A stretch of 59,548 nt of DNA from Amphiscolops sp. MND2022 (lineage: Eukaryota): NCBI GenBank assembly GCA_964187785.1, contig CAXLNC010001679.1:124001-183548 (forward strand), written 5' to 3'. The translations under genes and the position numbers were made by a program. Positions within the stretch are counted from its first letter, which is position 1. Each line of letters starts with the position of its first letter. Positions 1 through 59,548 of the stretch are shown here, piece after piece. The notes under the pieces are model-generated. The model was not told where the DNA came from. It worked only from the letters and a program-made list of their open reading frames with translations, and made no database searches.

Positions 1-675
1 GATACCTCCCCACTTATCTTGTCTGCACTATCAAGTAATTCTGCATTACGAATTGCAAGACAACACGCAGAATTTCTATCCTCTGATACACATTCTTCTG
101 AATTTGCTCCACCATCTTATTTTACATCTGGCCTTGGTACAGCTTCACTACTCTCATCTGACGTTCAAACTGCACTTCCATCCAGAAACCTATTTTCTGA
201 AGTTTTAATCCCTACTCCTGTACCTCCACATATTCGACTACCTGAATATTAAACTTCAGAACACTCTCGTCCTCGAACTCCTAATTTTGCAGACTATCTA
301 ATACGAGTTGACGGCACTACTATGTATGAACCAAAAAACAATTCACGTTTTCTAATTCTGACAGAACGTTTTATTACAAAAAACGACTCTCTGTCTAACA
401 AAAGAAACAAAGCAAAAATGAAACGACTTCAAATTTCTAATCTAGAAGTCAAATTTGAAGTTAAAGTCAAGTTCCAAGGTTTATATCCTCATCCAGTCCT
501 TCAAGTTTCTAAAATAGAACACAAAACTACTCCTGCGCCTTTTGAAGTTATTCATATTCATTTCGAAAGACATCCCCAAATTCCAGATTTAACATATGGC
601 AAAATTGTATTTTACAACCCATACTCAGGTCTTAACTACAACTTCCTTTTAAATTACACACTCTCTTTTATATGA
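1..675 (+). pseudogene. Degraded Gypsy pol 3' Ser/Pro-rich tail and pre-env leader region (element A)
   Basis: The Ser/Pro-rich ORF 19-252 and ORF 322-675 (NLEVKFEVKVKF) match NLEIKFEIAVKF at about 44265-44300, which has the same position between integrase and env in element D. Confidence 0.55.
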
Positions 676-1320
676 TTAATGTTAAACTGCATTCCTTCCT
701 TTTGACAATAACATACACTATATCTATTTCACCCACCGGTAAAGAAAATTGTCTTCCATCTGATGATCCAAATATTACCAATCTAATGATTTCTCACTAT
801 GATTGCGAAAAAAAACATAATCTTAGACATTTCAACGTATTAAACCTTAAACAATGTACAGAAGTTCATTCTAACATACAACATGTTAATGTTAACGCTC
901 AAGTCTAAGTTAGAGCAAGAACTAAACGAAATAAAGACTTCAAATTTGTTGCTTATGCAAAAAAGAACGCAAAATCTGTTTTCAAGGTTCCGTTAAATAT
1001 CGACACGCGTTGATAGAACTGTATGGAATCAGAACGCTTTGACAATTGTACAAATAACAAAATATTATTCAACTTAAAGTACAATGAAACCTTTACCCTA
1101 TTGGAAGATCATTAATTTCAAGAAAGATTGGAACAGTATCAATCTCATTTCACTGTATACCAATTAAACAAAATGTACACAGGCACTTTCACTTTCATGC
1201 CTGCAGATGGACATTGGTTTTATGATTCTTCAAAAAACCCTGATCACAATTGTCCTGCCCATATTTAGTTCATACCATTGTTATTAACAAAAATACATTT
1301 TTTATAAAAGAACTTGAGAT
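672..1320 (+). pseudogene. env-like glycoprotein, N-terminal part (element A), interrupted at about 1320
   Basis: Hydrophobic N-terminus, then SHYDCEKKHNLRHF..C..V*VRARTKRIK. Homologous to the starts of the env remnants at 24740 and 44625. Contains in-frame stops. Confidence 0.75.
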
Positions 1321-2140
1321 CGATTAGGTTAGTTTTTTCCTTTTTCAGAGACCATACTTATAGTTTCCACAAATTGATTTTGTTAGAAGTGACGGTTCCT
1401 TTATGTTTGTAATTGTTTTATGCATTAATTTACTTCAGTGTTTTGAAAAATATAATCTTTAATATGAAACTTGTATCAGGCGTTACCAAAAATAAAAAAG
1501 ATCCCTAAACAACTATGGCCCTATCATATTACGCCTTTATCGATTTTATTCATTCCAAATATGGCAATTACAGATGGTAGTGTAATCACGTTTTCTACCA
1601 CTCATTGTTAAGCACGTTTTAATGTCGATTCTTATTGGCTCCCATATGGTTCTTGGTTTCCATAGAGATATAATGATACCTGTGAATCTAAAATCAACTT
1701 ATTTTGGACCATGTCATCTTTTCCCCCACAGGTACACCTTGTTGGGAATTACACCCCGAACACGAAATTACGTTTTGTTCTTGAATAAAAATATTTCAAT
1801 AATAAGAGAATATTATTTGAATGTATATACTTAGAGGATTGTCTCTACAACTATTTGGACACTTCAGGTAAAAGTGCCAACCCTTTGGACACTTCTCTTT
1901 CTTCATTACTTTGAGTTTTGACACATAATTCTTTTTCATATAAAGTATTTGCGTGAAAAAAAATGGAAATTGATAGTTCCCATAATTTCCAAGTTTTATG
2001 AAATTCAATGCAAAAAGTGCAATTATTTATGGCTCATGTTATAAGGGCGGCCATATATTCCCCATACCTTATCAGGAAGGCCTGACTTGTATGTATCTTT
2101 AATTGTTATTCAAACCATTTTTGCCATACTCTAAAAAAAT

Positions 2141-2590
2141 CAGGGTTGGCAAAAACAGTTTTTTGTCATATTAAGCTACACAGACAAATTTTTATAGTAA
2201 AAACATGTTTTTTTCATGTTTTTTCAACCACCGAGCAAAAAAAGTATTTGTTTCGAGAGCTCAATTAGACAAACAAAGTTCAACTCTTTTTCTGAAACTT
2301 TTTCGTTGTATTGGCAATACAACAAAGCCTGTTTTTCAAATTTTCCGACTGCCGCTGGGCGCGAACTTTCCGTAAGTTAGCCGTAAGCTTGAGAAGTTTC
2401 TTTCCAGGCGATATGAAGATCCACGGCTGACACTAATGACTCCGTGACATTCACAATAGATTCTGGAAAACCCCTTTTAAACCCACTTTTCACAAAAATT
2501 ATCTAGTGGAAAAGGAAATGTTTCACAACGTTTTCATTGATGTTTTAAAACTTTTTTTACTGATTACAATGTTTCTGAACAGCCAACCCT
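2141..2590. mobile_element. Non-autonomous TIR DNA element (MITE-like; hAT- or MULE-type ends)
   Basis: Terminal inverted repeats (C)AGGGTTGGC and GCCAACCCT. The direct repeat AAAAAAAT(C) flanks both ends (2133-2141 and 2591-2599), consistent with an 8-9 bp TSD. No transposase ORF. Confidence 0.75.
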
Positions 2591-2654
2591 AAAAAAATCA
2601 ATAGCACCACTGATTGTGAAAATGTTTTGGACTAAAAAAAGGAATCGATATCTC

Positions 2655-3050
2655 CGTAAAAAATATTTCCTGCCAAAAACTATTAAAATGAAAGTTTCTC
2701 AATTTTTGAATCAGAGATCAATGGATACCAAAGGACTTATAAATCCTCCTTCACAACACAAATCCTATGTTTACGATTTTGCACTGAACTTCCAGAACAT
2801 TCCAACTACAATAAAACACACCTAAACCCAATTTTTCATAAAATTATTTCTTGCCGTATGTTACAAATTTACTCTACAGTCTTTGAACACACTCTTTCAA
2901 GCGTACCTCACTAAAAATTATCACGAATGTAAGCTACTTCCCCTTGGCACCTTTGTACTTAAACGTTAATTTTTCTCACGTAGAGTTTTCTGACAGATTC
3001 AAACCCCTTCGGATTGGTCCATACAAAATTCTTGACAGACTCTCAGATTT
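2655..3050 (+). pseudogene. Ty3/Gypsy integrase fragments (element B)
   Basis: SMDTKG(L)INPPSQHKSY at about 2718 marks the first catalytic Asp region. KPLRIGPYKILDRLSD at 3001-3048 is the GPY/F module. The core between them is largely deleted. Confidence 0.8.
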
Positions 3051-4420
3051 CCAAATGCTCAAACTTTTTGTGATAAACCTGAATCTCTAAATTCTATCCT
3101 ATACTCTGATCTTTTTGTAACTTATGCTCATGGCTTTATTATGCATACAGGAAACCCTCAATCTCTCACTAACGAAAATATCTCTGGCAAAATTGTATTA
3201 AACAATTAATATATCAATTTTTTGTTTCCTGCAATAATTGTTTCAAATAACTTTACTACAATTGACTTTGATGAACACATAAATACAATAATTGAACATA
3301 TTATAAATCATGTTTTCCGTTTTATGACAGTACAACAATTGAACACTCCATACCGTTTGTGAACTTAATCGAAATCAATTTCTTACAATACTTGGAATGT
3401 CAGTACAAAATCCTCAACTTGCTGGATTCCTATTAATGGGAAATCGCAGTAACTTCTTATACATCGAAGGTTCCACTGCTTGTCTTCACGGTTGTCACAT
3501 CGGTTGTCTCTCATTTAAACAAAGCTGATCGATGTTTCGATCATATACCAATACATTTCAAAGATACTCTTATTTATGTTGATACAATTACAAGACAAAC
3601 CTATGACTATGATACTCCTATTACATGTGATAATAATCCTAAAAACATTATTGAACTAGATCCTGATTCTGTTGATCAAGACTTTTACATTTTTGGCCCA
3701 GAACCCAATAAAGGCAAACCACCACTCATGTTTACACGTTCTCAAATTAAAACTACACAACGACCTAACACATTCACAGCCCAAGATGCTGGAATATGTT
3801 CTAAAGCTGAAGTAGATCAATTTTGGAACAGAATTTTATTTTCAAAACATTCGGTTTCAACACTTCAACTTTTAGGAAAAGCTCTTAGTTATTCCTTTCT
3901 TTCTTCTAATACACTTGATTAAGATGCAAATTCTCCTCATCAAAATCCTTGCAATACATTACGCATTGGTTTACATGATAGACTTATCAATCTCACTCCT
4001 CTTTTCACACCTACAGGGTTCTCAGATGCTTTTATTGCACTAATTGGATACTCATTTTACATTTTAACACAATGTGGAATATATTTTTCAATGTTTTGTT
4101 TCATACAAGCAACAATTACTCTCATTGTCAAATTTTATAAAACAATTTCAAGTGAATACTATCTGAAACAAAGTATTACAAAATTTCGTTCCAAAACTCA
4201 TGGTTTTTTCAATATTCCTACACCTGAAATGATGAATGACCCCAATGATACTCATCATCACAAACCCAAGTTAGCAATCAAAAGTTCAAAACCTTCACTT
4301 ATGACAAATGTGTTTGACAACCCATTAGATGACTTCTCTAAATTTTGTGACCAAACCAATCATATTACACCTACAACACCTCAAAGTGGTATTACATCAC
4401 CACCACTTTTCTATACATAA
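3051..4420 (+). pseudogene. env-like glycoprotein, C-terminal half with TM helix and tail (element B)
   Basis: Translates to AGFLLMGNRSNFLYIEGST..CFDHIPIHFKDTLIYVDTITRQT..CDNNP..DPD, then FWNRILF, a hydrophobic segment (IGYSFYILTQCGIYFSMFCFIQATITLIV) and a tail. Homologous to 26040-26800 and 45200-46000. Confidence 0.8.
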
Positions 4421-6733
4421 TGACTGAACAAATTTAATAAAATAGGACGATTCAAATCACTTCCAAAAAGAAAACACAATCTTCATCCCAAAAAGTATCA
4501 CAAAACTTCATCACTTTTTTCACAACAGTACAGAATCCAACTTTATCTAACTATTCGACTGTCAATACCACTCCTAATGACAGCTATCTTGAAAACATTT
4601 ATACTAATATTGATAATGACAGCCCTGTCAAAGTATATTCCAAAACAAATTGTCCGTTTTCTCCGCTATCTTTTTCGACTCTATTTATTCTACCTTTTCA
4701 CTTCAGTGTCGTACACTTTTCTTCCACTTGCAAAAATCTAAACATCTTTATTGAACAAATCTTTTCTAAAACAAAATCTGCGCTTATTTCTAAACAAAAA
4801 CAAGATTGCGCTTTTTTCTTCATCTGACATTCTAGAAATCGTTGTTCGCCGGCCTAAAATTCCTACAATAAAAAAACGTGTCTTGGTTCCACGACCAATA
4901 ACAGCTGATAAAGCTACTCATTGGTGTAATTTTTCTTCAAACAACAAATTATTTGCCAAAATCATTTCCTGTATGGTACAAACTCGCACTATTCTAAACA
5001 AATGTACTCTTCGTGATCTAACTCAACTGTTAGATCCATACAAACAAAATCCATCTGTTTCACAACGTATCACTCAATCATCACAAGCAATACAATCAGC
5101 ACTTGACTTCATGAATGTTCTTTTTACTTCAACTAATTGTCATCAGATCTCCACACAGGTAATACAAATTTCTTTTTAATTTTCACCCCAATGGAACACT
5201 ATTGGACAATATGGCTATTCAGGTAGCATTTTAAAGTCTTTTTACGGAACTCTCTCAGGTATTTTACCCAAAAATTTCAGCTGTTTTACCTTCAAAAACC
5301 TCAGGTACAAACAATCTACCTACAAAACTTTTTTCTTAATAATATCCTTTACTATTTTACTCTCAAATAAAAAATTGTATATGCTCTATGCTTTTAAAAA
5401 ACTTTCTACACTGAAAAAATTATAAAACAAAGTTAGCACACTATTTTACGAACATATAGAACCCAATTTTATTGCACAAATTGATGAATGACCCCAATGA
5501 TACTCATCATCACAAACCCAAGTTAGCAATCAAAAGTTCAAAATCTTCACCTATGACAAATGTGTTTGACAACCCATTAGATGACTTCTCTAAATTTTGT
5601 GGCCAAACCAATCATATTACACCAACAACACCTCGAAGTGGTATAACATCACCACCACCTTTCTATACATAAGGACTGAACAAATTTAATAAAATCAGAC
5701 GATTCAAATCACTTCCAAAAAAAGCACAATCTTCATCCCAAAAAGTATCACAAAACTTCATCACTTTTTTCATCAACAGTACAGAATCTAACTTTATCTA
5801 ACTATTCGACTGTAAATACCACTCCTAATGACAGCTATCTTGAAAACGTTTATACTAATATTGATAATGACAGCCCTGTCAAAGTATATTCCAAAACAAA
5901 TTATCCGTTTTCTCCGCTATCTTTTTAGACTCTATTTATTCTACTTTTTCACTTCAGTGTCGTACACTTTTCTTCCACTTGCAAAAATCTAAAAATCTTT
6001 ATTGAACAAATCTTTTCTAAAACAAAATCTGCGCTTATTTCTAAACAAAAACAAGATTGCGCTTATTTCTTCATCTGACATTCCAGGAATCGTTGTTCGC
6101 CGGCCTAAAATTCCTACAATAAAAAATCGTGTCTTGGTTCCACGACCAACAACAGCTGATAAAGCTACTCATTGGTGTAATTTTTCTTCAAACAACAAAT
6201 CATTTGCCAAAATCATTTCCTGTATGGTACAAACTCGCACTATTCTGAAACAATTGTACTCTTCGTGATCTAACTCAACTGTTAGATCCATACAAACAAA
6301 ATCCATCTGTTTCACAACGTATCACTCAATCATCACAAGCAATACAATCAGCACTTGACTCTATGAATATTCTTTTTACTTCAACTAATTGTCATCAGAT
6401 CTGCACATAGGTTAAAAAAAGTTCTTTTTAATTTTCACCCCAATGGAACACTATTGGACAATATGGCTATTCAGGTAGCCTTTTAAAGTCTTTTTACGGA
6501 ACTCTGTTAGGTATTTTACCCAAAAATTTCTGCTGTTTTACCTTCAAAAATCTCAGGTACAAACAATCTACCTACAAAACTTTTTTCTTAATAATATCCT
6601 TTACTATTTTACTCTCAAAGAAAAAATTGTATATGCTCTATGCTTTTAAAAAACTTTCTACACTGAAAAAATTATAAAACAAAATTAGCACACTTTTTTA
6701 CGAACATATAGAGCCCAAATTTATTGCACAAAA
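4230..6733 (+). repeat. Tandem duplication, 2 x 1252 bp (4230-5481 and 5482-6733)
   Basis: Near-identical copies start TGATGAATGACCCCAATG and end ATTGCACAAA. Paired ORFs appear in the track (4751 and 6002; 4091 tail and 5472). Confidence 0.95.
4751..5179 (+). other. Possible accessory ORF 3' of env in element B (second, truncated copy at 6002-6268)
   Basis: A 142-aa open frame downstream of env with no recognised motif. Support is positional only. Confidence 0.3.
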
Positions 6734-9599
6734 ATTGGTTAAAATGAAGGATTTCGGTTCTCAGAACTACTTTGTTTTAAAAACATCAATTCAATTTCCT
6801 CCTAGTTCTTCTTTACATCTTTGGCCCAAGCCCAATACTGTGGAACCATACTATCGGGACTTTTCTCAGAATCCAACGTCATCATCGTGTTCTCTTGGCT
6901 CCAGATCCTAAAACAACTTCCAAATTTATTTTCTCGAACAAAGCCAACAGTTTGAAATCTGCTATATTTCATACAAAGGCATAAAATGGCATATTTAATC
7001 CTTGCAAGATCAAGAAAAGACATAAACTTCGAACAATATGATCGTCTTCATCTTGATGGCCCTAAATTGCCATCTGTGAAACAGCCTCCAATATGGTTTT
7101 CGTCCTAAACTCATCTTTTATTACCAAAGACGAAAATTTTAGAGTTGCCATAGCCGAAGCCTGTAACGCTTTTAGTAAAATGCTCTTGCATTTTGGCTAA
7201 ACCCAAAATCTTGAAATCTACAACCCACCCATCAGGTCAACCCTCCACAAACTCATCCATTTTGCTGAATGCAAAAACAAAACAAAACACTTACTTACTT
7301 TCAATCTTCTTGTTCCACTATTTGACATTCATTCATCCCTCTTTGATGATTGTAGTAGAACAGGTTGTCCACTTCCTTCAATTCTCCTTCACACGAAGCT
7401 TTCTTTACTATGATGCACTTTTGCCTCTAACAACTCGATTGGATACCATCATCCATCGTCTTTCACTTCACACCTACGGGTCACTAGTCACTGGTCCTCT
7501 CCATCTTCCCTGGATTTCAACATCTTCACTGGTCTTTCGGGTCACTGGTCTTTTTCATCGTCACTGGACTTCCACAACACTTTGCTCCAAAAAAGCAACC
7601 CACGAAATGGAATGAACTTTAAACTACGGTATTTCAAACTTTGAAATGTAATTTTGAAACTTTATTTCAATCCATCCCTCAATAAAAACCCTCCCTTAAT
7701 CAATCGTATGATCGTAGTTACTCATTGTAATCTTAATACTGCTGCAAGTTATTCATAATCCTCTAATTATAGCCGCATGTTAATCGTGCAACCATCCCAA
7801 CTGTAATCCTAATACTCATTATTAATGTATAACATTTGTAACCACATCAATAGTATTTTTATTAATCTTATTACTAATGGTAAAAGTTGCAAAATATTTA
7901 AGCATCCATAAAAAAGTGCATAATGCATTATTATCCTACTCTCTTTTCACAGTACAACAATCCGTTCTATGTTATAAAAGTCTTTTACCCAAGTAACATC
8001 AAAAATTTCATAGTAAAACATATTTTTCAAACGTTTGAAACACTCCAATGTAGAACAAACGCTTTGCTCCCGCTCTGCTAGTCACTTGTGTTGAAAATGA
8101 ACTCGAATTAGAACCTTGACTTTTCAAAACTTCTTCACTCTTTGTTCAACACCCGCCACTGTTTGTTCACAACTCATTGACAAATTTTTAAGTAGCTTTT
8201 CAACTCGAAACTTGTTTTCACTGATAAATAAGCCGATGGCAGATACGGAAATTCACAATACGAAAAGTGACAAATAATAGAATACAAGTTGTCAATAATC
8301 ACTGGAACAAAACTGTCAGTCATTCTAAACTGAAACTTTTGCCCCAATTTGAACCGTCAATTACATAAGAAGTCAAATTGTCATAGGTTGTTCTCATTCC
8401 TTAAGTATGATACACTTCTAGAACAAGAACTCACGCATACAACATCTGAAACAAAAACTTAAGAACTTCTCACTTCCAATGTGCAGATACGTAGACTTTA
8501 TTTTTCAAAAATTCCCTGTTGATTTTGATGCCATGATGCATGTCCTCAAGTAATTTAGAATACTTATCTAATCTCGAAAGGCACCCACCTTTTATCAGAC
8601 AGATGTCACATCAATTCGAAGATAATTAGATTGATGAAACTTGTTGATAACTTCATTAGTATCTCATTTTATTAACTGGCACTTCAGAATGAATATCATG
8701 ATTATAATCGTTTGTAATCGTTGATGAAAATACTGAATATAATATACTCAAAGAAAAAAGAATTTGATCTGTAGGACAGCCTTCCTCTAGAATAGACATA
8801 AACTGATATCTCAGATATTTTTGGAACAGCTATAGTTGAATACTTAGACGATTTGCTATTATGATTCTAAGACTTCTTTGTAATCCATCGAAGAACTAAA
8901 ACAAGCAACCACACAATTCTTTAACATGTCATTTCGGTACAATTCTACAGTGCTAACAAAATTGATTCAACTCATGTCGGTACACCTTACTTTCGTTCTA
9001 ACCAAACCAATTTTGGTTCAGCATTTCTGTTGGTATAACCTAAACATATTCTAATCTCTCGTTCATTCATTTTTGATGCCGTCTTTGAAAGTTACTGTTT
9101 TGTCTTTCCATAGTTTTGCTGTATATTTTTTGCCTTTTCAATGTCGTTGCTCTCGTCATCGATATTTTCATGCTTCATTTCATCTCACCAATTTTCAAGT
9201 CCCTGTCATCTATAAAGTTCTTCACTGAAAACCTCGCTAATATCATCATTTCCTTTTTCATACCTTAGCAATGTTCTTCTAAGGCTCCTCGTTGAACAAA
9301 ACGGTTGATTTCCTTCTTTATTGATTATACACCTTCTTATCCCTGTCCCACCACCAGTAATTTACTTATATAATAACTCCATATCTAACGTTCTTGTTTT
9401 CACCGCCTTTGTTCGAATCTAAGCACATCTCCTCATTTTAATCTAATTTCTTTTCTGTTTATTTTCCATCTTTCTTGCGTATCATCACCCGCAATTTGTG
9501 GCTTCTTTTCATTGTAAACTCAAACCCACCCATCGCATTTTTACAACATCATCGTCTTTTCTTATACTCTTTTAGGCCAATATTTCTACCCTCATCACC

Positions 9600-10680
9600 T
9601 GTGTCAGGGTCAAGTCGCCCTGCTAAATTTTGCAATTTTATCCTCCTACTTTACCGGTGAACTATCCATCCTCAGGATATCTCCCAATAAATTTGGTTAA
9701 TAATTTACCCTCCCGCGAGTCTAAACAAATTCTCACTAAAGTTCTCAAGAATCTCATTTATAATTCCGCGGTCCCTCTTGCGTTAAACCTGCCCGGAAAA
9801 TCTGTTCAAAACACCTCTCACTCTTGAACGTCACGACTCCTACCTTTGTTACATAGACACAAATCCTATACTTGAAACTCCAGGTGCACATCCTGTTTCA
9901 ATACCTTTCACGCCAACTCAGCTAGCACTATGAGATAAATCATTTTTCCACTAACATTTACATTCCAAGTGCTCAATTTATTACTATTTTTCTCGAAAAT
10001 CTTTCAGAAAAGATTACTACTACCTCAACATACTTTCGCTTCATCTGCTCTACAAGCAATCTTCCAAAAAAAATCTTTTTGATCTCCCCTGTAACGGAAA
10101 ACTTTGAACAATCGGAAACAACTCGCATCACTGGCTTCACACCGATATTCTTCAATTTAATCTTTTCAAAAGTCATTTGTTTCCTAAATCTCACCTTGGA
10201 CACCCAAACTGAAAAAAATTCAAATTTACTCACTTTTCCTTGTATTCCATAACTACCAACTCGTTTGTGATATCAAAGTTCGAGAAGCTTGTGTTAATTT
10301 TATCTCTCATTTTCCACGCAAACAAGGAAAATAAACACCATCACTTTAATATTCTCCTTGATTTTCCAGTTGCTCACATTTGATAACCTAAGCCTCTTGT
10401 TAATCCAACCCCAAGTTCAGATCCACCCTCTAAACCACCCTTCCAAAAACTACTCAACCTTCAACCTCACATTTCACATAACAATATAATAATGTCCATC
10501 TGCATCTCCTTCCCCTCCAATTGTGATTCAGCCTTTTTGCTGGTACAAGCCTTCTTCTGGACTAGTGGTTCGACCTCGTAATCGGTACAAATGTTCAAAT
10601 TCTTTTTCTGTACTAACCAAATCCACTCTGGTTCAACAATTCTGTTGGTACAATCTTGACTTCTCATTTTCAAAAATAGC
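9600..10680 (+). pseudogene. Degraded Gypsy 5' region (pre-gag ORF or gag N-terminus), cut off by the BEL insertion
   Basis: NLIYNSAVPL (9750-9780) matches NLTYNSTVPL (18403-18432), which lies upstream of gag in element C. A Pro-rich stretch follows at about 10400. Confidence 0.4.
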
Positions 10681-10684
10681 GAAA

Positions 10685-10917
10685 TAAATAGCGATCGTTT
10701 ACATGTATGACTTTACTGCACACGAAGTTTACAATTTCCAAGTGAAAGATTTTTAAGGGCTTTATTTTTGAACACAGTCCGAACCAGACGCGAAAATACC
10801 AGCCTGTTATGTAAGAGGTCAAATGTTGTTGTCAATCATATTAGTTTTAGGGGTTTTGAGCTCTAAAAGAACTGTCAATCATTAGTTGTCACTTGCTTAT
10901 GTTGTTTGTCAACAACA
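10685..10917 (-). repeat. 3' LTR of the BEL/Pao element (probably truncated at its distal end)
   Basis: A 233-bp direct repeat of 17442-17674 with 16 mismatches by my manual count (about 7%). It begins TGTTG on the minus strand. No matching TSD was found at the left end. Confidence 0.9.
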
Positions 10918-10930
10918 TCCTCCGCCCCCA
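10918..10930 (-). promoter_or_regulatory. Polypurine tract
   Basis: Minus-strand TGGGGGCGGAGGA lies immediately before the TG of the 3' LTR. Confidence 0.8.
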
Positions 10931-11520
10931 ACGAATATGGTGGCCCGAAGACAGGAGCACGTTTGACCAGCGGACGTACAAGTGAGTCGCTAGAAGACAA
11001 TGCCGGTCGTCGAACGAACTATTTCCAAGTGTATTGCTCTGGCTGTGAGACACGTAAACAGGAACACCCATCATTTCTCTGAGCTGCGCCGAATAGAAAC
11101 AAAGAACGGGCCAGAGTAATCCACCACGCAGTTACTGAAGGCTGGCTCCAGATAGCCAGGCCTTTCTTTCGGTAAGTCGGCCATCATGGGGTTACGATTA
11201 CGGCGTCGCGTTTTCGACAAGGAATGCTTTGGTAGCGGATGGTTCGGATGATGGAGCGGATCTTCAGAATGATATACTTATGGCCCACTTGGGCTTTTAC
11301 ATAGTCAAAGACCAGATGATGGCATCTTTGATGCAGGTGTATCAGCATTAACTTGACGAAAGGATGTTTGCCATCAAGTATTACAGGGTGTTTGGTGTCG
11401 TATCAAACGTCTGAAAGTCGTCGACTCTGTGACCGTAACACATTGTCAGGCCCAATTGAAGGGGAATATGATAGGAGACGGAGTTTGCCGGACTTTTGTC
11501 CTTTGGCGTCAAGAAGATCG
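10931..11520 (-). pseudogene. BEL/Pao integrase remnant with catalytic core deleted
   Basis: PMMADLPKER..PAFSNCVVDYSGPF..WVFLFTCLTARAIHLEIV is joined almost directly to the C-terminal LVRPLVKRAPVF. Confidence 0.85.
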
Positions 11521-14330
11521 TTAGGGAAAGAGTCTACTTGCTAAGTAAAGTAGTTTCTTTTCGGCATTCTTCAACTCGCTCGGGTCCTCAATTTTGCCAT
11601 TATTGGAGCGAAAATGGCGGCAACGAGGCGAAAGCCGAAAAAGGTAAGCGACAATTTGGATGAGCTTGCGATAAAAACAATAGTCACTCCAAACATTGAC
11701 GGGGGAGATAGGCGGCGACGCTGCTGCCACCGAGTTGGACTGTAAGTCGTCAGTTGCACACGTTTCCGTTGGTTTAACAGTAAAAATGGCGGATGGTTCC
11801 TGTTCAAACGGCCAGTCGGATGTTCTAAGGAAAGTAGGCCCTTTAACCCAGCAACAACTTGGAAGATCTGTTGCAGCCAGCCCGCGCGTTCCAACTGCAT
11901 TATTATTAGCTGTAGGAACGTGAAACCATTGGTCGATTGTCGTGGTTTCCAGAATTTCCGCTACGCGGTTCGCAAGAAAAACAGGTTGTTTATCTGCTGA
12001 AGCAAGCCATTGAAGCACTGTGCTGCTATCGGTCCACATGAAAGAGTGTGGCACATCAACAGTTATTGCACCGAGGATATTCTGAAGTAAGTGTGCAGCG
12101 AGGAGCCCAGATTGCAACTCGAGCATAGGGATTGTTATTGGTTTCATATGCGCAACACGTGCTTTGCCTTCTACGAATGACTAATGCGCAATATTTGAGC
12201 CTTGACACTTACCTCGAAGGAAGCCTACAGCGCCGACGATGTCCTTGGAGCAGTCAACGGACATATGCAGCTCCTTCGACTGGGCTAGAGAAATATGGGC
12301 GAGGGATTGTCAAGTCTTGAAGCAACGGTAGTCCGGAACACCAATCATCAAATCGGCGAGAGAGGTCTTCGGGCAGTGGGTCCTCCCATTGTTGCCCTTT
12401 GACTTTCCAACTATCTTTCAAGAGCACGCGAGCAACGACGGTGGAGGGTGCGACAATTACCAGCGGATCGAAAACGACAGAGACCGTGCTCAACGCAGTG
12501 CGTTGTGTGTTGGGTCCATTTTCCTTCAACTTAACACCTCGGCTCACATTCAAATTGTCAGCGTTGTGATCCCATTTGAGACCTAAAACATGCGACGTGA
12601 TCGTCGGGTGTTGGATAATTTCTTTAACTTGTGGAATCGGAACGGACGGCTTAAGTGTTTCAGATAAATCGGTTTTGAGATAAATCGTTTTAAAATTAAC
12701 TTTTTTAACTTGAAGCTCCCTAGTTTGAGTATTTCAATTAGCTCTTGACTCAGTTTTAAAGCAGTTTCAGGACACTCAACAGAATCGAGGTAGTCGTCCA
12801 TGTAGAACTTCTGTTGGACGGCTTTTGCGGCAAGACTACAGGTGCCTTCATTGTCTCTAGCTGTTTGTTAAAGCGCAAAGTTAGCGCACGTCGGCGAGTC
12901 TCTCTCTCCAAAAATGTGCCTCGTGTACTGGAGTGTCTCCACATTCTGTGTAGGGTCCGCCCTCCACAAAAAACGCAAAAATGTTTGATCTGGAAGAGGC
13001 ACACCGACCTGAAGGAACATTCCTTCAATATCTGCTGAAACTGCATACTGATACTGCCGGAAGCGAAGGAAGCGTTTAACAGGTCTTGCAAGAGATCAAG
13101 GATTGTTAACAGGCAACTTTTCAGTGACTTGCCATGAAACTTTGACGCCCCGTTTAGTACCCGCCAAATTTCCCCGGCTTGTTCGGGTTTACCACGGGGT
13201 GGTGTGGCAAATACCAATTTTGTGAGGAACGGCATTAAACGTGTTAAACTTACCAACGGGGATCACATAACCCTTTTGAAGATCATCGTGGACAGTTTTC
13301 ATATAATTTGATTTGAGCTCTGGGTCCTTTTCCAGTCTCCGTTCAAGTGATTTCAGCTGGACCAGTGAAGCGTAGTAATTGTTAGCCAGCTTTACGTTGT
13401 CTGTCGCCCACAGCTTGCCGACGGAGTACCGCTCTCCATCGTGCTGGGTGGTTGCCTCGAGGATTTTGATGGCAGGCTTGTCCGCAGCAGAGCGAGGATC
13501 GGCTTGAATGCAGGAACCATAGGATTCGATGTCATACCACGCTTTCACCTGTTCCGCTAATGAGAGGTCTTCAACAGTAGCCTTAAAACACATGGAGACA
13601 AACGAAGCGGACGTTCGCTCAGGTGCTGCACCACAGAGAGCCCACCCTAACGGCAGCTGAACAGCCCACGGATCAATCATGGGGTCACCATTGAAGGCAT
13701 TAATTGGGTGAATATCATAAAACGCGTCTTGACCAATAATGAGCTGAACATCCGAATAATTATAAACGATGGGAGGGATGGGAGCGAGATGCAGATGTTG
13801 CTTTTGTAGTTCCGGTATATCGATGAGCTCCTTTCCTAGTGTCAAAGATTTCGTTAATGGTTTAAGGTCAAATGAAAAGGGAGGATCGGCATGCAGGGAC
13901 GGAACTACAATTTCAACACGTTCAGTTATGACTGCTTGATTGGATAAATTGCCACTAACGGCAACCTTCGCAGAAGGGCCGGTGAGAGACAATGTCAGAT
14001 ACCCAAGAGTGAATGCTCCCAGTATCAAACAAAGCTGAGACTTCCGCAGATCCACAACGACTGGAGACGTATACCAAAACGACAGGTATAAGGCTCTTGT
14101 GTCGATATACGTTGCGGCATAACTACAAGTAGACTTACTACCGCTCGAGACAGTAGCGCTAGATAGATTATTCGGTGAATTCGGTGAATCAGAAGACTTT
14201 TTCTGACGCAATGGAAAGATGCGACTTGCGCCGTTCAACAAAGTATTATGCTGCCGTGGATTTTGACAGCCTGTAGATGTACATTGTATGTCCTTGCCGC
14301 ATTCACTGGCTCTTTGTACACCATTCACAC
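11521..14330 (-). pseudogene. BEL/Pao pol: protease region, reverse transcriptase, RNase H (frameshifted)
   Basis: WRVLNGASKFHGKSL..LQDL; SADIEGMFLQV; YTRHIFG; FYMDDYLDS (12793-12804); KPITIPMLEL; WTDSSTVLQWL..VFLANRVAEI. Confidence 0.92.
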
Positions 14331-16170
14331 ATCGAAAGCAGAGATTGTTATCAGCGGCAAGTTTCGCGCGCTACGTAGGTGATTTCGCTTCAAAATCATC
14401 ACACTTCCACAATGGGTGCTTGCCTTTACAACATGGGCAGGGCAAAAATTTACTTTCCGGGTTGGTACTTCGCGCATACCTGGGAGTAGTGGACAAAGTG
14501 GACCCGGTAGCTGCTGTGGCGGAAAGAGACTTACGCCTACTTTTGACTTTGCTGGCTCCTGAGACGTTCAATCGCTCATGGGCTTCTGCTTTTCGTTTGA
14601 GCCGATCGTTAAAGTCGATAAGCGTGGGTCGCAGCATGTCTTTTACTAACTGTGTGCATGGACCATTGCTCGCGAAGATTTCATGGTAGTTTGTTAACAG
14701 CTTGGTTCAACAAAGCAGCTCCTCTCAAGTCATTCTCGTAGTTTAGTGAACGGAATACACCTATAATACTTGCAATGAAATTCGCGAAATCAAAATTATT
14801 TGTTCGGAGCTTTGTATTTTGACAGTGGTTTGACTAACTTATCAAAATAGGCACCCACGACTACTTGTGGCTGCCCAAATTTGCGTTCTAACGTTTTCAG
14901 GCTACAATCTCTATAAAACCGTCCAGAGTACGCAACGTCAGCGATTGCTAATTTGGCTTTACCAGTCACAAGAGTTTTCAAATAGGTGAGTTTCTCGTCG
15001 TCCGTCAAGTTATCTGAATCGATCGCACTCTTGAATTGACCCGACCACTCATGCCATGACAACATGTCTCCGTCATACTTGGAAAAAGTCCACTCTGGGA
15101 GTGGTCCCTTGCGATTCGATTTGAAGGCTTCGACTAAGTTTTGCAATGTGACTCCGGGCTGGACGACGTTAATTGTTGGGACAGCGAAAGGGGTAAGGTG
15201 ACCTGTTGGTGCGGCAATTGGGCCAGTATTCGGTAAGACGAGCGTTTGTGTGGGAAAGGGCGAGCTTCCATAACGAACAGAACCATGTGCACGCTGCGGA
15301 ATTACTGCAGTTGTTGACACGACGTTCGTGTTTGTACAAGCAGTAAAGATCGCAGTAGGTCGCGAAGTTGTAAGAGACGATGACATCGTAGCGGCTACAT
15401 GGTTATTCACCCAAAGAGACATTTTCGGAACCTACGAATTTGTCAGAAGCGAAGACTGTCCATTAAAATTAGGACGTTGTTGCGAATGCGAAGTGTAGAT
15501 GGCAGTCGAACCCAATACGTTGGGTCACTGTTCTGTCACGGTTTCGGAGTTAAAGTTCAAGTGTTGCTGAAGTGAGGGCACAATGGTGTTGTCGATAACA
15601 TTAGATTGGGCAGTCGCCGCGTTGTCTGCAAACTGAATCAGGTTATCTTCAATGTGAGTAGTGGATTTCACATTGTCGAGGATAGATCTGGCAGCCTGGT
15701 CTAAGCCACGGCTCGCCTGGGAAACGATATCAGTTGGGAGAGGGACGCCCAACACCCGTTCAGTCTGATTCGCGATCGAGTGCACCCAATCCGTAGTTAC
15801 ATTACCAGTGCCACTATGCACATCGCTGACACCCAAAGGCGCCAAATTTACATCATTCGCAACACTTGAATCATCTGCTAACTCCATTTTGTCTATTTTC
15901 AGCTCATCCAATTCGCGGCGTTTTTCTTCAGCAATTTCTTTCAGTCTTGGGTCGAAGCGGTCTTTTTCAAGTTGCAACGCTGCTGCAGTTTGACGTTCAG
16001 CTCCTTGAGCTCGTAATTTAGTAGCCTCTAGGGCGCGTCGCCGTTGGCTAGAAGTCATGGAAGCAGTTCGTGAAGAAGGTTGTGAACTTTTATGCGAGCG
16101 TGAGCCAATGGGATGGAACAGATTCAGGTGAGCGCAGATTCGAGGTCTTCATATGTATTTCTGAGCTCAT
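14331..16170 (-). pseudogene. BEL/Pao gag (frameshifted)
   Basis: Start MSSEIH.. at 16170 reaches the 16058 frame through a one-base frameshift. A coiled-coil N-terminus is followed by FSKYDGDMLSWHEWSGQFKSAID..KLTYLKTLVTGKAK (DUF1759-like), and knuckles CPCCKGKHPLWKC and CQNPRQHNTLL. Confidence 0.85.
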
Positions 16171-16199
16171 TCTCAATTTTATTACGGGCTTAGAACCAC

Positions 16200-16873
16200 A
16201 CGCTTCCATTTTTGCTTCAAAACAAAGTCGAAAAAAGATAAAAAAACGAGGACTCTCAACTCAGTAGGCCACGACCGTCTTAAGCGGTCTATTGTCTTAA
16301 GCGGTCTCTCCTTTGAAAGAGGTTTGGTTCTTGCTCTGAACAGGAGAAGACTTTTAAGGTTATTTTGATGGCGAAGGATTGTTTCGAAAAGACATTTTTC
16401 GCAACGTACACTAGGATGTACTTGTCCCAAATCAGACTGGACAGAACTATTTTGCCTTTGAGGCGGGATATCAGGTGTCTGCGAACGTCCAAAATCAAAA
16501 TTTTACTTCGGAAGAGTTTTCGAACGATGTTTATCTTTTCACTAGTGAGTTGCAGGTATAAAATTGACGCAATGCGGGCTTTAAGCTCAACAAGTATGGG
16601 CAGAAGATCCTCCACCGAACAGGCTTGGAAATTGTTGGTTGAATGTACAGAGACAGTGTTGCTAATGACCCCGTGCCAGATCACAATGTCCCGCCTACTT
16701 CGCAAGGGACCCTGTCTAAGCAAGTTCTGGAAGGTTTTCAACATGTTGTTTGCTTTCGAATTAAAACTCAAGCCACCCACGGCGTAGATCTTTGGCCCGT
16801 GCAGGCGTGTTTCTGCATAGGATAATTTTCGAAACAATCCAGCGAGCCCGCTTGCGCCTATTAAGTACACCAT
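16200..16873 (-). pseudogene. SGNH/GDSL-hydrolase-like accessory ORF upstream of BEL gag (one frameshift at about 16450)
   Basis: Block I-like VYLIGAS at the N-terminus, block II-like GGLS, and block III-like IVIWHGVISN. After the frameshift come the block V-like QVHP (ORF 16182-16430) and a basic tail. Confidence 0.55.
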
Positions 16874-17191
16874 CGACTAATGAAAAATCAGTATCAATTC
16901 AAGGTCTGGTTACTCTTTTGCGTCTGGTTTTTTGACTATGTGCGAAAAACTCTGCTTCAATCAATAAGCTCAAGAATCTGACGCAAGTGTCAGAAAAAAG
17001 CAAACACAAATGAGGGGAAGGCGCTGATGCCTTAGAGGTTTAAGAAAAACATTTTATATATTTTTTCAGTTTACAGTTTTTTTTGGTCAAGTGTTTTACT
17101 CACGACACCTCGAACGGGGTTGCATCTTCGTTACACCACGGGAGACAGACCAGCGACTCCACGCGACAGCCCCAGAAACAGCGGGTTCCAG

Positions 17192-17329
17192 GAATATTCC
17201 CTCGATTGGAGGAAGGATATTCCCTCGATTGGAGGATGGATATTCCCTCGATTGGAGGATGGATATTCCCTCGATTGGAGGATGGATATTTCCTCGATTG
17301 GAGGATGGATATTCCCTCGATTGAAGGAT
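17192..17329. repeat. Minisatellite, 6 x 23 bp (GGATATTCCCTCGATTGGAGGAT), in the BEL leader
   Basis: Six contiguous, near-identical units with no spacers. Confidence 0.97.
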
Positions 17330-17355
17330 AGATCATTTGGGAGAGCTTTTGGTAA

Positions 17356-17372
17356 ATTGGGTCGCGGCACCG
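17356..17372 (-). promoter_or_regulatory. Candidate decayed primer-binding site (tRNA-His-like)
   Basis: Minus-strand CGGTGCCGCGACCCAAT resembles TGGTGCCGTGAC.., the complement of a tRNA-His 3' end. It lies about 300 bp inside the 5' LTR start. Confidence 0.45.
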
Positions 17373-17674
17373 GTATTTTACTGACGACAGTAAAAAAGTA
17401 AAAACTCGAAGAGGTAATTTCAAGCTGTAGTAATATCAAATTAAATAGCGATCGTTTACATGTATGAATTTACTGCACACGAGGTTTACAATTTCCATGT
17501 GAAAGATTTTTAAGGGCTTTATTATTGAACACAGTAAGAACCAGACGCAAAAATACCAGCCCGTTATGTAAGATGTCAAAAGTTGTTGTCAATCATATTA
17601 GTTTTAGGGGTTTCATGCTCTAAAAGAACTGTCAATCGGTAGTTGTCACTTGATTATGTTGTTTGTCAACAACA
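17373..17674 (-). repeat. 5' LTR of the BEL/Pao element
   Basis: 17442-17674 matches the left LTR. The extension to about 17373 is inferred from the PBS position. Confidence 0.85.
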
Positions 17675-19099
17675 CCATGCCTTCTTTAAGTGATTCCATA
17701 TGTACTTTTTCATATTCTGTTATATACTTTTGGCCTTTTTGCGATCGTTTCACTCGTCGACAAATTCATGATTGATTTCAGTCCCTGATACTTTCACTAA
17801 CGCTCAAAAAGTTCCTAACTGAGATTCGTGCCACCATCATCCATTTCATCTCTTAAGTTTTTGCAATGCTTATTTTTTAAATGCTTCTCATTGACAAAAT
17901 GTTGCTTTCCGTTTTCATTACCATCCACCTCTTTCTCTCTGAAATTTCCATTCCATCAAACCGACCTCTCATCTTTCCATTTCTCTCCTACTCCTTTTAC
18001 TACACTTCATTCTCATTTTAACTAAAACTCCCCTTCTTTGCCAATCACTTCCTTGTTTCCCATTTTACCTTTCTCACCAAGATTTAAGCTCCTCTTCCTT
18101 TTTAAGTGTAATCCGACACTAGCACTCTTGCTACTTCTAATTCCAATCACACTCTTTCTCCTCTCTTTAACCTAGTTTCATCCGTAACTCAAAATACTCC
18201 ATCATTACTTTTATCCCCACTTATTACACCAACTATACATCCTGATATCATTTTAGACAGACTCTGGTTATAGTTCAATCCTCAACGCCTTGCATAATAT
18301 CCAACAACTCGCCTCCCCCATCATTCCCGTTCCTTTTGCCTTTAATGATTCCCTTCAACGCCTTTAAAGAAACACTGCCCAATTTTAAATTAATTTTGAA
18401 CTAACCTCACTTATAATTCTACTGTTCCGCTTCTTTTTTAAACATACCCAGAAGTTATTTACGCTATTCCTCGCATGCGTGAAGAACATGATTCTTATCT
18501 TTATTAAATAGACGCACATACCAGAAACTCCTGATGAACCTCCTTTTTCAATTCTTTCCACTTCTCCGCTTAACTCAACTGACAGTTTTCGAATAAAAGC
18601 AACCCGACTATCATTTATATACCAATGGCTTTGGTTCATGGGATTCTTTCAACATCACACCTTAAACACTCGATACAACACTTTAAAATCTACTCGGTGT
18701 TTCTCCGCATATTTTTCTGACACAACTGCCAAGTTGTTTGTGGTGCTAATTTCCAAGATGCTTTTCTTAATATCCCTTCACATTTTTTCTACGGAACAAC
18801 TCCTCCATTTCATCGCCACCTCTCAAAATCATCACCCTCACATCTACAATATTCTTACTTTTCCCAATAAGCTTCTTAATTTCATTTTTGACGAGTGCAG
18901 TCATAACAAAAGTCTTGAGACCCCCCCCCTTCTGTTTTTCCAAATGTAAAATGCTCCGGCTCTTGAATCTAATCCTGATGTTTTCTTCTTATCCTCTTTT
19001 GTTCAAGTACAAAAGGACCATATTGGATATTTTCCCTATTTTTCGTCCTCTCCAATCATTTCATGTTTACTACCATTACTAATCAACGGCAATCTCATT

Positions 19100-20560
19100 C
19101 TTCAAAACCTCCATTTACACATACTCCTCCCTCTTCTAATCACCACCATCAACTTGAACCACCTTCATCAACGTCTCATAATCATTTAAAGCACCTTTAA
19201 ATCTTCATCCGCCCACTTCTAATCCCACTACCGCTTCTTAAGATCCTTATGCATCACTTCACCCAGGATTCGAAAACTATCCACAAACAGGCTTTCCTCA
19301 TCCTTTGCCTCCTAGCATTGTCAACCATCTCATCCTACGCACCTTCATCCTAATCAACCTCCTTCTCAACATCCGCCATCTGTTTTTCAAAGACTCATTC
19401 TGTTAAATTCGCCGTTTTTTTATGATCCCGGTAAGTTTTTAAGCTTGGATCACACATACCTTTTGTCTTCTTTCTCGCAAATTTTCAAAAAAAAAACAGT
19501 TTTATTATCAACATCATGTTTATCACGCTCAACTTGAAGCACTTTCACTTGTTAAGGATAACGAAAATGTACACGAATATGCTTTAAACGTTGGAACCCT
19601 CGTCAGACAAGGCTTGTATACGATAAGGCAGTAACCATCAACCATGATACTCCAATGCAATGAAATTTCCACTCCATATCTCCCAAAAATTGAAAATTTT
19701 TGCTAATAAACACCAACACCAAGTTAAACATATCTCTAGTTCTCTTGAACCATCTATCCCTTTTCACATTTTTGTCAATATGGCTGACTCTTGAAAAAAG
19801 TGAAAGTCAAGAGCTTCCACTTGAGAACTCACTTTCAGTCACACTTCAACAAAAAGCTTCTAATGAAGAAAACCCCTCTGAATCCCCACAGTTAAATGCA
19901 GTAGATATTAACAATAAATCTAAGCCTCAAGTCAAAGACATTGTTGTCATCAAACTAATCATTCTGTATCTATGTTATCGTAGACTCAACATGCTTAAGA
20001 ATCCAAAAAACTTCAATCAAAGTCACCTATTCCTTCCTTCTATAAACATTTTAAAAAACCGAATGAAAGTTTTAACATTCATACTCCTCGTTATCGTAGT
20101 CCCATATAGAAAACCTTCTCGAGAATCGCGACACACATTTCGTTCTCATTCTCGCTTTAACTCTCGCTCAAGATACTTTGACCGAAAATCACCTAATAAT
20201 CTTTCTTCAACCTCTGATGGTAATCGATCTCGTTATGATCAACTTTATAGAAAATCTAATAGAAACGTAGATGCTTGTATTATCACTATAAATTTCCTCC
20301 TCGTAGGCGTCATCGAAAGCACCTTCTTCTCGTGAAAGCTCCTTTAGTTATTATAACTCATCTTTTAGAAGAAACAAATCACAATAGCGATCACCTTCTA
20401 AGTCACATATTGATATTTTTTGAAGCCGATCACACTCAAATCCTAACACACACTCCATTCATACTAGCAAACTCACTCTCACTCTTACTCAACAATACAT
20501 TTCATCCTATCATAACCAGTCTTCCTCTGAACCTAAATTTGAAATTAACTTGTATCATCC
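19100..20560 (+). pseudogene. gag of element C
   Basis: A Pro-rich start, a core (CNEISTPYLPKKL..FANK..VKH..PSIPFH) homologous to 31640-31770, and an Arg/Ser-rich C-terminal region directly before the protease. Confidence 0.6.
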
Positions 20561-23500
20561 AACTACTTCTCCCAGTATGAATGATTCTACTTTTAGGAAA
20601 ATGAGTCCCTGTGATGTTCATGCTAACGCTATAACTCCTTCTACTTTGTTTGCAAACCTTCATACTTTCAAACTTCCTGGAGACTCCACTTTACCTTCTG
20701 AATTGGAATTTTTATTCCTACTCGATAGTGGTGCCTCTATCGGTGTTTGAAATTTACCCACACTCACTCTGTTAGCTGATCACTTTATCAAGTGTTCAAA
20801 TTCAACTCTTACATAATAATGATTTTAAACGCTCAACAGTTGCCAACAAAGTTTCTAAATATTTCAATTCTTGCGTTAACAATTTCTATTCATGGAAGTA
20901 CTCGAGCTATTGTAATCGAATTTGCAGTTGAAAACTTTGAGTACAAACTTCTTGATACACCGTTTTTACAAAGTATGTCAAAACACTGAAGATTGAACGT
21001 ATGTCCTTCACATTCCATACACCACACGAACTTTATGTTAACAAACTGCTTTATACTGCTCACAAAGAAAAAGACTACCAATTTTTTTCTCTTACATCTA
21101 TAACATCGAAGTAAAAAATGAAATCCACTTTAAAACTAACGCTTCTCAAGTTATCCATTTTCCAATTCCACCAACTCTTCCTTTCACAATTGAAACATCC
21201 GAAAATGAATGCATGTTTTCTTCAACCCCTCATCATTATTTTAACACACGACTTCCCAATACCTCAATTTTTCCTCAAGTTCATCAAAAACCAAACCCGA
21301 AGCTAACATCTACTCTGTTATAATTCAAATGATTCTCCATCACACTGCACTCCTCTGACCAGAATGTATAGGGTATATCGAAGTTCCTGCCACTTATATT
21401 AAACCACTACACTATAATGTTAATGATGTTAACTCACTTTTTCACTCTCTCTAGATATCATTCATACTTCCCAGATCTCCCAGATCTCCCAGAACCCAAA
21501 CCTCTTGTTCATCGTTCATCTCTCCAAAATATCGAAATAAATAGTTTACAACACTTTCAAATTATAAATCGACCTCTTTTTTACCGTAGTCACCAGCAAT
21601 TCAACATTTCGGCAATGAATTCAAACTCCAAAACTCTGATGTAACTGATGACGAATGCTTAAATATCTGTCTTATTTCAGTTGAATACCATCACTGCTAT
21701 GAAACTCACCGTAACGACGTCGGAAAAATTGCAACACCATTTAGAATTCATCTAATTCGAATGCTAAACTTGAAACTCCAAGACCTAACGTTCCAACACT
21801 AACGTTCCTTATCACTCTAGAGAAAAACTCCATTCACGGTACAACATTTGATACCATCTCATTATTATCCCTAAAGGAGATACTATGAAAGTTGTCCTTG
21901 AGGCAAGACATTTAGTTTCCGACACTGGTCAATCATTCGAATCGGGGCCCATTGAACCTCCTGCTCCCCAATTAGCAAGAGCTAACAAAAAACTCAAATC
22001 TGCAATCGAACTAATGTATGGATATGCACTTGTTCACTTAGATGAAGGAACTTTTATTCTCAAATGTTTCTCCTCTGGAGATGAACTCTACGCTTTTATT
22101 CGCAGTTTTTATGGTCCCAAAGGACCTACCAACTTCTTCACCAAACATATATACTCCTTTTTCCAAACACTCTTTCATCAAGGTTTTGCACGCGACTATA
22201 CTGACGATAATCTTCTAGCTCATACAAAAATCATACTATACTAGAACTCATTGAACAATTACACCAAGTGTGTATTTCTAATAATCATGAAATTGCTCCT
22301 TAAAAATCATTTTGTATCCTCTCACTGTTGAATTATTTGGTCATTAAATCGGGAACAACACCACTAAATATGTCTCCTCCAACGTCGTTGGTATTCACAA
22401 ATTGAAAACTCCCACCTCTAAAACAGAATGCGAATCGTTGATTACATGGACTTTTACTCTAATTTTATCAACAAACTCCATATTTTACCCAAACCGTTTT
22501 ACGCTCCCCTTCACGATGACATCTCTATTGAAAGGACTCCTGAACTAGACAAACTCTGTAACGAAATCAAAAAACCTCTCTCACAAAAGATCTTCCCTTT
22601 TAAAAAAGAAAGTACAAAAACGATCTCTTCTCAAAATGAATTTGTTCTCATTGGTTCTACAGACCTAATCACTGTTTTCACGGATCACATTTTTTCTTTT
22701 CACTCATGAAGGAAATATCACACCTCGACAAGACAAAGCGCAATTGCTATTCCCTAAGTTCGCCAACCGTGGTTTCCTCCACACTGCAGGTACTAATCTC
22801 ACTGCTGCTGATATTCGTTGTCGAGATTTCTCAACTAATACGTACAGAATGTGTCAAAAACAAAACAAAACACTACCATTCCATATTGATTTTCTCCAAC
22901 TCAAACGAAATAATTCTCTAGATCAAGTTCATTACTTGGTCAAACATGAAAAGGTTTTGTCCACGCAAAAAAATGATTCTCAACCAATTCTCGATGATTA
23001 TGATGACAACCATTTGCACTTCGTAACCAAGATGAACATAATACCGTTACAGAAACACATCTTGACACATTTTCATTTCAATTTGTGTCATCCTTTGTAA
23101 ATAAATGCAAGAATCCTATTAAAGATAAAGTCGAAACGTTTTACGAAACTTTTCAACAAAATGCACTTTTAAAGGTAACAGATTTATATGGTGATGCTGA
23201 ACCCGCTACAAAAAGAATTCCGCACTGAAACCATAATTCACTTCAATTTCAACCTTCTATAAAGAAGGTCCTGTTTGAACTTCTCCATCAATCTTTTCAT
23301 TATTCTTCTCTTACAAATTATATCACTGTTTTCACGTATCACATTTTTTCTTTTCACTCATGAAGGAAATATCACACCTCGACAAGAGAAAGCCCAAATG
23401 CTATTCCCTAAGTTCGCCAACCGTGGTTTCCCCCACACTGCAAGTACTAATCTCACTGCTGCTGATATCTTTTGTCGAGATTTCTCAATTATTACGAACA

Positions 23501-24450
23501 GAATGTGTCAAAAACAAAACAAAACACTACCACTCCATATTGATTTTCTCCAACTCAAACGAAATAATTCTCTAAATCAAGTTCATTACTTGGTCAAACA
23601 TGAAAAGGTTTTGTCCACGCAAAAAAATGATTCTCATCCAATTCTCGATGATTATGATGACAACCATTTGCACTTCGTAACCAAGATGAACAAAATACCG
23701 TTACAGAAACACATCTTGACACATTTTCATTTCAATCTGTGTAATCCTTTGTAAATAAATGCAAGAATCCTATTAAAGATAAAGTCAAAACGTTTTACAA
23801 ATTTTTTCAACAAAATCCACTTTTAAAGGTAACAGAATTATATGGTGATGCTGAACCCGTTACAAAAGGAATTCCGCACTGAAACCATAATTCACTTCAA
23901 TTTCAACCTTCTATAAAGAAGGTCCTGTTTGAACTTCACCATCAAACTTTTCATTATTCTTCTCTTACAAATTATATGGTAAAGTTTGGCCCGCCTCAAT
24001 TTTTAGTAACCGATCGAGGTACTGAATACAGCAATAAAGATAAGGCTCTCTTTCTAACATTAATCACACGCCAGGCACCTCACGTTCCCCATGGACAATT
24101 GGTTTAGTTGATATTCAAAATTGTAACCTTGGGACTCATCTACGCCTATTTATGCAAAATGTTCCCTTCAATTTGTCCTTTCAAACTCAAATATATGCCA
24201 GTGCTCATAACACCAGTCCTCTTTCGCAACTTAACCTTTCTCCATATAAAATAGTTTTCCAAACACACCCACTCATTCCAATAGTTTTTTCTCTCATTTA
24301 AGTACGTGATTCTTCTAAAAGTTGCATTGCAACATACTGTAGTTCACTTCCACCTCTCACTCATGTTAACGGCCAAGATCTCAATCCATTTATTCACTCA
24401 CTTCTCAACCAACATATCTCTTGATGTTTTTTATCAACAAGCAATTTTGG
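20560..24450 (+). pseudogene. pol of element C: protease, RT, RNase H, integrase
   Basis: FLLDSGAS (20721-20738); KVVLEARHL; FSSGDELYAF..FYGPKG; YTDD (22197-22208, a decayed YxDD); FTDH; FGPPQFLVTDRGTEY (about 23985) and GLVDIQN (integrase). Confidence 0.9.
22668..23975 (+). repeat. Tandem duplication, 2 x 654 bp, within the RNase H and linker region
   Basis: Copies 22668-23321 and 23322-23975. Duplicated ORFs appear in the track (22706 and 23360; 22744 and 23275). Confidence 0.95.
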
Positions 24451-24619
24451 AAAAAAAATCCTACATATCCTTTTATTGCCACTAACTTGAATTTTTTTTG
24501 TTAGTGATCACTCTCCCTTTCGCCTTCGCCGCGGTTCTATAACATTTCTCAATACTCCCACAGATCTACAAAACTCTACAAATTTTTATTTCTTTCTCCA
24601 TAACTAATCGCAACAACTG

Positions 24620-27300
24620 ATTTTTTTCATCTTTTATTCCTCCCTCTCACCTTTTCGCTACTACCCATTTCTTCTACTGATCCTCTTTCAGACTTAGTTG
24701 AACCTAATGATTCACATATATTTTTGACCTTCTGGGTTTTGATTATGGTTGCTCCAAACAACATATCCTCCGTCAATTCAAATTACCCCGGGTCGAGCCA
24801 TGTGCTCAAGCTCCTTCTTCTTTAGAAAGCACCCGTGCTATTGCTGATTTCTGTGTCCGTGCGAAAGCTAAACTTCCTAAAACCTGGACCTGCGAAGAAA
24901 ATCTTGTGCATGAGAAATTGTAGGTGCTGATCCTACTACAATTTTTGTCGTTTTGATTGTACTGATTATCGTCAAAACACAATGGAACTTACTCGCACCC
25001 CAGATCATACAGAATGTAAACATGCTATTCGTGCTGATACCCCTCAATTCAATGCTTTTGATGACAGTAGGTATTTTACCTTTCTCGATGATATTCAACA
25101 ACAACGACTCCTTGAAACTAAATAACCTACTTTTTGTGTCACCAAACTAAACAAATATCATTATGGTGCTTTGGCCTGGATTACAATTTCTCAAGGTAAT
25201 TTAAAATCGACTCTAAAAGAAAGGGCTGTCTCTTGGGATGTGTTTGGATATAAATTTGAAAAGACAGAACCTTTATTGTTACAGAAATCGAAATCACCTG
25301 TGATTATAAGACAACAAATTAAATTATCATAGACATTCAATACCTTGCATCCACGAAGATGGCTTCTGTATATCAACCATTTCAACACTATTGTTTGCTG
25401 AAGAATTATGTTTCTCTGTTTCAATCCACTCCTTTATTGGATTATTGTCTAAAATCAGTATTGGTTATTGGGTTGAACCTGAACACTTCCTTAACAACAA
25501 CAACTCAAATGTTTCTCCTGAAACACCTTACCACGATTAATTCTGAATCTCAAACTCATCTTTGTCGTTTTGAACTCTTGCCTGAAAGTAAACTGTTTTG
25601 TAAGAAACTTACAATTCTTTACTCTACTCAATACCCTGATCTCCTTATTACATGAAGAAAGCTTTAATATGCACACTGGTCAACGTAATACCCTTCAACT
25701 ATCTGAAGATGAAGAACATGACGGCCTCTCTACTCAACTCAACCCCGGTTAACTAGTTCAAACTCAAAATCAAAACATCTTTCCTGCGGTAAATTCCTAC
25801 ATTAATTCTGCTACTCAGTAGTTAATGGAGTTACATCGTTAATGGAGTATCAATCAATTTTAATAATAATGTGGGCATCATAATCAAGGACTATTGATTA
25901 TGAACCCCACATTATTACCAAAAATGATTAAAACTCCATTAACGATGTTTTCAAGACCATGCCACACTGTTTGTGAAGAGGAACGCACCCAAGTCTTAAC
26001 TATCCCTCAAGACTTAATAACTGTTATAGATCCACAGTTAGCTGGTTTTCACGAATTGTAGTGTTTTTAATGTTGAAGGTTCAACCGCCTGGCTCTATGA
26101 TAGCACATACCATCTTTCTCCTTTCAATATAGCTGAACAATGTTATGATAATATCCCTGTGACCTATATTGAATCTGTCATGTGTGTTGATACTATTCCT
26201 CGACAAACTTTCGAATGTGCTTATCAAATACCTTGTAATATAATCCTCAAAAAGTTATTGCTCTTCATCCTGATTCATATCAATTTTAGGTTTCAACTCC
26301 ACAGGCTAGTATAAAATACTCTCCTCAACTTTTTGAACCTACTGAAATTGAAACTGCTATAAGCCCTAACACAATTAATGCCCGCGATCCTTGTTTTCAT
26401 TCACAAAAAGAACTCAAAGGTTACGAATCGTGTCCTATTCACAAAACATTCCGATAATACACTCCAACTCCTTGGTAAAGCTGTTAGTAATAGTCATGGG
26501 TAAAAATCATCTGAACTCCTTCCTGATGATCCATAAAAGGCTCTTCGAATTGGTCTTCATCTTCTACTTACTTCCTATTTTTCACCCCTCAATCGTTCAG
26601 TGATGGTTTCAGTCTTTAGCTATCCATGTCACAATTTAACTCGTGGAAGTTAGTTCTTCACTGCACTTTTTTCACAATTTGCTTTCAATGCCCTCCTCAA
26701 TTTATATCGATCTTTTACTGTTAAAATGATTCTTGAAAAACAGATCACTCTCAGTTCTGCGTTGGGTTTTGTGTCTTCGAAACTATAACAAAAACCATGA
26801 TGACATCTATGATGCACCCTTCCAATTCTGACTCTGACAATGATGACAAGATTACAATCATTAAGACTCACGCCCACTTCCTCATTCTAAATCCACTTTT
26901 AATCCATGTCCTAACAAACCTGATTATGACATTAAATCCAAACCTTTTTCAAAAGAAACTTTTCAAATCTTTTAAATAGAAATACTATCCATCAATCCTT
27001 ACATTAAACATCTGCTTTAATCGCCAACATACCACTTATAAAAACTCCTCAATTACTGGAATGTAACTCACTTCCTATTCCTGATTATAAGTTGCATTCT
27101 AATTCCTATAATAACCTATCCCATTGTTATTCACACTTACCGCAATTGACATCTCTTCCAAATTTACATAAACCCTCTTCCTTCTCCTGAAGACACCAAT
27201 TTTAACGGAAACCTCCTCTAATATATCTCCAGTACACAATGTATGGCAGTCAACCAAAATATATTCCCCTACTTAACCAACAATGAAAATTAATGACATC
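24620..27300 (+). pseudogene. env-like glycoprotein of element C (most complete remnant)
   Basis: Signal-like FFHLLFLPLTFSLLPISS; DYGCSKQHILRQF..C..TRAIA..VRAKAK..WTCE; EGSTAWLYD..CYDNIPVTY..TRQTF; a TM region at about 26620-26700; a long Ser/Pro-rich tail. Confidence 0.8.
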
Positions 27301-27992
27301 ACTTTACCTTCTGTCAATAGTATATTCATTCAATCTGAAAGCCATGTCAAATTTCATTCATCTCGCTTCCTACCTGAATAACTCAACAACTTCTCTATAC
27401 AATGAATTTAGTCAAGTTTCTCTTGCTGTGGAGCTGCTTTCTCGTTCACCAACTTTCTTCTCAAAAACGCGAACTTTCAAATCAAAGTAGTACACAGTTT
27501 CCATTTATATTTTTACTTCTGAAAGAACTCACAATTTTTAGTCATCAAATATATCTGCTTATACCGTTTTTCTCACTCTACATTATATATTCTCTCACAA
27601 ATCTGCATCATTTTACACCCTTCAATAGTATATCTTTAAACTTCAGCGTGTATAACAAACCACTAAAATGACTTCTCATCAATGTGACGAAAAACCTCAT
27701 TCTGATATCGCCTCTTTTACTTTACCTCTCTTCCTTAAAATCAGGTACCTTGAACTCCCAACTCATGTGCTTGAACCAACTCCTATCACTTCTATTCAAT
27801 CTCCTGAACTAGCACTTTCAATATTGCTCCTTCATTCAAACTCCTAGTGTTTCTACTATTCAAACATAACCTCTCTTTTCATCTCCTGAAACTCCTCATT
27901 CTCCCCCTCCTCCACCTACTAATCATCAAGCTACTACTGTTACTATGGATAATTGCACTTATACTATTCCTAAATAGAAAAAAAGGAAGACC

Positions 27993-29100
27993 ATGCCTTC
28001 AAACATCATGGTATTCTTCCTCCTACTCTACACCTGTAAAAATTCAACTCAAACCAATACAAAGACTGACGACATTCCACGCACTCATCTCAATTTTAAA
28101 GCCAATCTTCTTTTCCTCTGTATAACGCATACTACCTATAAATTCCGCTTTCTCGAAGCTCGTAATTTTGATCAAATTGTCACATATGCATCTAAGAAAT
28201 TAGAAAAAAAACACCATTTTTGCCAATTAAATTAACGAGTTTTTTTCCAATTCCAATTCAACTTTTTAAAACCAACTCGACATGATCTTGAAACAAACTC
28301 AAATGATATCACTACCGCTCCAGCATCAAAGCAACTCCGTCATCAAACGTATCAACCTTTTCCTCAAACAGAAACATCATCAGAATTTCATCTTCATAAA
28401 CCACAAATTAACTTCGCTGTTCTCCTACCACTCTCACTACTCTTTAAACCATCACTACATCATCGGTTTTATTCGCAATTATGACCCTGTTAAACAATTT
28501 TATATACTTGCACGCTATCATGATCCAACTCGTCCTCTATTTGATGATCACTCGCGATCTCTGTACACTTCTCTTGTACATTAACGTTACGCTACTGCTC
28601 AACTGAATTTTGTCATTGCAAACCTTCAATTTAAAAAAAAAAACCAATACGAGTCTTTTCCGGCTATTACTAACATTCCTTAACAAATCAAGAAGGCTTT
28701 GGCTAAATCAATTCCTCCATCTTCCACAGCTCTTGTACTTTCTCTTGTTCCTCCTCCAACTCTTGTTCAACCACCCTCCTCTTCATACGCCTTGCAAACT
28801 GTAAACCCCAAATATCTGTATTAACTTTGTCTCCTGTCCTACTGATAAACTGGTCACAGCAATTCTTAACTTCCTTCTTCCTCATGTTGAACTCGCTCGT
28901 AACACTCCTTACATCTCTTTGATACTTATCGTTTGCTTCAGAATTTTCTTCAACTCCACAAAAACTCCACACTCGGACTATGTTTACTATACTTATTGAA
29001 GATTTTCTCAAAACACCTTTTGTTCTGGAAACTCCTTGTTCATTTGTCACTTCCTCCTAATTTTTTTTCACTCCTTCTCCTCATTTTTCACTCCGCCTTC
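27993..29100 (+). pseudogene. Conserved accessory ORF-X downstream of env (duplicated at 34797-35900)
   Basis: Motifs HTTYKFRF, FDQIVTYASKKLE, FSYHSHYSL, DDHSRSLYTSLV, SCPTDKLVT and FDTYRLLQNFLQLH are all shared with 47540-48780. Confidence 0.6.
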
Positions 29101-30096
29101 TTCAAGTTTTCACTCCTGCCTGAATTTCACTACATTTTTTTTGCCAAGGGTAAAAACATTCTTTTGAGTTTTTTTTAGTTTTTCTCTTCAATTTAAACAC
29201 CTCCACTTTATCTTTCCATCTATCATTAATCTCGTAACTTCTCAAACTGCGAATTTGATCCTTTCTTCCACTGTCCATTGACAATTTTTATTCAGCATCT
29301 CTCAAAACTCCTCTGTTAACTTCCAGCTTTTGACACTACCTAGTAGAAACTTTTTGTTCATCGATTTTATCCTTAATTACATCTCGTTTCTCACAAGACT
29401 TACCATGTCAACTATTCAATTTGTTTCAAAGCTCGTTCTAAAATCATTCACTTTTCTCAAAAAAAAACAATTATGTCTTTTCATCAAGAAACTGGTTTCC
29501 GTTTTCCTAGCATACCTTGTTTTATTTCACTTTTATATCCTCTCAGTCTACTCGCTATGGACTTGGAAAATACTTGATCGTTTGTACCACAAGTTATCGA
29601 AAACTCAGCTGAAATATGAGTTCACGTTATTTAAGACAAGATTGTTTCTCATCTCTTTTTTATGTCACAAAATACAGTATTGTTTCTGACCTCAAATTGA
29701 GTTTTTAACATTTGTTTATTTTGGATCGCAGGTAATTCGTTCCTTTCGCATCGCAATTTTGTTGGTTTCACCATGCTACTCGACATTGAATAAACAAAAC
29801 ACAATACAATTAAAAATACAAGTACAAACACATTCAAATACAAAACTCGTGCCCCTTGATTTTATCATTGCTCTTCATTGTCAACCTCCAATATTACAGT
29901 CCTTTCGCTGCGTGTCCTAAAGCAATACTGTTTTTTTTCAATCACCCCTCTTGAAATCTTTTTCGGCTTTCACAACTGTTCGGCTTCTTTTAAACTCCAT
30001 CCCAAAGTTAGAACACAAATACCATGCACTACATCCTCCACTTCTGTTGCAGCTTCTTTCACTTTGCTGCCCATTTCTTCTTTTTAATCTCCCAAG

Positions 30097-31200
30097 ATGC
30101 CTATTCTCACATCAGAGGCTGTGGCCACCAACTACATTTTGCAACAATGCTCCTTAATCAGAGGCTTGACCCAAAAACTTGAAACTCGCAAGCCCCGGTA
30201 TCCGAAACGTCCACAACTGCCCCCAGGTGAAGCAGGATCTGCTACGAAGATAAGTGTCCAGTCTTCTGTAAATAACAAAAGCTTGAAAACAATAACATAT
30301 CTCAAGCAATACGAAGCTTATTCCGACGAACAATTCAAGTTTCAAAACTCACCGAATATAATCCAATCGCCAAAAATTTGAATCAAATAGCTAATCTTTT
30401 ATTCACTCCCTCGCGTTATCTAAAATTAAACCCCTTTTTCTTTAGCTCTACTGTTAACCCCTCACTATTCAAAAACACCCAATACCTATTTTAATTGCTT
30501 ACAATTTACCCTCATTCCGCAAAGGTTCTTACCTTCTTCCCTTCAATCTTTGTCAAATTAAAACTCCATCTGCTCAAATGCCGCCATCCCTTGCGCTGAT
30601 ACCATTAAAATTGAAGCTCTTACCACCCATTACCCAAAGTTTTGATGATTTCTCAAAAGTTCTGGAAAATGATTTATATACTTTGGCTACTTCTCTGCAA
30701 GAATTCGACACACAATTCTCATCGTGTTTTCTATAAATTTAAAAGACATTCTTATAAAAATTCCTGTATATTCTGTCTCTTACCTTGTAATTTCTCCTCT
30801 TATTTTAAACCCACTCTTAGGGCTCTTCTTCGTAAACATAAAACTTCTTTAATGCCATTTCTTTTCAACGAACAGTAAACTTTAATACAATTTACATTTT
30901 CGATGCATTTCCACAATGTTGTTCCTGGTCATTTAGCGTCAACATCTTACTATTTGATATACCTATAATCTATTTTTCAATCATCAACCCCCATCCATTA
31001 TGTGAATGTCTAGACTTGAATCATGAATTTCAAAGTACCTAATTTTCCTTCTGTACCATGCTTCTTACTGTAAAGCTCCGTGATTTTACTTTTGCTCATT
31101 TTACACTTCTCTCGTATGATATTCATTGTATCGATAAAAGTCTTGAACTTCCTCATTCTGTAAGACAATACATAATCGTACTACTAAAACATTATCTTCT
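30097..31200 (+). pseudogene. Pre-gag ORF-Y or extended gag N-terminus of element D (duplicated at about 36900-38040)
   Basis: RKPRYPKRPQLPPGEA (30187-30233) matches RKPRQQKRPQLPLGEA at 49400-49446. TTCTTTAATGCCATT is shared between about 30845 and about 49972. Confidence 0.45.
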
Positions 31201-31249
31201 CAAACATTCCCTTCCGTCTCCAAAGTTTCAGTAAATACTCATATTATTG

Positions 31250-34200
31250 GTACCAAATCTTGATCCTCCTCCTCCGCCTTTTTTAAATAACACCATCACT
31301 ACTCATCCTTCAACTTCACACTCACCGCACCAATATAGCACTCCTTCTAACTCTTATCCACCACCAAATTTTATTACTATCCGACCCTCTATTTCTCGAA
31401 TTCATCAAAATTTTCCTCAAATTCCACTTTCCTTCCCCTATGCAATAACTACTCAACCACAAGATCACTTGTCTCGAACATATTTTCCAACATCTCTTTT
31501 TCTAATCCTATCCCTCTATCATCCTTTCCTACATCTCAAAACCCTTCGCGGAACTTTCCAACTTCTTCTTTCCCCCCTTCCCCTACTCCTTATGATCCAT
31601 CCTAAACAAGGCTGATATAATGATTACCCGGCCACTAAAATTCCTAAATGTAATGAAATTTTTACCCGTGGTCTCCCAAACAGGTAAACGATTTTGCGAA
31701 CAAAGTCAAACATAATTCACATTCACTTGAACGACCATTCTTTTTCACTCTCTTGTTAACATGGTCAATCAAAATGTTACTGTTAAGAACCTCCTCAGAA
31801 TCCCCAAACACACGCCGTAGACCCGAATATTAAATCTGAACATCAATTCAAAAAGTTTTGCTGCTTTCGCTATAAAATCAACAATTCTGTTTACATTGTT
31901 ATGCCATACGCAATATGCTTAAAATATCTAAACCTCAATCAAAATGTTCTACTCCCTTCTTTCATCATTATTTCAAAGCACCCTTCAACAAGAATAACAC
32001 CCAAGCTCCTCGTTATGGTAGTTGATATAAATCTCATTCTTATTCTCGCTCAAAAGCTTGTTCAAAATATTATGACAAACACTCCTCCCATAATCATTCT
32101 CCATACTATGATCGTCACCGATCTCGCTATGATCAGTATTATCGAAAATGTCCTTCACGAACATTTTATCCTTTCCGGTTGCTATCATTCCCCATCCTCT
32201 CGTAGCCCATATAATTATTGCCATCGTTCTCGCGAATGCTCCTCTAGTTATAATAACTCCTCTTTCAGACGTTATACATCCCCGTATCGTTCGCCCTCTA
32301 AACCTCGTTTGATCGTTATCGAAGTCGATCACACTCAAATTCAAAACACTCCTCTAATTACCATTAAAAACCCACTGTTATTTTTATTCAACAACCCACC
32401 TCACTATTTCACAACCCTCCCTCTACAAAACCTAAGGTCGAAGTTAATATGTATCACCCAAACTCCCCCTCTTGTTCACAATACTCCACACCTTCAAATA
32501 TTCATGCTAACGCTATCACGTTGCATACGCTTCTAGTTGGTTTGTTAGTCTATACAATTTCAAACCACCCGATGACACTTTCAGAATATTTGCTGATCAC
32601 TTCCTTAAGTGCTCAAAATCGAATCCCACAAATAATGATTTTAAAACCTCAATAGTTGGCAGTAGACAAAATTGGCAACTGTTGGCAAAGTTGGCAATGT
32701 TGGCAAAGTTGGCAAAGTTGGCAAAGTTGGCAAAATTGGCAATACAAATTGGTTCCACCCCTCTGATAAATCCATCCATAGTACAACTTTTCAAAACCCA
32801 CTAAAGGAGATACAATTAAAGTTGTCCTTGATGATATACACTTAAACTATAACACCGATCAATCCGTTGAATCTTGGCCTATTGAACATTTAGCTCCTCG
32901 ACTTGCACGCGGTAACAAAAAATTAAATGTGCAATTGTCCTTATGTATGTTCATTCCCCTTTAGATGAAGAAAGCATCACACTTACCAGTTTCTCAACTG
33001 GCGATAAACTCTATGCCTTAATTCGAGGTTTTTACGGTTTCAAAGGACTACCATTTTTTTTCAAAACAAATGCTACCTTTTTCAAAAAAAACTCACCGAC
33101 CAAGGCTTTGCACTTCTTTATGTATCCTCCTCCTTGCTTGTCCAAAAACTCATAGGCTTGATTTATTTGAAAGTTTACACCAAATATGTAGGTCTAACAA
33201 TCTTGAAATTGCTCCTGGAAAATCATGTTCTCCTTACTGTGAAACTTCGTGGACATGAAATTGGCAATGATACGATTAACCTATCTACTCTAAAGTTGAT
33301 GGCATAGATAAATTGACAACTATCAGTTCTGCGATGTTTTGGTTCAATGAACGTCTACTCCAATCTCATAAGCAAACTCCACATTCCACTCAGGTTTTTT
33401 TCTACTCTCGTCCTTGATGATATTTCATTTGAATTGACTCTTGCAATGAATCAAGTCCTAAATGGAATTAAAATCTCTCTCTCAAAAGATACTGAACTCG
33501 CAATTCCTAACACCACTTATCTTCTCTAGATTACAGTTGACGCCTCTCTTCTTGGTCTAGGTGCAATGTTATTTCAACCCAACACAGATAACAAAAGGTA
33601 AGTTATATCTCATAACTCCAGTTTAACAACTCAAGAACAAAAACTTTCTAGCTTTGATCGAGAACTCTGTGCTAAACATTCGCTCTTCATTATCATTGGC
33701 TCTAAATTCCTAATGTTTTTTACAGATCATAACCTTATTCTTTTTCCATTTACTCGCAAAAGAAACCTCACACCAAGACAATATAAAGCTCAAATGTGAA
33801 AAACAAAATTCTCAAACCTCAAACCTTCAATTTACTCACATGCTGGTACTAATATATTTGTTGCTGATTTTTTCAGTCAAGCTTTTTCACATGTTACAAC
33901 TAAAAAGTGTCAATTACAACCCAAAAATCCCCCTGCGCACATTGAATGGATTTAACCCAAATCCAACAATTCTTTTTGAAAACCCACTTTTTAGTTAAAC
34001 ATGATGATGCCAGCACAAACAAATTCAACCCACTCAATTTAAATTCACTATGGTGATTATCAATTTACACTTCGTATTCAAGATAAAGGTAATACCGTCA
34101 CATACACTCCTCTTGATTCAATCTCTTTTCAGTCTATATCATCCTTTTCAAACAAATATAAAGAACATCAAGAATATATAATAAAGCTAAAACAATGCTT

Positions 34201-34739
34201 CAACAGAACCCTCTTTTATATGAAACTAAGTTGTATGAGTTGATTGTCATGTTACCAAAAGGATTCCGCAACAACACTCACAATCAACCCTTTCATCCTA
34301 TTGAAACTCTCCCCTCTGAATTCCAATACTACTATTTTAGTGACTCTCATCTTTCTGAAGATCTTTTAGGCAATATGACAAGTTCTTTATCTTCAAACGC
34401 TGATGAATCTCCTCATGCTAACGCTGTGTTTCAAACTTCTATTAAACCTACTGCTTCCCAGTCATTGCTTTTTTATATGTACTTTTCAACTAATTGAACA
34501 GCTTTTTCCTTCCATGTTTTACCATTACAACGTTAACCATCCGACCATTCTGTTGAAGCTCAAAAAATATCCTGTTCTCGTCACTGCTGAAACATGGTTA
34601 AAGCAAAAACAAACACCTTACACTTTAACCTCAATTCTTGGAGCTAACTCTTTCCTTCTACATAATACAAACAATTCCAACATTTACAAATTGACTCAAA
34701 GTAACATCCTATCCAACAGTACACACCCGACCCTCGAAC
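31250..34739 (+). pseudogene. gag and partial pol of element D, first copy (protease deleted; ends before integrase at the duplication junction)
   Basis: gag core CNEIFTRGLP; an RS-rich region; RT fragments KVVLD, FSTGDKLYALIRGFYGFKGLP; RNase H TVDASLLGLGAMLFQ, FDREL, FTDH. Confidence 0.85.
32672..32744. repeat. 9-bp tandem repeat (TTGGCAAAG)x8 at the protease/RT deletion site
   Basis: Eight contiguous units; an identical array lies at 39488-39560. Confidence 0.95.
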
Positions 34740-37700
34740 ACTGTTACTATGGATAATTGCACTTATACTATTCCTAAATAGAAAAAAAGGAAGACCATGC
34801 CTTCAAACATCATGGTATTCTTCCTCCTACTCTACACCTGTAAAAATTCAACTCAAACCAATACAAAGACTGACGACATTCTACGCACTCATCTCAATTT
34901 TAAAGCCAATCTTCTTTTCCTCTGTATAACGCATACTACCTATAAATTCCGCTTTCTCGAAGCTCGTAATTTTGATCAAATTGTCACATATGCATCTAAG
35001 AAATTAGAAAAAAACACCATTTTTGCCAATTAAAAGAACGAGTTTTTTTCCAATTCCAATTCAACTTTTTAAAACCAACTCGACATGATCTTGAAACAAA
35101 CTCAAATGATATCACTACCGCTCCAGCATCAAAGCAACTCCATCATCAAACGTATCAACCTTTTCCTCAAACAGAAACATCATCAGAATTTCATCTTCCT
35201 AAACCACAAATTAACTTCGCTGTTCTCCTACCACTCTCACTACTCTTTAAACCATCACTATATCATCGGTTTTATTCGCAATTATGACCCTGTTAAACAA
35301 TTTTATATACTTGCACGCTATCATGATCCAACTCGTCCTCTATTTGATGATCACTCGCGATCTCTGTACACTTCTCTTGTACATTAACGTTACGCTACTG
35401 CTCAACTGAATTTTGTCATTGCAAACCTTCAATTTTTAAAAAAAACCAATACGAGTCTTTTCCGGCTATTACGAACATTCCTTAACAAATCAAGAAGGCC
35501 TTGGCTAAATCAATTCCTCCATCTTCCACAGCTCTTGTACTTTCTCTTGTTCCTCCTCCAACTCTTGTTCAACCACCCTCCTCTTCATACGCCTTGCAAA
35601 CTTTAAACCCCAAATATCTGTATTAACTTTGTCTCCTGTCCTACTGATAAACTGGTCACAGCAATTCTTAACTTCCTTCTTCCTCATGTTGAACTCGCTC
35701 GTAACACTCCTTACATCTCTTTGATACTTATCGTTTGCTTCAGAATTTTCTTCAACTCCACAAAAACTCCACACTCGGACTATGTTTACTATACTTGTTG
35801 AAGATTTTCTCAAAACACCTTTTGTTCTGGAAACTCCTTGTTCATTTGTCACTTCCTCCTAATTTTTTTTCACTCCTTCTCCTCATTTTTTACTCCGCCT
35901 TCTTCAAACTTTCACTCCTGCCTGAATTTCACTACATTTTTTTGCCAAGGGTAAAAACATTCTTTTGAGTTTTTTTTTAGGTTTTTCTCTACAATTTAAA
36001 CACCTCCATTTTATCTTTCAATCTATCATTAATCTCGTAACTTCTCAAACTGCGAATTTGATCCTTTCTTCTACTGTCCATTGACAACTTTTATTCAGCA
36101 TCTCTCAAAACTCCTCTGTTAACTTCCAGCTTTTGACACTACCTAGTACAAACTTTTTTGTTCATCGATTTTATCCTTAATTACATCTCGTTTCTCACAA
36201 GACTTACCATGTCAACTATTCAATTTGTTTCAAAGCTCGTTCTAAAATCATTCACTTTTCTCAAAAAAAACAATTATGTCTTTTCATCAAGAAACTGGTT
36301 TCCGTTTTCCTAGCATACCTTGTTTTATTTCACTTTTATATCCTCTCAGTCTACTCGCTATGGACTTGGAAAATACTTGATCGTTTGTACCACAAGTTAT
36401 CGAAAACTCAGCTGAAATATGAGTTCACGTTATTTAAGACAAGATTGTTTCTCATCTCTTTTTAATGTCACAAAATACAGTATTGTTTCTGACCTCAAAT
36501 TGAGTTTTAAACATTTGTTTATTTTGGATCGCAGGTAATTCGTTCCTTTCGCATCGCAATTTTGTTGGTTTCACCATGCTACTCGACATTGAATAAACAA
36601 AACACAATACAATTAAAAATACAAGTACAAACACATTCAAATACAAAACTCGTGCCCCTTGATTTTATCATTGCTCTTCATTGTCAACCTCCAATATTAC
36701 AGTCCTTTCGCTGCGTGTCCTGATAAAGCAATACTGTTTTTTTTTCAATCACCCCTCTTGAAATATTTTTCGGCTTTCACAACTGTTCGGCTTCTTCTAA
36801 ACTCCATCCCAAAGTTAGAACACAAATACCATGCACTACATCCTCCACTTCTGTTGCAGCTTCTTTCACTTTGCTGCCCATTTCTTCTTTTTCATCTCCC
36901 AAGATGCCTATTCTCACATCAGAGGCTGTGGCCACCAACTACATTTTGCAACAATGCTCCTTAATCAGAGGCTTGACCCAAAAACTTGAAACTCGCAAGC
37001 CCCGGTATCCGAAACGTCCACAACTGCCCCCAGGTGAAGCAGGATCTGCTACGAAGATAAGTGTCCAGTCTTCTGTAAATAACAAAAGCTTGAAAACAAT
37101 AACATATCTCAAGCAATACGAAACTTATTCCGACGAACAATTCAAGTTTCAAAACTCACCGAATATAATCCAATCGCCAAAAATTTGAATCAAATAGCTA
37201 ATCTTTTATTCACTCCCTCGCGTTATCTAAAATTAAACCCCTTTTTCTTTAGCTCTACTGTTAACCCCTCACTATTCAAAAACACCCAATACCTATTTTA
37301 ATTGCTTACAATTTACCCTCATTCCGCAAAGGTTCTTAACTTCTCCCCTTCAATCTTTGTCAAATTAAAACTCCATCTGCTCAACCGCCGCAATCCCTTG
37401 CGCTGATACCATTAAAATTGAAGCTCTTACCACCCATTACCCAAAGTTTTGATGATTTCTCAAAAGTTCTCGAAAATGATTTATATTCTTTGGCTACTTC
37501 TCTGCAAGAATTCGACACACAATTCTTATCGTGTTTTCTATAAATTTAAAAGACATTCTTATAAAAATTCCTGTATATTCTGTCTCTCACCTTGTAATTT
37601 CTCCTCTTCTTTTAAACCCACTCTTAGGGCTCTTCTTCGTAAACATAAAACTTCTTTAATGCCATTTCTTTTCAACGAACAGTAAACTTTAATACAATTT

Positions 37701-38059
37701 ACATTTTCGATGCATTTCCACAATGTTGTTCCTGGTCATTTAGCGTCAACATCTTACTATTTGATATACCTATAATCTATTTTTCAATCATCAACCCCCA
37801 TCCATTATGTGAATGTCTAGACTTGAATCATGTACCTTGAATTTTAAAGTACCTAATTTTCCTTCTGTACCATGCTTCTTACTGTAAAGCTCCGTGATTT
37901 TACTTTTGCCCATTTTACACTTCTCTCGTATGATATTCATTGTATCGATAAAAGTCTTGAACTTCCTCATTCTGTAAGACAATACATAATTGTACTACTA
38001 AAACATTATCTTCTCAAACATTCCCTTGCGTCTCCAAAGTTTCAGTAAATACTCATATT

Positions 38060-41000
38060 ATTGGTAACCAAATCTTGATCCTCCTCCTCCGCCTTCTTTA
38101 AATAACACCATCACTACTCATCCTTCAACTTCACACTCACCGCACCAATATAGCACTCCTTCTAACTCTTCTCCACCACCAAATTTTATTACTATCCAAC
38201 CCTCTATTTCTCGAATTCATCAAAATTTTCCTCAAGTTCCACTTACCTTCCCATATGCAATAACTACTCAACCACAAGATCACTTGTCTCGAACATATTT
38301 TCCAACATCTCTTTTTCTAATCCTATCCCTCTATCATCCTTTCCTACATCTCAAAACCCTTCGCGGAACTTTCCAACTTCTTCTTTCCCCCCTTCCCCTA
38401 CTCCTTATGATCCATCCTAAACAAGGCTGATATAATGATTACCCGGCCACTAAAATTCCTAAATGTAATGAAATTTTTACCCGTGGTCTCCCAAACAAGT
38501 AAACGATTTTGCGAACAAAGTCAAACATAATTCACATTCACTTGAACGACCATTCTTTTCCACTCTCTTGTTAACATGGTCAATCAAAATGTTACTGTTA
38601 AGAACCTCCTCAGAATCCCCAAACACACGCCGTAGACCCGAATATTAAATCTGAACTTCAATTCAAAAAGTTTTGCTGCTTTCGCTATAAAATCAACAAT
38701 TCTGTTTCAACTTGTTATGCCAGACGCAATATGCTTAAAATATCTAAACCTCAATCAAAATGTTCTACTCCCTTCTTTCATCATTATTTCAAAGCACCCT
38801 TCAACACGAATAACACCCAAGCTCCTCGTTATGGTAGTTGATATAAATCTCATTCTTATTCTCGCTCAAAAGCTTGTTCAAAATATTATGACAAACACTC
38901 CTCCCATAATCATTCTCCATACTATGATCGTCACCGATCTCGCTATGATCAGTATTATCGAAAATGTCCTTCACGAACATTTTATCCTTTTCGGTTGCTA
39001 TCATTCCCCATCCTCTCGTAGCCCATATAATTATTGCCCTCGTTCTCGCGAATGCTCCTCTAGTTATAATAACTCCTCTTTCAGACGTTATACATCCCCG
39101 TATCGTTCGCCCTCTAAACCTCGTTTGATCGTTATCGAAGTCGATCACACTCAAATTCAAAACACTCCTCAAATTACTAATAAAAACCCACTGTTATTTT
39201 TATTCAACAACCCACCTCACTATTTCACAACCCTCCCTCTACAAAACCTAAGTTCGAAGTTAACATGTATAACCCAAACTCCCCCTCTTGTTCACAATAC
39301 TCCACACCTTCATATATTCATGCTAACGCTATCACGTTGCATACGCTTCTAGTTGGTTTGTTAATCTATACAATTTCAAACCATCCGATGACACTTTCAG
39401 AATATTTGCTGATCACTTCCTTAAGTGCTCAAAATCGAATCCCACATATAATGATTTTAAAACCTCAACAGTTGGCAGTAGACACAATTGGCAACTGTTG
39501 GCAAAGTTGGCAATGTTGGCAAAGTTGGCAAAGTTGGCAAAGTTGGCAAAATTGGCAATACAAATTGGTTCCACCCCTCTGATAAATCCATCCATAGTAC
39601 AACTTTTCAAAACCCACTAAAGGAGATACAATTAAAGTTGTCCTTGATGATATACACTTAAACTATAACACCGATCAATCCGTTGAATCTTGGCCTATTG
39701 AACATTTAGCTCCTCGACTTGCACGCGGTATCAAAAAATTAAATGTGCAATTGTCCTTATGTATGTTCATTCCCCTTTAGACGAAGAAAGCATCACACTT
39801 ACCAGTTTCTCAACTGGCGATAAACTCTATGCCTTAATTCGAGGTTTTTACGGTTTCAAAGGACTACCATTTTTTTTCAAAACAAATGCTACCTTTTTCA
39901 AAAAAAACTCACCGACCAAGGCTTTGCACTTCTTTATGTATCCTCCTCCTTGCTTGTCCAAAAACTCATAGGCTTGATTTATTTGAAAGTTTACACCAAA
40001 TATGTAGGTCTAACAATCTGAAATTGCTCCTCATGTTCTCCTCACTGTGAAACTTCGTGGACATGAAATTGGCAATGATACGATTAACCTATCTACTCTA
40101 AAGTTGATGGCATAGATAAATTGACACCCATCAGTTCTGCGATGTTTTGGTTCAATGAACGTCTACTCCAATCTCATAAGCAAACTCCACATTCCACTCA
40201 AGTTTTTTTTCTACTCTCGTCCTTGATGATATTTCATTTGAATTGACTCTTGCAATGAATCAAGTCCTAAATGGAATTAAAATCTCTCTCTCAAAAGATA
40301 CTGAACTCGCAATTCCTAACACCACCTATCTTCTCTAGATTACTGTTGACGCCTCTCTTCTTGGTCTAGGTGCAATGTTATTTCAACCCAACACAGATAA
40401 CAAAAGGTAAGTTATATCTCATAACTCCAGTTTAACAACTCAAGAACAAAAACTTTCTAGCTTTGATCGAGAACTCTGTGCTATAACATTCGCTCTTCAT
40501 TATCATTGGCTCTAAATTCCTAATGTTTTTTTTACAGATCATAACCTTATTCTTTTTCCATTTACTCGCAAAAGAAACCTCACACCAAGACAATATAAAG
40601 CTCAAATGTGAAAAACAAAATTCTCAAACCTCAAACCTTCAATTTACTCACATGCTGGTACTAATATATTTGTTGCTGATTTTTTCAGTCAAGCTTTTTC
40701 ACATGTTACAACTAAAAAGTGTCAATTACAACACAAAAATCCCCCTGCGCACATTGAATGGATTTAACCCAAATCCAACAATTCTTTTCAAAAACCCACC
40801 TTTTAGTTAAACATGATGATGCCAGCACAAACAAATTCAACCCACTCAATTTAAATTCACTATGGTGATTATCAATTTACACTTCTTATTCGAGATAAAG
40901 GTAATACCGTCACATACACTCCTCTTGATTCAATCCCTTTTCAATCTATATCATCCTTTTCAAACAAATATAAAGAACATCAAGAATATATAATAAAGCT

Positions 41001-44000
41001 AAAACAATGCTTCAACAGAACCCTCTTTTATATGAAACTAAGTTGTATGAGTTGATTGTCATGTTACCAAAAGAATTCCGCAACAACACTCACAATCAAC
41101 CCTTTCATCCTATTAAAACTCTCCCCTCTGAATTCCAATACTACTATTTTAGTGACTCTCATCTTTCTGAAGATCTTTTGGGCAATATGACAAGTTCTTT
41201 ATCTTCAAACGCTGATGAATCTCCTCATGCTAACGCTGTGTTTCAAACTTCTATTAAACCTACTGCTTCCCAGTCATTGCTTTTTTTATATGTACTTTTC
41301 AACTAATTGAACAGCTTTTGAAAACTTTTTCCTTCCATGTTTTACCATTACAACGTTAACCATCCGACCATTCTGTTGAAGCTCAAAAAATATCCTGTTC
41401 TCGTCACTGCTGAAACATGGTTAAAGCAAAAACAAACACCTTACACTTTAACCTCAATTCTTGGAGCTAACTCTTTCCTTCTACATAATACAAACAATTC
41501 CAACATTTACAAATTGACTCAAAGTAACATCCTATCCAACAGTACACACCCGACCCTCGAATACTTGAAACTTTTTCATTAAAACCCAACAGTCTTTCAA
41601 CCAAACTCGAATTTCTTTACCATTCACATTTTCCTATACAGTTTTCGATAAAACCCATTCACAAGACCACTCCGGTGAAAAACTCTCGATTAAAACCTCC
41701 AAGCAATTATACTAATTTCCTAAATTACCTTTATAGTTTTCCATTTTCGTTCATGATTGTATCAAATACCAAACGAACAAACATTTTCCTATTAAACCAC
41801 TGCTCCTTCTCTACCATTTCATGAAAACGCCAATCATTTTAACTTTCGAGTCTCCATGGACAAAAAGGACCTATTTCTCCTTCTTCACAAGGTTACTCCA
41901 ATTTTTTTGACATCATGATGCTTTTAGTCATTTTGCTGTCACTAACCCTGCTCCTCATGTTTTCTCCAAATATGGTTTTCAAAATCTACTCCATCATTGG
42001 ATTACTAATACTAAAAGATGTCCATCTCAATGTCTCGTTACTGATCGAGGTACTGGAGTTATAAACCACGATTTGGCCCATCTTTGCTCTCCATATTCTC
42101 CTCGGACAATTGGTTTAGTCGAAGTCCAAAATCGTAATCTTGAAACTCACCTCCGTCCAATTTTACAAAATCATCCTACTAACTAGTCATTTCAAAATCA
42201 AATGTATGCTTATGCTCAAAATATTACTCCCCTTTCTCAAATTGAAACTTCTCCATATCAAATTTTAATCCATACACACCCTCGTATTCCATTACCTTTC
42301 CTCTCAAATTATAACAAGTTTCTTCTGAAAATTGTATTGCAATATACTGCAATTCACTTCCACCTCATGCACATTTAAATGACCTCAATCCCATTTTCGC
42401 TCACTTCTCAATCAACTTATTTCTTGTTGGCTTTTAGCTGCTGAAGGTGATATGTTAGAAATGTATTCTACTGTTCATCGTCACATAACTAATGACTTAG
42501 ATTCAATGCACTTAAAGCAACTCCCTCCCAACACCTTTGTTATACTTGCTAATTTTAAATCTTTCATAATCTCCAGAAAACTTAAACCTCTACGTCTTTG
42601 ACCATACAAAATTATTCAACATTTTTTCGATGTCACTAATGATCTTACGTCCCGCAGCCTACTGTCAGAAAATTTAACTGTTCCCCAAAATTTCAGCACA
42701 TATTATCCATCTACGCAGAAATAAATTCATTCCCATATTCAAACGTCTTGCTCGCATGTATGCCCGATGTTGTGAGCAAAAAATAGTAGTCTTGTCAAAA
42801 AGCATGAGTCAGCATCGTGAACAAGACAAAGCCATCATTGATTCGAAAAAGAAGTTTTTACTTACGCTGCATGAACAACTTGTCATGCCCCGTCACACCC
42901 CTTTTGAAACTTTTTATCCACACACTTCTATTAAAACCATTGCACAACACAAATGTTTACTCTATCCTTCTACCTATCAACCTCGCTCCTTCCACTCCTT
43001 TACGAGAATTCAGATAACACTGTTGATTCCACATACACTGATTCTGAAATGCTTCAAAATCATATTTACCATTCCACCTCTTCTACCACACCCTTTTGTC
43101 CTCAAATCTATCCACGTGTTGCTGATTCTCCCAATCTCTCTTTCGAATATTCACCTGATTCTCAAACTTTACCCACTCATATTCGAGCCCCTTGTTAACT
43201 ATATAACTTACGCCCTCTTCCACCGAAATATTACCAAAGCTCGCAACCCACTATTAGCTTTCCCTCTTAATTTAAAATTCACTCTCTAATTGCATTACCT
43301 GTCAGGCTCTAGTTGAATTTTTCTTCATCCAATTGTTTAAGTACGCATGACATCTGACATTCACAATTTAATTATTAGCCATCGCAAGGAATACCTTCTG
43401 CTCATTTTGTGCACAACCTTTGATTGAACAATCGAATAAACAATAAGGCTAATAAGTATTTCAGTTTCCTTCTGTGAAATCGATCATCCACTGACGCAAT
43501 AAACATTAAAAATACTCTTTTACCATATCCTAATAACACTTTCTAATATTATTCGAAACCTCAACTTGTTTCCATTATGGATCATCCTGTTCCGTTATCC
43601 TCCTGTTCCACAGATTCTAATTACTCTGTTAGCTTCAGTTAACAATTACGCCTCAGTTTCCACGGATACTATTAACTCCTCTCAAACTTCTTCTTTAATC
43701 TTACAATTTTCTGATTCCACTACAATTTCTTTCACTTATCCTCGTCTTCCTTCTTCTAATTCAGCTTCTAATCATACCACTACCGCTTTAGCTAACCTTT
43801 TAGAAGCCTCCTCTGAATCTACTATTCGCAGACCTCCACGCCATAGATATAATCTTATATCTAATTGTAATCTTACGCCTTCGCTTGCTCCCCTTTATCA
43901 GACATCACGCCCAATCTTGTTCATTTGACACTTTTTGTTCTCATGAAGAAATTCAAACATCTTCCCAACGCCTTTTCCCAACGCCTTTTCCTAACGCTCC

Positions 44001-44400
44001 CCTCTTTCTTCCTATAAACAGACGAAACACCTTTTTCTCGAACCACATCCAAAAATCTCTGTGTTCTTTTTTCTGAAGAACACCTCTTAATTATTGGTCT
44101 TACCACTGATCAATATTCTAATCCACTTACACCTTATCATGATGATTATCAACTGATTGTCAACAATATTCTTGTTTCTAGTCCTTGCCACTCATAAATT
44201 AAAAGTTAATACTCAAATTTCAGACGAACGTCGTCGTAGGGAAATTCCAAGACCCGATACTACAAACCTTGAAATAAAATTTGAAATCGCTGTTAAATTT
44301 CATAAATCAGGACCTCGCCCAGTTTCTTCCTATACAATTGTAAACTTTAAATCTTTACCACTTCCTTCCCTTGCCTTACTTTAGTCAATTCGTTAGTGAT
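38060..44400 (+). pseudogene. gag-pol of element D, second copy, continuing into integrase and the Ser/Pro-rich tail
   Basis: Same gag, RT and RNase H as the first copy. Then HSQDHSG and HDCIK (HHCC remnants), RVSMD.KGPISPSS, DAFSHF, LVTDRGT, GLVEVQNR, and KLKPLRL*PYKI (about 42585-42612). Confidence 0.88.
39488..39560. repeat. 9-bp tandem repeat (TTGGCAAAG)x8, second copy
   Basis: Same unit order as 32672-32744. Confidence 0.95.
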
Positions 44401-44480
44401 CATCCTTTTTTCGTCTTCTTCACCGTTCTGTCATTTTTTAAAAACACATATATCCTGAATTAGAGCGCTCTGTTATAACT

Positions 44481-46400
44481 TTGCTCCTCGTGAAATCTCA
44501 GTCTAAACACAATTTTCTTTTCTTCCTCTTCCTTCTCAAACACTTCACTCTTCTCATCGTTTCACTTCACGCTTCTACTGATATAGGAGAACTTAGTGAT
44601 CCTCACAATTCTGACCTATTAGTTTCTCATTATGACGGTTCCAAACAACATAATCTTTTTCAATTTAGTTTAACTCCAGTACAAACTTGTGCTCAAGAAC
44701 CTTCCTCCTCAGATAGCACTCGTGATATTGCTAATGTTGTTTTCCTTGCTAAATATGAACGCCTCAAAGCATGGACCTTTGAGCTTATGTGCAATTTAAG
44801 TGTGTGTGCGCAATCTGATTAAATATACAGTCATTATGTTCGTATCGAATGTCATCATGGCGCAAAAATGCCGTTCGTCAACTAAATGGAACTGATAATC
44901 ATCAACATAATGCTTTTGATTATAGTAACACATTCACATTCTTCGATGTTCAAAAACAAATCCTCCTTGAAACAAAACAACATCCTTTCCGTATTATTAA
45001 CCTCAACACTTTTCAATACTGTGCTTTTGCTTGGAGAACAAACTCTCACTTTGTTTTGAACACAGCTCTCATCGAAAAAGCTCTTTGAATAGATAATTGA
45101 GAAAGACAGTTGGTATTTAATTGTTCGAGAAAGTGGAATAACATATGGTGACAATAATAAAAAACAAATTTCATGGATACACTACGCAAACTCTGTTAAA
45201 ATCACAAAATGCTGGTTTCCTCTGAACTCAAACCCGTAGTAATTGTTTATATGTCGAAGGCTCAACTGACTGGCTTGATGATTGTCCTCATCATCTCTCT
45301 CCTCTATATATAGGTGGACAATGTTCTGATGGAATTACTGTTAACTACCTTGACACTGTAATGTATGTTGACACTATCACTTGCCAAACTTTTGCGTATG
45401 CTAACCAATTCCCATGTGAAAACAACCCACAAATTGTTATTGCTCTTGATCCTGACACTGATCAATATTATGTCCTAATTCCACAACCTGATAAAAAAGA
45501 CCATCCCTACTTTTTGAAACTCCTCAAGCCCAAACTGCTAATAGCCCAAGCACTTTCCTAGCCCAAGATGCTGCAACCTTTTGGGAATTGTGTTCTCTTC
45601 ACCAACCATTCTGATAAAAGATTACAACACCTTGGCAAAGCTAAGAAATATGAATTTTGAGTAAACAATCTTCTGAACTCCTCCCAAACATTCCATACAA
45701 ATATCTTCCAATTGGTCTCCATAACTATATGTTAAAAATGACTTTTTTGAAATACCTGGATGGTTCACCAATGTTTTCATCAAACTCTTCGGTTACTCAT
45801 TTTATATTTTAAATCAAAGTGGAATTTTTTCCACTGCACTTTTTATTCAATTTGCTTTCAACACACTCCCTAGTTTATACCGCTCCTTCACAGTTGAAAA
45901 GCTTCTTCAAAAAATCTCCCTTCTTGCTGTTGCTCTATTGGTTATCGGTTTTTCGGAACCGTAACCAAAACAATTATGACTGCTAAGATCAAACCTCCTG
46001 ATCCTATTTCGGACTCCGATAGTTCTGATACACCTCCTCATTCTAAATACAATATTAACCAAACGTCAAAACATTCTAACGGTAAAATGTACAAAAGCAA
46101 TACCAAATCCATTATTTGAAGTGTTAAATCTGAAGATACAATGCGAAGAGCTTCACCCAAAATATCTGCTTCTAACAATATAATTTCTCCACCTTATCCT
46201 CTTATTTCCATTCCTCAATTAACTGATAAAAATTCACCCCTCCTCCTAATTATAATTAACACAATTAATCTCCTAATAATCTTTCACATCGTCATTCCCT
46301 TATCACCTTCATTGTCGTCTCCTCCTTATATACATAATTCTTTTTCCCCTGAAGATACTAACTTTAACAACTCCTCCAATAAATCTCACATACACCGAAA
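44481..46400 (+). pseudogene. env-like glycoprotein of element D (internally deleted)
   Basis: A hydrophobic N-terminus; SHYDGSKQHNLFQFSLTPVQTCAQEPSS; YVEGSTDWLDDCPHHLSPLY..C..VMYVDTITCQTF..CENNP..DPD; a TM region at about 45790-45870. Confidence 0.8.
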
Positions 46401-47330
46401 TGGTTCACTGAAAGTCTTTGGTTACTCCAGTTACACTTTATCCTAATGTGGAATGTATTTCTCCACCGCTCTTTTTTCACAATTCACCTTCAATGCCCTC
46501 CGCAATTTTTATCGTTCCTTTACTGTTGGAAAATTTCATGTTCCTAATGAAAACAAATCGCCCTGGTTTCTGCATTAAGTTATGGTTTCCTCGGAACTGT
46601 AACAAAAACCTTGATGACAGCTATGATACATCCTTAGTTTATACCGCTCATTCACAATTGGGATTATTCTTCCCGTGGTTCTGCTTTTGGCTATGGGTTT
46701 TTGTGGAACGATAACTAAAGCAAAGTTGGCCGCTCTGATTGGATCTTCCGATCCCAACCCAGATTCTGATGAATCTGATACACTTTCCCTTCTAATTCTA
46801 AACTTACTAAGTTTGAAACACTATGACTTTAATAATTATAAACCCAATATAAAATCCAAAACACTAAGTCTAAAAAATACCCTGCAAAGATATTCACTAA
46901 AACTTTCCTTTACTAACCTTTCTCCACCTTACCCTTTCGTTAGCACTCCTCAATCAACTGGAAATAATTCACCCCCTTTTTCTATTTACGTATAAATTCA
47001 CGTAATATTTAGTGCTGACAATCTTTTCCTCGTCATTCCCAATTACCTTCATTGTCATCTATTCCTTTCAACAAAATTCTACCTCTCCTGAAGATATCAT
47101 TTTTGACAACTCCTCTAATAAGTCTTCCATACACAATATACTACAATCAACCGAACTTTATCCTCGTGCTCCACCTCCAATAGTACACAATATATGGCAA
47201 TCAAACAGAAGTTATCATGCTACTCCATCAAAAATGAAAGTTAATGAGATCCCAATAATATCTGTTAACAGTTTATTCAATCAACCCGAAAACCCTTTTA
47301 AACTGTATTCATACGGTCGTTTGCCACTTG
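46400..47330 (+). pseudogene. Additional diverged env TM/tail fragments
   Basis: A second KVFGYSSYTL..CGMYFSTALF..YRSFT and a third YRSFTI..GFCGTIT segment. The PED..F.NSSNK motif recurs at about 46348 and 47087. Confidence 0.65.
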
Positions 47331-47399
47331 ATTAAATTTATGGCTTTTCTCTTTCTTTTTGCTCATCTTTCAGTTGATGATTCATAACCGCTAAAACCA

Positions 47400-48800
47400 C
47401 ATTCTTTTCTCGTCGCTAAAAACTCAAACAATTTCCCACCATTTCCTTCATCGCAAAAAAGCAAACAACTTTCTACTATTTTGTCTTACTTTTGTTCTTG
47501 ACTTACCAAAACAAAACTTACTGTTACAAAATTTTTGTCTTGCCTTTTATGGCTCACACTACCTATAAATTCCGCTTTCAGAAGAAATTTTCCGTTTTCC
47601 CCGTAGTTTTGATCATATTGTCGCATATGCATCTATGAAATTAGAACAACTTTGTTTTTGCAAATTAAACGAACACCCTTCTTCCAAGTCCATTCCAACG
47701 TTTTGAAACCAACTCAACATGATCTAAACACTAAGCGTAATGATAATACTACTGCTCCTTCAGTCAGAAAACTCCGTCACTGAACATCCCAACTCTTTTT
47801 GTTTAGAATTTAATTTTCCAAAACCACAAAATTAGTTCCTCTTTCTCCTACCACTCTCACTACTCCCTAATTCACCTCTATAATTCGTAAACATGACCCG
47901 GCCAAACAATATTACTTCCTCACTTCATACCAAGTTTCTACACTTACCATTTTTGTACATCAGGGTGCACTCAATCGAAATTATGATTTCTTACTACCAA
48001 CTGCACTCAATCGAAATTATGATTTCTTACTACCAACTCATGTTCCTAACAGCGTTCCTAATCTGTTCCCAATCGTACCACTCTCACTAGTCTACTTTCT
48101 CCTACCACTCTCACTACTCCCTAATTCACCTCTATAATTCGTAAACATGACCTGGCCAAACAATATTGCATCCTCACTTCATACCAAGCTTCTACACTTA
48201 TCATTTTTGTACCTCAGGGTGCACTCAATCGAAATTATGATTTCTTACTACCAACTCATGTTCCTAACAGCGTTCCTAATCTGTTCCCAATCATGAGTAA
48301 ACTCGTTGAAACTCGTCTTGATGACCATTCTCACTCTCTATATACCTCCCTTGTACTTAAATCATATACCATGGCAGATATGATCGCAAAATTTCTTCAT
48401 CTATTTTGAAACAAAAATAAACATTCTTCAGCTACTATCAATATCCATGATGAAATCATTGAAGATCTTTCTAATCTCGTCCCTCCATCATGTTAAAAGT
48501 TTTCCTACTTCTAAGAACCATCTAAAAAACCACCTCCTTCTTTATATGTATTACAAACTGTCAATCATAAAGTTTACATCAATTGCTTCTCTTGTCCAAC
48601 TGACGAATTGGTCACTGAATGTTTAAAGCTTCTCCGATCAAATTTTGAACTTCCCACTACTGCTGATCCCTTTGTCATTTTAAATCACATTTTCGACACC
48701 TACCGTAATCTTCAACATTTTCTCCAGCTCCATAGCAATGATATCCAAACTCGTTATTTGCGTTCATTTGGGTTGCAAATTCCTGGTGGAATCTTCCCAA
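47400..48800 (+). pseudogene. Accessory ORF-X homolog of element D
   Basis: HTTYKFRF, FDHIVAYASMKLE, KPTQHDL, FSYHSHYSL, DDHSHSLYTSLV, SCPTDELVT, FDTYRNLQHFLQLH. Confidence 0.6.
47841..48292 (+). repeat. Nested duplication: copies 47841-48074 and 48095-48292, with a 36-bp tandem duplication (47966-48037) inside the first copy
   Basis: Directly visible repeated sequence (CTTTCTCCTACCACTCTCAC.. to ..CTGTTCCCAATC). TGCACTCAATCGAAATTATGATTTCTTACTACCAAC occurs twice in tandem. Confidence 0.93.
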
Positions 48801-49329
48801 TAAAACTACTATCAAAAAGTCCAATTTTTTCCAAGAAATTTGAAGTGAAGGTTTCTCGGAATCTTCCGAAGGTCTCTTGTGACTCTAATTCTTAAAGCCA
48901 CTCTAATTCTCGGAGCCATTTCATTAAAACATCAATAGCAATACATTTAATCACAACCTTTAGCAAACTCACTAAACTAAACTAACACTCAACAAAATAA
49001 ATCATATATACATATACAAAAAACCTTCATTGAATATTTGTTTTAGTAATTACGGATAAAGTTCATCTTCACACAATGACATATCTCTTCCTCCACACCT
49101 TATCATCCTTCCACACTGGCATACCCTTATCTCAACCAAATGTTGGACTCTCTTCTGTCAGCGACTGCTTCTTTTACTTCGTCCACATTCACTCTGCTTA
49201 CATCCACCGTCATTTCAGTTTCTTTGTCTTCAAATACGATGTCTTCCTCTTCACGACTGCCACCCATCTCATCAGTGCTTCCCAGTGCAGAACAATGTTC
49301 AACCTCTTCCACACTTGCCACATGATGCT

Positions 49330-50100
49330 GTTGCTACTTCAGCCCAACAATCTTTAACGATTTTTCGCAGTTCGTCAGTTAACTAGCGAATTGCAACAAC
49401 GTAAGCCCCGCCAACAGAAACGTCCACAGTTGCCCCTAGGTGAAGCTGCTCGCTGACCGAGAGATTAGTTCACATAGCTGCATATAAGGAGAAACTCACT
49501 CAGTATTACAATGCTCCAAATCTTTTTGAACAATATTTAGATCAACTCCTCTTTGAACGAGCTACTAAATTTAGGAAAATTATTGCAAATTTAGATACTA
49601 TGGTAAGTTTTTCAGGCCCCGCTAAAATTATTTAAATACAAATCCCCAGCTTACGTTACCCATTCAATTTTTGCCACTCCTCATGCAAAGTCGTTCCAAT
49701 AATTGTCATAATCAATTTCACACTACCTCCCTCATCGCCTGGGCCAATACCCATTTCAATTGAACCAATTACCCACCAACACACACAATTCACTAGTTGA
49801 TTTTGCCCATTCATAACTTGTTGACTAACAATTTTAATGACATATATTACACAAAAAGAATCACTTTTAAACGTTGTTTAATTGTTTCTTACTTTTTCTC
49901 ATTTTCTTTCCCCACCCCAATTATTTCCGCTCATCTCTTTTCATTTCCAAAATTATTTGATTGAAATGATGTTCTTTAATGCCATTACTTTTGACAAAAA
50001 TGTAAAATTTTGCTCTTGAATTGTGGTTGTCCCCGAATTTCTCTCCTCATAACTTCAAATCTAACAAACATATTTCACCTTTTATTGTTTTAACCTAACT
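49330..50100 (+). pseudogene. ORF-Y homolog (start of a further truncated Gypsy element E)
   Basis: DAVAT..RQLTSELQQRKPRQQKRPQLPLGEA aligns with EAVAT..RGLTQKLETRKPRYPKRPQLPPGEA. Confidence 0.45.
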
Positions 50101-52099
50101 CTTACAATCTTAGCTTACCCCCTTTGTGAAGCGTTCTACCACATTTCAAAAAACTCTTCGTTTTTTCACTTTTCAACATACACTCCTTTTTTCATCTACT
50201 CTCCCAAAACTTTTCAATTTTACTCCTCAGAATTTTTGGTTCTAAAAGGTTTCTGTCTTCAACTTTACTCCTCTCAGTTCGCATACAAAAACTCAAATTG
50301 TAAGCTACAAAATACTGACCTCTAATATTGACTTCCACTCAAATGGAGTTTTTTAAATCTTCGTCACACAATGAAAAAACTTTTTTCAACCTTATTAAAC
50401 AGCCACTTGTGTTTAAAATGGAATTGTTGATCAATTCCTGATTTGTTTTCAAACTTTTTTTTTAAACTTTGATGATGCCGCCTTCTTGCCGTTGAAGCTC
50501 ACATATCAAACCTTTTTTTTGTTGTACAAAAAATTGCATAAGAACAATGAGAACTAAATAAAACAAGTTGAAACGAGAACTAAAAATCTTCGTCTCATGA
50601 AGCTTCATGTTTGTCAACAAGGCCACCAACATTTTTTTTGCTCTTTTCACACCACTATCTTTTTAAATACGCCACTCTTTCACCTGTCAATCACTGTCAT
50701 CTCCGTCATCAGTTTTTCAAACCCCCACGGAACATACGAATCTAAAATTGTATAACACTTCAAAAGTTCAAATCAAAAATTCTAAAATTACAGCATGTAA
50801 AACTAACATTGAAAGTATTCAGATCCTTGGATTGCTTTCAACCTCACTGCAATTTTATTCTTTAAATTAGAACCCAACCCCGGCCTTTTATCCTGCCTCA
50901 GGCTAAGAATTGCATAATGACCTGAACCTGAGGAAAGAATAGTTACAACCTGATGAAACTCGATATACAATTGATGATTCAAATAACAAAAATAAAAACC
51001 CACGTTTACACAATTTCTCCTAAACTTTATAGCCAATTCCTTCATCATAGTAAAATCTATTCAATCATATTAAACTAAACTCAGTCATTCACACATGCTT
51101 TTCATCGACCATTTTTCATCATAACTGTAAAAGAAATATTTTTTAAATCCCGGTCGGATGATATACATAAATTCGTATACTCACCCGTCATCCAATCACC
51201 TATTATATGAATGTCAAAACTTCTATTTTGTTTTAATTCCAAAACACCTGATTTATATTCTATACCATACTTCATACTGTAATGCACTTATTGATTTATA
51301 ATCATTCACAACTAGAATGAAGTCTTGACCATCAAGTTGTAACCGTTTCAAAGACCTAATAACTGCAGCTCTGTTAGAGACTTTATACTGTATTAGGCGT
51401 CTCTAATCTGCCAAGCACACACTTTATATTCATAACGTCGCTCGAAGTAAAAAACAAACTAACTAAAGCAAAAAAGATGCAATGAACAAAAAACATGCAC
51501 AACATTTCTAACTTTTGAAAACTATTCCTAAAAGTAAAACAAATTCAAACCTTACATCCTTTTAAAATTGTCTCCAACTCGAAGACAATTAAATTGTCCA
51601 ACTCCTAATAAATTGTATCGGGGTAGAATTTGCATTTTGTCCGAACCTAACGTAAGTAAAGAAAAATATCAAGATATCTTTACAATTGAAAATATTAAAA
51701 AAAACACTACTTATAGTCGAAACTCTACTTGTAGAAAACATTATAAACCTTCCTATGCTTCTCGTGATTTCACCTCACCTCTCAGTTTGAATAAAACAGA
51801 ACCAGAACATTTTGTCAATGAATTTTTTTGGAGCCACCTGCAACCTGCAAAGAAACAGGAATTGAAAAAGTTGCACAAAAAGTCATTTTTAAAATTGCCT
51901 TTTCCAAGTTACTTTCTTTTGATAGTGAAATATTTAAAACGCCATACTCTGAAACTCAAACTTCTCTTGACTTTTAATTCTACCATTTTCTAGTTTGTTC
52001 ACATATTCCTAAAACTATTCTCCATTCAAGTTGCTTTATTCATTTAGTGGCCAAATCAAAAGCATCCAAAAATTCATCCAAAAGATCGAATTATTCAAC

Positions 52100-55000
52100 G
52101 TGTGTATTATTTTTTTCTCAATAATTCAAAACAGTCTTCGTCATATTCAAAGATAAAAAGTTTTTCGGGAAGATTCAAAAAAAGTTAGAAGCACTATTCG
52201 TCACAATTCAAAGAAATGAAGGTTCTCGCAAAAACAAGTCTAGTTCAAAGTCTACAGAAACGTATTGTAAAAGTATTTCAAGTGAACAAAAAAAACGAAA
52301 AAGATAGAGAGAAAACCAAAGAGTTCAGAAGCCAGATTGACAAATGGTGAAATGCAAAACAAAGCCGTGCTTCTCACTTGTCCGTTGTCACTAAATTCTG
52401 GACAGAAGCAGAATCACTGTCTCTGTCGACGCATTTGTGACCAATACCAATTGGAACAACTACGCCAAAATCTCTCCAGAAAATAAACCTTCATAAACAA
52501 CCTTGGCAATTTAACAAAAAAACTAGTTCCACAACTTGATAGGGTGATGCAGCGAAACTTCCGGCATCAGTAACAATCACTGGCGACAAATACACAGTAG
52601 TCTTGAAGATGTTGCGAGATCGCTAACAAAACAACCGTATTTCTCATGTACTTGCCATTACTACACAGAAACTGCTTACCAACGAAACAACTCAATATCA
52701 TTGTCAACTCGTAGAAGCCGTAGAAGAACATCGTTTGGTCCTGGAGAAGATTGGCTAACCAGTCAATCGGGGAGCGGCCTATAGGAGGAAAGTTTGGCAG
52801 CCCCCAACGCCGCGAACGTATCCTCAAACCTACAAGGACTTGAAAAAAATCCTGGAAGCTCAAGGCTTGTCACTAATCTAAGCAATTCGTCAAACCAAAA
52901 AGCATTAATCGCACCATGCATGACGGAACTACATTACCAACACGACAAGAAAAGAAATAAACTGCCGATTTTGTCAAAACAAAAAAGGGTTGCTTCATTT
53001 ACATGCGATCAGGTCATCGACAACAAGGATGCAGCGAAACGACCTCTAAAAAGAAAGTGCAACATAAAGCAACATACTCTACTTCATCTGGAATCACCAC
53101 GTCAAAGACTTCTTGTCAACAATACAGTCGCAGATAACATTCGACACAATGAATCAGAAAACACAACTAATTCATCATCACCACTAGCAAAAGAAATCAC
53201 CAGTATCTTGCTCTCTCATCAAACAACCAGACGAGGCTTCCTGCAAACAGCCATGATATCAATTTTTGTAAATGGTCAAGGGACACTTGGCGAGCACTTC
53301 TCTCTCGACTCATGCCCCCAAACTAATTTCATCCCCAAGAATCTAGTCACACGACTAGGTTTCTATTAAAGAAACATCAGGTTGGGCGCCAAGGATAAGG
53401 TACAGCATCGAGCAACCACAGACTTATTCATTACAAACCAAAGCAGCAGCAGCAAGTCCGGTAAGAGCTTTGGTAACGTCAAAGGCCACCAACAGCATGC
53501 TTTTATGCAATATTCCGATATCTTCTGCTATGCATCTTCCAAATGACAAGCTCGCCGGTCCGACAATTAACACACCTTCTGGAATCTACATAGGCATTCG
53601 AATTGAATTTTATAAAACAATCATGTCGGATGCACAGATCAAGGAAAACAACACCGTAACAAACTATGATTTTTTGTTTGGGTCGGTTGTAATTGAAGGT
53701 TAGCTTCCCTGTCAGTTCGAACACTCACAGCCCGTCTCGACTCATTGAGTTCGTATCCCAAAGATCAGCAAGTTTTGGGATATTGAAGTTCTCCCCAAAA
53801 ACCATTTTTCACCAAGCAAGAACAAGCCTGGGAACAACACTTCCAACAAACCACATCGTGGAATATAGATGCACTAATGATAGTCAAACTACAATTCTGA
53901 GAAAACATCATACTATATGGTGACTTTTATCGGCAATCAAAATATCTCCTCAAAACTCTTCTAAACTGGCGGTCCAGAGACGAGACGAGAGACTGTATAT
54001 TAGATATTATATTAGATACGCTACCTTCATTAAGAAAACTTCGGATCCGCGGCACAGAGAGAAAGACCGTCAGTCTGAAATCCCAATCGCATCCAGCCAA
54101 TGATTTTACCCGCAACAGCACTGTGTCTTAAAGGAAGCCAGCTTCCTGTGGTTTTTGACGCTTCTGTGAAATCAACCTCCGGAGTTGCACTAAACGAAAA
54201 CATCAGCCTTTGTTCGAAAAGACAAAAGGATTTCTTCAAGATCTTGATTTGGTTCAGATTACGTAAATTTGCTTTGTTGTCCTACATTGCCAAATGTACT
54301 TCTCCACTATGAAGACAGAAGTTTCCTGTGGTTCTTGACGCTTCTGTGAAATCAACCTCCGGAGTTCCACTTAACGACAACATCAACCTTTGTCCGAAAA
54401 GACAAAATGATATCTTCAAGATCTTGATATGGTTCAGATTACGCAAATTTGCTTTGTCGTCATACATTGCCAAATGTACTTCTCGACAATGAAGACAGAA
54501 GTTTTCACAGACTATTTTGGAAACGAAATTCATCACCATTAGAAAACCATTTGACCCGAAATACTTAAAGTGTGACATCGGTTGGATTTATGCCATACTA
54601 CCCTCGTTGCATGCGCTGAAATAACTGACTTACTCCAACTCCACTGCCTTTGTGACAACTCAGTATTCGCTTACGCCACAGCTGTCTACATTCGAACAAC
54701 CCATGACTCAGTGATGCTTTGAAAATCACTTCCTCGTTGCTAGAACACGAGTGGCATATACAAAAACACTTTGTGTTCCTCTTAGAGCTCTCTGTAGCGC
54801 CTTTGGGAGCGGGTCTTGTTCAGAATCATTCCGAATAACCTTGGATGACGAATGATTTCCCGACCCCCAAGTTTTTGCTTGAACAGCTTCGGCAAGCACA
54901 TGCTTTGCTGACAATTCATCCTAGTACTTCCAAAACTTCTGTTGTCAATCAGTTCCCGCAGAAAACTGGAAACACATCCCCACTGAATCCATTCCAGCCA

Positions 55001-55330
55001 ACTGCGCAAGCAAAGGAATATCGCCTCGAAAATTCCAAGGTCATCACCTGTGATGGCAAAGATTTGTGTGACTGCTCATGCCATCATCCCCGTGGCCTTA
55101 CATCGATATTGTTTGGTCAGAAGAAACTAGAAGCCAAAACTTTAGACAACTATGCTCAGCTCGACCATAGAACATTCATGAAGACGAAACTCGCAAACAG
55201 CAAAACGCTTTGTTTTTAAACAAGCAACCGTGAACCACAACGGTTGGCTCGTTAGGTTTTTCCACACGTGAAGTTTCAGAAAACATCACCGCACAGGATA
55301 GAAGTCCTCTAAAGAAATCGAAAGTTTTCC
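52100..55330 (+). mobile_element. Second, heavily degraded BEL/Pao element (gag, PR, RT and RNase H fragments)
   Basis: ITGDKYTVVLKMLRDR*QNNR (gag); CFI..RSGH..C and HTLLH (knuckles); LDSCPQTNFI (protease); VVFDASVKSTSGVALN..DFFKILIWFR..IAKMY (RT); LHCLCDNSVFAYATAVYIR and ARTRVA..P (RNase H). No LTRs were recognised. Confidence 0.85.
54141..54500 (+). repeat. Tandem duplication, 2 x 180 bp, in the BEL RT N-terminus
   Basis: 54141-54320 and 54321-54500 align with a period of exactly 180 bp. Confidence 0.93.
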
Positions 55331-55959
55331 TGCAAGAGCACGATTAAGGCCCTAGCTCCCGGTTTTGACGAAGAGAAGCAATTCTTCGAGTTGGTGGATG
55401 TCTCCCCAACATCAACAGACACCACGTGGATTTCATATTCCCACCCATTTTTACCCCAACGGTTCTGCCCTGAGAGGGCTTCTGATTAAGTCTCCCAGAC
55501 CTGACTTGCATGCTAACGAGGATTTTCATCCTGAGGACTCGCTAGATGCAACCGAGCATGTTATGACTACTTGTTACCAACACAATGTGACGACTTTGCG
55601 GGCTATTTATACGCTGGCTCAAACCAGTGACACGGTAGTGCCAAATCCTTCCCGGGGGATTGAAGCAAGCCATCTTGGCATTCCGCGACTGAACTACATG
55701 AACATGCCAATACTGTGCATGGCATCGAAGATCTCGTATGAGCTCAAAATAGTGATCTCCACGTCTTAGCTTGAAAAAACTGGTGCTACACGGAAACATT
55801 GATCAGGAAATTTTTCCTGAAGATGCGCGTGCGTTCGCACGTACCTATTTCAAGCAGAAAAAAACTCCTGTTCAAGGTGGCACTCTTTGTGCGAAGTACC
55901 CTCTACCCAACGTCCCTTTCATGAGATTTTTTAGTCTTCTCCCACAATTATAACAGCAC

Positions 55960-56420
55960 GAAATCCTGTTCAGTGTGCAAGATGATATGTGACACCAACG
56001 CATCATCAAAGTGGTAGCGCGTCCACTTGCAACACATTCAGAGCGGGTACTTCAACGAGTTTGTCCAAGACAATCACATAGAAAATTCCCCCTTCGTATG
56101 GTGATAACGCGGTCAACCTGCTGAGCATCAATCGTTTTTCCAAATTTGCAGAGGCTGTGTTCTGCAGCCATGATGGGTTTGACGCAATAACTAAATTCAG
56201 GTTGCTGTTGCAAGAATGGTTCGTCAGATCCGGCACGCCTCACGCAAGCAGTCTGATAATGCAAGGCCTCACAAGTCACCGAAGTAATTCCCACTGTTGA
56301 TCACATGCGTACTCAAATGTTGGTTGAGCGTCAAAACAGCACGCTCCCAACCTAGCTGGTCTGGTTATTTGTTCGTTACTGGTCCTCGTGACACAGGCGA
56401 GATAATGGGTAATGATTATA
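55960..56420 (+). pseudogene. Ty3/Gypsy integrase core from a GC-richer family
   Basis: INRFSKFAEAV.C; LLLQEWFVRSGTP..QSDN; LVERQNSTL (D,D(35)E region), across frameshifts. Confidence 0.75.
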
Positions 56421-56859
56421 TCTACAAGCTTGTTACTGAACTGAACAACTGCTTTCAGCGACTTCGAATGTGTCCCTGCCATCGCGCAGACCAAATTGAA
56501 TAGGCACGAGACTGGGTACCAATTACCGCAGTTTTAACCAGAACGCACTATCTATCAACAATTTGGTCATTCCATTTCTTACACAGATGAAGTGTTGTCT
56601 GAAGCAATGTTGCCAATTCCGCCCAATCCACCACCACACGATGGATTCGATGTTCCAGATAAGGAGAAATTTGAGCCTTAGGCTCCAAACCCTGTCTCAA
56701 GAGGATCATTTATCAATTGTCTTCCACAACTATTCTTTGATCATAAGCGTTTGCGCTCTCCGTTGCCGCCGCGACACTCACTCTTGCTTTTTCCTCGCTT
56801 CCGCTCCTTTTTAGTAACCCTTTTCTCACCAATTTCCCTATGCATCAATCTAGTCACCA

Positions 56860-57100
56860 TGATCGCATCCTGGTTGCTCCTTCTTTCAAAATGGGGAAGG
56901 GAGAGGCCGGAAAAACACGGAGTGACGGCCGAGAGAAGAAGGCGCCCAGGAACAAGATTGAACCGGCTTCAAGGCCTGAGACTCTAATTCAGTCGCAAAG
57001 TTGGTATCAATTGCGACAAAAGCGCCAGCGCTGCTACAAATGTGGAATGAGTGGGCTACGACATTGTGCCTGTGTATTCCGCTTGTTGGATGAGTGGAAG
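56860..57100 (+). pseudogene. Possible gag fragment with a decayed zinc knuckle
   Basis: A basic, charged stretch followed by RCYKCGMSG in ORF 56840-57319. No other support. Confidence 0.3.
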
Positions 57101-59548
57101 GACACTTTCAAGGAACCGCTGCATGCAAAAGCAGCGATGAGGACCTTGGAAACATGGGTCACGCAAACGTCATCGCTTTTGCTTACCCCCAGACAACAGA
57201 CCGGGCAGGAAAGTCAGTATCCTCAACTCTTACGTCCCAATAGGGTCGAGTACGTCTCCTACAAAATAACGGGACTTCTTGCAGGCTGTTGGCGATATTT
57301 CTTTGGCCTGTCAAGCTGATTTGGAAACTAACTTGGAAGCTATGTGTTGCGAGACTGTGGAACTCCCATGTTAGCCACTAATCCCTCCTCAACTATTTAT
57401 TTGCTAGAAGTTGGAGCCAATCAACGTATGCCGCTGGAAGCAGATGATTTTCTGCGTTGATTAGAGAAGCTAGTTCAACAGCTGGGTGACCGGGGAGCAC
57501 CAGGCATTCATTCCCCCATCGTAGATTCTGAGCGGCCAGCATATACCCTGGTCAATTTGTATCACGCAATGATGGACCTGTTTGTGAGGGCTGACATCCA
57601 TGTGGTCCTACACAATCGCTTGTATGTGTCCATACTCGGTATCGAGGTGGGAGAACAACCCTATAAATAACTTTTTGCTTTAGCACCAATTCTTCAGTTG
57701 ATGTCATCTTAATTCTAACTTAACTGAGGCGCCTTATGCACCACCATGTTTTCTATGTAATTAGTTTGTACTTTTTGCTGTAGCTATCACATGTATTGAT
57801 GCCGAGCCCCATTCTGGAGTTCGCTCCGCTTACTTTAGGTGATAACCTTATACTGTCCCTGACTGTGAAAACGGTGTGTGGATGGGTACGACCTCAACCA
57901 TCAATTTCGGGACGACCGTTCCACCGCAGTGTCTGGGCCGAGCAATCACACGGTCTTTGAACAGGAGGCGTCACTGCACATGTTGCCTTGAATTGCGCCT
58001 GTTCAGGCCGTGGACCAGCAACCTCCACAGACGTCGATTCACCTTTCCCCACTAGCAGCAGATGATGCCAACACCCGCGGCGATGCCGAGTAGGCCAAGT
58101 CAGTATCCCAGTCATCATGTCGTTGCCGCTCCTCACTTGGGTTCACAAACATGGCAACAACATCCTCCTCCCAATGAGCATTGGGGCCCGCGCTGATCCC
58201 TGTGCAATCTAAGGTTGTGAACCGATGTCCGGGGCAGAATCAATTCCCAATGGACAAAGTTATCGGAATGCATGCATCCATTTCAAAGCCCGTGTCCTTG
58301 AGCACAGCGTTGACAGCCTCATCGTCCACGGCAACAACATCCAAGCGGACACACTTTCCTCCGTCCGAACGAAAATGTAGCGGGATCGCAAATAACCTGC
58401 AATTCTAAGCAGATTTGGGAAACTGCTGTTCTGTTGTCAGGACCAATATTTCACGAAAAACAACGTGTCCCTCCTTCTAATCTTGGGAAGGCGCTCGCTT
58501 TTTACGTAACCCACGACGTACCCAAAAAAGGTTGCCCTAAACAAAACAATGACTTGAGACCATTGAAGCACGACTCCAGTCTCCCGAAAGATACACGTTG
58601 CGAAACTTTAGAAAAACACTGCAAATACGGCCACAGCCTTGAATCATTGAAGCCAATTACAAAGAATCTGACCCTGCGGTCTAGGTATTGTGTGATAGAC
58701 GATTTCACAATTCGCTGTGACTTTCCTTTTAACAACATAATGCCTGAAGTGATGATGGTCACCATGCCTCTGCCCCGTCTACTTGAAATGGCGAAACTGA
58801 TTGTCGCCATCTTTGGTCCAGAGCTCGAGAGCTCCGTTAAAGAACCACCACTGAAAAGTGGTCTTTGCTAACTTACTGGATCACTTAGCATGTAGTGCCA
58901 CGGACAGTCCAAACTATCGAAAACAGCAAGGCTGTTAGAAATGAAACGGCCACAGTGCGACCGCCATGAAAAGAACGGCTCAGGTGTTGCGAGAGCGCCT
59001 GAAGAAGCCCATCCCCCTGTTATAATGTCTCCGCCTGGAAAGATGTAATCGAGTCGCCAGTTGCAACAATTTGCGTACATGTTGACTGAAATTCATCGAC
59101 TGCGGGTTGAGCAGGGCGACTTCAGCCCCACTGCACTTTTTTGTCACATAGTCGGTATCTCACGTGTGGTACAGGCAGCTTAACCGCGCGGCAATGCCAA
59201 ACTAATGCTGGATGATGCGGTCTACCACAATCTCGGAATGCGCCGAGGGCAGCGAATTGCGGCTGAAGCAACTATGAAGCGATGTCCCTAGAACTGTGGC
59301 TGCACCCATTAGTCCAGCAGAACCAGCCGAAGCTGCAGACCAAGCATTGATGTTTGAACGGTCAGGCGAGCTTGCTGCTGAACTAACGCAAAATCGAAAG
59401 CATTGATAACATGAATTTGTACGCCGACAATGAGACCTTGGCGTTTGCAAAATAAGTCCGAGTGGATAGAGCCGAAAGAAGTTTTAGCTCAAGCTACAGA
59501 TGTGTTCTATAGTCGTGTGAGCTCTATTGATTGCATTGTTTTCTAAGG

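Follow-up and report, generated by a model that had tools for sequence, protein, structure and literature searches.

A predicted SGNH-fold gene upstream of gag in a BEL/Pao retrotransposon, with relatives in LINE, Copia and EnSpm-like elements

Introduction

Why unrelated transposons acquire SGNH esterases has been an open question since such enzymes were found in ORF1 of LINEs. The question is raised anew by a locus of Amphiscolops sp. MND2022, in which an additional reading frame, ORF0, precedes gag of a BEL/Pao element. An ORF ahead of gag is expected to block gag. The stretch of DNA analysed here (the window) comprises 59,548 nt (assembly GCA_964187785.1, CAXLNC010001679.1:124,001-183,548, forward strand), and window coordinates are used throughout. 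The original prediction, made from the letters of the window, described ORF0 as SGNH-hydrolase-like and as a captured esterase or lipid-binding module that may aid contact between particle and membrane.

SGNH cargo in transposons is already known, and the lineage, position and translation signature of ORF0 were not found in print. Among the papers listed in literature searches, none describes SGNH cargo placed ahead of BEL/Pao gag, a LINE in which ORF1 is preceded by an esterase frame of its own, or leaky scanning in such a setting. A term search in a 2026 survey of env-carrying elements gave no mention of SGNH (PMC13524379).

With a probability of about 0.55, ORF0 is read here as a portable gene, shared among BEL, LINE, Copia and EnSpm-like elements, for a protein of predicted SGNH fold that is likely a Ser-His esterase and likely translated under leaky scanning.

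The BEL/Pao element and its ORF0

A decayed BEL/Pao copy lies on the minus strand of the window, and all features given here are on that strand. Its 5' LTR of ~300 nt (17376..17674) forms a direct repeat with the 3' LTR (10675..10917), which is 92% identical to it and truncated after 243 nt. LTRs of this family start with TG and end with AA, not CA (window 17376-17674, sisters L081-L100). These ends and the directly adjoining 5-bp target duplications were taken from sister copies; the duplication is known from these only, the window's 3' LTR being truncated. Directly after the 5' LTR lies the primer-binding site (17360..17372), the first base of which is unlike that of sister copies. It is followed by a 5' leader (16874..17359) with a 23-bp tandem array at 17194-17331, by the broken copy of the predicted SGNH-fold gene ORF0 (16307..16873), by a remnant of the ORF0-gag spacer (16210..16306) and by a gag-pol remnant (10934..16209) with deletions, stops and frameshifts, the gag ATG of which is at 16209. 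A polypurine tract (10918..10933) precedes the 3' LTR.

In Pfam searches, the gag-pol remnant matched DUF1759 (E 1.5e-9) and Peptidase_A17 (E 7.8e-12 and 4.6e-6). LTRs, primer-binding site, polypurine tract, DUF1759 gag, Peptidase_A17, DUF5641 and 5-bp target duplication identify the host as BEL/Pao. The predicted placement of ORF0 between primer-binding site and gag, in the same orientation, was borne out by the LTRs, the primer-binding site, the gag ATG and the Pfam matches. The element had also been described as lacking env; in a full-length sister copy, gag-pol indeed runs into the 3' LTR.

A tRNA scan across the window gave no match. In sister copies the spacer comprises ~300 nt, is ATG-free and contains one ~43-nt motif twice over, each time with a small hairpin (L084:2600-2910). 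Evidence for a structured spacer was weak (folding z -1.73; 4 of 100 shuffles equally good). Elsewhere in the window, a ~6.8-kb tandem duplication of 95-100% identity with a 9-bp repeat array occupies 27936-41565. The DNA flanking the element (1-10600 and 18000-52000) has a strong, steady negative GC skew of about -0.2 to -0.5. At 52000-59548, GC content rises to 0.42-0.49 and several frames of 100-190 codons occur; this part is possibly another element and contains no ORF0 match.

The frame that begins with the ATG at 16873 contains G6-A7-S8, G33-G34 and W66-H-G-V-I-S-N72, in full agreement with the GAS (6-8), GG (about 33) and WHGVISN (about 66-72) reported earlier. A frameshift lies near codon 140, and VHP, expected at about residue 155 after repair, was found in the second frame behind it; in open sister copies it occupies residues 152-154. 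The basic tail described for the window did not hold: that segment is partly read-through into the spacer, and the true tail is deleted. Sister copies have a true Lys/Arg-rich tail. Little of the spacer is left in the window copy, and deletions have also taken away portions of gag and, near 16,307, the end of ORF0. ORF0 is nevertheless real and not a chance frame, since it is open in 18 of 29 sister loci and matches 884 protein clusters.

Copy census and selection

For the copy census, the genome was searched at the DNA level with ORF0; 40 of 60 candidates were scored and 29 sister loci were examined. The 18 open copies among these have 194-200 codons, and gag was present downstream within the examined stretch in 28 of the 29 loci. 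As a search from ORF0 selects for ORF0, a second one was started from gag; it gave 58 candidates, of which 40 were scored, and 30 loci were examined. All 600 nt of ORF0 were covered in 28 of the 30 loci, 239 nt in one and none in another. By motif-based counts, which are lower bounds, ORF0 was open in at least 18 of the 30 loci and the first 199 gag codons in at least 17. The sole copy entirely without ORF0 has neither a splice (GT-AG) junction nor a target duplication; it represents a plain deletion, because leader and spacer sequence is lost too. In 20 full-length stretches, picked by ORF0 score, LTR pairs were mostly 97-100% identical where found, and several 5-bp target duplications were present. 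Inverted repeats of at least 40 nt flanking ORF0 were absent from the window. With the constant position in 28 of 30 gag-found copies, this agrees with ORF0 being an integral part of the element, as proposed, and not a nested insertion.

Selection was estimated by pairwise Nei-Gojobori dN/dS for 12 ORF0 pairs. A ratio below 1, suggested at the outset as a check, was obtained between related families: 0.10 (CI 0.05-0.20) for the BEL pair L113/L115, and 0.20 and 0.29 for two LINE pairs. In six deeper pairs, synonymous sites were saturated (pS 0.75-0.92) at pN 0.13-0.38. Ratios within young families (window versus sister 0.55, CI 0.26-1.36; Copia 0.74; BEL L109/L111 1.10) are uninformative, in keeping with post-insertion decay. 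That ORF0 is a real gene under selection can hardly be doubted, and the data support that it belongs to this BEL/Pao family and is under purifying selection.

Predicted fold and active site

Pfam gave no meaningful match for ORF0, and a PDB sequence search with two ORF0 profiles gave 0 matches at E<=10. A profile from 14 natural homologues matched 884 clusters (50% identity) at E<=0.001 and 163 at 1e-30. The best 150 of the 884 were mostly stand-alone proteins of ~200 aa, and the 20 cluster representatives looked up were without protein names. A pattern search of viral contigs gave 6 matches, none of them a relative; in genome contigs, one relative was counted. The sequencing runs listed for the family included no RNA.

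For structure comparison, AlphaFold models of an open sister copy were used (pLDDT 89.6 and 94.7). In Foldseek searches of the PDB, a PAF acetylhydrolase was the top match (E 6.4e-4, probability 1.00) and GDSL/SGNH entries filled the list. With VIA-align, S. aureus OatA-C (Z 11.1, models 10.9-11.1; rmsd 3.1; 141 residues aligned) scored level with an acetyl xylan esterase; the matches at the head of the list were all SGNH/GDSL proteins. A viral structure library gave no match at E<=0.001; its named rows were mostly phage SGNH domains. The ORF0 product is thus modelled, with little room for doubt, as an SGNH hydrolase fold of three alpha/beta layers, and the original fold assignment was supported at the level of predicted structure, while Pfam and PDB sequence searches remained blank.

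Conservation was evaluated in 109 representatives of 170-250 aa, the median pI of which is 10.4. Conserved positions are S8 (89%), G34 (87%), H67 (90%), D68 (92%), N71 (78%), N72 (91%), H77 (91%), Y106 (91%), R109 (87%), H153 (93%) and E159 (84%). Block I reads GAS, not GDS, and position 150, where the Asp of DxxH is expected, is variable (R, K, Q, A, G). Both the DxxH acid three residues before the His and a Pfam Lipase_GDSL/Lipase_GDSL_2 match are absent from the ORF0 family: no GDSL family was among the best 25 Pfam families listed for 76 members, and none was found for 12 members at E<=0.01. Model residues 1-174 aligned to residues 3-178 of thioesterase I; provided that no gaps fall within the end segments, S8 coincides with Ser10 and H153 with His157 (triad numbering from PMC10792757). 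By these aligned ranges, the block I Ser and the block V His are in register as well as conserved. Candidates for the oxyanion hole are G34, N71 and N72. The residues D68/N71 of most relatives are replaced by G68/S71 in the window's own family, and on account of these two changes its sub-lineage may be impaired.

A resemblance to the esterases of CR1/L2 ORF1 had been pointed out. It stands at the level of the fold; sequence kinship was not detected by profile comparison, and the block V Asp is absent. Gypsy and LINE elements of the same genome also contain canonical GDS-GxND-DxxH esterases. A thin profile built from four of them finds the zebrafish ZfL2-1 esterase (PDB 4C1B) at E 2e-8, and hhalign of the ORF0 profile against this thin profile gave a probability of 9.6%; as far as the tools used can see, ORF0 is therefore a separate lineage. 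4C1B was not among the fold matches listed, which excludes nothing. The canonical enzymes are fused behind a Gypsy integrase and also stand in the position of LINE ORF1 (L121-L128, L132; L129-L133), and one variant reads GSS in block I.

As a main-chain oxygen takes the place of Asp in five solved SGNH proteins (PMC10792757), a Ser-His enzyme is plausible, and catalytic activity of this kind is moderately favoured. An unlikely but serious alternative is that the fold is catalytically dead and serves RNA binding or scaffolding, like the OSK domain of Oskar. OSK is among the fold matches (PDB 5A4A; Z 8.3, rmsd 3.6, 142 aligned), the catalytic Asp is not conserved, the median pI and the Lys/Arg-rich tail would suit such a role, and H67, D68, H77, Y106, R109 and E159 are conserved polar residues in addition to the active site. 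However, OSK ranks below many active esterases. Oskar lacks the triad (PMC10792757), whereas ORF0 keeps S8 and H153 at 89-93% (n=109). A basic protein can be an active esterase, as ZfL2-1 (pI 10.8) is, and this enzyme does not bind oligo-A RNA (PMC3905857).

Carriers of ORF0 and probable exchange between transposon classes

A protein search of the same genome gave 2,837 candidates, 150 of which were scored; two further queries added families. Sixty stretches, a non-random selection made by hand to cover diverse carriers, comprise 27 BEL, 21 LINE, 6 Copia, 3 EnSpm-like, 2 tandem array and 1 unassigned. Class labels were taken from Pfam matches in one or more members of most families and otherwise from visible similarity, L117 being assigned by eye only. 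In BEL carriers ORF0 lies 5' of gag. In LINE carriers it lies 5' of ORF1 (with PHD and, in the main group, mostly CCHC), which is followed by endonuclease-RT. The Copia carriers are 6 copies at 5 places with ORF0 3' of pol, inside 88-bp LTRs in 4; in L101-L104, ORF0 occupies the env position between these very short LTRs. Three ORF0 copies adjoin SET-domain ORFs, and two of these are collinear with an EnSpm-like transposase (Pfam DUF1258, E 2.7e-8, over the cut-off; Transposase_21, E 1.3e-4, under it). No Gypsy carrier was present among the 60 hand-picked stretches. Six metagenome contigs hold ORF0 relatives at 26-36% identity, two of them in an ORF0-ORF1-endonuclease layout. The occurrence in unrelated repeats, which had been raised as a point to check, supports the idea of a captured module and extends it beyond BEL to LINE, Copia and EnSpm-like elements.

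BEL elements, taken as a group, can do without ORF0. Twenty BEL loci found by gag, in a sample that favours one BEL clade, represent 8 families: 2 with this ORF0, 1 with an unrelated SGNH-like ORF and 5 with neither. The unrelated ORF (L145:1816-2418, plus strand, also in L158; 201 aa) occupies the same slot between primer-binding site and gag in another BEL family. It reads SDS..GGN..DLCH, matches the canonical profile at E 4e-4 and does not match the ORF0 profile. It has 776 candidates in the genome, some of which are paired ~8 kb apart and may be LTR-borne.

The carrier distribution itself requires at least two moves between transposon classes. Rejection of BEL-only or LINE-only ORF0 clades was borderline (p-AU 0.043, 0.047, 0.059). 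A first tree test (p-AU 0.0006 and 9e-5) was discarded, as 5 rows of unassigned context had forced its result. Across 14 BEL families, ORF0 and gag distances were weakly correlated (Mantel rho 0.21, p 0.04), and in quick trees ORF0 of one BEL family groups away from its gag. Exchange of ORF0 among elements is likely from these comparisons.

Further arrangements were seen. The EnSpm-like DNA transposon (L194-L196, L212, L214) carries ORF0, a SET-domain ORF and an ORF that we take to be BEN-like from its sequence, without a Pfam match; here the ORF0 ATG is preceded by a splice-acceptor-like TTTTAG. In L192 and L193 (G000:C10:423000-443000), tandem units of ~1.9 kb each contain an ORF0 homologue and no visible element genes.

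It is conceivable, though improbable, that ORF0 is a nuclear anti-silencing deacylase acting on chromatin or silencing factors and was for this reason collected by elements of both classes. Helpers for RNPs or particles are not required by a DNA transposon, ORF0 of the EnSpm-like element adjoins the SET-domain and presumed BEN-like ORFs, and the tail would resemble a nuclear localisation signal. Yet only 3 EnSpm-like copies were present among the stretches examined, and the ZfL2-1 esterase did not deacetylate histone peptides (PMC3905857).

Translation signature

Start codons were counted in 16 elements (9 BEL, 7 LINE). L074, L152, L117 and L140 were left out because the neighbouring start or frame is broken (in L152, the gag start). 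The ORF0 bodies contain 18 ATG in 9,525 nt, versus 101+-8 expected from dinucleotide shuffles and versus 148 CAT. Out-of-frame ATG number 15, versus 59.6+-6.6 in codon shuffles. The spacers between ORF0 and the next ORF contain 7 ATG (34+-5 expected), whereas equally long starts of the next ORF contain 154 (167+-9 expected). In the leader of sister copy L084, 1 ATG was counted versus 8 CAT in 512 nt. The depletion is kept up over time, given that most of these families, compared with one another, have reached saturation at synonymous sites. Exceptions are L114, L107, L136, L137 and L152 (6 out-of-frame ATG versus 6.2 expected). A purine at -3 is found at 3 of 20 ORF0 AUGs versus 15 of 18 AUGs of the next ORF (Fisher p 5e-5). 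A later set, partly of the same families, gave 20 ATG versus 116 CAT in 13 ORF0s and a purine at -3 in 2 of 14.

The Copia ORF0, which is last on its RNA with nothing downstream, starts with ACCATGG. Copia (3-4 ATG) and EnSpm-like (1-4 ATG) copies are a weak control, since they are also fairly AUG-poor. The unrelated SGNH-like ORF in the BEL slot has 0 internal ATG and a weak start context.

An AUG-stripped ORF0 and spacer together with a weak ORF0 start form a signature of leaky scanning, and ORF0 and gag (or LINE ORF1) are quite likely read from one RNA in this way. In RTBV, leaky scanning proceeds over 900 nt through AUG-free ORFs (PMC5902531). Splicing to gag was rejected as a general mechanism: a donor-like motif upstream of ORF0 was present in 3 of 22 elements, and no acceptor before gag is shared. 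It may be the route to gag in single families.

The same signature could be taken to mean that the protein is incidental and that ORF0 is mainly a long upstream ORF tuning the output of gag or ORF1. The weak start, the AUG-free body and the filling of one slot by two unrelated ORFs fit such a role. It is nonetheless very improbable in view of purifying selection at the amino-acid level, the conserved active-site residues and the 3'-located Copia copy with its strong start. Least credible is a nested insertion or useless passenger, to which the ORF0-less and the partial copy among 30 gag-found loci, the 1.9-kb tandem array without visible element genes and the many BEL families without ORF0 might point: it is refuted in practice by copy census and selection, as ORF0 keeps its place in 28 of 30 copies as well as in distant families, the ORF0-less copy is a deletion extending into leader and spacer, no inverted repeat of at least 40 nt was found to flank it in the window and the ORF0 sequence is adapted to the downstream ORF.

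Proposed function

Under the main reading, a selected and probably leaky-scanned esterase gene, most ribosomes would slip past the weak start of ORF0, continue through ~900 bases with few AUGs and initiate at gag or LINE ORF1, so that each RNA would give a low and constant amount of ORF0 protein. Being basic (pI ~10.4), with a Lys/Arg-rich tail and without a separate targeting domain, this protein would associate with the element RNP or with anionic membranes, as modelled on the ZfL2-1 esterase, and would strip a short acyl group from a lipid or protein of the host. By analogy, this lipid or RNP helper role is possible, at somewhat less than even odds. ORF0 would help any kind of element rather than build particles. 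The particle-membrane role originally suggested was not supported: ORF0 is neither BEL- nor particle-specific, since it also occurs in LINE, Copia and EnSpm-like elements, and its retention by LINEs and a DNA transposon, which make no particles, renders a function tied to particles unlikely. The protein may still bind lipids.

In its widest form, the proposal is that ORF0 represents an unrecognised SGNH enzyme family without the Asp, a plug-in helper for all transposon classes that passes between BEL/Pao, LINE, Copia and EnSpm-like elements. Through a translation interface of its own, a weak start and an AUG-free body, it would dock before any gag or ORF1 without blocking it and would create three-gene LINEs, and the enzyme would remove a host acyl mark by which transposons in general are restricted. 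As a whole this is speculative and rather unlikely.

One compact single-domain lineage common to particle-forming and non-particle-forming elements rules out life-cycle-specific explanations and points to a common host target. Textbook layouts are changed, with a selected gene upstream of gag in BEL/Pao and three sense ORFs in LINEs; in both, the apparent solution is leaky scanning across ~900 bases, as demonstrated in plant pararetroviruses. The ORF0 family, which numbers 884 clusters and has no Pfam match, is overlooked by annotation. The small soluble protein should be easy to assay and offers a direct route to the question of why transposons carry such enzymes.

Comparison with known systems

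A close system is ORF3 of the bdelloid Vesta LTR retrotransposons, a GDSL/SGNH ORF shared with Athena Penelope-like elements (PMC5408684). Like ORF0, it is a stand-alone SGNH accessory ORF of an env-less LTR element, shared by unrelated retroelement classes, and it has no transmembrane segment or coiled coil. Vesta ORF3 lies after pol in Ty3/gypsy-type lineages and has intact GDSL motifs, whereas ORF0 lies mostly 5' of gag or ORF1 in BEL/Pao elements and LINEs, is invisible to Pfam, has GAS in block I and no block V Asp, and carries the leaky-scanning signature.

SGNH esterases are also present in ORF1 of CR1/L2/RTEX and in Penelope-like elements (PMC3905857). The ZfL2-1 enzyme, the nearest case studied for function, is a weak acetylesterase that binds anionic liposomes (PMC3905857). 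It is similar to ORF0 in its SGNH fold, its basic character and a basic peptide for possible RNA contact, and in both a His stands four residues before the block III Asn (H191/N195 in ZfL2-1, H67/N71 in ORF0, by eye). In ZfL2-1, the esterase is part of ORF1, where it follows a coiled coil, and has a full S143-D279-H282 triad; esterases of this type are reported never to occur with structural RNA-binding domains (PMC3905857). ORF0, in contrast, is a stand-alone ORF of ~200 aa that starts at strand 1 and in LINEs precedes a separate PHD-CCHC ORF1. No sequence-level link between the two was detected in PDB profile searches and profile comparison.

Ngaro elements (PMC9210276) and, as texim, fish Helitrons (PMC4021074) extend SGNH cargo to further transposon classes, a DNA transposon included, as ORF0 does. 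Unlike ORF0, these are recognisable canonical SGNH domains in other positions, and the accessible texts report no lineage shared by BEL, LINE, Copia and EnSpm elements.

For translation, ORFs I-II of RTBV and badnaviruses are the nearest parallel: a weak first start, ~900 nt without AUG and a polyprotein downstream on one RNA (PMC5902531). These plant pararetroviruses have unrelated ORFs, and there leaky scanning was shown experimentally, whereas for ORF0 it is deduced from sequence. For the fold, Oskar OSK shares the SGNH architecture and the basic character of ORF0; OSK lacks the triad (PMC10792757), whereas ORF0 keeps Ser and His.
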